Assembly: GCA_016191875.1 (NCBI GenBank) | Contig: JACPVG010000013.1 | Coordinates: 25,715 to 89,714, forward strand | DNA: 64,000 nt | Reading direction: 5' to 3' | From: Chloroflexota bacterium | GTDB taxonomy: Bacteria > Chloroflexota > Anaerolineae > Anaerolineales > UBA11579 | Shown: piece after piece, positions 1 through 64,000 of the stretch | How the letters are laid out: each line of letters begins with the position of its first letter | Position numbering within the stretch: the stretch's first letter is position 1 | The notes under the pieces: model-generated | Seen by the model: the letters and a program-made list of their open reading frames with translations, nothing else | Told to the model about the DNA's origin: nothing | Databases searched by the model: none | Translations under genes and position numbers: made by a program

Positions 1-2647
1 GCAACGCATAGCAATAGGCGAACAAGTCTTCCGCCGTTACCCTGTCGCTATGTTTTTCTGTTAGCGTGTTGATGACACCGGCAGTGATATTTGGGTCTGT
101 CGCCGCCTTATTGCGCCAAAACGGGATTACATGTGCCCCACCAAACGAACCGCGGAAGTGATCTAAATCTGGTATCAATGCAGTGGCAACTGAGGCAGGT
201 CCTTTGCCAAAGACATTTGTTAGCATGCTCGTCATGTAAACTTGCTTCTCGCTATGCGCGGCTTGCAGGGTGGGGCGTGGCCGGTCACATAGACGGTTGT
301 CGTTCAATACCCAATGCCGGTCAAAACTCCGGTAGGCGTAACGAACCAGTTGAAAAGCAGGGGTATCTGGCCCCAGGTTGGCAATGGCAGGCAATGTCCT
401 ATTGCTGCTGTCCAGCGCGGGGTAACTCTGGGTAATTCTTCGCGCACTGGTTTCGCGCAGGGCCTTACCTCTTTCAGACTTTGGCAATTGAAGCAGCCGC
501 TTCCAGCGGGTTTCCAGCAACGTCTGGCTTTCGCCAATCGGCCAGGCGCGCTTGAACTGCATCCCGTTTTCCTGCCACGGGAATAGGTCCGTGAGCAGCG
601 GCCAACCCCAATAGTCGCCCTCGCCGCCCGGCAAAATCGGGTCCAGCCAGCCGGTGAGGCATTTGCGCCACTTCAGGTCTTTGAAACTGGTCACCGCGGA
701 CAACGCCGCAAATTTCTCTTCCTGTGTACCTTCAATGCGGGCGTACCGAATGGTCGCCGGGGTGTCTGGCCGGGGCGCATCGTAGCGCACGCCAATCGCA
801 ATCGCCACCGGAGATTGAATCGCAAAGACGTTCTCTGTTTTGCGCGCCCCCAAACTATCGCCTTCCAGGTCAATGATCCACAGGTCGTCAAAGGTCTCTC
901 GCATCACCTTGCGCATGCCAGAAAAGCCCGGACCTCTCAAATAGGATGACGCGGTAATAAAACTCACAATGCCGGGGCCGGGCTTGCTCTCAAACACCTT
1001 CCACAACGCCCACCGCCAGAAATAGACATAATCGTTGTACAGGTTCTTGGCATGCACCCCTAAACCACTTTCCGTCAGCGGGTCAAGAAAATCGCGCAAC
1101 GGCGCGCGATTTTTGCCGCCGGGGTCGCCAAAGCGTATCCACCCGCCTTTCCGCTTTTCCTCATCGCCTTCTTCAATCTGCTGGCGGTCATAGGGCGGGT
1201 TGCCAATGCATACCAGCACCGGCGTTTCGGCTTTCACCTTCTGGGCGCGCTTGTGTTCATCTCCCAGCGGGCGGTAGAGCAACGGCAATTCCGGTGGTTG
1301 TTGGTAGGGTGATTCCAGTGTATCGGTAAGGTAGATATGCACGCCGTTTTCCGGCGCTTTCCCGCCCGCGCTCAGAATCTGCTGCGTAAGCCGCAAATGG
1401 GCAACGGCATATGGCCCTACCAGCAATTCGAACGCGTGCATGTTCTCCGCCACGTGGCTGGCATACTGCGCCTGCATGCCCTTGCCTTTAGCGTTGGCCA
1501 CCTGATCCAGCCCATGCTCAATGGCCGCCAGAACGTACGTGCCCGTGCCTGCCGCCGGGTCAAGCGTTACGACATTGGGGTCAACAAAAGAATACTCGGC
1601 TTCGAAATGCTCTGCCAACAATTCTGCAACCAGCCGCACCTGAATTTGCACCACGGGTACCGGGGTGTAAAATACCCCGCGGTTGTTGCGCATGCGCGGG
1701 TCATAAGCAGCCAGAAAATCCTCGTAAAAATACAGCCAAGGGTCGCCCTTGCTTTTTCGGGTCAAGGTTGGAACGTCTACCGCTGAAATCACTCGTTCCA
1801 ACAGGCTCAAGGGTACAGAAATCTCTTCACGAACCGACTCATCACTAAGGATCTTCAATGTGTCTGCCAACAAGCGATGGCCAGTTCGGATTGTGCCAAT
1901 AGCCTTGGGGATGGTAAGTTCATCGGCTCCAGAAAATTGGGCCAGGAGTAGCGCATAGGTTAATGTCTGTGCGTAAGCATCCGCAAATTGCGCATTATCT
2001 GCATCTGGGAACAGGTACTTGCGCCAATCACCTGCTAGCGCGCTCAAACTAGAATCGGGGTTTTGCAGCGAGGCAATCACATCTTCGCGCAGCAGGCGGC
2101 AAATCGGAGCCAGCATCTCTGCTAGTGCGCGCGGCGAGGCGGGAACGATCGGTTCCCAAAACAGAAAATCGCGCAGCATGTCCAGTAAGTCATTCGCGAT
2201 TTTGGCGTTGATACAATCTGCGCCCTCCTCAGTCACATCCCCCGAAAAACGTATCAACTTTTCAACCCGCTCCCCGTTTCTGTAAAGTGCCCACTCATTG
2301 CCATCGGTATAGATGAGATTGGGCAAGTCTTTGAATTTCTCCCACTGCACTTTGTCCGCCCCCTTCAACTTGGCGGGATTAGCACCCTTCCCCGGTGCTT
2401 TCAATTCAATGTGTCCTACAACTAGAGATCTGACGGTAATCCCAACGTCGGGGCGGCCAGCCAACTCATCCACTTGAATTTCAGTAATCTTATTAACTTC
2501 CAAGTTTAACAATTCACCTGCGGTCGTCAGCAATTCAGCGACCGGACTCTTAAGCTGGTCTTCAGGGTTAAAGGACGCTTGCAGCGAAAATGTGGAGGTA
2601 ATTGTCGTCGCAAACTTCTCAAGTGCCTTTTCAAAATCGTGCATCAT
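1..2647 (-). CDS. Type IIG / type ISP-like restriction-modification enzyme. An N-terminal PD-(D/E)xK nuclease-like domain is fused to a gamma-class N6-adenine DNA methyltransferase. The C-terminus runs off the window (partial).
   Basis: The frame is open from ATG 2647 (GGGAG SD just upstream) to position 1. It is absent from the ORF track because its stop is off-window. Hand translation gives MMHDFEKALEKF..., GRPDVGITVRSLVVGHIELKAPGK (D..ExK), VTLDPAAGTGTY (SAM motif I), VLVCIGNPPYDRQQ (motif IV NPPY) and SFDRHWVLNDNRLCDRPRP (type ISP C-terminal-domain-like). No helicase or Walker motifs were seen. Confidence 0.8.
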   Translation of the reverse strand, partial: MMHDFEKALEKFATTITSTFSLQASFNPEDQLKSPVAELLTTAGELLNLEVNKITEIQVDELAGRPDVGITVRSLVVGHIELKAPGKGANPAKLKGADKVQWEKFKDLPNLIYTDGNEWALYRNGERVEKLIRFSGDVTEEGADCINAKIANDLLDMLRDFLFWEPIVPASPRALAEMLAPICRLLREDVIASLQNPDSSLSALAGDWRKYLFPDADNAQFADAYAQTLTYALLLAQFSGADELTIPKAIGTIRTGHRLLADTLKILSDESVREEISVPLSLLERVISAVDVPTLTRKSKGDPWLYFYEDFLAAYDPRMRNNRGVFYTPVPVVQIQVRLVAELLAEHFEAEYSFVDPNVVTLDPAAGTGTYVLAAIEHGLDQVANAKGKGMQAQYASHVAENMHAFELLVGPYAVAHLRLTQQILSAGGKAPENGVHIYLTDTLESPYQQPPELPLLYRPLGDEHKRAQKVKAETPVLVCIGNPPYDRQQIEEGDEEKRKGGWIRFGDPGGKNRAPLRDFLDPLTESGLGVHAKNLYNDYVYFWRWALWKVFESKPGPGIVSFITASSYLRGPGFSGMRKVMRETFDDLWIIDLEGDSLGARKTENVFAIQSPVAIAIGVRYDAPRPDTPATIRYARIEGTQEEKFAALSAVTSFKDLKWRKCLTGWLDPILPGGEGDYWGWPLLTDLFPWQENGMQFKRAWPIGESQTLLETRWKRLLQLPKSERGKALRETSARRITQSYPALDSSNRTLPAIANLGPDTPAFQLVRYAYRSFDRHWVLNDNRLCDRPRPTLQAAHSEKQVYMTSMLTNVFGKGPASVATALIPDLDHFRGSFGGAHVIPFWRNKAATDPNITAGVINTLTEKHSDRVTAEDLFAYCYAL

Positions 2648-2828
2648 GATCTCCCTGTTCGGCATCAGATGCGACCAGCGTCTGACGTTCTTTCTATTAT
2701 AGCGGCGAGGTGGACCTAATCAATAATTTGTAATCAGAAAGTGCCACGGCTAAAGGCGTGATAACCGGAAACTTGTTCAGGGCATATGCACCAGCACGCG
2801 CCAGATTTGGGCGGGGGGACAACTTCCG

Positions 2829-3158
2829 TTAGAGGGCTTCGAGAGCAGATTGGACGTTGCCCAAGAGAGTTTGGAGGTCGCGCTCAATAATCTTCCACAC
2901 GATTTCGAGGCGCACCTGATCATAGCCGTGGACGATGACGTTGCGCGTCCCAATCATCGCCGACCAGGGAATCTCTGGGTGCTCTTCCTGGAATTCGTCC
3001 GAGATGCGGTTGGCTGCTTCCCCCATGATGATAAGGTTGTACATGATCGCATCCTGGGTTTTGTTATCTGCCAGGAATGCGTCATAGTTTGGTACGGCAT
3101 AGCCCTGAATGGCGCGAATGGCAGCGAGGATATCCTCAAGGCGTTGGCGGTCTTTCAT
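2829..3158 (-). CDS. hepT: HepT-type toxin (DUF86/HEPN nucleotidyltransferase-substrate-binding family)
   Basis: 109 aa. The RX4HXY HEPN motif is present as TRNVIVHGY. A 4-nt ATGA overlap joins it to the upstream nucleotidyltransferase gene. Confidence 0.85.
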   Translation of the reverse strand: MKDRQRLEDILAAIRAIQGYAVPNYDAFLADNKTQDAIMYNLIIMGEAANRISDEFQEEHPEIPWSAMIGTRNVIVHGYDQVRLEIVWKIIERDLQTLLGNVQSALEAL

Positions 3159-3454
3159 AGCGGCACGGCCTCGGCCTCAACGGCTTCGGCGAAGGCCCGG
3201 TCTGCGACGCGGGGTAGGGCAAAGCGGGGCACCACATCCACCCGGACGCCCAGCAGGCGTTCCACCTCGTATTGAAAGCCGCCAACGCTCAATCCGGAGG
3301 CGTTTTCTTCCAGTTCGACCAGGAAGTCGGCATCGCTGGCGGCGGTGCTTTCGCCACGCGCCACCGAGCCGAAGACGTACACCCGCCGGATGCCGTATTT
3401 GGCGGCGATGCGCGCCAGTTCTGCCCTGTGATTCTGAAGTTCATCCAATCGCAT
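3155..3454 (-). CDS. mntA: MntA-type antitoxin (minimal nucleotidyltransferase)
   Basis: Start chosen at ATG 3454 (MRLDELQNHRAEL) with a GGAGG SD. It carries the GSVARGE...DADFLV (GSxxRG / DxD) motifs. The longer track ORF to 3562 adds an implausible Pro/Arg-rich N-terminus. Confidence 0.85.
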   Translation of the reverse strand: MRLDELQNHRAELARIAAKYGIRRVYVFGSVARGESTAASDADFLVELEENASGLSVGGFQYEVERLLGVRVDVVPRFALPRVADRAFAEAVEAEAVPL

Positions 3455-3991
3455 AGCGGCCTCCGCTTGAATTATATACCAGCCAGAGAGCGGCGTCAGG
3501 GGGCGCGGGCCGGGACGCGCTACACCTCGGCCGGGCCGGTGGTGTGGAGGAGGACGCCCCACGGTTCACATCCGTGAGGCCGCGAGCGCAAAGACTTCTG
3601 GCCCCCCCTTGACATTTCCCCTCCCCGCACCCCATCCCGCCCCGCCGGTGGTATCCTTAACCCAGTTTGGGGCCATCCATTGCCTTTATGCTTATGCTCT
3701 GTTGCAAAGACGACCAACTTCAATATTGTCATTCTGAGGGAGCGGTCAGCCTACACTCGGCTTGAAAGAATCCTTATCCGCGACCGAAGAATCTCGCGAA
3801 AAGAGCCCCAATTGCGGCGGTGGGTCGTCGGATAAGAAACACTTTTGTCGAGATTCTTCCATCGGGTTTGCAGGTTGGACTGAGTTTGTCGGTGGTCGCA
3901 CTCTCCTTTGGAATGACAGAATGGATTGTTGACATCCTTGCAACAAAGCATTTTGCTTACGCCTTGCTCAGTTGCAGAGATTCACAATAGG

Positions 3992-4131
3992 CAATACTTG
4001 TCACCCTGAGCAAAGCGAAGGGTCGCGAGTCGGGATCTTTTTCAGGCTTACCGGTCTGAAACAACGCCGCTGAACGCGATCCCTCGCTTGGCCGAGCGCC
4101 GCTTCGCAGCGTCGGCTTGCTCGGGATGACA
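3992..4131. repeat. Inverted pair of a short dispersed palindromic-element word (CTTGTCAYCCYGAGCAAGC...GAAGGGTC type). A third degenerate copy lies at about 3727-3800.
   Basis: cttgtcaccctgagcaaagcgaagggtc at 3992-4019, and the reverse complement of gcttgctcgggatgacaag at 4113-4131. gtcattctgaggg...ccgaagaatctcg lies at 3729-3795. Confidence 0.6.
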
Positions 4132-4246
4132 AGGTCTGCGAGAATGCATGTCTGCAACAGAGCACTTTCGCCTTGCGTTCTTCTTGGCGTGGCTATGTTC
4201 ACCGCCCCGCTATCTTTCATGCGCACTTTGCGTGAGATTGCCCCAT

Positions 4247-4545
4247 AAAAAATGGTACATGGGCTGAAAAAACGTTACAAAAATGACACACCCAACCCCA
4301 AAATGGTACACAAAAACGCCAGAATGGTACTTAAAAACGCCCTTTTGGTACACTTTCCCGCAGGGGGGAGGGGTGTTTTGTACCATTTCTCCCAGAGGCG
4401 GAATCGGCTTCCCGGAAATGACCAACTTGCACGGAAACTGACCCACCGAATCTACAAAATGGCGCACGAAATCTATAAAAATGGTGCAGAAAATAGCCGC
4501 TTTGGTGCACTTTTCTTTAGGGGGGAGGGGGGTTTTGCACCATCT
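4247..4545. repeat. Diverged tandem duplication. Each unit carries spaced AATGGTRCA words and ends in a TGGTRCA...TGYACCA hairpin with a GGGGGGAGGGG loop.
   Basis: aatggtaca at 4251, 4302 and 4323; ttggtaca 4345-4352, paired with tgtacca 4378-4385 around the loop caggggggagggg. The second unit has aatggcgca 4458, aatggtgca 4480 and ttggtgca 4502-4509, paired with tgcacca 4535-4542 around the loop aggggggagggggg. Confidence 0.75.
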
Positions 4546-4560
4546 TCACGGCTGCCTGCT

Positions 4561-5601
4561 CTAGGCTTTGCGCGTGATCAGCCGCCGGGCGAGTTCCTCC
4601 AGGGCGGCGCCGGCTTGCGGCTCGGGGCGGGCGTTGTGCAGTTCGGCCAGGGCGGCGCGCGTCAGCCGGTCGGCCTCGTGCTGGACGAATTCGCGTGCGC
4701 CTTCCACCTCCAGTTGCAGGGTCAGCGCGGGCAGTTCCGCGGCGGTCAGCGGCCCCTGCGCCCAGCGGGCGGCGAAATCGCCCGCCTGCCCCAGGGCATA
4801 GAGGACGGGCAGGGACTTCTTGCCCGCCAGCAGGTCGCTCTCGGCCGATTTGCCGGTGAGCGCCGCGTCGCCCCAGATGCCCAGGTAGTCGTCGTACACC
4901 TGGAAGGCCAGCCCCACCTGCTCGCCGAAGCAGGCATAGGCGCGGCAGGCGTCGGCGTCCGCCCCGGCCAGCAGGGCGCCCAGTTCGGCGCAGGCGGCCA
5001 GCAGGGCGGCGGTCTTGCCCTGGATCATCGGCCAGTAATCCGCGGCGGTCAGGTCGGCGCGGCCCTCGTAGGAAAGGTCGAGGTACTGGCCCTTGGTGAG
5101 CGCCAGGCAGGCGCGCGGCAGGATGGCATGCGCGGCCAGAGCCTGGGCGGGCGGGATGCGGGCATCCAGCCGCTCCAGCGCCAGGTGCGCCAGGGCGAAG
5201 AGGGCGTCCCCGGCGTTGATGGCCTGGGCCACGTTCCACTTCGTCCACAGGGTGGCGCGGCCGCGCCGCAGGGCGCTGTTGTCCTGGATGTCGTCGTGGA
5301 TCAGGGAGAAGTTGTGCACCAGTTCCACGGCCGCGGCGGCGGGCAGGGCAACGCGCCAGTCGCCCCCGGCGGAAGCCGCGGAGAGCAGCAGCAGCATCGG
5401 GCGCACGCGCTTGCCCTGGGCCTTGGGGCCGGCGTCTTCGCCTTCCCAGCCGAGGTGATAGGCCAGCATGTGGGCGTATTCGCCCAAACCGGCGCCTTCG
5501 GCGGCGGCGACGCAGTCTTTCAATTCCTGCTCGACGGCCGGGAGCATCCCGGCTTCGTGCTGTTCGAGGAGCGTGGCGGGGGAGAGGGCGGCGTTCACCA
5601 T
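4561..5601 (-). CDS. Polyprenyl diphosphate synthase (GGPP/FPP synthase family)
   Basis: Start at ATG 5601 (MVNAALSP). It has the two Asp-rich motifs LIHDDIQD and [13 protein letters not shown]. The track ORF extension to 5952 is Arg/Pro-rich shadow sequence. Confidence 0.9.
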
Positions 5602-6623
5602 TCGGTCAGCAGGGTGTTCTGGAGGGCGGGGATGTCGGCGGCGCCGGCGGCGAACATGGTCACCTGGATTTCGCGGGCGGTCAGGCGGATGGCCTCGACG
5701 GCGGCGTCCAGCGATTCGCTGGCGGCTTTGAGGAACGGCCCGGCCATGCCGCCCGCTTCGGCCCCCAGGGCGATGCACTTGGCGATGTCCAGCCCGCTGC
5801 GCAGGCCGCCGGAGGCCAGGATCTTCAGGCCGGGGGCCTCGGTGCGAATCTGGTGGATCGATTCGGCGGTGGGGATGCCCCAGGTCAGGAAGGCGGCCGC
5901 CAGGCGGCGCTGGAATTCGGTCTGGGCGCGGTGCATCTCCACCTGGCTCCACGAGGTGCCGCCCGCCCCGGCCACGTCGATGGCGCTGACGCCGGCGCGT
6001 AGCAGCCGCCGGGCGGTGCGGCCGCTGAACCCCCAGCCGACCTCCTTGGCGATGACCGGCACGCCCAGCCCGGCGCAGACCGCTTCGACCTTCTTGAGCA
6101 GGCCGGCCCAGTTGGTGTCGCCTTCCGGCTGGACAGCTTCCTGCAACGCGTTGAAGTGCAGGATGAGGGCGTCGGCCTGGATCATCTCCACGGCGCGGCG
6201 GCAGTGCTCCAGGCCGTACCCGTAGTTGAACTGCACCGCGCCCAGGTTGGCGAAGAGCAGCACATCCGGGGCGTACTTGCGCACCTGGAAGGTCTCGGCC
6301 AGCGAGGGTTCTTCGATGGCGGCGCGCTGGGAGCCGACGCCCATGCCGATGCCCGCCGCCTGGGCGGCCTCGGCCAGGGTGCGGTTGATGCGGGCGGCCT
6401 CCGGCGTGCCGCCGGTCATCGAGGAGATGAACAGCGGCGCGGCCAGCGATTTACCGAACAGGCTCACGCGCGTATCCACTGCGTTCAGGTCCAGTTCGGG
6501 CAGGGCCTCGTGGATGAAGTGCAGGCGTTCCAGGCCGGTGGTCAGTCCGGAGGCGACATCTTCTTCCAGGTTGATGCGGATGTGCTCGCTCTTCCGGGAA
6601 CTGGTCGGCGTAACTTTTGGCAT
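5595..6623 (-). CDS. fni: Type 2 isopentenyl-diphosphate delta-isomerase (FMN-dependent)
   Basis: 342 aa with SSMTGG, GVGSQR and the AGAGGTSW-type TIM-barrel motifs. A 7-nt overlap (5595-5601) joins it to the downstream prenyl synthase. Confidence 0.9.
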
Positions 6624-6686
6624 GAGGTGGTGTTCCTGTGGAATGAAGCAATCTTACCAGTCGCAAATGGCCCTGTCAACGGATGC

Positions 6687-6715
6687 TTGACAGCAAGGCT
6701 GCTGAGGGGTTAAAT
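6687..6715 (+). promoter_or_regulatory. Sigma70-like promoter upstream of acpP
   Basis: TTGACA 6687-6692, a 17-nt spacer, then TTAAAT 6710-6715. Confidence 0.5.
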
Positions 6716-6754
6716 TGGCCTGTTCGATTGGAGTTATCACTGAGATGGAGGACC

Positions 6755-6994
6755 ATGATGTCGGATACGTTCAATGCAGTGAAGGCCATCATCGTTGATC
6801 TGCTGGGTGTGGATGAGGTCAAGATCACGCCCGAGGCGCGCTTTCGCGAAGACCTCGAAGCCGATTCGCTCGATATCGTCGAGTTGATCATGGCATTCGA
6901 GGACAAGTTCGGCAGCGAGATCTCGGATGAGGATGCCCAGAACATCGCCACGGTGGGCGAGGCGGTCAAGTACATCGACGGCCAGCGCGGCTAG
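6755..6994 (+). CDS. acpP: Acyl carrier protein
   Basis: Start at ATG 6755 after GGAGG 6746-6750. The phosphopantetheine site is [16 protein letters not shown] (DSL motif). Confidence 0.9.
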
Positions 6995-7022
6995 GCGGTA
7001 CGGCACGAACTGAAAAGCGGCC

Positions 7023-7054
7023 CGGATGGGCCGCTTTTTGTTTTGGGGACCCGG
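7023..7054. terminator. Bidirectional intrinsic terminator between acpP and the histidine kinase gene
   Basis: Stem agcggccc 7026-7033 / gggccgct 7038-7045. An A-run lies on the 5' side and TTTTTGTTTT on the 3' side. Confidence 0.7.
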
Positions 7055-7084
7055 AGCGCCCGCCGATCGCGCTCGAACCGGGCG

Positions 7085-8275
7085 CTATTCCTTGGCTGCG
7101 GATTCGGCGGGCTGGATGTGCAGACGCACGGTGAAGGTGGTGCCTTTGCCCGGCGCGCTCTTCATCTCGATCTCGCCGCTGTGCTGTTCGATGACCTGGC
7201 GGGCGATGGGCAGGCCCAGGCCCACCCCGCCGAACAGGTGGCCGTGATATTCCTCCGTGCGCCAGAAGCGCTCCCAGATGCGCTCCTGCACTTCGGCGGG
7301 AATGCCGATGCCCGAATCCTGCACGGCCACCCAGACGTGCACGGGGTTCTGGTCCACGGTGACGCTGACCTCGCCGCCGTCCAGGCTGAACTTGAAGGCG
7401 TTGTTGATAATGGCGCGGAAGGCGCGCTCCAGGCTCTTGGCGTCGCCGGGGATGTCCGGCAGGTTGGGGGCCTTGTTGAGCCTATAGCCCACCCCGCACT
7501 GCTCGGCCACGCCCTTTTCGGCGTCCAGGGCGGCGGTGACGATGAGGCCGATATCGACCGGCTCGAAATCCGAGAGGATGAGGTCCATCTCCTGCAGGAA
7601 GAGGATGTCGTTGGTGAGCGAGACGATCTGGTCGATGTTGCGGGCCACGGTCGCCAGGCTGTTCTTGAGGGTCTCGCCTTCCATCATGCCCAGGTTGATG
7701 ATCTGCATGAAGCCGGAGGCGGAGGACAGCGGGGTGCGCAGCTCGTGGGCGATGGTGGTGAGGAACTCCTGGCGGGCGCGTTCCAGTTCGGCCAACTGGT
7801 GATAGGCCTGGGCCAGCTCGGCGGCCTTCAGGCGCAGATCTTCGATGGCCATGTCGTCGTTCTCGCGCAGGCGGCGGCTGACCTCGCGCACCATGGCGCG
7901 GGCGATACTCGGGCTGGTGTTCAGGGCGCCGTCGAAGCCTTCCTTGTCGATAGCCAGGACGGTGACGTCGGTGATGGCAGTGATGGTGGCGGCGCGGGGC
8001 GCGTCGTGAATCAGGGCCATCTCGCCGAAGAAGTCGCCCGGCCCCAAGTACTTGAGCAGGCGGTCTTCCTGGGCGTTGATGACCTTGGTGACCTTCACGT
8101 CGCCTTCCAGCAGGATGTAAAAGGTGTGCTCGATGTTGCCCTCGATGGTGAGGCGCGCGCCGGGGGCGTAGTGCTCGATGCGGCCCTGCGAATGCAGGAG
8201 TTCGGCTTCCTCATCCGGGATGCCGGGGAAAGCCTTGCGCAGGGCCTTACGGGAGATGGCGTCGTTATCCAGCAT
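7085..8275 (-). CDS. Cyclic-nucleotide-binding domain sensor histidine kinase
   Basis: The N-terminal cNMP-binding domain shows GDFFGEMALI...RAATITA. It is followed by an HisKA H-box (TIAHELRTPL) and an HATPase_c domain (GIGIP, GGVGLGL). Start chosen at ATG 8275 (MLDNDAIS), overlapping the rsmD stop by 11 nt. Confidence 0.85.
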   Translation of the reverse strand: MLDNDAISRKALRKAFPGIPDEEAELLHSQGRIEHYAPGARLTIEGNIEHTFYILLEGDVKVTKVINAQEDRLLKYLGPGDFFGEMALIHDAPRAATITAITDVTVLAIDKEGFDGALNTSPSIARAMVREVSRRLRENDDMAIEDLRLKAAELAQAYHQLAELERARQEFLTTIAHELRTPLSSASGFMQIINLGMMEGETLKNSLATVARNIDQIVSLTNDILFLQEMDLILSDFEPVDIGLIVTAALDAEKGVAEQCGVGYRLNKAPNLPDIPGDAKSLERAFRAIINNAFKFSLDGGEVSVTVDQNPVHVWVAVQDSGIGIPAEVQERIWERFWRTEEYHGHLFGGVGLGLPIARQVIEQHSGEIEMKSAPGKGTTFTVRLHIQPAESAAKE

Positions 8276-8849
8276 GGTCGTTTTCCGGTTTGCGTTCGTA
8301 GAACACCAGCAGGGTGTTGCCGTATTTGCGCTGGTCAAATTCCTCCAAGTGTACCAGCGTCAGGGCTTCGTATTCCTTCGGGTCGATCTGGGCGATGGCC
8401 CAGCCGTCGTCCACCAGCCAGGCGGGATTGGGGTCGAGGGCTTCGAGGGCTTTGCGCCACATGCCCTTGTACTGCGGCGGGGCGATGTAGACGTAATCGA
8501 AGGCCCGGTCGGGGCGGCGTTTGAGCAGGGCGAAGGCGTCGCCCTGGAGCACCTCGGCCTGGGCGCTGAAGCGGGTGTGCTCGAGGTTGGCGCGGATGGT
8601 CTGGATGGCGCGGCGGTTGTTGTCGCAGAAGCGGACGAAGGCCGCCCCGCGGCTGAGGGCCTCGATGCCCACCGCGCCGGTGCCGGCGAACAGGTCGAAG
8701 AAGGCGCCGCCGGGCAGGGCGGGGTTGAGGATGTTGAAGAGGGATTCCTTGGCCCGGTCGGTGATCGGCCGGGTGCCTTCGCCGGGCACGTCGGCCAGCT
8801 TCATGCCGCGCGCCGAACCGGCGATGACCCGCAAACGTCTGACGCTCAT
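8265..8849 (-). CDS. rsmD: 16S rRNA (guanine966-N2)-methyltransferase RsmD family
   Basis: 194 aa: RVIAGSARGMKL, DLFAGTGAVGIEALSRGA, YIAPPQY. Confidence 0.85.
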   Translation of the reverse strand: MSVRRLRVIAGSARGMKLADVPGEGTRPITDRAKESLFNILNPALPGGAFFDLFAGTGAVGIEALSRGAAFVRFCDNNRRAIQTIRANLEHTRFSAQAEVLQGDAFALLKRRPDRAFDYVYIAPPQYKGMWRKALEALDPNPAWLVDDGWAIAQIDPKEYEALTLVHLEEFDQRKYGNTLLVFYERKPENDHAG

Positions 8850-10114
8850 CCCTTTTTGGCCTGCTTTTTGCGGGGTACGGATTTCTTTTTTGGCGGCGCG
8901 ACGGCGGGCGGCCCGGAGGGCAGGGCGGCCAGCGCCCCGGCGATCTCGGCTTCTTCGCCGCGCTGGTCGTCGAAGTACTGGTCCATGAAGGCCGAACGGC
9001 GCAGGCGCAGGGCCATGGGGGCCACCTGGCGGATGTCGTCGGGGGTGGCCTTGGAGCGGGCGTCGGCGGCGGCCAGGGCGCGGGCAGCCTCGAAGAGGGT
9101 GATCTCGGCGCGCAGCGAATCGATGCCCAGGCCGCGAATCAGATCCAGGCCGATTTTGGCGACCTCGTCCGGCAGGGTCACCTGCGGCAGGAGGGCGCGG
9201 GCGGCTTCGATCTCGTCGCGTGCCAGGATGGTCTCTTCGACGAACGCGGCGACAACCTGTTTTGGATTGGTGATGTAGGCGCGCGCCCGGCGGTAGGCTT
9301 CCAGGCGTTCGTCCTGGGCTTCCAGACCGCGCACCAGCAGGCGCAGGCCGAAGCGGTCCAGAATCTGGGGGCGCAGGCGGCCTTCTTCCGGATTCATGGT
9401 GCCGACCAGGGTGAAGCGCGAGCGGTAGGTGGCGGTGACGGCGCCGCGCCGCACGGTGAACGACCCCTGGGCGGCGGCGTCCAGGATGGCGTCGACGACC
9501 TCATCGCCCAGCAGGTTGACTTCGTCCACGTAGAGCAGGTTGCGGTCGGCGTGGGAGAGGATGCCGCGGCGGATGCGCATGCGGTTGTGCACGGCGGCGC
9601 GTTCATCCACGCTGCCGACGACGTCTTCGAGGCGGGCGTTGAGGGGTAGTTCCACCAGGCGCACCGGGCGCAGGCTGGAGAGCGGTTCGCCTTTGGCGTA
9701 TTTCTCGGCGCAGTTGGGGCAGAGGGCCTCGATGCCGCCGGTCTCGGCGTCTTCCTCGGTGCAGCCGTAGTGGCATTTGCTCTGGCGCACGGAGGGCAGC
9801 AGGTCGATGAGGCTGCGCACGGCGGTGGTCTTGCCGGTGCCGCGCGGGCCGATGAGCAGCACGCCGCCGATGGCCGGGTTGACGAGCGCCAGCAGCAGGC
9901 CGAGTTTCATCTCCATCTGGCCGACGAGGGCCAGAAAGGGATAGGGCCACTGCTCGGCGAGGCCGGAGTCGCCTTCGGCCGAGATGGGGCCGAGGTGGCG
10001 GCCGGTTACCCGGTCGATGAGGTCTTTGATGGAGCGGATGCCGGGGGGGATGCCTTCCGAGGCGCTGGGCGCGCCGGAGGGATCGCCGTCGGTGGGGGGG
10101 GATTCGTCGGTCAT
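8846..10114 (-). CDS. ChlI/BchI-like AAA+ ATPase (Mg-chelatase subunit I family) with a Cys4 insertion
   Basis: Walker A GPRGTGKT, Walker B LLYVDEVNLL and sensor region TLVGTMNPEEG..LDRF. The inserted segment is CHYGC...CPNC. No ChlD or ChlH partner is present in the window. Confidence 0.8.
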   Translation of the reverse strand: MTDESPPTDGDPSGAPSASEGIPPGIRSIKDLIDRVTGRHLGPISAEGDSGLAEQWPYPFLALVGQMEMKLGLLLALVNPAIGGVLLIGPRGTGKTTAVRSLIDLLPSVRQSKCHYGCTEEDAETGGIEALCPNCAEKYAKGEPLSSLRPVRLVELPLNARLEDVVGSVDERAAVHNRMRIRRGILSHADRNLLYVDEVNLLGDEVVDAILDAAAQGSFTVRRGAVTATYRSRFTLVGTMNPEEGRLRPQILDRFGLRLLVRGLEAQDERLEAYRRARAYITNPKQVVAAFVEETILARDEIEAARALLPQVTLPDEVAKIGLDLIRGLGIDSLRAEITLFEAARALAAADARSKATPDDIRQVAPMALRLRRSAFMDQYFDDQRGEEAEIAGALAALPSGPPAVAPPKKKSVPRKKQAKKG

Positions 10115-10612
10115 CTAGTTCTTGCCATTCTTTTCGGCCAGCCTGGCCTGCTTGAGGCGGTGCACCTGGCGGGCCTCGCCGGCGGTGAAGCGGTCTTTTT
10201 CTTCATCGCTCTCGGGGATGACAGGCGGGACGGGCGTGGGGTTGCCGTCATCGCCCAGGGCGACGTACACCAGGTAGGCCCTGTTGGTGTGCCAGCGCTG
10301 GCCAGTGCGCACGTTCTCGGCGTAGACGTTGACCTCGGCTTCCATGGAGGTGCGGCCGGTGTAGGAGACTTCGGCTTCCAGCATCACCAGGTCGCCGATG
10401 CGGATGGGGTGCTTGAAGGTCATCTGGTCGACGGCGACGGTGACGCAGCGGTGGTTGGAGTGGCGGATGCAGGCCAGGCCGCCGGCCTCGTCGACCAGTT
10501 TCATGATCCAGCCGCCGTGGATGTTGCCCATGGCGTTGGCCATCTCCGGCTGCATCATCTGGGAGAGGGTGACGTGCGAGGCTTTGCAGGTCTTGCGTTT
10601 TTGTTCATCCAT
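10115..10612 (-). CDS. Acyl-CoA thioesterase (hotdog fold, YciA-like)
   Basis: 165 aa: MQPEMANAMGNIHGGWIMKLVDEAGG...VAVDQMTFKHPIRIGD. It abuts the start codon of the downstream ATPase gene. Confidence 0.85.
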   Translation of the reverse strand: MDEQKRKTCKASHVTLSQMMQPEMANAMGNIHGGWIMKLVDEAGGLACIRHSNHRCVTVAVDQMTFKHPIRIGDLVMLEAEVSYTGRTSMEAEVNVYAENVRTGQRWHTNRAYLVYVALGDDGNPTPVPPVIPESDEEKDRFTAGEARQVHRLKQARLAEKNGKN

Positions 10613-10702
10613 ACCGTCAGATTCGTCCAGTGGTTGTGTGGTCAGGGGGTCTGGTGGTCGCCCAATGGCTGCTCAAACCCTGTGTACTTGCCTACCTGCC
10701 TA

Positions 10703-11083
10703 TCAATCCATATCCTCGCGGAACTCGCCGAAGTCGGCGGTGGGCATGAGTTCGGGGTATTCGTCCAGTACGTCGATGGTGTCGAAGGACAGTTCGGACA
10801 TCATGGGCGGCAGAGGGGCGCTGGGCGGGGCGAGCTGCTTGCGCGGGTAGCCGTTGGGGAAGGCCAGTTTGGGCCGGGCGAAGTCATAGGTGCGTTTGCG
10901 CAAAATGCGCGGGTCTTTGGTGAGCCAGCCGACGTATTCGCCATGCACAGAATACACCTCGCGCTCCGGCGTGACGAAGCCGATGGCCTCGCCCATCAGG
11001 TTGTGGATGATGGGATAGACCAGAAAGGCCTCGTAGTCGCCGCGGGTGGTGTAGATGGGTATCGGCTTGCGCGGGTCAGCCAT
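10703..11083 (-). CDS. Hypothetical small soluble protein, possibly beta-flower-like repeats
   Basis: 126 aa with a GGAGGAG SD and a TATAAT (minus strand) at 11102-11107. It has repeated G-x-x-(V/I)G-(F/W) strands (GEAIGFV, GEYVGWL) and an acidic tail. Confidence 0.6.
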   Translation of the reverse strand: MADPRKPIPIYTTRGDYEAFLVYPIIHNLMGEAIGFVTPEREVYSVHGEYVGWLTKDPRILRKRTYDFARPKLAFPNGYPRKQLAPPSAPLPPMMSELSFDTIDVLDEYPELMPTADFGEFREDMD

Positions 11084-11128
11084 GGCAACTCCTCCATGCT
11101 GATTATACCTAAAGGCAGCAGGAGAAGG

Positions 11129-12235
11129 TCAGCCGAGGGCCTCGAGCGCGCCGAGGGCCATGAGCGAGGCGATGGCGGCGACGAGCGCGCCCAGCCCCCA
11201 GCCGACCAGCACCCAGGCGGCCTGGCGGCCCAGGATGCCGGGTTCCAGGCGGCGGATGTGGCGCACGGCCAGGCCGCCGGCGAACAGGCCAACGAGGAAG
11301 ACCATCGCCAGCATGGCGAGCAGGAACACCAGCGCCAGCACGAAGATGGCGGCAATCGTCCCGCCGATGAGCTGGCCCATGCAGTCGCCAAAGCCGAGGC
11401 CCTCGCAGCCGCCGCCCCCGATGATGGAAGCGACATCCACGGAGAGGATGGCGAGCATGCCGGCCGCCAATGCGCCCACCGGCCCCACCAGCCCCCAGAT
11501 GCGAATCGAGGCGGACATGTGCTTCCAGCCGATGCCGGCGGCGAACTCGCGCAGGGCGAACATGGTGAAGAGCCCGGCCAGCAGGCCGCCCAGTGCGCCG
11601 CCCGCCCAGCCGCCCACCGGCAGGAGGGCGAGGTTCTGGACCTCGCTATCGCCGAAAAGGGCCGCCAGGATGGGGAACACCAGCCAGAAGAGCGCCCAAC
11701 CCAGCGACCAGGCGGCCGCCCAGCCGAACGATTTGCGGAAGACCGCGCCCCATGCGATGCCGACTTTGTCGGTAAGGATCTCGCGGCGGCGGGCGGCCAG
11801 TTGTTCGGGCGTCAGTTCCGGGGCGGCGGCCAGAGGCACAGCGAGCGCCACGAGGCCGCGCGCCAGGTCGGCGAAGTTGTCGGCGTAGCCGCCCTGGTTG
11901 AACCAGACGTATTGATGGCCGCCGACCTGGGCTTCGATGGCGGGCGGCAGGGCGGCCTTGCGGTAGAAGAGCGGGATGATGGGCCGCTGGCCGGACTTGG
12001 CAAGCGCCAGTTCCTGCTGGACGTAGGGGGATTTGACCGAATCCGGGGAGATGACGAGGATGAAGGCGGCGCAGGCGGCGACGGCATCCTCAAGGGCCTG
12101 TTTCCACTCCGCGCCGGGGTGGATATCGCCCTTATCGAGCCAGACGGCGAGGCCGCGCGCTTCCAGGTCGGCGGCCAGGCGTTTGACGAAGGCCAGATCT
12201 TTGCGGGAATAGGAAATGAAGACGCGCTCGGCCAT
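11129..12235 (-). CDS. TIR domain protein with a C-terminal multi-pass transmembrane region
   Basis: Start at ATG 12235, preceded by a GGAGGAGG SD. The track ORF begins 2 codons earlier at a TTG. The N-terminus reads RVFISYSRKD...AFILVISPDSVKSPYVQQELALA (TIR_2-like with the conserved Glu). The C-terminal ~230 aa is Gly/Ala/Trp-rich, with about 6-7 hydrophobic helices by eye. Confidence 0.8.
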   Translation of the reverse strand: MAERVFISYSRKDLAFVKRLAADLEARGLAVWLDKGDIHPGAEWKQALEDAVAACAAFILVISPDSVKSPYVQQELALAKSGQRPIIPLFYRKAALPPAIEAQVGGHQYVWFNQGGYADNFADLARGLVALAVPLAAAPELTPEQLAARRREILTDKVGIAWGAVFRKSFGWAAAWSLGWALFWLVFPILAALFGDSEVQNLALLPVGGWAGGALGGLLAGLFTMFALREFAAGIGWKHMSASIRIWGLVGPVGALAAGMLAILSVDVASIIGGGGCEGLGFGDCMGQLIGGTIAAIFVLALVFLLAMLAMVFLVGLFAGGLAVRHIRRLEPGILGRQAAWVLVGWGLGALVAAIASLMALGALEALG

Positions 12236-12492
12236 GCTCAACCTCCTCCGGGATGGTGATGGACGATTCTATTATAGCGATTTGGGGCGCGAGAGGGAGG
12301 GAAAGGCGCAAATGAGAAATGGCAGACCAGAGGATAGGTGGAACAAGACCCCGGCGGGGTATCTCTTCAGGCTACAACAGATCTGGCTATGTTCAAAGAT
12401 ACGAGATGCTGTCTTGCTGCACTTTTTCCCGCACTTGTAAATGCTCTGTAAAATCGCCGGCGCTCATAAGCAAATTATAGCCATGTCGGGGG

Positions 12493-12527
12493 ACAAATCA
12501 ACAATCCGCAATCAACAATCAGAAATC
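12493..12527. repeat. Degenerate heptanucleotide tandem repeat (NNNAATC x5)
   Basis: acaaatc aacaatc cgcaatc aacaatc agaaatc, located 27 nt downstream of the recF stop. Confidence 0.7.
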
Positions 12528-12553
12528 CTCTCGGCTAAAACCGCGACTCCAGA

Positions 12554-13756
12554 TTATGCTGCCTCCACCAGCCGGCCGTTGAGGATATCCCAGCGCCGGG
12601 CTTGGGCGACGAAGGCCGGGTCGAACAGGTTGAGGTCGGTGGTGGTCATGAGGGCCTGCTCCCAATCCGGCAGGCGCGCCAGCAGGTCGGCGCGGCGTTC
12701 GGGGTCCAGTTCGGCCAGCACCTCATCCAGCAGGAGGACGGGGGTGTGGCCGGTGCGCGCCCGAATCCAATCCACCTCGGCCATTTTGAGCGTCAGCAGG
12801 GTGGTGCGCACCTGGCCGCGCGAGCCGTAGACGCCCAGGTCGATGCCGTTGGCGAGGAAGCGCAGATCGTCGCGGTGCGGGCCGAGCGTGGTGCTGCCGC
12901 GCCAGATGTCCTCCTGGCGGTTGGCGGCCAGGGCGGCGCGAAAGCCGTCTTCCAGTTTGCCGGGCGTGAAACCCCGCCGGTCGGCGGGAGCGTCCAGCAG
13001 GGGGCGCTGGCCGTTCGGGGCGGGCAGGGGGTCCCAGGCCGGGCGGTAATCCAGGCGCAGGACTTCGAGCGTGCGGGTGAGGTCGTGGTGGATACGGGCC
13101 GCACTCTGCTCCAGTTCCTGGATGGCGGCGATGCGGGTGTGGATGATGTGGGCGCCGTGGCGGGCGAGGCGCTCATCCCAGAAATCCAGTTGGGCGCGGT
13201 CGCCGCCGTTCTCCTGCAACTGCTTGAGCAGGGCGTTGCGCTGGGCGACGACCTTGTTGTAGCCGGCCAGGTGGCCGGCATAGGCGGGTAGCACCTGCGA
13301 GACGGCCAGGTCCACGTAGCGGCGGCGGTCGCTGGGCGAACCTTCGACCACGCCCAGCATCTGGGGCAGGAACAGGACAGCGTTGAACTGGCCGAGGGCT
13401 TCGCCGACCTTCTTCTGCACTTTGTCAACGAGGGCCTGCTTGCGCGCCCGTTCGCGGCCCTGGCGGTCGCGCTCCTTGATGATGCGCACTTCGAGCGTGT
13501 GGCTGCGGCCGCCGCGTTCGAACTCGGCCTGGATGCGGGCCACGGCGGTGGGCTGGCGGGCCTCGATGAAGTTGATCAGTTCGCGTTCGCTGGAGGCGTG
13601 GAAGGAGGTGAAGGCCGCCAGCAGGTAGACGGCCTCCAGAATGCTGGTCTTGCCCTGGGCGTTGGGCCCGACGATGAGCGTGCTGCCGGGCGGCACATCC
13701 ACATCCAGGCGGCTGAAGTTGCGGAAGTTGTGCAGGGAGAGGTGAGTGAGGCGCAT
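12554..13756 (-). CDS. recF: DNA replication and repair protein RecF
   Basis: Start chosen at ATG 13756 (MRLTHLSLHNFRNF). Walker A is GPNAQGKTSILEA and the signature/Walker B region is LLLDEVLAELD. Confidence 0.9.
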   Translation of the reverse strand: MRLTHLSLHNFRNFSRLDVDVPPGSTLIVGPNAQGKTSILEAVYLLAAFTSFHASSERELINFIEARQPTAVARIQAEFERGGRSHTLEVRIIKERDRQGRERARKQALVDKVQKKVGEALGQFNAVLFLPQMLGVVEGSPSDRRRYVDLAVSQVLPAYAGHLAGYNKVVAQRNALLKQLQENGGDRAQLDFWDERLARHGAHIIHTRIAAIQELEQSAARIHHDLTRTLEVLRLDYRPAWDPLPAPNGQRPLLDAPADRRGFTPGKLEDGFRAALAANRQEDIWRGSTTLGPHRDDLRFLANGIDLGVYGSRGQVRTTLLTLKMAEVDWIRARTGHTPVLLLDEVLAELDPERRADLLARLPDWEQALMTTTDLNLFDPAFVAQARRWDILNGRLVEAA

Positions 13757-13764
13757 CGGAGGAG

Positions 13765-13799
13765 GGGTAATTGGTAACTGGTACGTGGTGATTGGTTGC
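13765..13799. repeat. Degenerate heptanucleotide tandem repeat (TGGTNNN x5)
   Basis: GGT recurs at 13766, 13773, 13780, 13787 and 13794 (period 7), directly upstream of the recF start. Confidence 0.7.
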
Positions 13800-13850
13800 A
13801 AGAGAAGCGTGGTGCATGATAGATGTGCGGAGGTGCTGGAGTACTGTCTG

Positions 13851-14384
13851 CTACATCTCGTCCGCTTCTTCGGCGGCTTCTGCGCCTTCCTCCGCTTCCA
13901 GGTCTTCGAGGCGGTAGACCTGGTCGGTGCGGTCGGTCATCAGGATGCCGTTGACGTGGTCGACCTCGTGCTGGAAGATGCGCGCCAGCCAGCCTTTGGC
14001 TTTGATCTTGACCGGCTGGCCGCGCCGGTTGAAGGCTTTCACGGTCACGCTCTCGTGGCGGTCGACCTCGGCGACGAAGCCGGGGATGGACAGGCAGCCT
14101 TCGATGCCGGTCACCAGTTCGGCCGAGGGCCGGATGATCTCCGGGTTGGCGAGGGTGTAGAGCCGCTTGCGCACTTCTTCGTCGTCTTCGTCGCCGAACT
14201 CGACGACGATCAGGCGCAGGGGGACGTCGATCTGTGGGGCGGCCAGCCCCACGCCGGGCGCGTCGCGCATGGTCTCGACTATGTCATCCACGAGCGCCTG
14301 GAACCCGGCGTCGAAGGACGTCACCGGGCGGGCTTTGCGGGTGAGCGTGGCGTGCGGAACGGTGATGATGGTGCGGACGGCCAT
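13851..14384 (-). CDS. def: Peptide deformylase
   Basis: GVGLAAPQI, EGCLSIPG and QHEVDHVNG motifs. Confidence 0.95.
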   Translation of the reverse strand: MAVRTIITVPHATLTRKARPVTSFDAGFQALVDDIVETMRDAPGVGLAAPQIDVPLRLIVVEFGDEDDEEVRKRLYTLANPEIIRPSAELVTGIEGCLSIPGFVAEVDRHESVTVKAFNRRGQPVKIKAKGWLARIFQHEVDHVNGILMTDRTDQVYRLEDLEAEEGAEAAEEADEM

Positions 14385-14400
14385 GGCGCGGGAATTATAG

Positions 14401-14435
14401 CAGGGAGCAGGGAGCAGGCAGTAGGTGGGCAGTGA
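14401..14435. repeat. Degenerate heptanucleotide tandem repeat (CAGGGAG-type x5)
   Basis: cagggag cagggag caggcag taggtgg gcagtga. Confidence 0.65.
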
Positions 14436-14445
14436 AAAGCGGCGG

Positions 14446-16119
14446 TCACTCGCCTTCGGGCTTATCCTCCGGAGGGCGGGCGCTTTCGGTCACATCGTGG
14501 TAGATCTTGAACCACTCTGCCAGGCGCTGGCGCTCGCGCTCGTTCTCGCCCTCCTCAGCCTCGAACTTCAACTGCTCCTGGCGGTAGAAGATATCCTGCT
14601 GGATGGTGGCCGGGTCGTGGACATCCAGAAATGTCAGGGAGGTGTCGGCGACCACCACCGTGACGGTGCCGAAGTTAAGGATAAGGCGCAGCAGCCCTTT
14701 GCGGGCGTGGGTGATGCTCTGGATGTTGCGGATGGGGGCGGTCTTGGTGATCTCCTGGCCGAGCGGCTTCTTCTCGCTGTCGATGATCTGGTCCTTGGTG
14801 ATGCGGTAGAGGTCGTTGCGCCAGTCCAGGTAGGCGTAGAGAATCATGCCGAGCGGGACGATGCCGAGCAGGATGCCGAACAGGATGGCGCTGCCGATGC
14901 CGGGGTAGACCGGTTCCGGCGAGGCGAAATCGCGCCAGATGAAGAAGGCCGCCGCGCCCACTACGCCCAGGAGGAGGAACAGGGGAATCCAGATGCGCAT
15001 GAGCAGCACCCAGGGATGCTTGTGATAGGTGATGGTGTTGCCTTCGACTTCGCGGGTGCGCACCAGCCGGAAGGGACGCAGGGGCTTTTCATCCGGCGAC
15101 ATGGGCTGGATGGGCGGCACGAACACCTCGTCCGGGTCGGCCAGGCCGAGGCTCTGGCGGATGGCGATGCGCATGGCATCCGTGCGGGCCTCTTCGGTCT
15201 TGGAGCGCACCCGCAGGAGGAGTTCTTCGATGTTGCCCTGGAACAGGCGCGGCTGGCTGACGTTGGTGAGCGTGAGGCTGCCGGTGCCGGTGAAGGTGCG
15301 CACATTCACCTGGCCGAAATCGAGCAGGCGGCCGAGGAAAGAACGGTCGACGTTGACGGACTGGATGGCGGAGAGGGGGGCCTCCCGGCGGCTGTCGCTC
15401 TGGAGGAGGACGCGCTCCAGCCAGATGACGCGCCGGTTGGTGATCATGAAGAAGTCGTTGCGCCAGTCGATGGCTTCCCAGAGGAACCACAACACGCCCG
15501 CGGCCAGGCCAGCGCCGCCCAGGATGGCCGAAATGAGGGTGAGGCCGGGGATGGTCAGGCCAAAAAGCACCAACCCGGAAGCGGCCAGGAGCAGGGAAGG
15601 CCAGGCGAGGTCCTGGGCCAGTTCCATCCAGTGGCGGCGGGTGATGAGGTGGATGACTTCGCCGTCCTGGACCCAATCGAAGCGCTCGCGGCGGGCAATG
15701 CGGTGCGATTCGGCGATGGCGGTGAGGTTTTCCTTGCTGTGCGGGTAGGTGCGCAGCAGCCATTCCAGGTTCTCCTGTTCCAGAGTCAGGAAGATGCTGT
15801 CTTTGAGGGTAGTGACGTTGGCGGAGCGCGGCCGGTTGAAGAGCGGAGCTTCTTCGCCGAACTTGTCGCCGCGCTCCAGGATGGCGAGTTCGATCTCGCG
15901 GTCGCCTTCGCGCCGCCAGATGCGCACCTGCCCGGCCCAGATGATGTAGAAGGTTTCGCCGGGTGCGCCTTCTTTGAACAGGTCCTGGCCGGCGTGCAGT
16001 TTGTGCTCGCCCAGCCGCCCGGCGACCTGCCTGAGGTCCTCTTCTTCAAAGCCCTCGAACAGGGTGCGTTGGCGCAGGAAGCGCAGCAGGTCTTCTTCGG
16101 GGATCGATTCAACCGGCAT
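14446..16119 (-). CDS. Cyclic-nucleotide-binding domain protein with two membrane-anchored bacterial PH (YdbT/bPH_2-like) modules
   Basis: The N-terminus is cNMP-binding (FKEGAPGETFYIIWAGQVRI...GDKFGEEA...RSANVTT). Two TM-hairpin + PH modules follow (WRNDFFMITNRRVIW and WRNDLYRITKDQII). Confidence 0.8.
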   Translation of the reverse strand: MPVESIPEEDLLRFLRQRTLFEGFEEEDLRQVAGRLGEHKLHAGQDLFKEGAPGETFYIIWAGQVRIWRREGDREIELAILERGDKFGEEAPLFNRPRSANVTTLKDSIFLTLEQENLEWLLRTYPHSKENLTAIAESHRIARRERFDWVQDGEVIHLITRRHWMELAQDLAWPSLLLAASGLVLFGLTIPGLTLISAILGGAGLAAGVLWFLWEAIDWRNDFFMITNRRVIWLERVLLQSDSRREAPLSAIQSVNVDRSFLGRLLDFGQVNVRTFTGTGSLTLTNVSQPRLFQGNIEELLLRVRSKTEEARTDAMRIAIRQSLGLADPDEVFVPPIQPMSPDEKPLRPFRLVRTREVEGNTITYHKHPWVLLMRIWIPLFLLLGVVGAAAFFIWRDFASPEPVYPGIGSAILFGILLGIVPLGMILYAYLDWRNDLYRITKDQIIDSEKKPLGQEITKTAPIRNIQSITHARKGLLRLILNFGTVTVVVADTSLTFLDVHDPATIQQDIFYRQEQLKFEAEEGENERERQRLAEWFKIYHDVTESARPPEDKPEGE

Positions 16120-16131
16120 GCCGCGATTCTA
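16120..16131 (-). promoter_or_regulatory. -10 box implying a leaderless transcript for the cNMP/bPH gene
   Basis: The minus-strand TAGAAT is the complement of 16126-16131. Exactly 6 nt separate it from ATG 16119, and there is no SD. Confidence 0.45.
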
Positions 16132-16181
16132 GCATGGGAGGGCAAGCGGGGCAGGGAAAATGAAGTGCGGTAATTTTTTTG

Positions 16182-16256
16182 GGGTAAATGGCAATTGGTA
16201 GATGGTAACGAAAGGCGTGGGGAAGTGCTGAGGTGCTGAAGTCCTGAAGTCTCGGA
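16182..16256. repeat. Heptamer tract (GG[T/C] at 16183, 16190, 16197, 16204) followed by an octamer tract (GTGCTGAG GTGCTGAA GTCCTGAA GTCTCGGA)
   Basis: Read directly: period 7 at 16182-16209 and period 8 at 16225-16256. Confidence 0.65.
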
Positions 16257-16353
16257 GGTCGCCCCTTGCCGCTATCTGCTCCTCGCTGTCCACTGTCTAC
16301 TGCTCTTCGCGGCGTGATAGAATCGCCCGACTCAAATCGCAGGAGCATCCACA

Positions 16354-17808
16354 ATGCCCATTCATTTCGGCACCGACGGCTGGCGGGCCGTCATCTCCGA
16401 TACATTCACGTACTCCAACCTGCGGCTGGTGACGCAGGCCATCGCCGACGCGCTGGTGGCCGAGCGGCGCAACACCGGCTCGCTGGCGCAGAACGAACCC
16501 GCCCACATGGTGGTGGGTTTCGACACCCGCTTCCTTTCCGACCGCTACGCCCAGGAGGTGGCGCGGGTGATGGCCGCCAACGGCTTCCACGTCTGGCTGG
16601 CGCAATCGGACAGCCCAACCCCGGCCATCTCGTACGCGGTCAAGAACCTGGGAGCGGCGGCCGGCGTGATGATCACCGCCAGCCATAACGCGCCGCGCTA
16701 CAACGGCGTCAAGCTGAAGAGCGCCGACGGAGCCTCGGCCCCGCGCGAGCAGTGCCGCCGGGTGGAGGTGTACCTGAACGATAACGAAAGCCGCAGCCGC
16801 GGCCCGAACCAGATGGATTACGATGTGGCACGCGAGCAGAAACTCATCGAGGCGTTCAACCCCATCCCGGCCTACTACCAGCACCTGCGGACGCTGATCG
16901 ACTTCGACGCCATTGCCGAGAACCCGCTGCACGTGGTGGTCGACTCGATGTACGGGTCGGGTCGGGGGGTGATCAAGGGCATCCTGCAGGGGAGCGGCTG
17001 CGAGGTGCACGAAATCCGCGGTGAGATGAATCCTGGTTTCGGCGGAGTGCACCCGGAGCCGATCACCCGCTACCTGGGCGCGCTGGCGGGGGCCATCGCC
17101 CAGGGCAGGGGCGCGCTGGGCCTGGCGACCGACGGCGACGCCGACCGCATCGGGGCGATGGACGAGCGCGGCAACTTCATCGACCCGCACAAGATCATGG
17201 CGCTGACATTCAAGCACCTGGTGGAGACGCGCGGCCTGACCGGCGCGGCGGTGCGCACGGTCTCGACCACGCGCATGATCGACCGGCTGGCGAAGAAATA
17301 CGGCCTGCCGGTGCATGAGACGCCGGTGGGCTTCAACCACATCGCCGACCTGATGCTGAGCGACGACGTGCTCATCGGCGGCGAAGAATCGGGCGGCATC
17401 TCGTTCAAGGGCCACATCCCTGAGGGCGATGGCGTATTGATGGCCCTGATGTTGCTGGAGATCGTGGCGACCGGCGGCGGTTCGCTCTACGAACTGGTGG
17501 AGGCGCTGCTCAAAGAGGTGGGTCCGGCGCACTATGCCCGCACTGACCTGCGGCTGAAGCGGCCGGTGGAGAAAGACGAGATGACCGCCCGGCTGGCCGA
17601 GGAGGCGCCCGCGGCTATCGGCGGGGAGGCGGTGGCCGAGGTGCTGACCAACGACGGCTGCAAGTACGTGCTGACCGACGATTCGTGGCTGCTCATACGC
17701 CCTTCTGGAACGGAACCGGTGGTGCGGGTGTACGCCGAGGGGCGCAGCCCGGAGATGGTGCAGGCGCTCCTGGACTACGGCGAACAGGTGGCGCAGGGCG
17801 CGGCGTGA
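16354..17808 (+). CDS. Phosphoglucomutase/phosphomannomutase family (alpha-D-phosphohexomutase)
   Basis: Active-site loop TASHNAPRYNGVKL, metal loop DGDADR and sugar loop GEESGG. An extended -10, TGATAGAAT, lies at 16315-16323. Confidence 0.9.
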   Translation: MPIHFGTDGWRAVISDTFTYSNLRLVTQAIADALVAERRNTGSLAQNEPAHMVVGFDTRFLSDRYAQEVARVMAANGFHVWLAQSDSPTPAISYAVKNLGAAAGVMITASHNAPRYNGVKLKSADGASAPREQCRRVEVYLNDNESRSRGPNQMDYDVAREQKLIEAFNPIPAYYQHLRTLIDFDAIAENPLHVVVDSMYGSGRGVIKGILQGSGCEVHEIRGEMNPGFGGVHPEPITRYLGALAGAIAQGRGALGLATDGDADRIGAMDERGNFIDPHKIMALTFKHLVETRGLTGAAVRTVSTTRMIDRLAKKYGLPVHETPVGFNHIADLMLSDDVLIGGEESGGISFKGHIPEGDGVLMALMLLEIVATGGGSLYELVEALLKEVGPAHYARTDLRLKRPVEKDEMTARLAEEAPAAIGGEAVAEVLTNDGCKYVLTDDSWLLIRPSGTEPVVRVYAEGRSPEMVQALLDYGEQVAQGAA

Positions 17809-17821
17809 GGCGGGACGTCTG

Positions 17822-18957
17822 ATGCCCGGGCCCTCCCAGGCCGGGCACTTGCGAGAACTGGCGGCGCTGTTCGTGCGGCTGGGGTTCACCGCCTTTGGCG
17901 GGCCGGCGGCGCACATCGCCATGCTGCGCGACGAAGTCGTGGCGCGGCGGCAATGGCTGACCGACGAGAAATTCCTCGACCTGCTGGGGGCGACGAACCT
18001 GATCCCCGGCCCCAATTCCACCGAAATAGCCTTGCACATCGGCCACCGGCGGGCGGGCCTGCCCGGTCTGCTCATCGCCGGGGCCGGGTTCATCCTGCCA
18101 GCGGTTGGAATCGTGCTGGCGCTGGCGTGGGCCTACGCCCGCTGGGGCGGCCTGCCAGAGATGGGCTGGCTGCTGTACGGCGTGAAGCCGGTCGTTATCG
18201 CCATCATCCTGGTAGCGCTGTGGGAACTGGGCCGGAAGGCCATCAGGAACAGCTGGGGGCTGGCGCTCTGCGCGGGAATCTTCGGCCTGTATCTGCTGGG
18301 TTGGAACGAGATCCTGCTGCTGGCGCTGGGCGGGGCGGCCGTATTGGCGGCGCGTCGGACGCCGATCAGCCTTAAGGGCCTGGGCACGGTTCTGGCGTTT
18401 CCGGCGCTATCCGCTGGAGGGGCGGCGGGTTCCCCGATCCTGGCGTTGTTCCTCATCTTCCTCAAGATGGCTCGGTGCTGTACGGCAGCGGTTATGTGCT
18501 GCTGGCGTTCCTGCGGGCGGACTTCGTGCTGCGGCTGGGTTGGCTGACGGACGCCCAGTTGATCGATGCAGTGGCAGTGGGGCAGGTGACGCCCGGGCCG
18601 GTGTTCACCACGGCCACGTTCGTGGGCTACCTGATCGGCGGGCTGCCGGGAGCGCTGGCCGCCACGGTGGGAATCTTCCTGCCATCCTTCGTTCTTGTGC
18701 TGGCGACCAACGGGCTCATCCCGCGCCTGAGGAACTCGACCGCGCTCGGCGCGCTGCTGGACGGGGTGAACACGGCTTCGCTGGCGCTGATGGCGGCGGT
18801 GACGCTGCAACTGGGGCGGGCGGCGCTGGTGGATATCTGGACCGGGGGGTTGGGCGCGCTGACGCTGTACCTGATTCTGCGCTACAAGGTCAATACGACC
18901 TGGCTGGTTCTGGGAGGTCTGGCATTCGGGCTGGCGCGAGCATGGTTCGGCTTCTGA
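17822..18957 (+). pseudogene. chrA: Chromate transporter ChrA (long-chain CHR), interrupted by a 1-nt frameshift near 18467-18472
   Basis: The two track ORFs (17822-18547 and 18475-18957) are the two homologous CHR halves in different frames. The total span of 1136 nt is not a multiple of 3. One extra G after ATG 18467-18469 would give ...LIFLKMGSVLYGSGYVLLAF..., restoring a continuous second-half N-terminal motif. Confidence 0.7.
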
Positions 18958-18989
18958 ACGCGAAATTCGGGCGGCCACAAGGGCCGTCC

Positions 18990-19688
18990 CTACGTCATGC
19001 GGTCCAGGTTCAGTTCATTGAGCGCGAACACCGGGCCGTCGGCGCAGGCCAGTCGCCATTTGCCGCGCCCGGCGGGCACGGCGCAGATGCCGCATTCGGC
19101 CAGCCCGCCGCAGGGCATGGAGGTCTCGATGAGAACTTCGGCATGCCGGGGAAGGGCGGCGCGCGTTTCGGCGGGCAAAGCTTCGAGAGCGGCCAGCGGG
19201 CCATCCAACGCCAGGTGGTCCGCCCAGCGCAGGGCGTCCGGCAGGGCGGCCAGCGGGCCGGCCTCCAGGCTGGCGGGCAGGCGCGGCAGGGGGGCGTCGG
19301 TGAACAGAGCGACCTCGCCGCCGGAATCCAGGGCGTGCAAGGCGAGGGGCATCAGGCGGGCGGCGTGCGCGCCAAGGGCGACCAGCGCGAGGCGGCGCGC
19401 CCCGGCGGGCAGGGAAAAGCCGCGCCCCGACGGGCCGCGCACGTGCAGTTCCGTGCCTGGCTGCCAGTGGGCCGGGAAGGGCGGCGCGGCGGTGAAGCCG
19501 CGGCCGTGCTGCGCATAGCCCGCAGCGAAAAGCGGGACAGCCAGTGCAGAATCGATGTCGGACGGGTTGTGGGCCAGCAGATAGCGGCCGGGAGCGGGCA
19601 CGGCTTCCGCCGGGCAGGCGACCATCGCCCGCGGGAAGCCGTCGTCCTCGAGGCGTATTTCGACGATGTGCGCTTGCGCGGCCGGCAT
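18990..19688 (-). CDS. PyrK-like oxidoreductase (ferredoxin-reductase-like fold with a C-terminal 2Fe-2S Cys cluster)
   Basis: Start chosen at ATG 19688 (MPAAQAHIVEI). The C-terminal MPCGGLAECGICAV...ACADGPVF matches the PyrK Cys motif. No pyrD is adjacent. Confidence 0.6.
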   Translation of the reverse strand: MPAAQAHIVEIRLEDDGFPRAMVACPAEAVPAPGRYLLAHNPSDIDSALAVPLFAAGYAQHGRGFTAAPPFPAHWQPGTELHVRGPSGRGFSLPAGARRLALVALGAHAARLMPLALHALDSGGEVALFTDAPLPRLPASLEAGPLAALPDALRWADHLALDGPLAALEALPAETRAALPRHAEVLIETSMPCGGLAECGICAVPAGRGKWRLACADGPVFALNELNLDRMT

Positions 19689-19816
19689 GCCGGAGATGGT
19701 ATCACAGGGCGGTTGCCGGGTTGGGAGAGAAAAAACCTGCCTGGCACAAAGAGCCCAAGATCTCAAGGCAAGTCTAAGTATGCCTGACAAAACCCGGATA
19801 ACGAGCGTTCGGAGGT

Positions 19817-19840
19817 AGGGGCGCAGCATGTTGCGCCCCT
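19817..19840. repeat. Palindromic element AGGGGCGCA-gcatgt-TGCGCCCCT
   Basis: A perfect 9-bp stem in the divergent promoter region. Confidence 0.6.
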
Positions 19841-19984
19841 GTGAAGGGATGTGATGATCCACAGAGGGCGGTTTAGGGCGCAGGCTATTACACCATGGTT
19901 TCCGGGATGCGCGGCAGGAGTGAAGAGGTTATATAATCAAATGGATTAGATTCCCCTTTCATTCTATTCAGGAGGTAGGTAAAG

Positions 19985-21037
19985 ATGGCACTGATTGCTT
20001 TGCTTCGTGCGCTGGCCGGATTCTCATGGCTGGCCGTGATCGGCGTCATCGGGTTGTTGGTGGCGCGAGCGGCGCGCAACAACCCGATGCGCGGCGGCTG
20101 GACGATGGTGCTCGGCACGCTGATCGCGGCTGTTTTACTCAATACGCTTTCTCTGGGCCTGGTGTTCATCGAACCCAACGAACGCGGCGTGGTCGTCTCG
20201 GCGGTGCCAGGGGCGCAGGGCGTGCGCCAGGAAGCCCTGCAGCCCGGCCTGAACTGGATCGTCCCGTTCTTCGACCGGGTGGTGACGTACTCCATTTCAC
20301 GGCAGACCTACACAATGTCGATTTCGCCGGAGGAAGGCGCCATCCGCGGGGATGACTCCGTGGAAGCCCGTACGGCGGACGGCCAGGTGGTCTATGTGGA
20401 CGCGTCAATCATCTTCGCCATCAACCCGGCCAGGGTGGTCGACCTGCACATCGACTGGCAGAACACGTACGTGGACGGCCTGGTGCGCACGCTGACGCGC
20501 GGCGTCATCCGCAATGCCGTGTCCACCTTCGGCATCGAAGAAGTCTACAGCGTTGAACGCCTGACGCTGACCAACAACATCCGGACGGAACTGGAAGGCA
20601 AACTAGCGAACGAAGGCCTGATCCTGGTGGACTTCGTGCTGCGCAACATCGCCTTCTCCGACGAGTACGCCGCCTCGGTGGAAGCCAAGCAGGTGGCCGA
20701 GCAGCTGGCCCAGCAGGCGGCCTTCGTCGTCGAGCAGCGCCGCCAGGAGGCCGAGCAGGCCCGTCAGGTGGCGCAAGGCTCTGCGGATGCGGCGGTGATC
20801 GCGGCGCAGGGGGCGGCGGACGCGCTCATTATCCGGGCGCAGGCGGAGGCGGAGGCGCGCATCATTCAGGCTGAGGCGGAGGCGGAAGCCCTGCGGCTGC
20901 TGGGCGAGGCGCTGGCGGAGTTCCCGCAGGTTCTGCAATTGCAGTACATCGAGAAACTCTCGCCCAACATCACGGTGATGCTGCTGCCCAACGACAACCC
21001 GTTCATCATCCCGCTGCCGGACTTCAGCACGCCGTAA
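19985..21037 (+). CDS. SPFH/band 7 (prohibitin/HflC-like) membrane protein
   Basis: An N-terminal TM is followed by the SPFH core (ERGVVVS...LQPGLNWIVPFFDRVV) and an Ala/Glu-rich coiled C-terminus. TATAAT lies at 19932-19937. Confidence 0.85.
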   Translation: MALIALLRALAGFSWLAVIGVIGLLVARAARNNPMRGGWTMVLGTLIAAVLLNTLSLGLVFIEPNERGVVVSAVPGAQGVRQEALQPGLNWIVPFFDRVVTYSISRQTYTMSISPEEGAIRGDDSVEARTADGQVVYVDASIIFAINPARVVDLHIDWQNTYVDGLVRTLTRGVIRNAVSTFGIEEVYSVERLTLTNNIRTELEGKLANEGLILVDFVLRNIAFSDEYAASVEAKQVAEQLAQQAAFVVEQRRQEAEQARQVAQGSADAAVIAAQGAADALIIRAQAEAEARIIQAEAEAEALRLLGEALAEFPQVLQLQYIEKLSPNITVMLLPNDNPFIIPLPDFSTP

Positions 21038-21072
21038 GGCGGAAATCTTCGCCGCGAGCGAATGTTACAATG

Positions 21073-21105
21073 ACGCCGCCGGAGGACCCGGCGGCGTTTT
21101 CGTTT
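21073..21105 (+). terminator. Intrinsic terminator after the SPFH gene
   Basis: Stem acgccgccgg 21073-21082 / ccggcggcgt 21088-21097, then TTTTCGTTT. Confidence 0.7.
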
Positions 21106-21149
21106 CAGCGGTGGGTTGACGCCCAACGTCTGAGAACCCTGAGGTAACG

Positions 21150-22217
21150 ATGAACGAGCAGGGAACATCGGGCCGGCAGGTGCGGCTGACGACGCTCTCG
21201 ACCTGCGCCGGTTGAGCCTCCAAGTTAAGCGCGGAGGCGCTGGCGCAGGTGCTGCGCCCGGTGAGAGAGGTCTTTGAGGGCCGGGACGCGCCCGACCTGC
21301 TGGTGGGGCTGGGCGCGCCGGACGACGCGGCCGTATGGCGGCTGGACGATTCGCGCGCCCTGGTGGTGACGACCGATTTCTTCACACCGGTGGTGGACGA
21401 CCCCTACGACTATGGGGCCATCGCGGCGGCCAACAGCCTTTCGGATGTGTACGCCATGGGCGGCAAGCCGTTCCTGGCGCTCAACGTGGCCGCCCTGCCG
21501 CCCGACCTGCCGCCGGAGGTAGGCGCGGAGATCCTGCGCGGCGGGGCGGAAAAGGCGCGCGAGGCGGGCGTGGTCATCGCCGGGGGGCACACGGTGCAGG
21601 ACAAGGAGCCGAAATACGGGTTGGTGGCGTTGGGGTTCGTTGACCCGCGCCGGGCGTTCACCAAGGGCGGGGTGAACGCCGGCGACGCGCTGGTATTGAC
21701 CAAGCCGCTGGGTTTCGGTGTGATGACCACAGCATTAAAACAGGAGTCAGCCCGGCCCGAGGATGTGGCCGAGGCGGTGGGCTGGATGAAACGGCTGAAC
21801 GACCGGGCGGCCGAACTGGGGTTGGAATTCGAGCTGCGGGGCGCGACCGACGTGACCGGCTTCAGCCTTTTAGGGCACGGGCTGGAAATGGCGCGCGCTT
21901 CGGGGGTCGGGCTGCGAATCGATTACGGTGCCGTGCCGTTCCTGAGCAGGGCGCAGGCGTATGCCCGGGCGTTCACGTTCCCGGGCGGGGCGCATGATAA
22001 CCGAAAATACTTTGGCGACGATGTCCGCTTTGCTGGAGATTTCGAAGAGTGGGAGCGGATGCTCTTGTTCGACCCGCAAACCAGCGGGGGGCTGCTGCTG
22101 GCCGTGCCGGCGGAGAAACTGGCGGCGTTACTGTCGCGGGCAAAGGAACGGGAACAGCCCGTGTGGGTGATCGGGGAGGCGGTAAAGGGTGAGGGAATTG
22201 AGGTAAGGCGCGGGTAG
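21150..22217 (+). CDS. selD: Selenide, water dikinase (selenophosphate synthetase), a selenocysteine-containing form
   Basis: ATG 21150 follows GAGG. An in-frame TGA at 21213-21215 gives VRLTTLSTCAG-U-ASKLSAEAL, aligned to the GCG(C/U)K active-site loop. The track ORF starts only at 21249. Downstream are TTDFFTPVVDDPYDYG and SDVYAMGGKP. Confidence 0.9.
21216..21258 (+). promoter_or_regulatory. Candidate bacterial SECIS hairpin(s) immediately 3' of the selD UGA
   Basis: The first hairpin is gcctcc 21216-21221 / ggaggc 21233-21238 with an 11-nt loop. The second is ggcgcag 21242-21248 / ctgcgcc 21252-21258. Confidence 0.4.
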
Positions 22218-22224
22218 GGCTTCA

Positions 22225-22251
22225 CCCCCCCTCCGGAATTCCGGAGAGGGG
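22225..22251. terminator. Palindrome between convergent selD and arsR-family genes
   Basis: cccccctccggaattccggagagggg, a near-perfect palindrome centred on GAATTC. Confidence 0.55.
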
Positions 22252-22292
22252 AGTTGAGCGCAGCGTGACGGGGTGGGGGAGAACCGCCCTGT

Positions 22293-22856
22293 TTACTTCT
22301 CCACACACCAGTAGATGCCTTTGTCGCGAGCCAGCAGGTTGAACTCGATCAGGTAGCGGCGCAGGCTGGCGAAGTCCTCGTTGAAATCCAGCAGGATGTG
22401 ATTGACCTCGCGTTCCTCGTATTTGCGGCCGGGTTCGAACTCGGCCGCGATGGTTTCGAGGATGATCTGCACCTTCTTGCGTTGGGAGGGAATCTGTGTC
22501 AGGCGGCCGTGCTTGAAAAAAGTGTGCAGCACTTTGGCGCGGAAGGCATCTTGCTCAACGCCGGTCGATAACGTTTCCTGGGGCATCTGTACCATCTCCA
22601 TAAGGGTCTTCTTGAGCAGGTCGCCGCGCAGCGAATAGACCTGGTAGTACTGCTCCTTGCGCGGCGTGACCAACCCGGCCTCGGCCAGTTTGGCGAGGTG
22701 GTGGGACACGGTGGCCGGGTTGAGCGAGAGGATGGCCGCCAGCTCCTCGCCATGGCGGGAATGCTCGCGCATCAGGTTGAGCATCAGCAGGCGCGCCGGG
22801 TGGCCGAGGGCCTTGAACAGGGCGGCGCGTTGGGCGAGGTTCTTCTCGTGGTTCAT
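22293..22856 (-). CDS. ArsR-family wHTH transcriptional regulator with a C-terminal DUF2087-like domain
   Basis: LFKALGHPARLLMLNLM...ELAAILSLNPATVSHHLAKLAEAGLV; the C-terminus reads REVNHILLDFNEDFASLRRYLIE. Confidence 0.8.
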   Translation of the reverse strand: MNHEKNLAQRAALFKALGHPARLLMLNLMREHSRHGEELAAILSLNPATVSHHLAKLAEAGLVTPRKEQYYQVYSLRGDLLKKTLMEMVQMPQETLSTGVEQDAFRAKVLHTFFKHGRLTQIPSQRKKVQIILETIAAEFEPGRKYEEREVNHILLDFNEDFASLRRYLIEFNLLARDKGIYWCVEK

Positions 22857-23119
22857 GGCATTCTCCAGGCATCGTTGCCGGTAATTCGCCGGTAGCAGTC
22901 GTTGAACATGCTGCGGGCGTTGATCATCACGCCGTGTTTCAGGCGCTCCTTAAGCAGGTTTTCTTCATCCGTCAGGGCTTTGAACAGCTCGATCTCGGCG
23001 GCGGCGCGTTCCACGTAGGCGGCCGTCAACGCATCGAAGGCGCGGGCGAGTTTCTGCACCTCCGGGTCGTCCGAGGCGTAGATGGCGTCGAGAGTTTTTT
23101 GAAGCGCTTTGTAGTCCAT
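22853..23119 (-). CDS. Hypothetical helical protein, translationally coupled to the ArsR-family gene
   Basis: 88 aa with an ATGA overlap at 22853-22856. No motif was recognised. Confidence 0.5.
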   Translation of the reverse strand: MDYKALQKTLDAIYASDDPEVQKLARAFDALTAAYVERAAAEIELFKALTDEENLLKERLKHGVMINARSMFNDCYRRITGNDAWRMP

Positions 23120-23133
23120 GGCAGCACCGAAAA

Positions 23134-23166
23134 AATGGTAATTGGTAACAATAATTTGTAATTAGA
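23134..23166. repeat. Degenerate heptamer tract (AATGGTA ATTGGTA ...)
   Basis: Read directly. It shares the TGGTA word with the tracts at 13765, 16182 and 4247-4545. Confidence 0.5.
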
Positions 23167-23247
23167 CGAATGTCAAAACAGATTGTATTATTTGATTTTA
23201 TATTTGTCAAATTAGAAATTGTTGAGAAAGGCCCGTATAATCTTCGC

Positions 23248-23805
23248 ATGGAGACGCTGGTCTTTATCAGCCATGCCCAACCGGAAGCAGACAGCACCGC
23301 CCCGGCCAGCGAATGGCGGCTGTCGCACGCCGGGCGTGAGGCGGCGCGTGCGCGGGCGGAAGAATTGCGCTCGCTGGGACTCACGCGGCTGTTCTCCTCG
23401 CTGGAACCGAAAGCAGTCGAGACGGCTCGCATCCTGGGGCAGGCGCTGGGCGTGCCGAGCGGATTCGCCGCCGGGCTGCACGAACACGACCGCAGCAACC
23501 TGGGCTTCCTGCCCGCGCCGGAACGGTTCGAAGCGCTGGTGCGGGACCTGTTCCAGAAGCCCGGCGAGCGCGTCTTCGGGCTGGAAAGCGCCGACGAGGC
23601 GCATTCCCGGTTCCGGGCGGCGGTGGAACGGCTGGCGGCCCAATACCGGGAGGACACGCTCGGCATCGTCTCGCACGGCACGGTGATCAGCCTGCTGGTC
23701 AGCCGCGCCAACGGGCTGGACGGGTTCGAGTTCTGGAAGGGAATGCAGATGCCGGATCATTTCGTTCTCGCACTTCCCAATTTCGTTCTGGTGAGGAGCC
23801 GCTAA
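23248..23805 (+). CDS. Histidine phosphatase family protein (phosphoglycerate mutase-like)
   Basis: Start at ATG 23248, 6 nt after TATAAT 23236-23241 (leaderless). Sequence: LVFISHAQPE...EWRLSHAGREAA...IVSHGTVISLL. Confidence 0.75.
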   Translation: METLVFISHAQPEADSTAPASEWRLSHAGREAARARAEELRSLGLTRLFSSLEPKAVETARILGQALGVPSGFAAGLHEHDRSNLGFLPAPERFEALVRDLFQKPGERVFGLESADEAHSRFRAAVERLAAQYREDTLGIVSHGTVISLLVSRANGLDGFEFWKGMQMPDHFVLALPNFVLVRSR

Positions 23806-25442
23806 TGCACTACGACGCCGTGATGGCCTTTCATTCACGCCGCTCGCCGGTGGTGGGGCGCGGCGGCATGACGGCTACCAGCCAGCCGCTGGCGGCGGCC
23901 GCGGGACTGGCCGCGCTGCGGGCGGGCGGCAACGCCGCCGATGCGGCCGTGGCGACCGCCGCGGCCCTCAACGTCACCGAGCCGACCAGCACGGGCATCG
24001 GCGGGGATTGCTTTGCGCTGTTCTACGACGCGAAAACCAGGCGGGTCACGGCGTTGAACGGCTCCGGGCGTGCCCCGCAAGGACTGACGCTGGAACTCCT
24101 CAAAAAGCAGGGTTTTGGCGGCGGCCTGCCACCCTACCACGCCCACACCGTCACTGTGCCGGGCGCGGCGGCGGGCTGGCACGACCTGGTGGAGCGGCAC
24201 GGGCGGCTGGCATTGGCGGAGGTGCTGGCGCCGGCCATCCGGCTGGCCGAGGAGGGCTACCCGGTCGCGCCGGTGACCGCCTATTACTGGGGGCGCGGCG
24301 CGGAGGCCCAACTGCGCCAGGCTGCCAACGGCGACGAACTGCTCATCGATGGGCGCGCCCCGCGGCCGGGCGAGGCCTTCCGCAACCCGGGGCTGGCGCG
24401 CGCGCTGCGGGCGCTGGCTGAGGGCGGCAAGGCGGCCTATTACCAGGGCGAGATCGCCGAAGCCATCGCTGCCGTTATACGGGAAGCGGGCGGCGTGATG
24501 AGCGCGGCCGACCTGGCGGCGCACGTCTCGACATGGGACGAGCCCATCAGCGTCGCGTACCGCGATTTCAGGGTATGGGAATGCCCGCCCAACGGTCAGG
24601 GGCTGGCGGCTTTGCTTGCCCTGAATGTACTTGAGGGGTTCGACCTGCGCGGCAAAGAAGCGCTGGGGATTGAACGCCTGCACCTGATGATCGAAGCCAT
24701 GCGGTTGGCGTTCGCCGACACGCGCTGGTTCGTAGCCGACCCGGCGACGAACCCGGCCCCCTTGGCGGATCTGCTGGCCAAGGGCTACGCCGCCGAGCGG
24801 CGCGCATTGATCAACCCGCGCCGGGCGACGCTCGACCAGACGCGCGGCACGCCGACGGGCAGCAGCGATACCGTCTACCTGACCGCGGTGGACGCCGAAG
24901 GCAACGCCTGTTCGTTCATCAACAGCAACTATTATGGCTTCGGCACCGGCATCGTGCCCAAGGGTTGGGGGTTCACGCTGCAAAACCGGGGCTACGGCTT
25001 CAGCCTGGACGCGCAGCACCCCAACGCGCTGGCGCCCGGCAAACGCCCCTACCACACCATCATCCCGGCGCTCATCACCCACGAGGACAGCGGCGACCTG
25101 TTCGCCAGTTACGGCGTGATGGGTGGGTTCATGCAGCCGCAGGGCCATATGCAGGTGGCGGTCGGGCTGATCGACGACCGGCTCGACCCGCAGGCGGCGC
25201 TCGATCGGCCGCGCTTCTGCATCGACGATGGCACGGCGGGCGGTGCGGTGGCGCTGGAAGAGGGCATTCCGGTGGAAACGATGTCGGCGCTGGCTCAGAT
25301 GGGGCATCCGGTGCGGCCGGCCAGCGGGATGGCGCGCACGCTCTTCGGGCGTGGGCAGGTCATCCTGCGTGACCGCGAAACGGGCGTGCTGTGGGGCGGC
25401 AGCGACCCGCGCGCAGACGGCTGCGCGATGGCGGAGAGTTGA
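23805..25442 (+). CDS. ggt: Gamma-glutamyltransferase family protein
   Basis: GGNAADAAVA, PTSTGIGGDCF and the autoprocessing-site region DTVYLTAVD. The start overlaps the upstream stop (TAATG). Confidence 0.9.
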   Translation: MHYDAVMAFHSRRSPVVGRGGMTATSQPLAAAAGLAALRAGGNAADAAVATAAALNVTEPTSTGIGGDCFALFYDAKTRRVTALNGSGRAPQGLTLELLKKQGFGGGLPPYHAHTVTVPGAAAGWHDLVERHGRLALAEVLAPAIRLAEEGYPVAPVTAYYWGRGAEAQLRQAANGDELLIDGRAPRPGEAFRNPGLARALRALAEGGKAAYYQGEIAEAIAAVIREAGGVMSAADLAAHVSTWDEPISVAYRDFRVWECPPNGQGLAALLALNVLEGFDLRGKEALGIERLHLMIEAMRLAFADTRWFVADPATNPAPLADLLAKGYAAERRALINPRRATLDQTRGTPTGSSDTVYLTAVDAEGNACSFINSNYYGFGTGIVPKGWGFTLQNRGYGFSLDAQHPNALAPGKRPYHTIIPALITHEDSGDLFASYGVMGGFMQPQGHMQVAVGLIDDRLDPQAALDRPRFCIDDGTAGGAVALEEGIPVETMSALAQMGHPVRPASGMARTLFGRGQVILRDRETGVLWGGSDPRADGCAMAES

Positions 25443-25443
25443 G

Positions 25444-25475
25444 GACAAGAAGCAGGCAGCAGAGAGCGAAGAGCG
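25444..25475. repeat. Degenerate heptamer tract (NNNNAGC)
   Basis: aggcagc agagagc gaagagc, immediately after the ggt stop. Confidence 0.5.
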
Positions 25476-25675
25476 GGCCAGGTCATCAAACGCTAAGGAT
25501 TTCTCAGCGCGTGAGCGGCGGCTTTATTGGCAGCGGATCTGCGCTCGGGGTGCAATGCGCTGGCTGGAATGAGGCGCGGTTGAAGGAAGGGTAACGGGAA
25601 AAGGGACATCCGCCCCTAGGCAGGAACCCAGCAACCAGTAGAATCGAGTCAGGCGATTTAGTGAAAGGATTCTCC

Positions 25676-26191
25676 ATGCTCATCAGCGAGAAACTGCTGG
25701 ACAAGATCAACGAGCAAATTGGCAACGAGTTCGGCGCTGGCCTGGAATACGTGTCGATCGCGGCATACTTCGAGAGCGAGGACATGCTGCATCTGGCGCA
25801 GGTGTTCTTCGATCAGGCCGAGGAGGAGCGCATGCACGCCATGAAGTTCGTGCGCTTCGTGCTGGATGCGGGCGGGAAGGTGGAAATCCCGGCCATCCCG
25901 GCGGCGCGGACGAAGTTCAAGGACGCGGCGGATGCGGTGCAGGCGGCGCTGACCTGGGAAGAGACGGTGACCCAACAGATAAACGGCTTGATGGACATCG
26001 CCGTAGGCGATAAGGACTACATCTCCCAGCAGTTCCTGGCCTGGTTCGTGACCGAACAACTGGAAGAGATCAGCAAGATGAGCACGATCCTCACCGTTCT
26101 CAAGCGGGCGGGCGACAACCTGCTGGTGGCGGAGACTTACATCACAGACTTCCTGGCGAAAGCGGCAGGCGGGCAGGCCGCGGCCGGGTAA
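25676..26191 (+). CDS. ftn: Ferritin (non-heme, bacterial)
   Basis: Start at ATG 25676 (MLISEKLLDKINEQIGNEFGAGLEYVSIAAYF). The ferroxidase residues EEERMHAMKF are present, and TAGAAT lies at 25639-25644. Confidence 0.9.
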   Translation: MLISEKLLDKINEQIGNEFGAGLEYVSIAAYFESEDMLHLAQVFFDQAEEERMHAMKFVRFVLDAGGKVEIPAIPAARTKFKDAADAVQAALTWEETVTQQINGLMDIAVGDKDYISQQFLAWFVTEQLEEISKMSTILTVLKRAGDNLLVAETYITDFLAKAAGGQAAAG

Positions 26192-26256
26192 TTGCCACAG
26201 GAAGCCGGTCGTCTCGGCTGAAGCCTCGACGCCAGAAGCGGATTCCTCATGTTAAG

Positions 26257-26285
26257 AAAGACCCCGGGCATTTGCCGGGGTCTTT
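26257..26285. terminator. Bidirectional intrinsic terminator
   Basis: aaagaccccgg 26257-26267 / ccggggtcttt 26275-26285. Confidence 0.7.
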
Positions 26286-26295
26286 GGCTTCAGGG

Positions 26296-26598
26296 CTATT
26301 TCTTCTTCTTTGATGCGTCCTCGTCATCCGGTTTGCGCAGTCCCCAATACAGCAGAGCGGCGCCGGCCCCGAGCGTATAGGCGCCCAGCGCCCCGGGCGG
26401 CATGAAGTTCAGCATCGCGCCGGCCAGGCCGAAGAAACAGACCAACAGCACGGCCGCCACCTGCCAGGAATGCTCGTGGTGGCTGAAGATGTGCAGGGCC
26501 AGCCAGCCGGCGCCCAGGCCGAATACCAGCAGGCCGATGAACCGGGGGAGGATCGCGAGTACGGTGAGTATCTGCCAGAGGACATCCCAGAATTCCAT
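26296..26598 (-). CDS. Small membrane protein (about 3 TM) with a Lys-rich tail
   Basis: 100 aa, hydrophobic, ending in DDEDASKKKK. Confidence 0.6.
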   Translation of the reverse strand: MEFWDVLWQILTVLAILPRFIGLLVFGLGAGWLALHIFSHHEHSWQVAAVLLVCFFGLAGAMLNFMPPGALGAYTLGAGAALLYWGLRKPDDEDASKKKK

Positions 26599-26650
26599 GT
26601 GCTTCTCCTTGTGTAATGTGTAGCGTCAATTCCATTGTATCAGAAGCGCA

Positions 26651-26679
26651 TTGACCCACGCCAGTCTGCGGGCTATAAT
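26651..26679 (+). promoter_or_regulatory. Sigma70-like promoter of the FMN riboswitch leader
   Basis: TTGACC 26651-26656, a 17-nt spacer, then TATAAT 26674-26679. Confidence 0.65.
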
Positions 26680-26694
26680 CAGGATACAACCACA

Positions 26695-26848
26695 TATACC
26701 TTCGGGGCAGGGTGAGCGGCGGTTCTCGCTAGCGCTCGAATCGTTCGCAATTCCCGATCGGTGGTGACAGCCCACGAGCGCGGCAAAAACGCGCAGGATC
26801 CGGTGAAATTCCGGGGCCGACGGTACAGTCCGGATGAAAGAAGGTGAT
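26695..26848 (+). promoter_or_regulatory. FMN riboswitch (RFN element) aptamer
   Basis: Conserved RFN blocks are CTTCGGGGCAGGGTGA...AATTCCCGATCGGTGGT..AGCCCAC...GGATCCGGTGAAATTCCGGGGCCGACGGTACAGTCCGGATGAAAGAAGG. P1 is accttc 26698-26703 / gaaggt 26840-26845. Confidence 0.85.
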
Positions 26849-26927
26849 CCAAACGCGAAGCGTTTGGGTTTAAGAGTTTTCCGTTGTGCGGAAAACTCTA
26901 TGACGCGCATCTGCGCGCGCCGACCGC

Positions 26928-26953
26928 CCCGGGAACCATGTTTCCGGGTTTTT
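26928..26953 (+). terminator. First intrinsic terminator in the riboswitch expression platform
   Basis: cccgggaa / tttccggg stem, then TTTTTGTT. Confidence 0.55.
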
Positions 26954-26983
26954 GTTGGCCGCTGCAGTGATGCACGGCGTATC

Positions 26984-27015
26984 CTGCCCCGGACTGCTGC
27001 GGGGCAGTTTTGTTT
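26984..27015 (+). terminator. Second intrinsic terminator in the riboswitch expression platform
   Basis: ctgccccg 26984-26991 / cggggcag 27000-27007 (perfect 8 bp), then TTTTGTTT. It ends 5 nt before ATG 27021. Confidence 0.65.
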
Positions 27016-27020
27016 CCCGC

Positions 27021-27860
27021 ATGGCGATGAATAAAGATCTGATGACCAATTTCCCCCTATCTGCCCGGCGCGGGCGCGCCCTGGCGCCGGGCGCTTTCGC
27101 GCTGGCGCTGGGTGTGTTCCTCTGGTACGCGCTCATCTGGCTGGGCGGCGTACAGCCCTTTATTTTGCCCGCCCCGCACCAGGTGTGGGGGCGTTTCCTG
27201 CGGGCGCTGGCGGATGGCTCGCTGGCGGGCCACAGTTGGGTGACGCTGCAAGAAGTGCTGGCCGGGCTGGCGCTGGGCGCGGCGGCGGCCATGCTGTTCG
27301 GCTATGCGCTGGCAAAATCCACCGTCCTGGAGAAGTTCCTGGCCCCCTACGTGGTCGCCAGCCAGGCGGTGCCGACCGTTGCCATTGCGCCGCTGCTGGT
27401 CATCTGGTTCGGGCCGGGGCTGGCCAGCAAAGTGCTGGTGTGCGCGCTGATCGTGTTCTTCCCCATCCTGATCAACACGGTGGTGGGAGTGCGCAGCGTG
27501 CCGGAAGACCTGCGCGACCTGATGCGCTCGCTGCATGCCAGCCGCGCCCAGACGTTCCGGCTGCTCGAATTGCCGGCGGCGCTGCCGGTGCTGCTGGGCG
27601 GCTTCCGCATCGGGGCCACGCTGGCGGTCATCGGGGCGGTGGTGGGCGAATTCGTGGGCGCCGACCGCGGCCTGGGTTACCTCTTGAGCGTGGCGCGCGG
27701 GCAATACGACGTGGCGCTGGTTTTCGTGGCGGTCTTCACCCTGATCGCCATGGCCTTGAGTCTATATGGCCTGGTGGCGCTGGCCGAACGAGCCACGCTG
27801 GGCTGGCAGCGCCAGGCCGAGCAAAGCCGAATGACCTTCAACCCAACGGAGAAAAACTGA
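27021..27860 (+). CDS. ribX: ABC transporter permease (NitT/TauT family); predicted riboflavin transporter RibX
   Basis: Multi-TM BPD-type permease, the first gene after the FMN riboswitch. The start (27021 or 27027) is uncertain. Confidence 0.75.
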   Translation: MAMNKDLMTNFPLSARRGRALAPGAFALALGVFLWYALIWLGGVQPFILPAPHQVWGRFLRALADGSLAGHSWVTLQEVLAGLALGAAAAMLFGYALAKSTVLEKFLAPYVVASQAVPTVAIAPLLVIWFGPGLASKVLVCALIVFFPILINTVVGVRSVPEDLRDLMRSLHASRAQTFRLLELPAALPVLLGGFRIGATLAVIGAVVGEFVGADRGLGYLLSVARGQYDVALVFVAVFTLIAMALSLYGLVALAERATLGWQRQAEQSRMTFNPTEKN

Positions 27861-28825
27861 TGAAACGAAACTCGATGTTTGTGTTCCTTGCACTCAGCCT
27901 GCTGCTGGCGGGCTGCGCCCCGGCGGCAGGTGGGGCGCGCAGCCTCCGCCTGCCGATGGGCTACATACCGAACATCCAGTACGCGCCGTTCTACGTGGCG
28001 GTCGAGAATGGCTACTTCGCCGAGGAGGGGTTGGCGCTGGATTTCGACTACTCTTTCGAGACCGACGGCGTGGCGCTGGTGGGCGCGGGCGAACTGCCCT
28101 TTGCCGTGGTGAGCGCCGAACAGGTGCTGCTGGCGCGGGCGCAGGGCATCCCGGTGGTGTACGTGGCGGCCTGGTTCCAGGACTTCCCCATCGCGGCGGT
28201 GGCCGCGGCGGAGACCGGCATCCAGACCCCGGCCGACCTGGCCGGCCAGCGCATCGGGCTGCCGGGCCTGTTCGGGGCCTCCTACATCGGCTTGCAGGCC
28301 CTTCTGAACGCCGGAGGCTTGAGCGAGCAGGATGTGACCCTGGAGGCGATTGGCTTCAATCAGGTGGAAGCCTTTGCGAGCGGGCAGCAGCCGATCATCG
28401 TGGGCTACATAAACAACGAGCCCCTCCAGTTGCGCGCCCTGGGCTTTGACGTCAATGTGCTGGCGGTGCGCGACTCACTGCACCTGCCGGCCAATGGCAT
28501 CATCACCAACGAAGATACCGCCCGCAACAACCCTGCGCTGGTGAGGGCGTTTGTGAGCGCCCTGCTGCGCGGGCTGGACGATACGATCAACGACCCGGAC
28601 GCGGCTTATGAGATCAGCCTGAAGTACGTGGACAACCTGGCAGAGGCCGACGCGGCCGTCCAGAAGGAAGTGCTGGCGGTGAGCATCGATCTGTGGCGCG
28701 CTGAGCGGCCGGGCTTTTCCGATCCGGCGGCCTGGGAGAATCTGCACGCCCTGCTGCTGGAAATGGGACTGCTGGAACGGCCGCTCTCGCTCTCAGACGC
28801 GGTCACCAATGAGTTCGTGCCGTAA
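27860..28825 (+). CDS. ribY: NMT1/THI5-like (ThiY-like) substrate-binding lipoprotein; predicted RibY
   Basis: MKRNSMFVFLALSLLLAGC lipobox; PMGYIPNIQYAPFYVAVENGYF. A 1-nt overlap joins it to the permease stop. Confidence 0.75.
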   Translation: MKRNSMFVFLALSLLLAGCAPAAGGARSLRLPMGYIPNIQYAPFYVAVENGYFAEEGLALDFDYSFETDGVALVGAGELPFAVVSAEQVLLARAQGIPVVYVAAWFQDFPIAAVAAAETGIQTPADLAGQRIGLPGLFGASYIGLQALLNAGGLSEQDVTLEAIGFNQVEAFASGQQPIIVGYINNEPLQLRALGFDVNVLAVRDSLHLPANGIITNEDTARNNPALVRAFVSALLRGLDDTINDPDAAYEISLKYVDNLAEADAAVQKEVLAVSIDLWRAERPGFSDPAAWENLHALLLEMGLLERPLSLSDAVTNEFVP

Positions 28826-28889
28826 GGATTCGGAGCCGAAGCGCGACAGGTGGACCCCAGAGAACGAATCGAATGGCTGTTGGAAAAGC

Positions 28890-29648
28890 ATGACCGGAAA
28901 AGCGCTGCTTGAAGTCATCAGATTGAGTACCACGTTCCGCAACGGGAACGGCGGCCTGCACGTGCTGGATGGGTTGGACTTTTCGGTGGCGGAATACCAG
29001 TTCGTGGCGCTGCTGGGGCCATCGGGCAGCGGAAAGAGCACGCTGCTGCGCACGCTGGCGGGCCTGCTGCCGCCCTCGCGCGGGCGGGTAGTCTTCAAGG
29101 GCCAACGCGTGGATGGCCCGCCGCGCGGCGTGGGTTATGTGTTCCAGAATGCCAACCTGATGCCGTGGCGCACGGTGGAGGAGAACATCACCCTGCCGCT
29201 GGAACTGGCCGGGGCGGCCAACGGCGCGGCCGCAGCCAAGTCGCGCGAAATGGTGGAGCTGGTGGGCCTGCAGGGCTTCGAGGAGGCCCTGCCGCGCGAC
29301 CTCTCCGGCGGGATGGCCCAGCGCGTGGCCATCGCCCGCGCCCTGGCGCACGACCCCGACCTGCTGCTCATGGACGAACCTTTCGGGGCGTTGGACGCGA
29401 TCACCCGCGAGCGCATGGGCCTCGAATTGCTGCGCATCTGGGAGGCGCGCCGCAAGACGGTGCTGATGGTAACGCATGATATCGCCGAGGCGCTCATGCT
29501 GGCCGACCGCGCCCTGGTGTTCAGCGAGCGGCCAGCGCGGGTGAGCATGGAACTGACGGTGGACCTGCCGCGCCCGCGCCTGGACGAACTGCGCTACACA
29601 CCCGAATTCGCCGCGCTGTCGCGGCGGCTGCGGGATGCCATCCGGTGA
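28890..29648 (+). CDS. ABC transporter ATP-binding protein
   Basis: GPSGSGKST, LSGGMAQRVAIARAL and LLLMDEPFGALD. Confidence 0.9.
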   Translation: MTGKALLEVIRLSTTFRNGNGGLHVLDGLDFSVAEYQFVALLGPSGSGKSTLLRTLAGLLPPSRGRVVFKGQRVDGPPRGVGYVFQNANLMPWRTVEENITLPLELAGAANGAAAAKSREMVELVGLQGFEEALPRDLSGGMAQRVAIARALAHDPDLLLMDEPFGALDAITRERMGLELLRIWEARRKTVLMVTHDIAEALMLADRALVFSERPARVSMELTVDLPRPRLDELRYTPEFAALSRRLRDAIR

Positions 29649-29755
29649 GGGAGAAGGGCCGGCAGTAATAGGACAAATTCGGGGGAATTCATGGACGAAT
29701 GTCCCTGCCCTCAGCGGCGGTCTAGTCTGTATAATCCCTGTATTGGGAGTGAACC

Positions 29756-30640
29756 ATGCGAAAAGTCTTGATTCTTCTTACAGCGGCGGCCGTGCTGTTG
29801 TTCCCGGTAGCCGCGGCGGCGCAGGCGGCGGTATCTATTGAAACGCTGCAGGCCGAATTCTGGCCGGAATACGACCGGCCGGAAATGCTGGTCATCTACC
29901 GCATCCAGCTGAGCCAGGATACGACGCTGCCTGCCACGCTGAACATCCGCATCCCGGCCGCGGTCGGGGAACCGAACGCCGTGGCGGTGGCGGATGCGAG
30001 CGGAAGCCTGGTGAACGCGGCCTATACCCGCACCGAGCAGGGCGAGTACGCCACGCTGGCGGTGCAGGCCGCCTCGCGGCTGGTGCAGGTGGAATACTAT
30101 GATGCCGCGCTGGAAAAGGACGGCCCGGCCCGGAGTTACGTTGACCGCATCCGCTTCGATTACCCCATCGGCAATCTGGTGCTGCGCGTCCAGCAGCCGG
30201 CCGGCGCCAGCGGTATGACCATCGGCCCGGTGAACGGCACACCAGCGGCTGAAGGCGACGGGCTGACGTATTACTACGCCGGGCTGGGCGCGCTGGAGGC
30301 CGGCGAAGAGATCGAAGTCTCTGTCGATTACCAGAAGGCGGATGATACCTTGAGCGTGGATGCAGTGGCGACCGGCGGGCCCGCTGAGGCCAGCGGCTTC
30401 AGCGCCAACCCCATCCAGTACCTCGCCATCGGCCTGGGCGTGATCGGCCTGGGGCTGTTGGGCTGGGCGGCGTTCAAACAGTTCGGCGGGCGGTTGCTGC
30501 GCCCCGCCGCCCGCAAGCCGCGCGCCCGCAAACGCTCAACCGGGGCGGGCGGCGCAGCCATGTTCTGCCACAACTGCGGTACGCAGGCTTTGCCCGGCGA
30601 CAAGTTCTGCCGCGAATGCGGCACGCAACTGCGGCGCTGA
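29756..30640 (+). CDS. Secreted/membrane-anchored protein of unknown function with a C-terminal TM and cytoplasmic zinc ribbon
   Basis: Signal peptide MRKVLILLTAAAVLLFPVAAAAQA, a TM near LAIGLGVIGLGLLGWAAF, and a C-terminal FCHNCGTQALPGDKFCRECG. The ectodomain resembles the C-terminal ectodomain of the 35026-37014 protein. Confidence 0.6.
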   Translation: MRKVLILLTAAAVLLFPVAAAAQAAVSIETLQAEFWPEYDRPEMLVIYRIQLSQDTTLPATLNIRIPAAVGEPNAVAVADASGSLVNAAYTRTEQGEYATLAVQAASRLVQVEYYDAALEKDGPARSYVDRIRFDYPIGNLVLRVQQPAGASGMTIGPVNGTPAAEGDGLTYYYAGLGALEAGEEIEVSVDYQKADDTLSVDAVATGGPAEASGFSANPIQYLAIGLGVIGLGLLGWAAFKQFGGRLLRPAARKPRARKRSTGAGGAAMFCHNCGTQALPGDKFCRECGTQLRR

Positions 30641-30786
30641 CCCCAGGGGACATACGTCCCAGGCAGTTCGGGGCAAGTGTCATTGCCCTAAATCGGAGTT
30701 ATTCGGTAAGATTAACCGGGCCATACGTTTCCCCCGCGCGGGGGAGATATAATGACCGTTCACAAAGGAATACCGGAGGTCTGGCA

Positions 30787-31260
30787 ATGAACAAATTCGT
30801 AGTTGGCGGTCTGCTCATCCTGGCGGCGGTGGTGTACCTGATCGCTTCCTCGACCATCGCCGGGGCGCAGTACTTCTTCACTGTGGACGAACTGCTGGGG
30901 CGGGGCGACGAGGCGGTTGGCACACCCGCGCGCATCTCTGGTGCGGTTATCGGCGAGACGATCCAGTATGACCCGGACACGCTGACGCTGACCTTTGAGG
31001 TGGCGCACATGCCGGCCGACAACGAACTGCTCAACGACGAAGGCGGGCTGGCGCTGGCGCTGCACCAGGCGGTCACTGACCCCGGCCGCGCCCGGTTGAA
31101 AGTAGTCTATGTGGGGCCGCTGCCCGACCTGTTGCAGAACGAGGCGCAGGCCATCATGACCGGCAGACTGGATGCTGACGGCGTGTTCTACGCCGATGAA
31201 CTGCTGCTGAAATGCCCGACGCGCTACGAAGAAGCCGCGCCGGACCAGGCTGGCCAGTAG
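30787..31260 (+). CDS. ccmE: Cytochrome c maturation heme chaperone CcmE, Cys-type (CxxxY) variant
   Basis: GGAGG SD and TATAAT at 30748-30753. The OB-fold region reads RISGAVIG...IMTGRLDADGVFYADELLLKCPTRYEE. Cys (codon 31213-31215) replaces the canonical heme-binding His. Confidence 0.85.
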   Translation: MNKFVVGGLLILAAVVYLIASSTIAGAQYFFTVDELLGRGDEAVGTPARISGAVIGETIQYDPDTLTLTFEVAHMPADNELLNDEGGLALALHQAVTDPGRARLKVVYVGPLPDLLQNEAQAIMTGRLDADGVFYADELLLKCPTRYEEAAPDQAGQ

Positions 31261-31290
31261 CGCCCGCCGCAACGCTCCACAGGAGTCGAT

Positions 31291-33390
31291 ATGCTTGCTA
31301 ACTTTGGCTACGGCGCGCTGGTTATCAGCCTGGCCGTTTCGCTGTATGGGATTGGCGCGGCAATCTACGGCGAGAGGAACAAGCAGCCGCGCTGGGTGGA
31401 TAGCGCCCGCAACGCCATGCTGCTCACCTTCCCGCTGCTCACTCTGGCGGCGGCCAGCATCATCATCCTGCTGGTCACCAACCGCTTCGAACTCGATTAC
31501 GTTTATTCGGTTACCAGCCGCAGCATGCCCACCTACCTGCGGGTGACGGCGCTGTGGGGCGGCCAGCCCGGCTCGCTGGTGTTCTGGTCGTGGCTCTTGT
31601 CACTGTTTACTTCGGCGGTCACGCTGCGCGACTGGCGGCGCGATCGCGAGTTCCTGCCGTGGGTGATCGTGGTGGCGCTGGTCACGCTGGCCTTCTTCCT
31701 GGTGCTCATCATCGCCTTCGAGAACCCCTTCCTGCGCTACTGGACGGGGTCGAGCGGCGCGGTGGTAACGGCCATGTTCCAGCCCAGGGGCCTGGAATTG
31801 TTCACGCCCGCGGATGGGCGCGGCTTGAACCCGCTGCTGCGCCACCCGGGCATGATCATCCACCCGCCGCTGTTGTACCTGGGTTTCGTCTCCCTGACCA
31901 TCCCGTTCGCCTTCGCCATCGCGGCGCTCATCACCGGGCGTACCGATGACCGCTGGATCCGATTGACGCGACGCTGGACGCTGTGGGCCTGGCTGTTCCT
32001 TTCGCTGGGGTTGATCCTGGGCGGGCGCTGGGCCTACGACGTGCTGGGTTGGGGCGGCTACTGGGGCTGGGACCCGGTGGAGGTGGCGGCGCTGATGCCG
32101 TGGCTGACGGCCACGCCCTTCCTGCATTCGGTGATGATCCAGGAAAAGCGCAACATGTTCAAACACTGGAACATGCTGCTCATCATCATCACCTACGACC
32201 TGATGATCCTGGGGACCTTCCTGACCCGTTCCGGGGTGCTGTCTTCGGTGCATGCCTTTGCCCAGTCGGCCATCGGGCCGATGTTCTTTGGCTACATCGT
32301 CATCACGCTGGCGGTCTCGCTGGCGCTGCTCTCGCGACGCTGGGATGAGTTGAAAAGCGAAGGCGAACTGACCTCGTGGCTGTCGCGCGAGGCATTGTTC
32401 CTCATCAATAATCTCGTGTTCATTGCCATCCTGGTGGTGTGCCTGTGGGGGGTGTTCTTCCCGATTCTCACGGAGGCGCTGGGCATCGTGGGCCAGGCGT
32501 TCCCGTCGGTGGCGCACATCTTCAACGGCCAGAAGGTAACGGTGGGGCCATTGTTTTACGAGCGCGCCACCGGCCCGTTGTGGGCGGCGCTGCTGCTGTT
32601 GATGGGCATTGCCCCGCTTTCGGCCTGGCGCGCCAGCACCGGCCGCACCCTGGGGCGCGGGATGGTTGCGCCGACCATCGCCTCGGTCGTGGCGCTCATC
32701 GCCGTGGCGGCATTCAGCGAGGTGCGCCAGTGGGCGGCCCTGCTGGCGATCTGGCTGTGCTTCTTCGTGGTCTTCGTGACGCTGTATGAGTTCATCCGGG
32801 CGGCGGCGGCGCGCGCCGCGGCGCACAGCCTGAATTTCATCGTGGCGTTGTGGCAGCTGGCCGGGCGCAACCGGCGGCGCTACGGCGGCTACATCATCCA
32901 CCTGGGGGTGGTGCTCATGGCGGTCGGCATCATTGGCATCGAGATGTTCCAGACCGAGACGCAGGCTTCGCTGAAACTGGGCGAGACGCTGGCGCTCGGC
33001 CGCTACAGCATCCGCTACGACTCGCTGGCTGAGTTCGACACCAACGACAACCGCAACGTGGCGCGGGCGGTGGTAACGGTGTTCAAGGACGGCCGCGAGG
33101 TGGGCGAGCTCTACCCGCGCCGCGATTACTTCTACGAATCCGACCAGCCGATGACCATCCCCGGCGTGCGGGCGTCGCTGGAAGACGACTTCTACGTCCT
33201 GCTGGTGGACTGGCAGCCGATCTCGACCCAGAACGCGACCTTCAAGGTCTACCACAACCCGCTGGTCAACTGGCTGTGGCTGGGGTCGCTGGTGTTCATC
33301 GCCGGCACGTTTGTGGCCGCCTGGCCGGAAAAAGACGCCCAGCCGCAGCCCGAACGCAGCCGGGCGGCGCGGGCCGCGGCGCGCGCCTGA
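31291..33390 (+). CDS. ccmF: Cytochrome c heme lyase subunit CcmF
   Basis: 699 aa, polytopic, with the WWD motif GWGGYWGWDPVE. Confidence 0.95.
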   Translation: MLANFGYGALVISLAVSLYGIGAAIYGERNKQPRWVDSARNAMLLTFPLLTLAAASIIILLVTNRFELDYVYSVTSRSMPTYLRVTALWGGQPGSLVFWSWLLSLFTSAVTLRDWRRDREFLPWVIVVALVTLAFFLVLIIAFENPFLRYWTGSSGAVVTAMFQPRGLELFTPADGRGLNPLLRHPGMIIHPPLLYLGFVSLTIPFAFAIAALITGRTDDRWIRLTRRWTLWAWLFLSLGLILGGRWAYDVLGWGGYWGWDPVEVAALMPWLTATPFLHSVMIQEKRNMFKHWNMLLIIITYDLMILGTFLTRSGVLSSVHAFAQSAIGPMFFGYIVITLAVSLALLSRRWDELKSEGELTSWLSREALFLINNLVFIAILVVCLWGVFFPILTEALGIVGQAFPSVAHIFNGQKVTVGPLFYERATGPLWAALLLLMGIAPLSAWRASTGRTLGRGMVAPTIASVVALIAVAAFSEVRQWAALLAIWLCFFVVFVTLYEFIRAAAARAAAHSLNFIVALWQLAGRNRRRYGGYIIHLGVVLMAVGIIGIEMFQTETQASLKLGETLALGRYSIRYDSLAEFDTNDNRNVARAVVTVFKDGREVGELYPRRDYFYESDQPMTIPGVRASLEDDFYVLLVDWQPISTQNATFKVYHNPLVNWLWLGSLVFIAGTFVAAWPEKDAQPQPERSRAARAAARA

Positions 33391-33398
33391 GGAACCCC

Positions 33399-33917
33399 AT
33401 GAAGAGACTTCCCGTTTTTCTCCTTGCCCTGGCCGCGCTGGGGGCGCTGCTGGCGGCCGGACCGGCTCGGGCGCAGGGCGAAACTCCGCCCGCGCCCGCC
33501 GCCACGCCTTCGGACGATGCGGTCAACGCCATCGCCAAGAACCTGTACTGCCCGGTGTGCGAGAATGTGCCGCTGGACGTGTGCCCGACGCTGGCCTGCC
33601 AGCGCTGGCGCGAGCAGATCCGCGAGAAACTGGCGGAGGGTTGGAGCGAGCAGGAGATCCTCGACTATTTTGTGCTGCAATATGGCGACCGGGTGCTGGC
33701 CGCCCCGCCCCGGCGCGGCTTCAACTGGCTCATTTACCTGGCGCCGCCGGCGCTGATCGCCCTGGGTGCGTGGACGCTCTACCGGTTGATGGGCCGCATG
33801 CGCCTGGCGGCGCAGGCTGCCCAGACGGCCCGTATGGACGCCCGTCCCCAACACGTTGACGACGACACTCTCGCCCGGCTGGAGGACGAACTCAAACGCC
33901 GGGATCAAGGTGAATGA
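33399..33917 (+). CDS. ccmH: Cytochrome c maturation protein CcmH/CycL family
   Basis: Signal peptide, then LYCPVCENVPLDVC (CxxC), followed by a TM. Confidence 0.85.
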   Translation: MKRLPVFLLALAALGALLAAGPARAQGETPPAPAATPSDDAVNAIAKNLYCPVCENVPLDVCPTLACQRWREQIREKLAEGWSEQEILDYFVLQYGDRVLAAPPRRGFNWLIYLAPPALIALGAWTLYRLMGRMRLAAQAAQTARMDARPQHVDDDTLARLEDELKRRDQGE

Positions 33918-34474
33918 ACATGACGGAAATGACCGAAACGACCCCGCGCAAAGCCGGTGGTTGGGGGCGCATCCTGGCCTGGGCGCTGGTGCTCGGCCTG
34001 CTGACCGTGGTAGCCATTCAGTTGAGCAAGAGCATGCAGGGCAGCGTGGGCGCAGGCCAGAAGGCCCCGGAGTTCACGCTGACCCTGTTTGGGGGCGGCG
34101 AGATTGGCCCGGCCGAGATGGCTGGCAAAGTGGTGGTGGTGAACTTCTGGGCATCGTGGTGCAAGCCGTGCGAGGAAGAGGCCGAGGAACTCCAGGATGC
34201 CTGGGAGTACTACGAACCGCGCGGCGACGTCCTTTTCCTGGGCGTGGATTATGTGGATACTGAGACCGACGCGCTGAAGTACCTGGAGAAGTGGGGCATC
34301 ACGTACCCCAACGGACCGGACCTGGGCACGCGAATCTCGCAAGCCTTCCGCATCACCGGTGTGCCGGAGACCTACATCATCGACCGCCAGGGCACCCTGG
34401 CCTACATCAAGATCGGGCCGTTCACCACGCTGGATGAGATCCTGGCGGCGGTGGAACGCGCCCTGGCCGAGTAG
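33914..34474 (+). CDS. TlpA/ResA/CcmG-like membrane-anchored thiol:disulfide oxidoreductase
   Basis: An N-terminal TM, VVNFWASWCKPCEEE (WCxxC), and an ATGA overlap with ccmH. Confidence 0.85.
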   Translation: MNMTEMTETTPRKAGGWGRILAWALVLGLLTVVAIQLSKSMQGSVGAGQKAPEFTLTLFGGGEIGPAEMAGKVVVVNFWASWCKPCEEEAEELQDAWEYYEPRGDVLFLGVDYVDTETDALKYLEKWGITYPNGPDLGTRISQAFRITGVPETYIIDRQGTLAYIKIGPFTTLDEILAAVERALAE

Positions 34475-34496
34475 CGGCCTGACCATTGGAGCCTGC

Positions 34497-35018
34497 ATGG
34501 ATATTGGTTCGATACTGCTAATTCTGGCGCTGGCCCTGCTGGTGGCAGCCTTTGTGGCCCGCCCGCTGCTGGCCGGCCATTCCAGCGTTGTAAGCGAGCG
34601 CGAGCACCGCATTTCGGCCCTGCTGGCCGAGCGCGATCGCCTGCTGGACGCGCTTTTGGAACTGGATTTCGACAACCAGATGGGCAAGGTGCCGGAAGAT
34701 ATCTACCCGGCCCAACGCGCCAGCCTGATGGGGCGCGCGGCGGAGGTGCTCAAGGAGCTGGATGCGCTCGAGCCCCAGCCCGCTCCCGCCGGCGACGCCG
34801 TGGAAGCCGCCATCGCCGCCAAACGGGCAACGAGCGGCGACCCGCTGGAAACGATGATCGCCCAGCGCAAGGCGGCGATGCAAAAGGATCGCACCAGCGG
34901 CGCGGCGCGCAAGGCCAGCCAACCCGCAAAGACCGGGGCCAAATTCTGCCACGTATGCGGCAAGGCCGTCCAGCCGGGCGATAGGTTCTGCCCAAACTGC
35001 GGCGCGGCGTTGGGGTGA
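34497..35018 (+). CDS. Membrane protein with a CcmI N-terminal-like helix and a C-terminal zinc ribbon
   Basis: An N-terminal TM, then ISALLAERDRLLDALLELDFDNQMGKVPEDIYPAQRASL (the pattern seen after the TM of CcmI). The C-terminus is FCHVCGKAVQPGDRFCPNCG. No TPR region is present. Confidence 0.55.
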   Translation: MDIGSILLILALALLVAAFVARPLLAGHSSVVSEREHRISALLAERDRLLDALLELDFDNQMGKVPEDIYPAQRASLMGRAAEVLKELDALEPQPAPAGDAVEAAIAAKRATSGDPLETMIAQRKAAMQKDRTSGAARKASQPAKTGAKFCHVCGKAVQPGDRFCPNCGAALG

Positions 35019-35025
35019 GGCGATA

Positions 35026-37014
35026 ATGAGACGCTCAATCTTCAAGACGTGTATTGCGATGGCTTCTGCGTTCAAGGCTCGGGTTCTCGAATCCATAGGT
35101 ACGGACTTGAAACCCACCCCTGCACCATCGAACGGCCGGCCGGCTTTCGTACTTGCAATTTTCCTTGCCCTTGCGTTGAGCGGCTGCAGTCTTTCGCTGG
35201 CGCAGGACATACTGCCCCCACCCGGCTACACCGCTCCCACCTACGAAGACCTGCCAACCGTCATCGAAGGCGCGTTCCCGCTGAGCGCCCCGAACGCCGC
35301 GGCGGGCAAAGCCATCTTCGCCGAGCGTTGCGCGCCCTGCCACGGAGCCACCGGCCTGGGCGACGGGCCGCAGGCCGGGCAACTGCCGGTGCAGGTTCCA
35401 GCCATCGGTACGCTCGACCTGGCGGCGCAGAACAGCCCGGCGGCCTGGTTTGCCATTGTCACGCTCGGCAACCTCGATTCGTTCATGCCGCCCTTTCAGA
35501 ATGCCCTTTCTGACCGGGAACGCTGGGACGTGCTGGCCTACGTCTATTCGTTCAGCAGTCAGCCGTCGATGATTGAACTGGGGGCCGGGGTATACCAGGC
35601 TGAGTGCGCGGCCTGTCATGGCGAAAACGGACAGGGGGACGGCCCCGACTCTCTGGGGGCGACGGACTTCACCAACCAGGAGACGATGGTGGCGCTTTCC
35701 GACCTGGATGTGCTGATTGCCACCGCGCAGGGAATCGGCACCATGCCGGGCTATGGCGACCGGCTGGAGAGCATCGAACTGGAAGCGGTGACGGCCTTTG
35801 TGCGGGCGTTCACCTTCCCGCCGTATGCGGAAGCCGCCCTGCCCCTGGCCGAGGATGTCCAGCCCACGCCCGCGATTGCCCGCCCGGAAGTGGAGGCCCC
35901 GCCCTCCGGAGAGCAGGAGGCCCCGCAGTTTTCGGATGAACCGCTGATGGGCACTTTCAGCGGCGTCGTGACCAATGGCAGCGGCGGCGACCTGCCGGCC
36001 GGCCTGACCGTCACCCTGTACGGCTACGACCACACCACCGAAGCCCTGACCGCAGAGACCCAGACCGGGCCGGGCGGCCGATTCCGCTTCGAGGATGTCG
36101 AACTCGTCCCTGAGCGGCTGTTCTTCGCCACGGTGGATTTTGAGGACCAGACCTATGGTTCGGACTTCGTTTTCGCTGACTTCGGCACTGAATATGAACT
36201 GGCCGTGACGGTCTACGAGACCACCAGCGACGCCTCAGGTCTGGCCGTAACGCGTATGCACGTGTTCCTCGAGTTCCCCGAGCCGGACAAGATGCAGGTG
36301 GTGGAACTCATTATTCTGACCAACAACGGCGACAAGGCGGTTGTGCCCGCCAGCCTGGGCGAACCGGCGGTGCGCTACTCGCTGCCGGAGGGGGCCGAAA
36401 ACCTCATCTTCCAGGAAGGCACGTTGGGCGAACGCTTTGTGGCTACCGCCGACGGCTTCGGCGACACGCAGGCGATTCTGCCGGGGACGAGCGACTACCA
36501 GTTGCTGTTCGCCTATACGCTGCCCTACACCCGCAAACTGGAATTCGTTCAACCCCTGGCGATGGATACCCAGGCGGTAATCGTGTTCGTGCCGGATGAC
36601 TCAGTGAAGGTGAGCGGGGAAGGATTGCAGGACGCCGGCATGCAGGACATCGGCGGGCTGGCCTACCAGATGTTCCAGGGCGGCGGGATACCTGCCGGGG
36701 GCGCGCTGACGCTGAACGTCTCCGGGCGACACCCGCTGGCGGGCGGCGGGTTCACGCTCTCCAGCAACGCCGCCAGCCTGGCGCTGGGCCTGGCCGGGCT
36801 GGCGCTGGCCGGGCTGGCTGTGTTCCTCTGGCTGCGGCAGGCCCGCCAGGAAGACGAAGACGACGATGAGACCGCCGATGACCTGCTCGAAGCCATTGTG
36901 GCATTGGACCAGGACTACGAGGCCGGCGAGCTGGATGAGAACGCCTACGAAGCCGAACGCGCCGAGTTGAAGGCCCGCCTGGCGGAACTGCTCAGGGAGA
37001 CTTCGGCGGACTGA
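35026..37014 (+). CDS. Diheme c-type cytochrome lipoprotein fused to a large extracytoplasmic domain, a C-terminal TM and a CcmI-like helix
   Basis: Lipobox LALSGC; two CxxCH sites (CAPCH, CAACH); a CarboxypepD_reg-like segment (GVVTNGSGGDLPAGLTVTLYG); and a C-terminal TM followed by LDQDYEAGELDENAYEAERAELKARL. The start is uncertain (35026 or 35059). Confidence 0.75.
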   Translation: MRRSIFKTCIAMASAFKARVLESIGTDLKPTPAPSNGRPAFVLAIFLALALSGCSLSLAQDILPPPGYTAPTYEDLPTVIEGAFPLSAPNAAAGKAIFAERCAPCHGATGLGDGPQAGQLPVQVPAIGTLDLAAQNSPAAWFAIVTLGNLDSFMPPFQNALSDRERWDVLAYVYSFSSQPSMIELGAGVYQAECAACHGENGQGDGPDSLGATDFTNQETMVALSDLDVLIATAQGIGTMPGYGDRLESIELEAVTAFVRAFTFPPYAEAALPLAEDVQPTPAIARPEVEAPPSGEQEAPQFSDEPLMGTFSGVVTNGSGGDLPAGLTVTLYGYDHTTEALTAETQTGPGGRFRFEDVELVPERLFFATVDFEDQTYGSDFVFADFGTEYELAVTVYETTSDASGLAVTRMHVFLEFPEPDKMQVVELIILTNNGDKAVVPASLGEPAVRYSLPEGAENLIFQEGTLGERFVATADGFGDTQAILPGTSDYQLLFAYTLPYTRKLEFVQPLAMDTQAVIVFVPDDSVKVSGEGLQDAGMQDIGGLAYQMFQGGGIPAGGALTLNVSGRHPLAGGGFTLSSNAASLALGLAGLALAGLAVFLWLRQARQEDEDDDETADDLLEAIVALDQDYEAGELDENAYEAERAELKARLAELLRETSAD

Positions 37015-37745
37015 TGATCAGCGCCCGCAATCTGGTCAAACGCTTTGGCCTGAAGAGCGTACTGCGCGGCCTGGATTTCGAAGTGGCCGAGGGCGAGTTC
37101 GTGGGGTTGCTGGGGCCGAACGGCGCCGGCAAAACCACCTTCCTGCGCATCCTGGCCTCGCTGGCGCGGCCCAGCCTGGGCCGGGTGGAGGTGGCCGGGT
37201 TCAGCCTGCCGGAGCAGGCCGCCCAGGTGCGGCGACGCCTGGGGGTGCTTTCGCACCAGCCGCTGCTCTATCCGGACCTGACCGGCGAGGAGAACCTGAC
37301 GTTCTTCGGCCGTCTTTACAATGTGCAAAACCTGCCGGAGCGCATCAGGAACGTCCTGGCGCTGGTCGGCCTGGAAGGCCGCGGGCGCGACCTGGTGCGC
37401 ACCTACTCGCGCGGCATGCAGCAGCGCCTGGCCATCGGCCGGGCGGTCATCCACGACCCGGACATCCTTCTTCTGGACGAGCCCTACACCGGCCTGGACC
37501 AGGACGCCTCAGCCATGTTAGATGACGTGCTGCGCAAGGTAACCGCCGAAGGGCGGACGGTGGTGATGACCTCGCACGACCTGGTGCGGGCGCAGGACCT
37601 GTGTTCGCGCTTCGATGTGCTGACGCGCGGGCGCATCCTCGCCAGCGCCAGCCGACAGGATGTGCCGCCGGACGGATTGCAGGCTTTCTACCGGCGGTCG
37701 GTCAGCAGCCTGGAGCCGGGAAGGGCGGGGGCACATGACGGTTAA
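37014..37745 (+). CDS. ccmA: Heme exporter ATP-binding protein CcmA
   Basis: GPNGAGKTT, YSRGMQQRLAIGRA and ILLLDEPYTGLD, next to ccmB and ccmC. Confidence 0.85.
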   Translation: MISARNLVKRFGLKSVLRGLDFEVAEGEFVGLLGPNGAGKTTFLRILASLARPSLGRVEVAGFSLPEQAAQVRRRLGVLSHQPLLYPDLTGEENLTFFGRLYNVQNLPERIRNVLALVGLEGRGRDLVRTYSRGMQQRLAIGRAVIHDPDILLLDEPYTGLDQDASAMLDDVLRKVTAEGRTVVMTSHDLVRAQDLCSRFDVLTRGRILASASRQDVPPDGLQAFYRRSVSSLEPGRAGAHDG

Positions 37746-38445
37746 GTCGGCGGCGAAACGCCCCGCCCCGCCGGTCTCTTTCCTCAGTTCCATGTGGGCG
37801 GTGGTGTGGAAAGATCTGGCGGCCGAATTGCGCAGCCGCGAGCTGATCTCGGCGATGCTGGTGTTCTCCCTGCTGGTGGTGTTGATCTTCAATTTTTCGC
37901 TGGAGTTGAACGCCCGCGAACGCCAGGAAGTGACCGCCGGCGTGTTGTGGGTGACCTTCGTTTTCGCCGGGACGCTGGGGCTGAACCGCTCGATGGCCAT
38001 CGAGAAGGACGGCAACTGCCTGGATGGACTGTTGCTGGCGCCGGTTGACCGGGCGGCGATCTATTTCGGCAAGGTCATTGGCAACCTGATCTTCATGCTG
38101 CTGGTCATCCTGATCGTGCTGCCGATCTACAGCATCCTTTACAACACCAACCTGTTCGTACCCGGCCTGCTGGTTACCATCCTGCTGGGCGCGATAGGTT
38201 ACGTGGTCTCCGGAACGCTGCTGGCCGCCATGTCGGTACAGACGCGCACGCGCGACATCCTGCTGCCGATCCTGCATCTGCCGGTGGTGCTGCCGGTGGT
38301 CATCTCGGCGGTGCGAGCCAGCACATACTTCCTGCAGGGCCAGCCGATGGACCTGATCTGGGGTTCGCTGAACCTGCTGATTGGCTATAATGTGATCTTT
38401 ACCGCCGCGGCCTACATGCTGTTCGATTACGTAGTACAGGAATGA
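37735..38445 (+). CDS. ccmB: Heme exporter membrane protein CcmB
   Basis: Start at ATG 37735, overlapping the ccmA end. It has 6 TM and the CcmB-like segment SMAIEKDGNCLDGLLLAPV. Confidence 0.85.
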   Translation: MTVKSAAKRPAPPVSFLSSMWAVVWKDLAAELRSRELISAMLVFSLLVVLIFNFSLELNARERQEVTAGVLWVTFVFAGTLGLNRSMAIEKDGNCLDGLLLAPVDRAAIYFGKVIGNLIFMLLVILIVLPIYSILYNTNLFVPGLLVTILLGAIGYVVSGTLLAAMSVQTRTRDILLPILHLPVVLPVVISAVRASTYFLQGQPMDLIWGSLNLLIGYNVIFTAAAYMLFDYVVQE

Positions 38446-38473
38446 AAACCAAGATCCATTCGAGGAGTTCACA

Positions 38474-39172
38474 ATGAACGCAAAACCCAAGGCATTGATG
38501 GCGCTGGACGTAGCCTCCTGGGCGCTGCTGGCTGTTTCGGTCTATCTGGTGCTGGTGTATGCGCCGATGGAAGCCGTGATGGGCAACGTGCAGCGCGTGT
38601 TCTACTACCACGTGGCGGCCGGCTGGGTGGGCATGATCGGCTTCCTGTTCGCGGTGTTCGCTGGAATCATGTACCTTGCCAGAGGCGACCGCAAATGGGA
38701 TGTGATGGGCCTGGCGGGCGTGGAGGTCGGCCTGATCTTTTCGCTCATCAACATCGTGACCGGCAGCATCTGGGCGCGGCCGATCTGGAACACCTGGTGG
38801 ACGTGGGACCCGCGCCTGGTGACCGCCACCATCATGGAACTGGTGTACGTGGCCTACCTGATGCTGCGGCAGGGTATTGACGACCCGGACCGGCGCGCCC
38901 GTTTCGGGGCCATCTACGCCATCGTCGGCTTCCTGAGCGTGCCGCTGTCGTTCTTCTCCATCCGCATCTGGCGCACCATCCACCCGGTGGTCATCGGCAG
39001 CGGAGATGCCGGGGCGCAGGGCGGTTTTGACATGACGGCCGGCATGCAGGTGGCCTTCTTCTTCTGCCTGTTCACATTCACCGTCATTGCCGTTGACCTG
39101 TTGTGGCACCGCGTGCGCCTGGGTTTCCTGGCGGATAAGGTCGAACAACTCAAATTAAAGTTCTCATCCTAA
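38474..39172 (+). CDS. ccmC: Heme exporter protein CcmC
   Basis: WWD motif IWARPIWNTWWTWDPRLV. Confidence 0.9.
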   Translation: MNAKPKALMALDVASWALLAVSVYLVLVYAPMEAVMGNVQRVFYYHVAAGWVGMIGFLFAVFAGIMYLARGDRKWDVMGLAGVEVGLIFSLINIVTGSIWARPIWNTWWTWDPRLVTATIMELVYVAYLMLRQGIDDPDRRARFGAIYAIVGFLSVPLSFFSIRIWRTIHPVVIGSGDAGAQGGFDMTAGMQVAFFFCLFTFTVIAVDLLWHRVRLGFLADKVEQLKLKFSS

Positions 39173-39182
39173 GGAGGCGACG

Positions 39183-39344
39183 ATGCATTTCCTGCAACAA
39201 GGCCCGGCTGAAACCACCGATTACCTCATCCTGGGGCTGGCGTTCGTGTTCATCCCGATGGCGCTGCACGTCTGGTCGCTGGTGAGCCGCCGCAAGCGGC
39301 TGGAAAGCGACCTGGCGATGATGGAGGAGATGAAAGAGAAATAG
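39183..39344 (+). CDS. ccmD: CcmD-like small single-TM protein (53 aa; below the ORF-track length cut-off)
   Basis: AAGGAGG SD 5 nt upstream. Sequence: MHFLQQGPAETTDYLILGLAFVFIPMALHVWSLVSRRKRLESDLAMMEEMKEK. Its position directly after ccmC matches ccmD. Confidence 0.6.
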   Translation: MHFLQQGPAETTDYLILGLAFVFIPMALHVWSLVSRRKRLESDLAMMEEMKEK

Positions 39345-39405
39345 GCAGTAGACAGTCCGTAGCAGGCAGCAAAAAGCAGAAAGCAAGAAGCAGATAGGCA
39401 GAAGG
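39344..39405. repeat. Longest heptanucleotide tandem tract in the window (about 9 units, GCANNNN-type)
   Basis: G(C/T)(A/C) recurs at 39348, 39355, 39362, 39369, 39376, 39383 and 39390 (period 7). Confidence 0.7.
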
Positions 39406-39440
39406 ACTGTTTGCCATTTGCCCGAATGAACCGTTCACGC

Positions 39441-39446
39441 TAGAAT
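39441..39446 (+). promoter_or_regulatory. -10 box implying a leaderless AI-2E transporter mRNA
   Basis: TAGAAT 39441-39446, 6 nt before ATG 39453; no SD. Confidence 0.45.
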
Positions 39447-39452
39447 GGACGC

Positions 39453-40733
39453 ATGGTAAATCAAAACTCGCCAGACGTTGAACCGGACGAGTCTTCGCCC
39501 TACTGGAGCCAATCCACCAAATTGGTGGTGGGCCTCACCCTGGTGGCGGTCGCGGCGGCGCTGGTGGCCCGATTCAAGAACATCGTCGGGCCGCTGCTGA
39601 TGGCGATCATCCTTTCCTATCTGCTTCACCCGCTGGTCAAGTGGGTGACAGACACAACCCGGCTGAAGTGGCGGGGGGCGGTCAACCTCATTTACCTGTT
39701 GTTCCTGATTCTCCTCATAGCGCTGCTCACGCTGGGCGGCGTGGCGCTGGTGCAGCAATTGCAGACCCTGGTGGGGGTGGTGACGACCTTCTTCACCGAA
39801 CTGCCGGAATTGGCCGCTTCGCTGGCGCAGGAAGACTTCGTGGTCGTCGTTCCGCTGTTCAATCAGGAAGTCGACCTTGGGCCGTACATCGACCAGTTGA
39901 ACATCGATTTCCTGAGCCTGAGCCAGGAAATCCTAAATCTGATCCAGCCCGCCCTCGGGCGCGCCGGCAGCCTGGTGGCGACAATCGCCGGGTCGGCCTT
40001 CAGCACACTGGGGTGGATGTTCTTCATCCTGTTGATCTCGTATTTCACGCTGGCCGATTCGGGCGGGGTGCGCGAGATGCTGCTGACCCTGAACCTGCCC
40101 GGCCACCAGCAGGATGCCCGCCGCCTGGGGCGCGAACTGGGGCGCATCTGGAACGCCTTCCTGCGCGGGCAGTTGACGCTGGTGCTCCTGACGGCGGTGG
40201 TCTATTATTTCGTCATGGTGGCGCTGGGGGTGCGCAACGCCCTGGCCCTGGCGCTGGTGGCGGCGCTGGCAAAATTCCTGCCCTATATCGGCCAGTGGCT
40301 CACCAGCGGCACCATCGCGGTATTGACCTTCTTCCAGACTGAGAACTATTTCAGGATGGAGCCGCTGGCCTATACACTGATGGTGATGTTGATCGTGCTG
40401 GGGTTCGACCAGGTGGTGGATAACCTGATCGCGCCGCGCATCTTCGGGCAGGCGCTGGGCATTCACCCGGCGGCGCTGCTGGTGACGGTGCTGATCATGG
40501 CCAGCCTGATGGGGTTCATCGGCGTGCTGCTGGCGGCCCCGGCGCTGGCCAGCGTGCAGTTGTTCTCCCGCTACGCGCTGCGCAAGATGGTGGACCTGGA
40601 ACCCTGGCCTGACCCGGAGGAGACGTTGGGGCCAATGCAAATCCCGTTCCGCGACCAATCTCAAAGAACACTGGCGCGGCTGAAAGCCTGGTGGGCGCGG
40701 GCGAGGACTCGAAAAAAGGACAATGACTCATGA
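39453..40733 (+). CDS. AI-2E family transporter (PerM/UPF0118)
   Basis: 426 aa, about 8 TM, with the characteristic PYIG...DNLI.PRI.G... segment (LPYIGQW, DNLIAPRIFGQALGIHP). Confidence 0.85.
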   Translation: MVNQNSPDVEPDESSPYWSQSTKLVVGLTLVAVAAALVARFKNIVGPLLMAIILSYLLHPLVKWVTDTTRLKWRGAVNLIYLLFLILLIALLTLGGVALVQQLQTLVGVVTTFFTELPELAASLAQEDFVVVVPLFNQEVDLGPYIDQLNIDFLSLSQEILNLIQPALGRAGSLVATIAGSAFSTLGWMFFILLISYFTLADSGGVREMLLTLNLPGHQQDARRLGRELGRIWNAFLRGQLTLVLLTAVVYYFVMVALGVRNALALALVAALAKFLPYIGQWLTSGTIAVLTFFQTENYFRMEPLAYTLMVMLIVLGFDQVVDNLIAPRIFGQALGIHPAALLVTVLIMASLMGFIGVLLAAPALASVQLFSRYALRKMVDLEPWPDPEETLGPMQIPFRDQSQRTLARLKAWWARARTRKKDNDS

Positions 40734-40918
40734 CCCAGGACCCGAACGACCTCAAGACCAAGACACTGGCCGAAACCGACAATTTCATCGTCTGGCAGGC
40801 GGACGAGCCGGACGGCGAAACGACCTTTCACCTGGAGTTGAGCAGCGTGACGGTGCATTTCTTCCAGGAAGAGTGGGACGAATTTCTGCAACTGGTGGGC
40901 GCGTTGAAGGGCAAATAA
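40730..40918 (+). CDS. Hypothetical small acidic protein
   Basis: 62 aa with an ATGA overlap onto the AI-2E gene stop. No motif was recognised. Confidence 0.5.
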   Translation: MTQDPNDLKTKTLAETDNFIVWQADEPDGETTFHLELSSVTVHFFQEEWDEFLQLVGALKGK

Positions 40919-40992
40919 CCGTTACGAAACGGTCATTGATTTCGCACTCAAACCGGCTTGCCGCGCCGCGCCCGGCGTGATACACTGATTCC

Positions 40993-42600
40993 ATGGCAGT
41001 TTCCGTACTGGTCATCACCCCCAGCCCCGGTTTTGGGGAGCTCATCTCCCAGATCCTGCAGGAGACGGGCGATTACGCCTGCGTACTGGCGAACAGCGGC
41101 AAGGATGGCCTGGATGGCGCCCGGTCTAACTCTCCGAGGTTGTGCATCCTGGATGGCGACCTGAGCGACACGCCGCTGGAAAAACTTGCCGCCGGGCTGC
41201 GCGCCAGCCGGCCGGGACTGTTGCTGGTGGTCATCCCCCCGGAAGGCGAAGACGCCCCCCCGGATTTCACCCATTTGCAGGCCGATGGCCTGCTGGCCAA
41301 ACCTTTCTATCTGCCTGACCTGATCACGACCGTGGAGCGGGTGCTGGCTGGCGGCAAGCCGGACAGGGGCGCGCCCACCCCGGAAGCGCCGCCCGCGGCC
41401 ACGCCTGTGCGCGCGGCTGAACCGGCCCAGGCCGCCGCCGAGGATGCTCCCGAGTGGCTGCGGGATGTGAACCTGGCGGCCCAACACCTGGCGCGCCTCT
41501 CGCTCGAATCGGCCTCGCAGGCTTCGTTGATCGCCAGGGGCGACCAGGTGTGGGCCTATGCGGGCGGGCTCGACCAGGGCGCCGTGAACGAACTGGCGCG
41601 CACGCTGGGGCAGTATTGGTCTGGCGGGGATGGCAGCGACCTGGCGCGCTTTGTGCGCCTGGATGCCACCGGCTCGGATTATATGCTGTATGCCACCGAC
41701 CTGGGCGGCGGTTTCGTCCTGGCGATGGTCTTCGATACCGAAACGCCGTTCAGCAAGATACGCACCCAGGCCGGCAGCCTGGCCCAACGGCTGGCCAGCC
41801 CGCCGGATTCTTTTTCCGAAGCCCCGATGGAGCGCGGCGAACTGGATGACGAGGGCGAGATGGTCCCGCTTCCGCCGCTGTTCGAGGATGTGCCGCCGCC
41901 CATTCCCGGCGACTGGATGCCGGAGCAGATCACCGCCGCGGCGCATCGGCCGTTCCTGGAGGAGTTGTTCCAGGATGCGCCGGCCGCCGAAACCTTCAGC
42001 CAGGAGAGCAGCCCGGCCATACGCCGCCCGTATGATGTGGCGGTGGAAGAAGACCTTGACGCAACGACGCCCTCGCGCATGCCGGATTACGCCGCCGAAA
42101 CCATTCCGAGCGAAGCCGAGACCGACGAGGACCTGTTCGCCGCCACAGTGCCAAGCCGCTCTAGCAAGCCGCGCGGCGACAGGGCGCGGCTGGAGCCCAT
42201 CTCGCCGGCGATGGTCAACCTGACCTATTCGTGTGTGCTCATCCCGCGCCTGCCGGAGCATTACCTGACAGGCGACCTGGCCGGTCGGGTGGCCGAATGG
42301 GTGACCCAGTTGTGCCTGGCCTTTGGCTGGCGTCTGGAGCAGCTCTCGGTGCGGCCGGAGGTGTTGCAGTGGATGGTGAACGTGCCGCCGCAGACCTCGC
42401 CGGGCTACCTGATGCGCATCCTGCGCCAGCACACCTCGCGGCGGTTGTTCGTGGAATTTCCGCTCTTCGTGGAAAGCAACCCCAGCGGCGATTTCTGGGC
42501 GCCGGGCTACCTGATCATGAGCGGCCCGCAGGCGCCGCCGCCGCAGCTGGTGAAAGATTTCATCAAGGAAACCCGCGTGCGGCAGGGGATCAGCAAGTAG
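40993..42600 (+). CDS. Multidomain protein: atypical receiver (REC)-like domain, Roadblock/LC7-like middle domain, and a C-terminal IS200/IS605 TnpA (Y1 HUH transposase)-like domain lacking catalytic residues
   Basis: REC-like region: VLVITPSPG...CILDGDL...LLAKPFYLPDL (the acidic DD pair is absent; Asp and Lys-Pro are kept). The C-terminus (about 42211-42597) reads YSCVLIPRLPEHYLTG...LSVRPEVLQWMVNVPPQTSPGYLMRILRQHTSRRLF...FWAPGYLIMSG...LVKDFIKETR. This aligns by eye to IS608 TnpA (YSCKYHIVW...DHIHIL...GRSSRILRQEF...LWTNSCFISTVG...VKQYIENQ), with HUH replaced by LQW and the catalytic Tyr replaced by Phe. Confidence 0.7.
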   Translation: MAVSVLVITPSPGFGELISQILQETGDYACVLANSGKDGLDGARSNSPRLCILDGDLSDTPLEKLAAGLRASRPGLLLVVIPPEGEDAPPDFTHLQADGLLAKPFYLPDLITTVERVLAGGKPDRGAPTPEAPPAATPVRAAEPAQAAAEDAPEWLRDVNLAAQHLARLSLESASQASLIARGDQVWAYAGGLDQGAVNELARTLGQYWSGGDGSDLARFVRLDATGSDYMLYATDLGGGFVLAMVFDTETPFSKIRTQAGSLAQRLASPPDSFSEAPMERGELDDEGEMVPLPPLFEDVPPPIPGDWMPEQITAAAHRPFLEELFQDAPAAETFSQESSPAIRRPYDVAVEEDLDATTPSRMPDYAAETIPSEAETDEDLFAATVPSRSSKPRGDRARLEPISPAMVNLTYSCVLIPRLPEHYLTGDLAGRVAEWVTQLCLAFGWRLEQLSVRPEVLQWMVNVPPQTSPGYLMRILRQHTSRRLFVEFPLFVESNPSGDFWAPGYLIMSGPQAPPPQLVKDFIKETRVRQGISK

Positions 42601-42632
42601 AACTTGCGGCAGCGGCATTGACCTTAACGAAG

Positions 42633-42657
42633 AACGCCCCTGAATGGGGCGTTTTTG
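42633..42657 (+). terminator. Intrinsic terminator
   Basis: aacgcccc 42633-42640 / ggggcgtt 42646-42653, then TTTGATT. Confidence 0.7.
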
Positions 42658-42770
42658 ATTCGCGTGTCCGCGTGCGGAGAAATAGTGCGGTCCTGAACGG
42701 GTCATAGGCCACGGAAGAGACGTGGCACATGCCCCTTTACCGGAATAAGGATGGGGCAAAGAATCGAACC

Positions 42771-45581
42771 ATGACGCGAGCCAACCTCCAACCCCTTCGC
42801 AGTATTCTGCTCTTATCGCTGATTCTGAGTTCCTGTGTGCCTGTCAAAGAAGAAGCGCGGACCCCCCTCCCTCCGGCCGCCTCGCCGACGGGGGAAACCC
42901 CGTCGCCCACGGCTGGCGTTTCTCCTTCGCCGACCGTGCCTGCCCAGGTATATCTAAGCGACCTCGCTCCCGTTCAGGCCCATACCGGCCTGGGGAGCCT
43001 GGGCCGGGGGGAATATCCGGAAGAGTCGGGGCGGAGCGGCGAGATCACCGCTCACGTGCGCAAGTTCCCGCATGGGTTGTTTGCGCATGCCCCCTCGCTT
43101 GTCACCTACGACCTCGGCGGTCGTTACGCAGGGCTGGATTTTTCCATCATGATGCAACAAGACGTGAATTGCGGAGACGGGGTGATCTTTGCGGTCTTTG
43201 TGGATGATATGCTGGCTTTTGTGAGCGAACCGGTTCATGCGCTGTCGCAACCAAAGGAATTTTCCCTGGATGTCAGCGGAGCGCAATGGCTGACGCTGGT
43301 CACTTCGGAGATCTCGAACACGGACTGCGACTGGTCCATTTGGGGAGACCCCGTCCTTTCAGCAGCAGCGGGAGAAGTAGCCGGAATTACGCCGACGCCC
43401 AACGCAGACCTGCCATGCCCCTCAGGGGACAGCCCGAACAGCTACCTGTTCCTGGATTGCAGTGACATCCACCGGATTCGCGCACAGATCGCAGCAGAGC
43501 AGGGCGACCTACGCGACCTGTGGCTGCACCTCAGGTCAACCGTATTCAATACCCTGACCGCATTCCCGACGGACTATGACCCGCAAAACAGTGGAGCGGA
43601 CGTCATCTGGTGGGGGGCGGGCAATTATGTGCTGCGCGATGTGGCGTTGGTCTACCTGGTCACGGGGGACGGCATGGCGGGCGAAGGCCTGGCGAAATTC
43701 CTGAGGCTGGTTCGCGAGAACGTCCCCGGCGGGGTGATGATGACGCATCCGGCGCACGGCGAGGTGCTCGTGCAGTCCATCGTGTTCGGGTACGTCGTCG
43801 CACGCCAACACGGCCTGATGACCGATGAGGAGATCGCGGACTATGATCGGTTCTTCATGCGCCAGGCGGAGTACTATGAAAACTGGGCCATGGAGAACGG
43901 GAACTTCGTTTCGGTTGACAGCGGGGTGAACCGCAACACCATCGTCGGCGCGAACATCTCGGCGGGCACCATCGCGCTGGCCTTTCCGAATGAGCCCTCC
44001 ATGCAGGCGCTGTTGGAGCGGGTGCGCCCGCGCCTCGAATGGCAGATCAGCGAGTGGTGGGAGGTGGACGGGGGCTGGGGGGAGAATACGGAGTGGTATG
44101 GTTACCGCGTGATGGAGGGCCTGCTTCTTTTAGCCGAAAGCCTGCGGAAGGCGAGCGGCGGCGACATGTTCACGCAGGCCTATAACGGGCGAACGCTTGG
44201 CCTTATCTGCGGGTACTTCTTGAACAGCATGACACCGGAGGGCGATGTCATCGCCCTGAACGACAGTGGCTACGGGCAGGTGGATCCCGGGGTATTCCTG
44301 CTCTGCGCGGCCCGGACGCGCAACACAGCCCTGCTGTTTGCGCATCTACGCTACCTGGAAGGCAGGTTCAGTGCTTTCGAGCGGGACAATTCTCGCGATG
44401 TGACTTCCTTTGAAACGATTGCCTGGGCCGGTCTGAGCGACGAGACACCGACCGAGCCGGGATTTCTATCCCTCGAAATGACGGGGACGGGGTTGAACGT
44501 CTTCCGCAGCGGGTGGGACGAAAAGGCCCAATTCCTGGCCGTCCAATACACCAGTTCAAGGATTCACAACGAGGACTCGTTTGCAGATGTGTACCTGTAC
44601 GACCGCGGGCCGTGGATTGTGGGGAACGGATACTTCTTTCCCGGCCAGGATTACCAGGCCGGGCATCCCACGGACCAGCACTCCACACTGGGATTGGATT
44701 ATCGGAACCAGGGCACCCCGGGCGGCACTTCACTTGCCTTTGCCGACCTGGGGAATACGGGAATCACCGCGGTCACGCATTTGAGCTACCCCGGACTGCT
44801 GCATACCCGCACTATCCTCTGGATTAAGCCCTGGCACCAATGGCTGGTGGTGGACGAGGCCGAGCTGTTGAACTCCGGCCAGCATAGCCTGCAACTGCGC
44901 TGGTACGTGCGCGGCGATGTCGATTCGCGCCAGGACAACGCCTGGGTTTTCAGTCGCGCAGCAAACCTCGATCGGTTGCACGTCACGTTGTTACCCGGAT
45001 TGGAGGCAACCTACACGAAGATCGAAAGGCAATATCCGTATATTGAGTGGATTGTGGATGCCGTTGGGGTCCTGATGGACCTGGAATATCCAGGGAAGCC
45101 AATTCGACTGGTTTCGAGCCTGACCAGCGTGGCCGGCGACGGCGATGGTCCGGCGGTCACCCGCCTTGACGAGGACGGCGGGACGCGCATTACCGGCGTG
45201 CGCGGGGATGAGAACTGGGAATGGCTGTTCCACCAGACGGGCGCGGCGTCGTCGAACGTGGGAGGCTACGAGTTCGAGGGGCTGGCGGCCTGCGCGAACT
45301 CCCGCAGCGGGACGCTGAATGGATACTGCCTGATGGATGGGACGACGCTATCCAGCGCGGGGACGCTGTGGGTTCTGTCGGACCTGCCTGTTTACCTGGA
45401 GGCGGACTTCGCTGCCCAGCTGGTCACGCTCCGGGCGCTTGAGCCGGTCACAGTGACTTTCATCTGGAACCAGCCGGTGCAGGGGATCCGCCTGGATGGT
45501 GAGGCAATCCAGTTCGACCAGGATGCAGAATGGACCACGGTCTCCGTTCCGGCCGGGCAGCATGTGCTGACCATCGAGTGA
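42771..45581 (+). CDS. Lipoprotein with an N-terminal NPCBM-like carbohydrate-binding module and a heparinase II/III-like (polysaccharide lyase-like) region
   Basis: Start chosen at ATG 42771 (MTRANLQPLRSILLLSLILSSC lipobox). NPCBM-like segment: YLSDLAPVQAHTGLGSLGRG...HGLFAHAPSLVTYDL...CDWSIWGDPVL. The remainder resembles heparinase II/III family proteins (a weaker call). Confidence 0.6.
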   Translation: MTRANLQPLRSILLLSLILSSCVPVKEEARTPLPPAASPTGETPSPTAGVSPSPTVPAQVYLSDLAPVQAHTGLGSLGRGEYPEESGRSGEITAHVRKFPHGLFAHAPSLVTYDLGGRYAGLDFSIMMQQDVNCGDGVIFAVFVDDMLAFVSEPVHALSQPKEFSLDVSGAQWLTLVTSEISNTDCDWSIWGDPVLSAAAGEVAGITPTPNADLPCPSGDSPNSYLFLDCSDIHRIRAQIAAEQGDLRDLWLHLRSTVFNTLTAFPTDYDPQNSGADVIWWGAGNYVLRDVALVYLVTGDGMAGEGLAKFLRLVRENVPGGVMMTHPAHGEVLVQSIVFGYVVARQHGLMTDEEIADYDRFFMRQAEYYENWAMENGNFVSVDSGVNRNTIVGANISAGTIALAFPNEPSMQALLERVRPRLEWQISEWWEVDGGWGENTEWYGYRVMEGLLLLAESLRKASGGDMFTQAYNGRTLGLICGYFLNSMTPEGDVIALNDSGYGQVDPGVFLLCAARTRNTALLFAHLRYLEGRFSAFERDNSRDVTSFETIAWAGLSDETPTEPGFLSLEMTGTGLNVFRSGWDEKAQFLAVQYTSSRIHNEDSFADVYLYDRGPWIVGNGYFFPGQDYQAGHPTDQHSTLGLDYRNQGTPGGTSLAFADLGNTGITAVTHLSYPGLLHTRTILWIKPWHQWLVVDEAELLNSGQHSLQLRWYVRGDVDSRQDNAWVFSRAANLDRLHVTLLPGLEATYTKIERQYPYIEWIVDAVGVLMDLEYPGKPIRLVSSLTSVAGDGDGPAVTRLDEDGGTRITGVRGDENWEWLFHQTGAASSNVGGYEFEGLAACANSRSGTLNGYCLMDGTTLSSAGTLWVLSDLPVYLEADFAAQLVTLRALEPVTVTFIWNQPVQGIRLDGEAIQFDQDAEWTTVSVPAGQHVLTIE

Positions 45582-45586
45582 CAAAC

Positions 45587-45618
45587 AAAAAACCGGATGG
45601 CTGGCGCGTCCGGTTTTG
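45587..45618. terminator. Bidirectional terminator between the lipoprotein gene and tRNA-Asp
   Basis: aaaaccgga 45589-45597 / tccggtttt 45609-45617. Confidence 0.65.
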
Positions 45619-45625
45619 GTCTTTC

Positions 45626-45704
45626 TGGCGGTCCCGACGGGATTTGAACCCGCGATCTCCGCCTTGACAGGGCGGCATGTTAAGCCAAGCTACACCACGG
45701 GACC
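45626..45704 (-). tRNA. tRNA-Asp (anticodon GTC), CCA encoded
   Basis: The reverse complement folds as GGTCCCG-TG-GTGT-AGCTTGGCTTA-ACAT-G-CCGCC-CTGTCAA-GGCGG-AGATC-GCGGG-TTCAAAT-CCCGT-CGGGACC-G-CCA. Confidence 0.9.
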
Positions 45705-45849
45705 GAGCCGGAAAATCTTACCACGAGGGTACCCCTCCGTCAAGCATGCGCGGCGAACACGCCCCGCCGCGCCGCCCGCCACTTGCCGGGCGGTGGGCGG
45801 CTGGTTATACTTATCCGCGCTGCAGGCGGCTGCGGCCCAGGCGAGCGCC

Positions 45850-48060
45850 ATGGAACTTACAACCATCCTCGAATCCCTGCCCGACTATTATTCCCCGGCC
45901 GACGTGGAACTGATCGAACGCGCCTACCGGGTGGCGGAGCAATCCCATCGCGGCCAGAAACGCGCCTCTGGTGAGGATTACATCAACCACTGTCTGGCGG
46001 TGGCCCAGATCCTGGCGGACCTGCGCGTCCCGGCCGAGGTGGTGGCGGCGGGCCTGCTGCACGACACGGTGGAGGATACGCCGGTCAAGATCGAGGACAT
46101 CCAGCGCGATTTCGGCGAGGAGATCGCCCGGCTGGTGGACGGCGTGACCAAACTGGATACTCTGCCGCGCGTCTCGCGCAGCGACAACGGCGCCATCAGC
46201 GTGGCGGATGAAGCCGCCGAGCGCGCCAGAGAGAAGAGCCGCAAGGCAGAACTGGCCAACGAGACCCTGCGCAAGACCTTCCTGGCGATGGGCGAAGACG
46301 TGCGGGTGGTCATCATCAAACTCGCCGACCGGCTGCACAACATGCGCACGCTGGGCTACATGCCGGACGACAAGCGCCGCCGGATTGCCAAGCAGACGCA
46401 GGAGATCTTCGCGCCGTTGGCCTCGCGCCTGGGCATCTGGCAGTTGAAATGGGAATTGGAAGACCTGTCTTTCCGCTACAGCGACCCGGAGACCTATAAG
46501 GAAATCGCCCGCAGTCTGGCAGAACGCCGCAGCCAACGCGAGACGCAGATGGCGCGCATCGTTGAGCAATTGCAGGACCTGCTGGAGAAGAATGGCATCC
46601 AGAGTGAGGTCTCCGGCCGGCCAAAACATATTTACTCGATCTTCAAGAAGATGTACCGCAAAGGGGTGGCCTTCGATCAGTTGCACGACGTGCGCGCCGT
46701 GCGCATCATCGTGCTGGACGTGCCGACCTGCTACAGCGTGCTGGGGCTGATCCATATCCACTGGCGGCCGATCCCCGGCGAGTTCGATGACTACATCGCG
46801 TCGCCCAAGGACAACTTCTACCAGAGCTTGCATACGGCGGTGATGTACGAGGACGGCAAAACGCTGGAAGTGCAGATCCGCACGGTGGAAATGCATGAGA
46901 ACGCCGAGTACGGCATCGCCGCTCACTGGCGCTACAAAGAGGGCAAGGCCCGCGACGAGCACTACGAGCGGCGCGTGGTCTACCTGCGCCAGCTGATGGA
47001 CTGGATCCAGGATGTGGATGACACCGGCGATTTCGTTGACGGCCTCAAGACCGATGTGTTTGGCGACCGGGTGTATGCCTTCACGCCCGCCGGGGACATC
47101 ATCGACCTGCCGGCCGGCGCCACGCCGATCGACTTTGCCTACCACGTCCACACCGAGGTCGGGCATCGCTGCCGGGGCGCAAAGGTGAACGGCAAACTCG
47201 TGGCGCTGGATACCGTGCTAAAGACCGGCGATAAGGTCGAGATCCTTACGGCCAAGCGCGGCGGCCCCAGCCGGGACTGGCTGAACGCCAACCTTGGGCT
47301 GGTGCGCACCAACCGGGCGCGCTCCAAGGTGCGGTACTGGTTCAAGCGCCAGGATATCGAACAGAACGTGAGCCAGGGCAAGGCGCAATTGGAGCGGGAA
47401 CTTCGCCGCCTGGGGCTGGGCGAGGTTAACCTGGATAAACTCGCCAGGGACTTCAGTTTCAAAGCCGCCGAGGACCTGTTCCTGGCCATCGGTATCGGCG
47501 ATATCAACATCAGCCGGGTGGTCAACTACCTGACGATCAGCGAAAAAACGCAGGACGATTTCGCCGACCTGCCGCCTTACCTGAGAGACGGCGGAAAACC
47601 GGAGAGCGTAACCTTTGGCGGCGAGGGCGTGGCCGTCCAGGGACTGAAAGGCCTGCTCACCACGATGGCGAAATGCTGCAACCCGGCCCCCGGCGACGAG
47701 ATCGTCGGCTACATCACGCGCGGGCGCGGCGCCACGATCCACCGCCAGGACTGCCCCAACGTGCTGCGCGCCCGCGACCGCGAGCGCCTGGTGCGGGTGA
47801 CCTGGGGCGAACCCAAAACCACCTACCCGGTGGCGGTGCGCATCCAGGCCTACGACCGGGATGGGTTGCTACGCGACGTCTCGACCCTGATCTCCGAAGA
47901 AAGCATCAACATGAGCCAGGTAAAGGTGGATGTGAAAGAAAACCGGGCTGTGTTCGACCTGACGCTGGAAGTTGGCAACATCAGCCAGCTCAGCCGGGTG
48001 CTTTCCAAACTGGAAAACCTGCCGAACGTGATGGAAGCCCGGCGCGTGAAGCCAGGATAA
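45850..48060 (+). CDS. relA: Bifunctional (p)ppGpp synthetase/hydrolase (RelA/SpoT homolog)
   Basis: Start at ATG 45850 (MELTTILES). It has the HD domain (HRGQKRASGEDYINHCLAVA..LLHDTVEDT), the synthetase domain (RPKHIYSIFKKM, DVRAVRIIV, YQSLHT), and TGS and ACT regions. Confidence 0.95.
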   Translation: MELTTILESLPDYYSPADVELIERAYRVAEQSHRGQKRASGEDYINHCLAVAQILADLRVPAEVVAAGLLHDTVEDTPVKIEDIQRDFGEEIARLVDGVTKLDTLPRVSRSDNGAISVADEAAERAREKSRKAELANETLRKTFLAMGEDVRVVIIKLADRLHNMRTLGYMPDDKRRRIAKQTQEIFAPLASRLGIWQLKWELEDLSFRYSDPETYKEIARSLAERRSQRETQMARIVEQLQDLLEKNGIQSEVSGRPKHIYSIFKKMYRKGVAFDQLHDVRAVRIIVLDVPTCYSVLGLIHIHWRPIPGEFDDYIASPKDNFYQSLHTAVMYEDGKTLEVQIRTVEMHENAEYGIAAHWRYKEGKARDEHYERRVVYLRQLMDWIQDVDDTGDFVDGLKTDVFGDRVYAFTPAGDIIDLPAGATPIDFAYHVHTEVGHRCRGAKVNGKLVALDTVLKTGDKVEILTAKRGGPSRDWLNANLGLVRTNRARSKVRYWFKRQDIEQNVSQGKAQLERELRRLGLGEVNLDKLARDFSFKAAEDLFLAIGIGDINISRVVNYLTISEKTQDDFADLPPYLRDGGKPESVTFGGEGVAVQGLKGLLTTMAKCCNPAPGDEIVGYITRGRGATIHRQDCPNVLRARDRERLVRVTWGEPKTTYPVAVRIQAYDRDGLLRDVSTLISEESINMSQVKVDVKENRAVFDLTLEVGNISQLSRVLSKLENLPNVMEARRVKPG

Positions 48061-48070
48061 GGATGCCCTG

Positions 48071-49306
48071 ATGCTCCCGGTCCAAGAAGCCCGGCGGCGC
48101 CTGCTGGCCGGCCTGACGCCATTGACGGAACGCGAACGCGTGCCGCTGGCCGCTGCCCTGGGGCGGGTGCTGGCCGCGCCGGTGACGGCCGAGGTCGATT
48201 CGCCGGCCTTCGCCAACTCGAGCATGGATGGCTTTGCCGTGCGGGCTGAAGACATCGCCGCGGCCAGCCCGGATGCGCCCACCGCGCTCAGTGTGGTGGG
48301 CGATGCGCCAGCCGGGCAGATGCCCCAGGCGGCGGTGGGGCCCGGTACGACGGTGCGCATCATGACCGGCGCGCCACTGCCGCAGGGGGCGGATACGGTC
48401 GTGCCAGTGGAACTAACGGATGTGCGCGACCGCTCGGCGGGGGCCAGTCTGCCGCAACGTGTGGCAATCCAGCGTGCTCTTGCGGCTGGAGCCTACGTGC
48501 GCGGCCGGGGGGAAGATTTCGCCGCCGGGCAAGCGGTGCTGCCGGCAGGGCGGCGGCTGCGGCCGCAGGAGATCGGTCTGTTGGCGATGCTCGGCCGCGC
48601 CCAGGTGGAGGTGTTTCGGCAACCGCGCCTGGCCGTCCTGGCGACCGGGGACGAACTTGTGGCGGTGGAGCAGCCCCTGGCGGCCGGGATGATTCACGAT
48701 AGCAATTCGCACACGCTGGCGGCGTTGGCAATCTCCTGTGGGGCCGAGGTGACCCGTTTGGGCATCGCGCCGGATGACGCGGATGCCATCCGGGCGCGGC
48801 TGGACGAAGCGGCCGCGGGCGGGGCGGACCTCATCCTGACTTCGGCAGGGGTGAGCGTGGGTTCCTATGATTATGTGCGCAAGGTGCTGGAGACCGACGG
48901 CGAACTGGATTTCTGGCGGGTGAACATGCGCCCGGGCAAGCCGCTGGCGTTCGGGCGCTACCGCGGCGTGCCGCTGGTTGGCCTGCCGGGCAATCCGGCA
49001 TCGACCTTTGTGGGCTTCGAAGTTTTCCTGCGACCGGCGCTGCATCACTTGAGCGGCGAGCGCGGCTGGACGCGCCCGACCCTACGAGCCGCGTTGGCCG
49101 AGACGGTCGAATCGGATGGGCGCGAGAGTTATTTGCGGGCGCAACTGCGGGTCGGCGAAGACGGCCGCCTGGAGGCCCTGCTGGCCGGGCACCAGGGGTC
49201 GGGCAACCTGTATGGCCTGGCTCAGGCGGATGCGCTCATCGTGCTCCCGGCCGGGGTACAATCCCTGCCGGCAGGCAGTATGGTGGATGCCTGGCCCCTG
49301 CTGTAG
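48071..49306 (+). CDS. moeA: Molybdopterin molybdenumtransferase MoeA
   Basis: NSSMDGFAV, TGAPLP..ADTVV, SAGVSVGSYDYV and GLPGNPAS. Confidence 0.9.
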   Translation: MLPVQEARRRLLAGLTPLTERERVPLAAALGRVLAAPVTAEVDSPAFANSSMDGFAVRAEDIAAASPDAPTALSVVGDAPAGQMPQAAVGPGTTVRIMTGAPLPQGADTVVPVELTDVRDRSAGASLPQRVAIQRALAAGAYVRGRGEDFAAGQAVLPAGRRLRPQEIGLLAMLGRAQVEVFRQPRLAVLATGDELVAVEQPLAAGMIHDSNSHTLAALAISCGAEVTRLGIAPDDADAIRARLDEAAAGGADLILTSAGVSVGSYDYVRKVLETDGELDFWRVNMRPGKPLAFGRYRGVPLVGLPGNPASTFVGFEVFLRPALHHLSGERGWTRPTLRAALAETVESDGRESYLRAQLRVGEDGRLEALLAGHQGSGNLYGLAQADALIVLPAGVQSLPAGSMVDAWPLL

Positions 49307-49335
49307 AAACCAGTTCTCTCTGAGGCAACCCGGAC

Positions 49336-49767
49336 ATGAACGCTAACCTTGTACGCCGCCTGTCCATCCTGATAGCGGGTATCGGCCTGGTCGACTCCGC
49401 CTACCTGGCGTGGATCAAACTCAGCAACAACGAGATCCTGTGCGCCGGAATCGGCGAGTGCGATGTGGTGAACTCCAGCATCTACGCCGAGATCGGCGGC
49501 ATTCCCATCGCGCTGCTGGGCGCGGCGGCCTATGCGTTCCTGATCTTCCTCTATATCGTCGAGACGCGGGCTGGCTTCTGGGCCGACAACGCCGGCATCC
49601 TGAATTTCGGATTGACCCTTGCGGGCGTGCTCTATTCAGCGTATCTTACGTATATCGAAGTGGCGGTCTTGAAAGCCATCTGCCCGTTCTGCGTGGTCTC
49701 AGCAGTGGCGATGCTGGCGCTGTTCGTCCTGGCTGTGTGGCGCATGCTGGCCGCCCCTCCTGATTGA
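49336..49767 (+). CDS. Vitamin K epoxide reductase (VKOR) family membrane protein
   Basis: 4 TM, a loop Cys pair CAGIGEC and the active-site CPFC. Confidence 0.85.
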   Translation: MNANLVRRLSILIAGIGLVDSAYLAWIKLSNNEILCAGIGECDVVNSSIYAEIGGIPIALLGAAAYAFLIFLYIVETRAGFWADNAGILNFGLTLAGVLYSAYLTYIEVAVLKAICPFCVVSAVAMLALFVLAVWRMLAAPPD

Positions 49768-49792
49768 AACCCTGGCCGGAAAGGAGAAGGCA

Positions 49793-50029
49793 ATGCCCCG
49801 AATCCGATGTTTTTACGAAGACTGTATCCACCTGGACAAGGGTTTTTGCAGCGCGCTGCTGATCGAACTGGATCCGGATGATGGCTGCCTGACCTTCTCA
49901 GATGACCCGGCCGACCTGGTGGTGCCGGCCGCGCCGGAGGAACTGGAAGAAGAAGTCGAGGAATCGTGGGATGAGGAGGGCTTTGCCGAACTGGAGGACC
50001 TTGACCTGGAGGAGGACGAGGATTTTTGA
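49793..50029 (+). CDS. Small protein with an N-terminal Cys-containing (DUF1540-like?) segment and a highly acidic tail
   Basis: MPRIRCFYEDCIHLDKGFCSALLIELD..., then EELEEEVEESWDEEGFAELEDLDLEEDEDF. Confidence 0.5.
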   Translation: MPRIRCFYEDCIHLDKGFCSALLIELDPDDGCLTFSDDPADLVVPAAPEELEEEVEESWDEEGFAELEDLDLEEDEDF

Positions 50030-50103
50030 CCGCTTCGCAGGAGGGGACCCGATTGCGTGAGGATTTCGGTTGCCGATTTGAATTGCGAAACAGGGTCTGA
50101 TTG

Positions 50104-50109
50104 TATAAT
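50104..50109 (+). promoter_or_regulatory. Strong -10 box (TGTATAAT context) upstream of a ~170-nt structured leader
   Basis: TATAAT 50104-50109, preceded by TG. TTGAAT/TTGCGA candidates at 50078-50088 have non-ideal spacing. Confidence 0.45.
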
Positions 50110-50287
50110 GGTTCAGTCATACGTAGTTGGCCGTAAGACTTTTGACTTACGTCGGAGAGGAACAGCGGCCAACTACTACAGTAGCTCACAGGCAATTACG
50201 AGGAGAATCACGCTGAAAAGTCGGAGTCCTTTGCAAAAAGACTTTCGGTGAGTTACTTCACACTCAATCGATACCACGGCATTTTCC

Positions 50288-52252
50288 ATGGATGCAGCGA
50301 GCAAACAGGAACTCAAACGAGCCTACGCCTATCTGAAGTCCGGCGACCGCAAGTCGGCCAGCCAGATTCTGGTCAGCCTGCTCAAGCACGATTCAGAGAT
50401 CGAAGAGGCCTGGCTGCTGCTCAGCCTGGCGGTGGACGACCGCAACCGCCAGGTGTATGCCTTGCAGCAGGTATTGCGCCTCAACCCGGATAACGCCAAA
50501 GCGCGTGACCGGTTGGCGGGCCTGACCGGCGCGCCCAGCGCCCCGCCGGCGCGCCCAACCGCGCAGCCTGAACCCGCCTATGGCAGGGAAGACGCCGAAG
50601 ATGATGCGCCTTTTGACAGCAGCGAAGGCGACCTGCTCTCCTCGCGACTGTTCGGCGAAGCCGCGCCGGCCGGCGCGGGCGGCTTCAGCGAGGAGCCAGC
50701 CGAAGAGGACGATCAGCCATTTGAGCCCATCGAGCCGGAAGCCCCGAGCAAGAAAGAGCGCCGCCCGAAGCGCGAACGCCAGCCGGGCGGGCGCCGCCGG
50801 CTGATGCCGCTTGTGCTGCTGGTCCTGTTATTGGTCATTCTATTGGGCGGCGGATATTTCGCCTGGACGAGCGGGCTGCTGGCGAGTATCCTGCCGCAGG
50901 GCGGCGGTGAACCGGGCCCGGGGCCGAGCGCAACCGCCACGGCCGCCGAGCCGGAATTCGCCCTGCCGCCGACCTGGACGCCGACCGTGTTCGTCACCGC
51001 CACGCCGACCCACACGCTCACGCCTTCCCCGTTGCCTTCGCCCACCTCGTTGAACGAGGTGCTGCCGGCCAGCGTGCAGGAACGCGTTGTGACGCTGGAC
51101 GCCCAGGTGGCGAGCGTGCGCGGTATCACCGCCGTGCCGGAGATCGGCCGGGCGCTGGTCTCGCAGTCGGCGCTGGAAGAACTGGTGCGCGCCCGGATGC
51201 AGGATGATGCCTTCTTCCGCCGCTCGGGCGATATTACCCACATCTACGCCACGTTCGGGCTGATCTTCCCGGGCGCCAACCTGCACACCTATTATGCCAA
51301 TTCCCAGGTGCAGCCGTTCGGCGGGCTGTTTGCGCCGGAAGGCAATGCGCTTTACCTGGTGGCGCTGAATTTTGAGGCGCGCCACGAATATGCCTACGCC
51401 CACCTGTACGACCTGGCGCTGATTGATGCGCTGGTGGGCCTGGATGACCTTGGCCTGGCCCCGGATTGCCGCCGCGAGGCGGACGAGTGCCGGGCGTTGA
51501 ACGCCCTGGTGCAGGGTGATGCCACCCTGACGCGCCAACTCTGGGCAACCCGCTACCTGCCTAAAGTGCAAGCCGCCGACGTGCGCGCCCTGGACGACCT
51601 GACGGCTTTCATCGCCGACCTCAACGCGCCGCTGTTTGCCGAGGCTGATCTGCGCTTCCCCTACGTGCAGGGGCTGGCGTTCGTGCAGTCTCTTTACGAC
51701 GAAGGCGGCTGGGAGGCGGTGGATCTGGCCTATACCTCGCCGCCGCTCACGACCGAGCAGATTCTGCATCCGGACAAATACCTGGCGGGCGAACAGGCCG
51801 TGGAAGTCATCGACCCGCTGGTGGGCGCGGCCCTGCCGGGTTGGCGGCTGTTGGAGCAGAGTTCGCTGGGCGAGTGGCTGACGTACCTGGTGCTGGGCTA
51901 CAACGTGCGCGCCGACGCGCCCGTGGGGCTGGAAGCCGCGGCTGCGGCCGCGGCCGGTTGGGGCGGGGATGGCTACCAGGTGTATTATCAGGATTCGACC
52001 AGCCAGACCGCCCTGGCGGCGCACTGGGTTTTTGACACGCCCGAAGACGCCGAGGAATTCGATGCCGCCCTGGCGCTCATGCTCAGCGGCCGGTTCCCCG
52101 GCGCGCCCGCCGAAGCCATCGACGCCATCTGTTACGGCTCCGCGCCGATTGCCTGTACGGCTCTTCTGGATGCCGAGGTGTACTGGCTGATCGCGCCGGA
52201 CGCGGCCAGCATGAACGGAATGCTGGATGCCCTGGGTCTGGGGGGTTCGTAG
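50288..52252 (+). CDS. TPR-containing, single-TM protein with a large extracytoplasmic domain of unknown function
   Basis: N-terminal TPR-like helices (AYAYLKSGDRKSA..EEAWLLLS..ALQQVLRLNPDNAKA), a low-complexity linker, a TM (LMPLVLLVLLLVILLGGGYF), and a C-terminal domain with a degenerate metalloprotease-like HEYAYAH segment. Confidence 0.6.
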   Translation: MDAASKQELKRAYAYLKSGDRKSASQILVSLLKHDSEIEEAWLLLSLAVDDRNRQVYALQQVLRLNPDNAKARDRLAGLTGAPSAPPARPTAQPEPAYGREDAEDDAPFDSSEGDLLSSRLFGEAAPAGAGGFSEEPAEEDDQPFEPIEPEAPSKKERRPKRERQPGGRRRLMPLVLLVLLLVILLGGGYFAWTSGLLASILPQGGGEPGPGPSATATAAEPEFALPPTWTPTVFVTATPTHTLTPSPLPSPTSLNEVLPASVQERVVTLDAQVASVRGITAVPEIGRALVSQSALEELVRARMQDDAFFRRSGDITHIYATFGLIFPGANLHTYYANSQVQPFGGLFAPEGNALYLVALNFEARHEYAYAHLYDLALIDALVGLDDLGLAPDCRREADECRALNALVQGDATLTRQLWATRYLPKVQAADVRALDDLTAFIADLNAPLFAEADLRFPYVQGLAFVQSLYDEGGWEAVDLAYTSPPLTTEQILHPDKYLAGEQAVEVIDPLVGAALPGWRLLEQSSLGEWLTYLVLGYNVRADAPVGLEAAAAAAAGWGGDGYQVYYQDSTSQTALAAHWVFDTPEDAEEFDAALALMLSGRFPGAPAEAIDAICYGSAPIACTALLDAEVYWLIAPDAASMNGMLDALGLGGS

Positions 52253-52351
52253 GGCGCAATCGCCGGGATGGAGCAAAACCCGGTTCAGGCAGAGAACGCT
52301 AAAAAACGCAAAGAAAGACCGCGCCGGGATCCGGCCGTAGGCAGCCCTTTC

Positions 52352-52486
52352 CAGCCGCGTGCGAGTGTCCAGGTCTGGTGGGGTGGGAGTCGACGCTTTA
52401 GCGGAGAACTCGCCCCACACTCGGCTAAAGCCTCGACTCCGATGCAATACCCACGCGAAGGTGGACACTCCAGCCGCGCGCGGCTG
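52352..52486. other. Long nested imperfect hairpin (~135 nt) upstream of tRNA-Met
   Basis: Three nested arm pairs: cagccgcg 52352-52359 / cgcggctg 52479-52486; gagtgtcca 52363-52371 / tggacactc 52462-52470; ggagtcgacgctttagcgg 52386-52404 / cggctaaagcctcgactcc 52422-52440 (17 of 19 paired). TTT follows. Confidence 0.6.
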
Positions 52487-52528
52487 TTTGACACGCTCCC
52501 CAAATCGCGTTAAAATTCCCCGGTTACC

Positions 52529-52600
52529 GGCGAGGTAGCTCAACGGCAGAGCAGTGGACTCATAAGCCATTGGTTGTGGGTTCAAGTCCCACCCTCGCCA
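52529..52600 (+). tRNA. tRNA with anticodon CAT (elongator Met or Ile2-lysidine type; not initiator), CCA not encoded
   Basis: GGCGAGG-TA-GCTC-AACGGCA-GAGC-A-GTGGA-CTCATAA-GCCAT-TGGTT-GTGGG-TTCAAGT-CCCAC-CCTCGCC-A. It lacks the three G-C pairs of an initiator anticodon stem. Confidence 0.85.
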
Positions 52601-52698
52601 CACTCACCTCCCACCTCCCATCTCCTAATCACGGCCTGCCAGCACTGGCAGGCTGTGATGATTTCACCCGGTTTCTTCCATAAATTGGGTGTCTGACA

Positions 52699-52704
52699 TA
52701 GAAT
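52699..52704 (+). promoter_or_regulatory. -10 box implying a leaderless glpD mRNA
   Basis: TAGAAT 52699-52704, 6 nt before ATG 52711. Confidence 0.45.
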
Positions 52705-52710
52705 CCGCGT

Positions 52711-54240
52711 ATGCGCTTCAACCGAAACGAGACCCTCGCCTGGCTGCGGGGACGGCCGGGCGTGCCCGTGCTCATCATCGGGGGCGGCATCAACGGGGCT
52801 GGGACGTTGCGCGACCTGGCGGTTGGCGGCGTCCCGGCGCTGCTGGCCGAACGGGGCGATTTCAGCGGCGGGGCCAGCGCGGCCAGCAGCCACATGCTGC
52901 ACGGCGGCATCCGCTATCTGGAGAACGGCGAGTTCCGGCTGGTGCGCGAGGCGGTACAGGAGCGCAACCGATTACTGCGCCTGGCCCCCGACGACGCCCA
53001 ACCGCTGCCGACCGTTATTCCAATCTTCACGACCTTCTCCGGGTTGTTGAACGCGCCGCTCAGGTTCCTGGGCCTGCGCCGCAGGCCGGCCGAACGCGGC
53101 GCGCTGGTCATCCGCATCGGGCTGGCGTTCTATGACGCTTTTGCCGGGCGGGACCGGGTAACGCCGCGCGGCCGCATGCTGGGGCGGGAGGAGGCCCTGC
53201 GCCGCTTCCCGCGCCTGAACGCGGACATCCGGGCGGCCGCCCTGTACTACGACGCGCTCATGCCCACCCCCGAGCGATTGTGCATGAAAGTCCTGCTGGA
53301 TGGGCTGGCAGCGCATCCGGAGGCGCGGGCTGTAAATTACCTGGAGGCGATCGGTGTGGAAGGACGCGCCGTGCGCCTGCGGGATGCCGAGACGGGGGAG
53401 GAGTTCATGGTTGAGCCGGGCTGCGTGGTGAACGCGGCTGGGCCGTGGATCGACCGGGCAAACGCCGCGCTGGGCCTGCATACGGCATACATCGGCGGGA
53501 CGAAGGGCTCACATATCGTCCTCGACCATCCCGGCCTGATGGCGGCCATCGACGGGCACGAATTCTTCTTCGAGAACGCGGATGGCCGCATCGTGCTCAT
53601 TTGCCCGCTGCACGACCGAACGCTGGTCGGCACATCGGACATCCGCATCGAAGACCCGGACGCGGCCCGCTGCACGCCGGAGGAAGAGGACTATTTCGTC
53701 GAGATGCTGGGGCGGGTGTTCCCGGAAATCGGCGGCGTACGCGAAGGCATCGTCTTCCGCTTTTCAGGGGTGCGGCCGCTGCCGCGCGCTTCCGGGCGGA
53801 CCGGGGAGATTCCCCGTGATCACAGCATCCAAGTAGATGATAGGCTACCGTTCCCGGTGTTCTCGCTGGTGGGCGGCAAATGGACAACGTTCCGGGCGTT
53901 CGGCGAACAGGCCGCGGATGCCGTGCTGGCGCGGCTGGGGTTGGCGCGCGCCGGCGACACATGTGCCAGACCCCTGCCGGGGGGCGGCCTAGGCGTTGTG
54001 CCGGATGACGACGAAATCCGGCGCATGTGTCGGGAAGAAGCGGTGGTGCATCTGGACGACCTGGCCCTGCGGCGCACGCTGCTGGGGATGCTGGGGCGGC
54101 TGGACGGGGAGCGCATGCAGTGGCTGGCGCGCGTGGCGGGCGCTGAACTGGGCTGGGACGCGCGCCGGCAGAATGACGAGATGGAACGCCTGGCAGGCAT
54201 CCTGCGCGAGCGGCACGGGGCGAACCTGCTGGGCGCCTGA
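52711..54240 (+). CDS. glpD: FAD-dependent glycerol-3-phosphate dehydrogenase/oxidase
   Basis: VLIIGGGINGAGTLRDLA (dinucleotide fold) and SSHMLHGGIRYLE. Confidence 0.85.
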   Translation: MRFNRNETLAWLRGRPGVPVLIIGGGINGAGTLRDLAVGGVPALLAERGDFSGGASAASSHMLHGGIRYLENGEFRLVREAVQERNRLLRLAPDDAQPLPTVIPIFTTFSGLLNAPLRFLGLRRRPAERGALVIRIGLAFYDAFAGRDRVTPRGRMLGREEALRRFPRLNADIRAAALYYDALMPTPERLCMKVLLDGLAAHPEARAVNYLEAIGVEGRAVRLRDAETGEEFMVEPGCVVNAAGPWIDRANAALGLHTAYIGGTKGSHIVLDHPGLMAAIDGHEFFFENADGRIVLICPLHDRTLVGTSDIRIEDPDAARCTPEEEDYFVEMLGRVFPEIGGVREGIVFRFSGVRPLPRASGRTGEIPRDHSIQVDDRLPFPVFSLVGGKWTTFRAFGEQAADAVLARLGLARAGDTCARPLPGGGLGVVPDDDEIRRMCREEAVVHLDDLALRRTLLGMLGRLDGERMQWLARVAGAELGWDARRQNDEMERLAGILRERHGANLLGA

Positions 54241-54333
54241 GGGCCATTTGTCCTTGCGATTGAGGGAATGTTGACCCTTTCGGTGGGATTTGGACTGCAC
54301 CTATACTTGGGTGTACCTCAAAAGGAGCAATCG

Positions 54334-56466
54334 ATGCACAAAGGGCTCAAGCCTTTTTTTGCGCCGCGCGGCGTGGCCGTGGTCGGCGCCTCCCAACATC
54401 CTCAGAAACTTGGCTATGGGCTGGCGCGCAACTTGCTGTTGAGCGATTATCAGGGCGCGATTCGCTACGTGAACCCCAAGGGGGGCGTGCTGTTCGGACA
54501 ACCCATTCACGCCCGCATCGAAGACGCGCCGGGTCCCGTGGACCTGGCCGTTCTGCTGGTGCCGGCCGAGGTCGTTGCTGGGGCGCTGGAGGAGTGCGGG
54601 CAGGCGGGCGTCCGGGCCGCCATCATCGCCTCGGGCGGATTCAGCGAAGTGGGCGCGGCCGGGCGTGCCCTGGAGCAGGAGTGCTTGGCGGTCGCCCGCA
54701 AGTGGGGCATGCGTGTGGTGGGGCCTAACTGCATCGGCATCCTGGATACGCATTTGCCTCTGGATACCACCTTCCTGCCGCCGCCCGGCCCTCCGGCGGG
54801 CAGCGTGGCATTCATCTCCCACAGCGGGGCGATCTGCGCGGCGGTTATCGACTGGGCGCGCGGTCAGGGCTTCGGCCTCTCGCGGCTGGTGAGTCTGGGC
54901 AACCAGATCGATGTGAATGAGACCGACGTGCTGGCGGCCGTGGCCGAGGACCGCCACACCCGGGTGGTCACGATGTACCTGGAGGGCGTGAGCGACGGGC
55001 GGCGGTTCGTGCAGGCAGCGGGCCGAGTGGCGCAGGAGAAGCCGGTGCTGGCGCTGAAAGTCGGGCGATACGCCAGCGGCCAGCAGGCCGTGGCCTCGCA
55101 CACCGGGGCGCTGGCCGGGCAGGAAAAGGCGTTTAACGCCGCTTTCCGGCGGGCGGGGGTCATTCGGGCCGACACCAGCGAAGAAATGTTCGATTGGGCG
55201 CGGGCGCTGGCCTGGAGCCCATTGCCGCGGGGCCGCCGGGTGGCGGTGCTGACCAACGCCGGCGGGCCGGGGGCGACGGCCGCCGACGCCCTGGAAGCCC
55301 ACCGGCTGACGCTTGCCCGGCTGGGACCGGAAACCCGGGCGGGGCTGCGCGCCCTGCTGCCGCCAGCTGCCAGTGTTCAAAATCCCGTGGACATGCTTGC
55401 TTCGGCCTCTCCCGAACATTACGCCCACAGCCTGGCATTGCTGCTGGACGACGCCGGCGTGGACGCTGTGATGGTCATCCTCCCGCCGCCGCCGATGTAC
55501 ACCGCCGCGGGGGTCGCCAATGCCATGATCCCCATCATCCAGACCGCCGCCAAGCCGGTGGTGGTGGCGCTGATGGGCGAACGCATGATCCAGGAGGCGA
55601 TGGAACGCCTGCGGGCCGCCCATATCCCTGAATACCGCTTCCCGGAGCGGGCGGCCTCTGCGCTGGCGGTGCTGGCTGACCGGGCGGAGAGCATCGGCCG
55701 AAGCCGCGCCAAACCGCGCGTCTATCCGGATGTCAACCGGCGGAGGGTCGCGGCCATTCTACGAAAGGCCGGCCCGGGCGCCAGTGGCTTTCTGAGCGAA
55801 CGGGACGCGGCCGCCATCCTGGCAGCCTATGGCCTGCCCACGCTGCCCACGTACTGCGCTGCCAACCCGGCGGCGGCCGCGGCGGCGGCTGAAAAGGCGG
55901 GGTTCCCGGTGGCGCTGAAGATCGATTCGCCAGACATCCCGCACAAATCGGATGTGGGCGGCGTGGTCCTCAACCTGACGAACGCGGCGGCGGTGGCGCG
56001 CGAGGTGGCGGCCATGCTGGCGCGCGTGCAGGTCGCCCGACCGGAGGCCCTGCTGAACGGGGTGCAGGTGCAGCGCATGGCGGCTGACGGGCAGGAGGTC
56101 ATCCTGGGCGCGGTGCAGGATGACCAGTTTGGGGCGCTGCTGATGTTCGGTTCCGGCGGGGTGGAGGTGGAGGGTCTGGAGGATGTTGCCTTTGCGCTGG
56201 CCCCCGCCACCGAAGAAGAGATTCGGTATCTGCTCGACAGCACCTGGGCCGGGCGCAAACTGGCCGGGTTCCGCAGCCTGCCGCCTGCCGACCGGGCGGC
56301 GGCCGAAGAGGCACTGGGGCGGCTGGGCCAGCTGGCGGGGGATTTCCCGGTGCTGCAGGAGATCGAAATCAACCCGCTGCGCGTCCTGCCGGCGGGGCAG
56401 GGGGCGCTGGCTGTAGATGCACGTATTCGCCTCATCCATCCATATAGTGAAATAAATCACAAATAG
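54334..56466 (+). CDS. ADP-forming acetyl-CoA synthetase family protein (fused CoA-binding/ligase and ATP-grasp domains)
   Basis: Start at ATG 54334 after an AAGGAG. Motifs: VAVVGASQHPQKLGY, IIASGGFSE, SHSGA and a C-terminal ATP-grasp (VALKIDSPDIPHKSDVGGV). Confidence 0.85.
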   Translation: MHKGLKPFFAPRGVAVVGASQHPQKLGYGLARNLLLSDYQGAIRYVNPKGGVLFGQPIHARIEDAPGPVDLAVLLVPAEVVAGALEECGQAGVRAAIIASGGFSEVGAAGRALEQECLAVARKWGMRVVGPNCIGILDTHLPLDTTFLPPPGPPAGSVAFISHSGAICAAVIDWARGQGFGLSRLVSLGNQIDVNETDVLAAVAEDRHTRVVTMYLEGVSDGRRFVQAAGRVAQEKPVLALKVGRYASGQQAVASHTGALAGQEKAFNAAFRRAGVIRADTSEEMFDWARALAWSPLPRGRRVAVLTNAGGPGATAADALEAHRLTLARLGPETRAGLRALLPPAASVQNPVDMLASASPEHYAHSLALLLDDAGVDAVMVILPPPPMYTAAGVANAMIPIIQTAAKPVVVALMGERMIQEAMERLRAAHIPEYRFPERAASALAVLADRAESIGRSRAKPRVYPDVNRRRVAAILRKAGPGASGFLSERDAAAILAAYGLPTLPTYCAANPAAAAAAAEKAGFPVALKIDSPDIPHKSDVGGVVLNLTNAAAVAREVAAMLARVQVARPEALLNGVQVQRMAADGQEVILGAVQDDQFGALLMFGSGGVEVEGLEDVAFALAPATEEEIRYLLDSTWAGRKLAGFRSLPPADRAAAEEALGRLGQLAGDFPVLQEIEINPLRVLPAGQGALAVDARIRLIHPYSEINHK

Positions 56467-56550
56467 GGACGTTTGCCCCGGGAGAAAGGGTGGGAATCAC
56501 CTTTGACCATTCGGGGAGCGCCGGGGATAATACCTGTGCAAGGAGCCTGT

Positions 56551-57432
56551 ATGGAAAACGCAAACCTGGTAACCGTCAACCTGGACGCCCTGCTGCCGCA
56601 GGAAATGGCGCTGAAGGCCGAGGCCATCGGCGTGGCGAAAGCCACAATGGGCTACCGCCGCCTGCTGGCGCTGGGCATCCTGGCGGGGGCCTTCATCGCT
56701 CTGGGGGCGGTCTTCGCCACCACGGTGGCGGCGGGCAGCGACGGATTGGCCTACGGCGTGGGACGCCTGCTCGTCGGTCTGTCGTTCTGCCTGGGGCTGA
56801 TTCTGGTGGTGGTGGGCGGGGCTGAACTGTTCACCGGCAATAACCTGATCGTGATGGCCTGGGCCAGCCGGCGCATCAGTACCCGCCTGTTGCTGCGCAA
56901 CTGGATGTGGGTCTATCTGGGGAACTTCATTGGCTCGCTGGGGACCGCTCTGCTGGTATTCCTGGGCGGCCAGTACACGTTTGGCGGCGGCGCAGTGGGG
57001 GCAACCGCGTTGAATATCGCCCGCGCCAAGGTCGGGCTGGGGTTCGTGGAGGCGCTCATGCTGGGCATCCTGTGCAACGCCCTGGTGTGTCTGGCGGTCT
57101 GGCTGACGATGAGCGCCCGTACGACCACGGACAAGATCCTCTCGGTGCTGTTTCCCATCACAGCCTTTGTAGCGGCCGGATTCGAGCACTCGGTCGCGAA
57201 CATGTATTTCATTCCCATCGGCATCCTCATCCGGCGCTACGCCCCGGCGGCGTTCTGGGGCGCGGCGGGCGTCAACCCGGCGGATTATGGGGCGCTGACC
57301 TGGGGGGCGTTCCTGCTGGATAACCTGCTGCCGGTCACCATCGGCAACATCATCGGCGGGACGGCGCTGGTGGGGGCGGTGTATTGGGCGGTCTACCTGC
57401 GCAAACGGCCGAAACAAAGCCCCCCTTCCTGA
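56551..57432 (+). CDS. Formate/nitrite transporter family (FocA/NirC)
   Basis: Start at ATG 56551 after an AGGAG. Motifs: GGAELFTGNNL and FEHSVANMYF. Confidence 0.9.
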   Translation: MENANLVTVNLDALLPQEMALKAEAIGVAKATMGYRRLLALGILAGAFIALGAVFATTVAAGSDGLAYGVGRLLVGLSFCLGLILVVVGGAELFTGNNLIVMAWASRRISTRLLLRNWMWVYLGNFIGSLGTALLVFLGGQYTFGGGAVGATALNIARAKVGLGFVEALMLGILCNALVCLAVWLTMSARTTTDKILSVLFPITAFVAAGFEHSVANMYFIPIGILIRRYAPAAFWGAAGVNPADYGALTWGAFLLDNLLPVTIGNIIGGTALVGAVYWAVYLRKRPKQSPPS

Positions 57433-57475
57433 ACAGATAGTTCGCGCACAGACGGTCTGAGAATGGACGACTGCG

Positions 57476-57504
57476 GGTAACCCCTCCGTCAGGCAGGGGT
57501 TACC
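57476..57504. terminator. Hairpin between convergent genes, overlapping the CBM48 gene stop
   Basis: ggtaacccct 57476-57485 / aggggttacc 57495-57504. Confidence 0.5.
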
Positions 57505-57806
57505 GTAACGACACAGTTGTCCTCGCCGTGTTCGTTGAGGGCGTAGGCCTCGGCGTGCCAGTCGTTGAGCCACTGGCGGCCGTTGAGCAGATAGCGGTAG
57601 TGGTAAATGCCCGGCTCCTTGACCTCCACGCTGGCTTTGTAGACACCCTTCTTCAGCCAGGTGAACGGCGTAGCCTCCGGGTTCCAGTCGTTGAAACTCC
57701 CGGCTATTCCCAGCGAGCTCACCTCGCCCTCCGGCAGTTCGGCGGGGGGGACTTCAAACGTGAGGCGGTAGACCTTGCGGGCTTTTATGTACGATTGCGT
57801 GACCAT
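57489..57806 (-). CDS. CBM48 / AMPK-beta glycogen-binding-domain-like protein
   Basis: Start at ATG 57806 after an AAGGAG. Sequence: VSSLGIAGSFNDWNP...GIYHYRYLLNGRQWLNDW. Confidence 0.75.
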   Translation of the reverse strand: MVTQSYIKARKVYRLTFEVPPAELPEGEVSSLGIAGSFNDWNPEATPFTWLKKGVYKASVEVKEPGIYHYRYLLNGRQWLNDWHAEAYALNEHGEDNCVVTVTPA

Positions 57807-57891
57807 GTGGGTTCTCCTTTCACGCCTGGGCGCATTTGTCCAGACAACTCTACCATGACTCTGCGCTTTCCCCCGACACGATAACAATTCC

Positions 57892-58350
57892 TTAACTCGC
57901 TTCGGGCGGCTCGATCTCGATCATCCCGGCCAGGCCGGTCTCCAGCGCCAATTCCGCCGCGCCGATCTGCACCACGGTGACAGGTTTCTGCTGCAGGACG
58001 GTCACCGTGCGGCCGGGGGCCAGGCCGTGGGCGTGCAGGAGTTCACGCCGCGCCGAGGACAGTTCAGGATGGAAAGCGCGTATACACGCGGGCTGGTTGG
58101 GCTGGCAGTCCGCCAGGGTACAGAAGGGCGCGAGCTCACAGGCGGCGGGGGGTGGGGCGGGCCCGTCGCCGCGCTCGAACCAGCGCGCCGCCCAGCGCGC
58201 CAGGCGCGAGCCGGCCGGGTCGGGCTGCTGGTAGCCGCAGTTGGGGCAGCACACCAGGCGGCAATCCGAGGCCAGCGGGCAGGCGGCGCAGGCCGAAGGG
58301 TCGCCGGCCTGAAACTCAACGCCGCACAACGGGCAGGTAAGCGTGTTCAT
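57892..58350 (-). CDS. feoA: FeoA-domain protein with an N-terminal Cys-rich zinc-ribbon-like segment
   Basis: Start at ATG 58350 (MNTLTCPLCGVEF...CAACPLASDC..CCPNCGY). The C-terminus is LHAHGLAPGRTVTVLQQKPVTVVQIGAAELALE (FeoA SH3-like). The upstream part of the 468-aa track ORF is shadow of feoB. Confidence 0.75.
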   Translation of the reverse strand: MNTLTCPLCGVEFQAGDPSACAACPLASDCRLVCCPNCGYQQPDPAGSRLARWAARWFERGDGPAPPPAACELAPFCTLADCQPNQPACIRAFHPELSSARRELLHAHGLAPGRTVTVLQQKPVTVVQIGAAELALETGLAGMIEIEPPEAS

Positions 58351-58355
58351 TCTGT

Positions 58356-60314
58356 TCACGCTCCAAACCCGATGAACGCAAGCAGGCGCTGGAGCATTCC
58401 GCCCACCAGGAAGGCCAATGGAAAGATCAGGACGAACATCCCCAGGGCGACGCGCCAGCCGTGTTCGCGGGCGATGACCAGCACGCTGGCGATGCAGGGG
58501 ATGAAGAGCGTGATGGTGACCATCGCCACGACGGTCTGGGCCGGGCTGAGCAGGCCGGCGGCGCTGAGGATAAAGAAGCCGGCGGCCCCGAAATCGCGGC
58601 GCAGAAAGCCGAGGACGAAGGCCGGGGCGGCGGCGGCCGGGAGGCCCAGCCAGCCGACGGTGAGCGGCTCGGCCAGCCGCACCAGCCCGGCCAGCGCGCC
58701 GCTGCGGTCGAGCAGGAACATGAGCAGCGCGCCCAGGAGGAACATCGGGACGACCTCGCGCAGGTACCATTCCAGGCGCGCCAGGGTCTTGACGACGATG
58801 TTGGCGAGCAGCGGCCAGCGCAAAGGGGGCAGTTCCAGCACCAGCGGCTGGCGTTCGCCGGGGGCCAGCCGGGCGGCCAGCGCGCCGACCGCAAACAGCA
58901 CCATCAGCACCACGCCGGCCCACAGCGCGGCGGCGGCGGGGGAGACGCTCGCCAGCAGCCCCATGACCACGCCCAGCTGGGCGGAGCACGGCACAGCCAG
59001 CGCCAGCAGCAGGGTTACCAGGAAACGCTCGCGGCGGGTCTCCAGCGTGCGGGTGGTGAGGGTCGCCATGGTCACGCACCCCAGGCCGAGCACCATTGGC
59101 AGGATGGCCCGGCCGTTGAGGCCGAGGGCGCGGAACCAGCGGTTGCTTAAGGCGGCCAGGCGCGGCAGGTAACCGGAATCTTCCAGCAGGCCGAACGCCA
59201 GGAAGAACGTGGTGACGATGGGCAGGATGAGCGCGGCGGCATACGTGACGCCCAGCGTCCACAGGCCATATTCGCCCACCAGCAGGTCTGCCAGCCATTC
59301 GAGCGGTATGGTGCGACGCACGAAGGCCGTGAGAGCCGGGTTAATGACCTCGCCAAACAGGTTCGTTTCGAGCAGGCCAACCAGCCACTGCGCCCCGACC
59401 ACGCCGACGAACCAGAACAAGGCCACCAGCACGGCCAGCAGGATGGGCAGTCCCCAGAACGGATGTATCGTCCATTGGGCGAGGCGGGAGCGGAAAGGCG
59501 GGCGCGTGGCGGCTGGACCATGTACCTGTGCGGCCAAAACCTCGGCGGCCTGCCAGCGGGCTGCCTGCACTGCTTCCGCCAGCGGCTGCGGCAGGAGGGC
59601 GGCCTGGGCGCGGCGGCGGATGGAGTTCAGGTTTTCCAACGCTTCAGGCGCGCGGCGGCGGGAAAGCCAGCCTTCGACCTCCGAATCGCCGCAGAGGTAG
59701 AGCAGCGCAAGGCCACGCTTGGATGTCTGGCCGGAGGGAAGCAGGGGAATCATTTCGGCAAGGGCGCTTTCAATGGCCGGCGGATAGGGCAGACGGCGGC
59801 TGGACGGGCAGGCCTGTGGGAGAGCCGCGCCCAGCTGCGCCAGACCCTGGCCGTGCACCGCGGCGGTCAGGATGACCGGAACCCCGAGCAGACCAGCCAG
59901 CCCTTCCGAATCGATTCCCGGGCCGGCTTCATCGACCATATTGAGGGCCAGGACGAGCGGCAGGCCGAGTTCGGCCAACTGCAGGGTGAGGTTGAGCGTC
60001 TTGGGCAGATTCTTGGCATCCCCCACCTGCACGACGGCATCCAGGGGTTCATCCAGCAGGACGCGGGCGGTGATGCGCTCGTCTTCGCTTCTGGCAGGCA
60101 GGGTGACCACGCCGGGCGTGTCCACCAGCGCCACGCCGGGCGTGGCGAGCAGGCGGCCGCGCGCCAGCGCCACAGTAGTGCCGGGATAATTGGCGACGAT
60201 GACACGCTGGCCGGTCAGCTTCTGGAACAAAGCGGACTTACCGACGTTGGAATGGCCGACCAGGGCTATCAGCCCGCCGCCCAGGGCGGCGTTGGCGGGG
60301 GTGTGGCAGGTCAT
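58356..60314 (-). CDS. feoB: Ferrous iron transporter FeoB
   Basis: G-domain motifs GHSNVGKSALF and DTPG, with a polytopic C-terminal permease. Confidence 0.95.
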   Translation of the reverse strand: MTCHTPANAALGGGLIALVGHSNVGKSALFQKLTGQRVIVANYPGTTVALARGRLLATPGVALVDTPGVVTLPARSEDERITARVLLDEPLDAVVQVGDAKNLPKTLNLTLQLAELGLPLVLALNMVDEAGPGIDSEGLAGLLGVPVILTAAVHGQGLAQLGAALPQACPSSRRLPYPPAIESALAEMIPLLPSGQTSKRGLALLYLCGDSEVEGWLSRRRAPEALENLNSIRRRAQAALLPQPLAEAVQAARWQAAEVLAAQVHGPAATRPPFRSRLAQWTIHPFWGLPILLAVLVALFWFVGVVGAQWLVGLLETNLFGEVINPALTAFVRRTIPLEWLADLLVGEYGLWTLGVTYAAALILPIVTTFFLAFGLLEDSGYLPRLAALSNRWFRALGLNGRAILPMVLGLGCVTMATLTTRTLETRRERFLVTLLLALAVPCSAQLGVVMGLLASVSPAAAALWAGVVLMVLFAVGALAARLAPGERQPLVLELPPLRWPLLANIVVKTLARLEWYLREVVPMFLLGALLMFLLDRSGALAGLVRLAEPLTVGWLGLPAAAAPAFVLGFLRRDFGAAGFFILSAAGLLSPAQTVVAMVTITLFIPCIASVLVIAREHGWRVALGMFVLIFPLAFLVGGMLQRLLAFIGFGA

Positions 60315-60994
60315 GCGGGTGTCTCCTTGAGGACGGCGCGAAGTTCGGCCGCGAGCACCGGGGCGATCTCCAGTCGGCCGGATTCAGTTTGCAGGAGCAG
60401 GCCCGCCCCGCCCCGGGCCAGGATTTCGACCGGCGCGCCGGGCTTGAGGCCGAGGCGGCTCAGGAAATCGTCTTCGGATGCGGCGCCTTCTCCGGGGGCG
60501 AGGATGAGTGGGATGCCCAGGGGAAGACCGGTCAGCGGCTCCCCGACAGTGGGAGGGGCAGCGCGGCCACGCGGCGGAATGGGGCGGCCCAACGGGTCGG
60601 CGGCGGGCTGGCCGAGATGGTCATACAGACGGTTGATGATGGCGGCGGGGGTGATGTGTTCGAGGCGGCAGGCGAAGGCGTCGGCCGCGTCCACGCCCAG
60701 ACCGAGTTCGTTCACCAGGAAGGCCAGCCACACCCGGCGGCGGCGCAGGACGCGCCCGGCCGCCTCGCGGCCCCTGGGCAGCAGAGAGACGCCTTTGTAG
60801 GGTTCATAATCCAGGTAGCCGCCGGTTTGCAGTTTGCGTATCATCTGATTGGCGGAGACGGGCTGAACCGCCAGCGCTTCGGCCACCTCGGCCACTGGAA
60901 TCAGGTCGCGGCCGCCGGCCCGCCCGGCCTGCAGGATGGTGAGGATATACATCTCCTCGCTTTCGCTCAGGGAATCGGTGTTTGGGTTGGACAT
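60311..60994 (-). CDS. DtxR/IdeR-family metal-dependent regulator with a C-terminal SH3/FeoA-like domain
   Basis: SESEEMYILTILQ...VAEVAEALAVQPVSANQMIRKLQTGGYLDYEPYKG..LLPRG. The C-terminus is LGLKPGAPVEILARG. It has an ATGA overlap with feoB, and an alternative start at 61027. Confidence 0.8.
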   Translation of the reverse strand: MSNPNTDSLSESEEMYILTILQAGRAGGRDLIPVAEVAEALAVQPVSANQMIRKLQTGGYLDYEPYKGVSLLPRGREAAGRVLRRRRVWLAFLVNELGLGVDAADAFACRLEHITPAAIINRLYDHLGQPAADPLGRPIPPRGRAAPPTVGEPLTGLPLGIPLILAPGEGAASEDDFLSRLGLKPGAPVEILARGGAGLLLQTESGRLEIAPVLAAELRAVLKETPA

Positions 60995-61061
60995 AGGATT
61001 GGCGCCCGAAATGTTTCGGCGCGCCATAAGAATATCCCCGGAGTGCTTGTACCGTAATGAA

Positions 61062-61090
61062 CAAACGTCCCGCGTGGGACGGGACGTTTG
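61062..61090 (-). terminator. Intrinsic terminator after the amidohydrolase gene
   Basis: caaacgtcccg 61062-61072 / cgggacgtttg 61080-61090. A T-rich run follows on the minus strand. Confidence 0.6.
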
Positions 61091-61118
61091 ACCAGCTTTC
61101 ACAAGGATACGCAGGGCT

Positions 61119-62339
61119 TCAGGCCAAGTCCGGCACGGCCAGTTGACGGCCGCGGCTGACGACGTGGGCCGGGACGGGGTGCGCCCGCAGGGCTTCGAAG
61201 ACATCGGGCGCGTCCAGCACGACGAGGTCGGCGGGCGCGCCGGTTTTCAGGCGATGGTCGGGCAGACCGATGGCGCGGGCGGCTTTGGTTGTGACCATGT
61301 CGTAGAGGATATCCATCTCGGCCCGTGTCGTCATCCACAACAGGTGCGAGGCGAGAAAGGCCACCTCCAGCATGTTGTTCTGTCCGTAGGGGTAATAGGC
61401 GTCGGAGATGTCGTCCTGCCCCAGGCATACGCCAACGCCTTCTTCGAGCAGTTCGCGCACGCGGGCGTGCAGCGGGCCGGTATGCGGGTCGGTGACGATG
61501 TACATGTCCGCTTGTTTTAGCAGGGCGATGAGTTTCTGGAGGGTGGGTTTGGGATAGAGCGCCATGGCGCGGGCATGGTGGGCGAGGGCGCGCCCCTGCC
61601 AGCCCTGCTTGATGGCCCGCACGGCCATCATCTCGGTGGTGCGCAGGGTGGCATCGCCAGCGTCGTCCACCAGCATGGAGACCGGTTTGTCGAACTCGGC
61701 GGCGATGTCGAACATGGCATCCACATGCGCCTGTGCATCGGCATCGGTGTACTCGATCCACGGGATGCCGCCGACCACGTCCGCGCCCAGTTTCATCGCT
61801 TCACGCACCAGGCCGGCTGCGCCGGGTTCGCGGGCCACGCCGTCCTGCGGGAAAGCCACGATCTGCAAATTGACGATATCCCTGAACTCTTCTTTGACCG
61901 CCAGCAGGGCCTCAACGCCGATGAGTTTGGCTTTACTGTCGACGTCGGCGAAGGCGCGGATGTGCAACACGCCGTGACGGGCGGCCAGCCATACCGCCCG
62001 GCGGACGTTGGGCAGAATCCAGTCGAGGGCGTATTCATCTTTGACGCGGGCGGCCAACTCGATGGCGTTCATGGCCTTGCCCATGCCGCCGCCGTGATAA
62101 TCCCGCATGGCGAGTTCATCCATGCGCGCCAGAGTGTAGACCTTATCCAGATGCAGGTGGGGGTTGACGAACGATTCGGTCACCAGGCCGCCGCGGGCGT
62201 CAATCTCGGCCCCTGCCTCGCCGGTCAATCCGGGTTGGATGGCGGCGATGCGACCCTCGGCGATGGCGATGTCGGCCAGGTCGCCCGGCGGATTGGCGCG
62301 CAGTTGGGCCCTGCGAATCAGGAGGTCGAACGTGGTCAT
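61119..62339 (-). CDS. Amidohydrolase superfamily, cytosine deaminase/AtzC-like
   Basis: ESFVNPHLHLDK (HxH metal site), with subsequent His/Asp ligands in the expected order. Confidence 0.8.
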   Translation of the reverse strand: MTTFDLLIRRAQLRANPPGDLADIAIAEGRIAAIQPGLTGEAGAEIDARGGLVTESFVNPHLHLDKVYTLARMDELAMRDYHGGGMGKAMNAIELAARVKDEYALDWILPNVRRAVWLAARHGVLHIRAFADVDSKAKLIGVEALLAVKEEFRDIVNLQIVAFPQDGVAREPGAAGLVREAMKLGADVVGGIPWIEYTDADAQAHVDAMFDIAAEFDKPVSMLVDDAGDATLRTTEMMAVRAIKQGWQGRALAHHARAMALYPKPTLQKLIALLKQADMYIVTDPHTGPLHARVRELLEEGVGVCLGQDDISDAYYPYGQNNMLEVAFLASHLLWMTTRAEMDILYDMVTTKAARAIGLPDHRLKTGAPADLVVLDAPDVFEALRAHPVPAHVVSRGRQLAVPDLA

Positions 62340-62437
62340 GGCATCACCTCAAATGAAGCAGGGGCGCAGCGGAGTTTCGAAACAACTCTTTGCGCTCCTA
62401 CGAATGCACAGAAGAGGGTCCGATCCTGCGACCGACC

Positions 62438-64000
62438 TCATTCGGCCTTTGTGGTTTCCACCAATTCCCACAGTCGCTTCGGACTGAGGGGAATCTGGGT
62501 GATCTCCAGTTCAATGCCGCCTGCCCGCAGGGCGTCTTCGACGGCCTGCACGAACAGCGGGGCGGCCGGGATGGCCCCGGCTTCGCCAGCGCCTTTGACG
62601 CCCATTTCGTTCAACGGCGAGGGGGTTTCGTGATGGCCGACCTCGATGCGCGGCACGTCCAGGGCGGTCGGCAGCAGGTAATCCATGAACGAGCCGTTCA
62701 GCAACTGGCCCTGTTCGTCGAAGACCAGTTCTTCGTAAAAAGCGTTGCCCAGGCCCTGGGCCACGCCGCCATGCACCTGGCCGTCGAGGATGAGCGGGTT
62801 GATGACTTTGCCGCAGTCGTGCACGACCACGTAGCGTTTGACTTCGATCATCATTGTGTCCGGGTCGATCTCCAGGATCATGGCATGCGCCCCGGCAGCG
62901 GTGGCGCCCATCGGCGGGCCGAAGTAGTCGGTGGCTTCGAGGCCCGGCTCACTGCCCGGTTTGACCGCGCCGCGCAGCGGGTTGGCCTTGTTCGCCAGGT
63001 CGCCCAACAGCATCGTCTTCTGCGGGTCGCCAATGACGCACACGCGCCCGTTGCCGATCTCGAGTTCTTCGGGCGGCACGTTGAATTCCTCGCTGGCAAG
63101 GTCGAGGATGCGCTGGCGCACGCGTTTGGAGGCGGCGTGGATGGCGTTGCCGGCGACGACCGCGCCGCGGCTGGCGAAGGTGCCGACGCCCCAGTGGAAC
63201 TGGTCGGTGTCGCCGGTGATGACGTCGATCTCATCCGGCGGGATGCCGACCTGATCGGCGACGACCTGGGCAAAAGAGGTGAAGTGGCCCTGGCCCTGCG
63301 TGCCAACGCCGGTGGCGACGCTGACGCGGCCGTTGGCTTGAATCTGGACGCGGGCGCCTTCGTAAGGACCGATGCCGGTGCCTTCGACATAGCACACCAG
63401 CCCGAGGCCGAGCAGTTTGCCTTCCTTTTCGGCCTGCGGCTTGAGCGTTTTGTAGAACTCATCGTAGCCGATCATTTCCTTGGCCTTGGCGAGAATCGGC
63501 TCGTAGTCGCCGCTGTCGTAGGTCAGTTCGGTGAAGTCCTGGTAGATGATCTTGTGGTTGTGGGGAAACTGGTCCGGGGTCAGGAAGTTGCGGCGGCGGA
63601 TTTCGGTTTTGTCCAGCCCCAATTCTTTGGCGGCGGCATCCAGCAGGCGCTCCATGACGAATACGCCGTGCTGGCGGCCCGCGCCGCGGTAGGGCGTTAC
63701 GATGGGTTTGTTGGTGAAGACAGCTTTGAACTCGGTGGCGTAGTTGGGGACATCGTACATGCCGAGCAGGGTGCACTGGGTGTTGATGGGCACCGTGAGG
63801 CCGTAGGGGTCGTAAGCGCCGCTGTCATGCCAGAAGACATCCCGCACACCGAGGATTTTGCCCTCTTTGCTGAGGGCGATTTCGCTTTCATGCCACTGGC
63901 CGCGCTCCTGGGTGGTGGTGTAGAAGTTCTCGGAGCGGTCTTCGATCCACTTGACCGGGCGGTTGAGTTTCATCGCCAGCCAGGGGATGAGCATTTCTTC
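62438..64000 (-). CDS. Molybdopterin-binding large subunit of the xanthine dehydrogenase/aldehyde oxidase/CoxL family (N-terminus off-window, partial)
   Basis: The frame stays open past the listed Met at 63994 (upstream codons GAA GAA). Motifs: RPVKWIEDRSE, GAGRQHG, YVEGTG and GEAGAIPAAP. Confidence 0.85.
   Translation of the reverse strand, partial: EEMLIPWLAMKLNRPVKWIEDRSENFYTTTQERGQWHESEIALSKEGKILGVRDVFWHDSGAYDPYGLTVPINTQCTLLGMYDVPNYATEFKAVFTNKPIVTPYRGAGRQHGVFVMERLLDAAAKELGLDKTEIRRRNFLTPDQFPHNHKIIYQDFTELTYDSGDYEPILAKAKEMIGYDEFYKTLKPQAEKEGKLLGLGLVCYVEGTGIGPYEGARVQIQANGRVSVATGVGTQGQGHFTSFAQVVADQVGIPPDEIDVITGDTDQFHWGVGTFASRGAVVAGNAIHAASKRVRQRILDLASEEFNVPPEELEIGNGRVCVIGDPQKTMLLGDLANKANPLRGAVKPGSEPGLEATDYFGPPMGATAAGAHAMILEIDPDTMMIEVKRYVVVHDCGKVINPLILDGQVHGGVAQGLGNAFYEELVFDEQGQLLNGSFMDYLLPTALDVPRIEVGHHETPSPLNEMGVKGAGEAGAIPAAPLFVQAVEDALRAGGIELEITQIPLSPKRLWELVETTKAE

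Follow-up and report, generated by a model that had tools for sequence, protein, structure and literature searches.

The gene at 40993..42600 on the forward strand of the window (the whole stretch of 64,000 nucleotides analysed here) raises the question of what the fold of a transposase is doing at the end of a protein that begins like a response regulator, and whether that fold can still cut DNA. Its 535-aa product was described in the original prediction as a pseudo-receiver, a Roadblock-like region and a catalytically dead Y1-transposase-like domain in one chain, and the structure model indeed contains three confidently folded domains with disordered linkers between them. We found no earlier description of the combination of receiver, Roadblock and dead Y1 domain in the searchable literature; in the main TnpA-Y1 superfamily survey, proteins of unusual length were explicitly set aside as fusions or errors (PMC6006769).

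The C-terminal domain (aa 405-535, 42205..42597, forward strand) was expected to align with the TnpA proteins of IS200/IS608, and four kinds of search agree on this assignment. The Pfam profile Y1_Tnp (PF01797) aligns to aa 408-526 along positions 3-120 of its 121 (E=3e-11), scoring 43.9 bits in the whole protein and 48.1 bits in the isolated domain, with a gathering cut-off of 23 bits. With NCBIfam transpos_IS200 (cut-off 55), the score is 51.9 bits when the whole protein is used and 55.4 when the domain is isolated, and phmmer recovers the solved TnpA structures 2ec2, 2f4f and 2xo6 with E-values from 6e-8 to 7e-6. When the AF2 model of the domain (pLDDT >90) was searched with Foldseek, TnpA of ISDra2, Sulfolobus and IS608 ranked first (best matches 2xma, 2ec2 and 2vhg; E~2e-9, target TM 0.70-0.77), and an unrelated fold is not supported. 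The likeness to IS200/IS605 TnpA (PF01797; IS608, ISDra2, Sulfolobus 2ec2/2f4f) is therefore one of fold and of sequence homology over the whole domain, the closest type being IS200, in which the catalytic helix is C-terminal.

The residues that carry out the chemistry have been lost. In a residue-level alignment, the 'H-I-H' of the TnpA HUH motif falls on V457-L458-Q459 (42361-42369), so the histidines are replaced as predicted, although the LQWMV initially assigned to them at 42364-42378 lies one residue off. The catalytic tyrosine (in 'KKYIEE'; Y132 of ISDra2) aligns with F523, exactly at the proposed codon 42559-42561, but this substitution is not family-wide: among 261 family sequences the position is Phe in 199 and Tyr in 60. 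HuH is intact in only seven of the 261, all with Phe at the Tyr position, which means that Tyr and HuH never occur together; the third metal ligand, Gln at Tyr+4, is T527 here and is absent from all 261, and a complete HUH/Tyr/Gln set is found in none. By contrast with these catalytic positions, Y412, P418-R419, L425-T426-G427, P455-(D/E)456, V462-N463, P465-P466, Y472-L473, W502 and Y506 are kept, and alignment together with family conservation shows that, across the family, TnpA signature positions outside the catalytic set are nearly all retained. Ten basic residues are invariant or nearly so (R419, H423, R447, R454, R475, R478, H480, R484, R528 and R530); the net charge of the domain is only +3. 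Despite its dead catalysis, the Y1-like domain is better conserved than any other part of the protein, with a mean pairwise identity of 0.69 as compared with 0.66 for Roadblock, 0.42 for the receiver and 0.14-0.29 for the linkers, and it is under the strongest purifying selection.

At the N-terminus (aa 1-120, 40993..41352, forward strand), a CheY-like domain without the acidic pair but with the Asp and the Lys-Pro had been proposed, and each of these features is present. Response_reg (PF00072) matches aa 5-114 with 20.4 bits, under its cut-off of 30.2, and Foldseek places the fold with Spo0F and MtrA (TM 0.85-0.87, rmsd 1.6-2.1 A). T9-P10 (41017-41022) stand in place of the DD pair, D54 (41152-41154) occupies the acceptor position and K103-P104 (41299-41304) are kept. 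Among 114 aligned relatives, T9 is conserved in 106, P10 in 94, K103 in 110 and P104 in all, and neither acidic-pair position carries Asp or Glu in any of them; the acceptor position is Asp in 62 and Glu in 50, about equally often. The conserved Thr/Ser position of receivers is Ile, Pro or Pro here (aa 81-83), and the beta1-alpha1 loop bears a family-specific TPxxGFGEL motif. Since the Mg2+/phosphoryl pocket is absent family-wide, classical phosphotransfer appears unlikely. Pseudo-receivers and other aspartate-less or atypical receivers, such as FrzS, the KaiA N-domain, HP1043 and the plant PRRs, likewise have a CheY fold without a functional pocket and work via protein-protein contacts. The domain described here differs from them in that its acceptor is still Asp (Asp or Glu in the family), in its TPxxGFGEL loop and in partner domains that have no known precedent.

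The middle region (aa 151-270, 41443..41802, forward strand), which had been likened to Roadblock/LC7, was modelled separately with AF2 (pLDDT 87.9, pTM 0.81) and has an alpha-beta-beta-alpha-beta-beta-beta-alpha topology. Foldseek bears out the assignment as an MglB-like Roadblock fold, with matches to MglB, MP1/p14, LAMTOR and a Streptomyces Roadblock protein, 3kye (E 1e-6 to 1e-4, TM 0.6-0.75). Profile searches are marginal: MglB chains come out on top in the PDB with E=0.004, NCBIfam MglB matches the protein with E=0.059, and Pfam Robl_LC7 has no match in any of 19 members. Apart from this missing Pfam match, the domain departs from MglB and other Roadblock/LC7 proteins in being internal to a larger protein and in having no MglA-like small GTPase gene in the sampled neighbourhoods. 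The first linker (aa 121-150, 41353..41442) is disordered (pLDDT <50), with a mean pairwise identity of 14%. The second (aa 271-404, 41803..42204; pLDDT about 40-60) is acidic and Pro/Glu-rich, with a net charge of -21, and contains two conserved short motifs, PLPPLFEDVPPPIPGDWMPE (aa 292-311, 41866-41925) and FLEELF (aa 321-326, 41953-41970), all on the forward strand. In relatives with a long linker, a motif related to that of linker 2 is repeated six times.

The availability of many related genomes allowed the distribution of the fusion to be mapped, revealing a large Anaerolineae family. There are more than 100 full-length homologs with the same domain order, from many projects; clustered at 50% identity, homologs fall into about 790 groups, and species-representative genomes contain 499 loci. 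Of these 499, the best 80 cover query residues 1-535; they are essentially all from Anaerolineae and come from 79 assemblies, the gene occurring once per genome in 79 of the 80 cases. Furthermore, pairwise identities of the gene and of polA are strongly correlated (r=0.92, Mantel p~0.001). The gene is thus a single-copy, vertically inherited, resident chromosomal gene of Anaerolineae. The absence of tnpB, IS ends and REP arrays near the gene had been noted from the letters alone, and it holds for the 64-kb window as a whole, REP-like repeat families included. Taken with the in-frame fusion, the conservation and the co-divergence with polA, this supports a domesticated Y1/HUH transposase fold without the catalytic set. 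In IS200/IS605 TnpA the HUH motif, the Tyr nucleophile and the Tyr+4 Gln work as a set that is never assembled here, and our domain sits behind two others, at a fixed locus, without subterminal hairpins or tnpB.

Domesticated transposases are common in eukaryotes and rare in prokaryotes. RAYTs, which have been called the first prokaryotic case, are still enzymes: their HUH and Tyr are intact, and REP arrays lie on their flanks. The present gene resembles RAYT/TnpA-REP in being related to Y1 transposases and maintained by the host in single chromosomal copy, but its catalytic set is gone and its surroundings lack REP-like repeats. The JGI tag 'RayT' on relatives, which NCBI names 'IS200/IS605 family transposase', is a profile match and not a functional one. 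RAYTs are described as domesticated prokaryotic transposases in PMC6006769 and PMC8266576.

Upstream, the gene was said to follow an AI-2E transporter and a 62-aa ORF. This order is correct (PF01594, E=7e-42 for the transporter), but what the ATGA overlap joins is the 62-aa ORF and the stop of the transporter, the 535-aa gene having no share in it, and the pair is only a clade-specific neighbour. The 535-aa gene has its own conserved sigma-70-type promoter (40958..40986, forward strand), with -35 TTGCCG at 40958-40963, a 17-nt spacer that includes a TG at 40978-40979, and -10 TACACT at 40981-40986, ending 6 nt before the ATG. The pattern TTG-N17-TGnTAnA[C/A]T ends 5-10 nt before the start codon in 74 of 79 loci, the background rate of the -10 pattern being 0.6% per 49-nt window. 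A generic hexamer scan misses this promoter, which has 8/12 matches. A promoter ending 5-10 nt before the ATG implies a leaderless mRNA, and the transcript of the 535-aa gene is probably of this kind. In this genome the gene is ended by an intrinsic-terminator-like hairpin (42630..42656, forward strand; computed fold AAGAACGCCCC-UGAAU-GGGGCGUUUUU).

The family has a conserved place in the genome. Within the best 80 of the 499 loci, polA lies directly downstream on the same strand in 72 of the 73 loci scored, and the order is family member, polA, TPR scaffold gene. The gap to polA has a median of 116 nt and is below 60 nt in 27 of 75 loci; in one divergent member, 4 nt separate the gene from polA, and polA and the TPR gene overlap by 4 nt. 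Terminator-like hairpins occur in 35 of 48 gene-to-polA spacers of at least 60 nt, many of which also hold a TATAAT box, indicating that adjacency often does not mean co-transcription; it could be inherited gene order. The window itself has lost the polA link, and an 83%-identical relative likewise keeps the gene away from polA. The polA placement formed no part of the original prediction, the window being a rare exception.

How, then, might the protein work? We put about even weight on a domesticated, non-cutting nucleic-acid-binding module within a regulator or scaffold that works independently of phosphorylation in connection with replication or repair, a reading drawn from sequence and predicted structure. 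An IS200-type Y1 transposase would have been captured, have lost its cutting chemistry and been kept as a C-terminal effector module. Roadblock and TnpA folds are both dimeric in characterised relatives, and the protein may dimerise through both. Because of its ancestry and its conserved basic residues, the TnpA-like domain would bind nucleic acid but not cut it; by analogy with active TnpA, single-stranded, hairpin or fork-like DNA would be its likeliest ligand. The pseudo-receiver and Roadblock domains would gate binding by protein-protein contacts instead of phosphotransfer, and the long acidic linker with its short motifs may dock partners or mask the DNA-binding surface. The process served would be DNA replication or repair, alongside Pol I and perhaps also the TPR protein. 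The active enzyme TnpA-IS608 binds hairpins in ssDNA as well as fork-like DNA, localises to stalled forks and interacts with DnaN (PMC5027513). Inactivated HUH domains also serve as origin-recognition domains in Papovaviricetes, which makes these a close parallel for nucleic-acid recognition in replication by a HUH domain without catalysis (PMC13595969); those domains, however, are viral, belong to the Rep-type HUH branch and are fused to SF3 helicase, and their DNA binding is demonstrated, whereas here it is proposed. Several observations weigh against this main reading: the TnpA-like domain has a net charge of only +3, the flanks of the gene show no conserved hairpin or operator-like motif apart from promoters and terminators, terminator-like hairpins often lie between the gene and polA, and the window and its 83%-identical relative have the gene apart from polA. 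A more specific version, in which the protein works at the lagging strand as a dedicated sensor of, or adaptor for, single-stranded or hairpin DNA and forms a three-gene replication/repair module with Pol I and the TPR scaffold, is speculative and on balance improbable.

A different reading is an atypical response-regulator transcription factor, with the dead HUH domain as a sequence-specific DNA-binding output for a regulon that may include itself or polA; the polA adjacency would then be regulatory or inherited, with no role at the fork. The receiver-first, effector-last layout is that of classical response regulators, inactivated HUH domains are known as sequence-specific DNA binders (PMC13595969), the gene's own promoter is strongly conserved, and the TATAAT box that many polA genes have just downstream is a possible site for a regulator. 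Yet the flanks of family loci contain no conserved hairpin or operator-like motif besides the -35/-10 boxes and terminators, the receiver has no phosphorylation pocket, and neither a Roadblock domain nor a 130- to 440-residue acidic linker is known from DNA-binding response regulators. We consider this explanation unlikely, though worth keeping in view.

To a similarly low degree, the protein might be a scaffold with no nucleic-acid role, its TnpA-like domain serving dimerisation or protein binding and its Roadblock and pseudo-receiver domains acting in a small-GTPase-like or polarity-type pathway, as in MglB and RomR. MglB, which the Roadblock fold matches, is a GTPase-activating protein; the combination of a receiver and a linker rich in Pro and acidic residues recalls RomR as described in the literature; the charge of the Y1-like domain is modest; the conserved neighbourhood includes a TPR scaffold; and the former Tyr position accepts Y or F, like a packing residue. 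Against this, the sampled neighbourhoods lack an MglA-like GTPase gene, the other conserved neighbour is a DNA polymerase, some ten Arg and His residues of the Y1-like domain are invariant or almost so, and mere dimerisation would not call for near-complete retention of the non-catalytic TnpA signature.

It is highly improbable that the protein is a still-active transposase or nuclease with non-canonical catalytic residues, whether as a mobile element of an unusual kind or as an enzyme like the RAYTs. The domain does exceed the Pfam cut-off, relatives are annotated as transposases, and Tyr is found at position 457, the first former His, in most relatives and at 523 in 23%; but the catalytic set is never assembled, no IS ends, tnpB or REP arrays accompany the gene, and it is a single-copy gene at a position fixed across the family that co-diverges with polA. 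An assembly or frameshift artefact joining separate genes, for which we found no evidence, is refuted by the identical copy of the 535-aa ORF in an independent public assembly, the full-length homologs from many projects and the genome loci spanning the entire query, and its probability is negligible.

We believe that a Y1 domain without chemistry, which is the most conserved part of its protein and is kept by hundreds of Anaerolineae species, represents a clean case of fold exaptation, and that it extends the range of receiver proteins by an effector type not recorded before and by the pairing of a receiver with Roadblock. On a practical level, the names 'transposase' and 'RayT' inflate mobile-element counts in Chloroflexota and hide a conserved, housekeeping-linked gene. 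Were the lagging-strand reading to be true, this would be the first cellular case of an inactivated Y1 HUH domain serving core DNA metabolism, and receiver-type proteins would gain an effector domain of a new kind. The fixed place of the family beside polA and the TPR gene points to a function in replication or repair in a poorly studied phylum.

The ORF at 40993..42600 (+) is intact and encodes a protein of 535 aa whose C-terminal domain matches the Pfam profile Y1_Tnp (IS200-like transposase) at aa 408-526 (3-120 of the 121 profile positions; 43.9 bits, cut-off 23). The NCBIfam profile transpos_IS200 scored 51.9 bits with the whole protein and 55.4 bits with the isolated domain (cut-off 55), the Pfam Response_reg match on aa 5-114 was below threshold (20.4 versus 30.2 bits) and a faint NCBIfam match to the Roadblock/LC7 protein MglB was seen at aa 225-286 of the whole protein. 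In an AlphaFold2 model built from 102 homologs, three domains had a pLDDT above 90 (aa 1-120, 150-270 and 405-535) and the linkers between them were disordered (aa 121-150 and 272-404). Comparison of this model with the PDB using Foldseek ranked the IS200/IS605 transposases ISDra2, Sulfolobus and IS608 first (E~2e-9, target TM 0.70-0.77) and the receiver domains of Spo0F and MtrA next (TM 0.85-0.87). As the middle domain had no Pfam match in any of the 19 members searched, it was identified by fold comparison: MglB chains were the best PDB matches to the family profile of this domain (E=0.004), and a separate model (pLDDT 87.9) retrieved MglB, MP1/p14, LAMTOR and a Streptomyces Roadblock protein (E~1e-6, TM 0.6-0.75). 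Since profile matches, models and Foldseek agree, all three domains of the original prediction, i.e. receiver, Roadblock and Y1 TnpA, are confirmed: the N-terminal domain belongs to the receivers by fold but without the acidic pocket, the middle domain to Roadblock by fold only, and the C-terminal domain to Y1_Tnp by both sequence and fold. A Rag/Gtr-like unit formed by the receiver and Roadblock domains was rejected as weak, the matches to Gtr1-Gtr2, SEAC-EGOC and a dual-sensor kinase across about 300-340 columns having a TM of 0.28-0.36 and an rmsd of 17-19 Å.

A homology search with the protein gave 1,807 matches, the best 120 of which came from many projects and were nearly all full-length (43-83% identity); their label at NCBI is 'IS200/IS605 family transposase', and JGI tags them 'response regulator / RayT'. 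An exhaustive phmmer search of 1.84 billion representatives with the C-terminal domain returned 1,018 matches (791 at E<=1e-10 and 381 at E<=1e-30), with the domain at the extreme C-terminus in all of the top 150; three of the five shortest matches checked begin mid-sequence and are evidently contig-end fragments, and the long family members, which reach 841 aa, keep the three-domain layout but have an expanded linker. Scanning one genome per GTDB species identified 499 loci, and the best 80 of these, from 79 assemblies, are full-length and labelled Anaerolineae, Anaerolineales or Chloroflexota, save two probable mis-binnings. Mean pairwise identity was highest in the dead Y1 domain (0.69), followed by the Roadblock domain (0.66), the receiver (0.42) and the linkers (0.14-0.29); the dead domain is thus the most conserved part of the protein and under strong selection. 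One MAG (JASFRG01) holds two copies of the gene, loci L077 and L081, each followed by polA, and strain heterogeneity or bin contamination is a more likely origin than a true paralog pair.

In all six of the other contigs that were sampled via the protein index, the next gene on the same strand encodes DNA polymerase I (polA) and the one after it an all-TPR protein of ~775 aa. Among the best 80 of the 499 loci, 73 extend at least 600 nt beyond the gene, and in 72 of them polA lies directly downstream, at a median distance of 116 nt (range 6-404); in a divergent long-linker member, polA begins 4 nt past the stop codon and overlaps the TPR gene by 4 nt. Two kinds of spacer can be told apart: those under 60 nt (27 of 75) hardly ever contain a terminator, and the 48 longer ones carry a terminator-like hairpin in 35 cases and a TATAAT-type box in 30. 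Depending on the lineage, the three genes thus form a tight operon or a conserved adjacency. The window is an exception: homologs of neither polA nor the TPR gene were found in its 64 kb, and synteny breaks immediately 3' of the gene (42601-45704), where a terminator-like hairpin at 42630-42656 closes the gene, followed by a 950-aa NPCBM-domain protein, tRNA-Asp and RelA/SpoT. The 83%-identical relative, locus L089, also has no polA downstream and carries yet another gene at the break, encoding a lipoprotein or solute-binding-like protein. The tRNA-Asp (GTC) occupies 45626-45704 on the minus strand, between the NPCBM gene and RelA/SpoT, and the mechanical ORF start of the latter at 45616 is overcalled, because it reads through the tRNA.

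Upstream, an AI-2E transporter and a 62-aa ORF are found together in about 14 of the best 80 loci, all closer relatives. The 62-aa ORF (40730-40918, +), which overlaps the transporter stop codon by ATGA, precedes the gene at about 16 of these 80 loci, usually with the transporter. Its product shares 56-72% identity with those of four relatives around an invariant EPDGETT.HL...VTVHF..EEW.EF core, had no Pfam, NCBIfam or PDB match and is a real, as yet uncharacterised small protein. At about 30 more distant loci (a subset of L027-L088), a divergently transcribed gene for an MBL-fold hydrolase (HxHxDH) lies upstream, and the intergenic region that the two genes share is conserved; about 200 nt upstream of the gene, it contains TATTGATAGCACAA and TCAAGTTG boxes resembling a promoter for the hydrolase gene. 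Further upstream in the window, a cytochrome c maturation cluster (31291-39344: CcmF, a 662-aa multi-haem cytochrome c, CcmA, CcmB, CcmC and a 53-aa ORF) has the same order as in a relative, L008. The GC content of positions 1-4000 is 0.55 versus about 0.65 elsewhere, and just past this boundary lie two 64-nt copies (4323-4386 and 4480-4543; 78% identical), both with inverted ends AATGGT(A/G)C...G(T/C)ACCAT.

In 74 of 79 family loci (L009-L088), an extended -10 promoter pattern, TTG-N17-TGnTAnA[C/A]T, ends 5-10 nt 5' of the start codon of the gene, against a background rate of 0.6% per window. In the window it comprises TTGCCG at 40958-40963 and TG plus TACACT at 40978-40986 (+), ahead of the ATG at 40993. 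This position implies that the gene is probably transcribed independently of the upstream genes and, given the predicted transcription start site, into a leaderless or near-leaderless mRNA across Anaerolineae. The promoter was called by phylogenetic conservation instead of a generic scan, which found nothing upstream of the gene because each hexamer matches only 4/6. K-mer scans, run on 160-260 nt of upstream sequence and on the spacers between the gene and polA, picked up the -35/-10 of the gene itself, the hydrolase promoter in one clade, terminator hairpins and the polA TATAAT box, and no conserved binding sites beyond such promoters and terminators; a TTTCGTAA/TTACGAAA box is confined to 11 of 77 loci. 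We regard a conventional sequence-specific transcription factor as an unlikely identity for the protein.

The acidic linker has a net charge of -21 and the motifs DVPPPIPxDW and FLxELF. Long-linker relatives (650-841 aa, e.g. protein P0201 of locus L091, 7001-9526) contain six tandem copies of an amphipathic (D/E)(D/E)I(S/A)A(L/M)FA motif spaced by Pro/Ala-rich stretches, and the window protein has a single related element, FLEELF, at aa 321-326. Neither has the leading Gln of the beta-clamp-binding consensus, and a role in beta-clamp binding would be a speculative idea. In its C-terminal domain, the protein keeps most non-catalytic signature positions of TnpA (Y412, P418-R419, L425-T426-G427, P455-(D/E)456, V462-N463, P465-P466, Y472-L473, W502 and Y506), their correspondence taken from alignment to solved TnpAs and their conservation from family alignments; a scaffold that binds purely proteins seems to us improbable.

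At the residue level, alignment to the solved TnpAs places V457-L458-Q459 opposite the HUH motif (H-I-H in 2ec2 and 2f4f), F523 opposite the catalytic Tyr (KKYIEE; Y132 of ISDra2, with 2xo6 being the Y132F mutant) and T527 as the counterpart of the IS200-type third ligand, the Gln at Tyr+4. The predicted loss of HUH therefore holds, although its placement in 'LQWMV' was one residue off, and the Phe codon assigned to the Tyr position (42559-42561) was exact. Across 261 family C-termini, the first former His (aa 457) is Y in 219, H in 25 and F in 11, the second (aa 459) Q in 210, H in 19 and L in 16, the former Tyr (aa 523) F in 199 and Y in 60, and aa 527 T in 228, I in 16 and S in 8, never Q. 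An intact HuH is present in 7 of the 261, each with Phe at the Tyr position. Because HuH and Tyr co-occur in none of these sequences, the residue at the former Tyr position is an aromatic that can be exchanged, not a nucleophile, and the family as a whole is enzymatically dead. A still-active enzyme is very improbable. In the receiver, T9-P10 stands in place of the acidic pair, D54 occupies the acceptor position and K103-P104 is present, as originally predicted. Among 114 relatives, neither position of the pair is ever Asp or Glu, the acceptor is split between Asp (62) and Glu (50), and K103-P104 is conserved, whereas the Thr/Ser position shows no conservation. The N-terminal domain is a pseudo-receiver in the sense of having no Mg2+/phosphoryl pocket.

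The 64-kb window contains no tnpB, IS ends or REP-like repeat family, in agreement with the original prediction, and searching all of it for repeats yielded no hairpin families and nothing beyond chance matches in GC-rich coding DNA, ruling out an IS or REP context. Across 62 loci, the pairwise identities of the gene and of polA are closely correlated (Pearson r=0.92, Mantel p~0.001), as expected under vertical inheritance; the gene is single-copy and not mobile. The C-terminal domain thus belongs to Y1_Tnp but lacks its HUH, its Tyr/Gln and its mobile-element context, and the gene differs from RAYTs in having neither intact catalysis nor REP arrays. A frameshift or other artefact can practically be dismissed, as the identical ORF with the same neighbours is present in an independent public assembly and the family is full-length.

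We class the protein with domesticated transposases and, at the same time, with atypical receiver proteins. As originally supposed, we found no description of the three-domain architecture in the searchable full-text literature, which leaves out most subscription journals; the main survey of the TnpA-Y1 superfamily excluded exceptionally long proteins, taking them for fusions or errors (PMC6006769). Active TnpA binds hairpin and fork-like DNA, is found at stalled forks and shows a weak interaction with DnaN (PMC5027513), and there is precedent for inactivated HUH domains acting as origin-recognition domains (PMC13595969). Based on these properties, this precedent and the gene order, our preferred reading, held with about even confidence, is that the dead TnpA-like protein may be a non-cutting, nucleic-acid-binding regulator or scaffold in replication or repair. 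The C-terminal domain would retain TnpA-type nucleic-acid binding without cutting, the protein would dimerise via its Roadblock and TnpA-like domains, the pseudo-receiver would work by protein contacts rather than phosphotransfer, and the acidic linker may dock partners or mask the binding surface, with replication or repair as the process that the family would serve.
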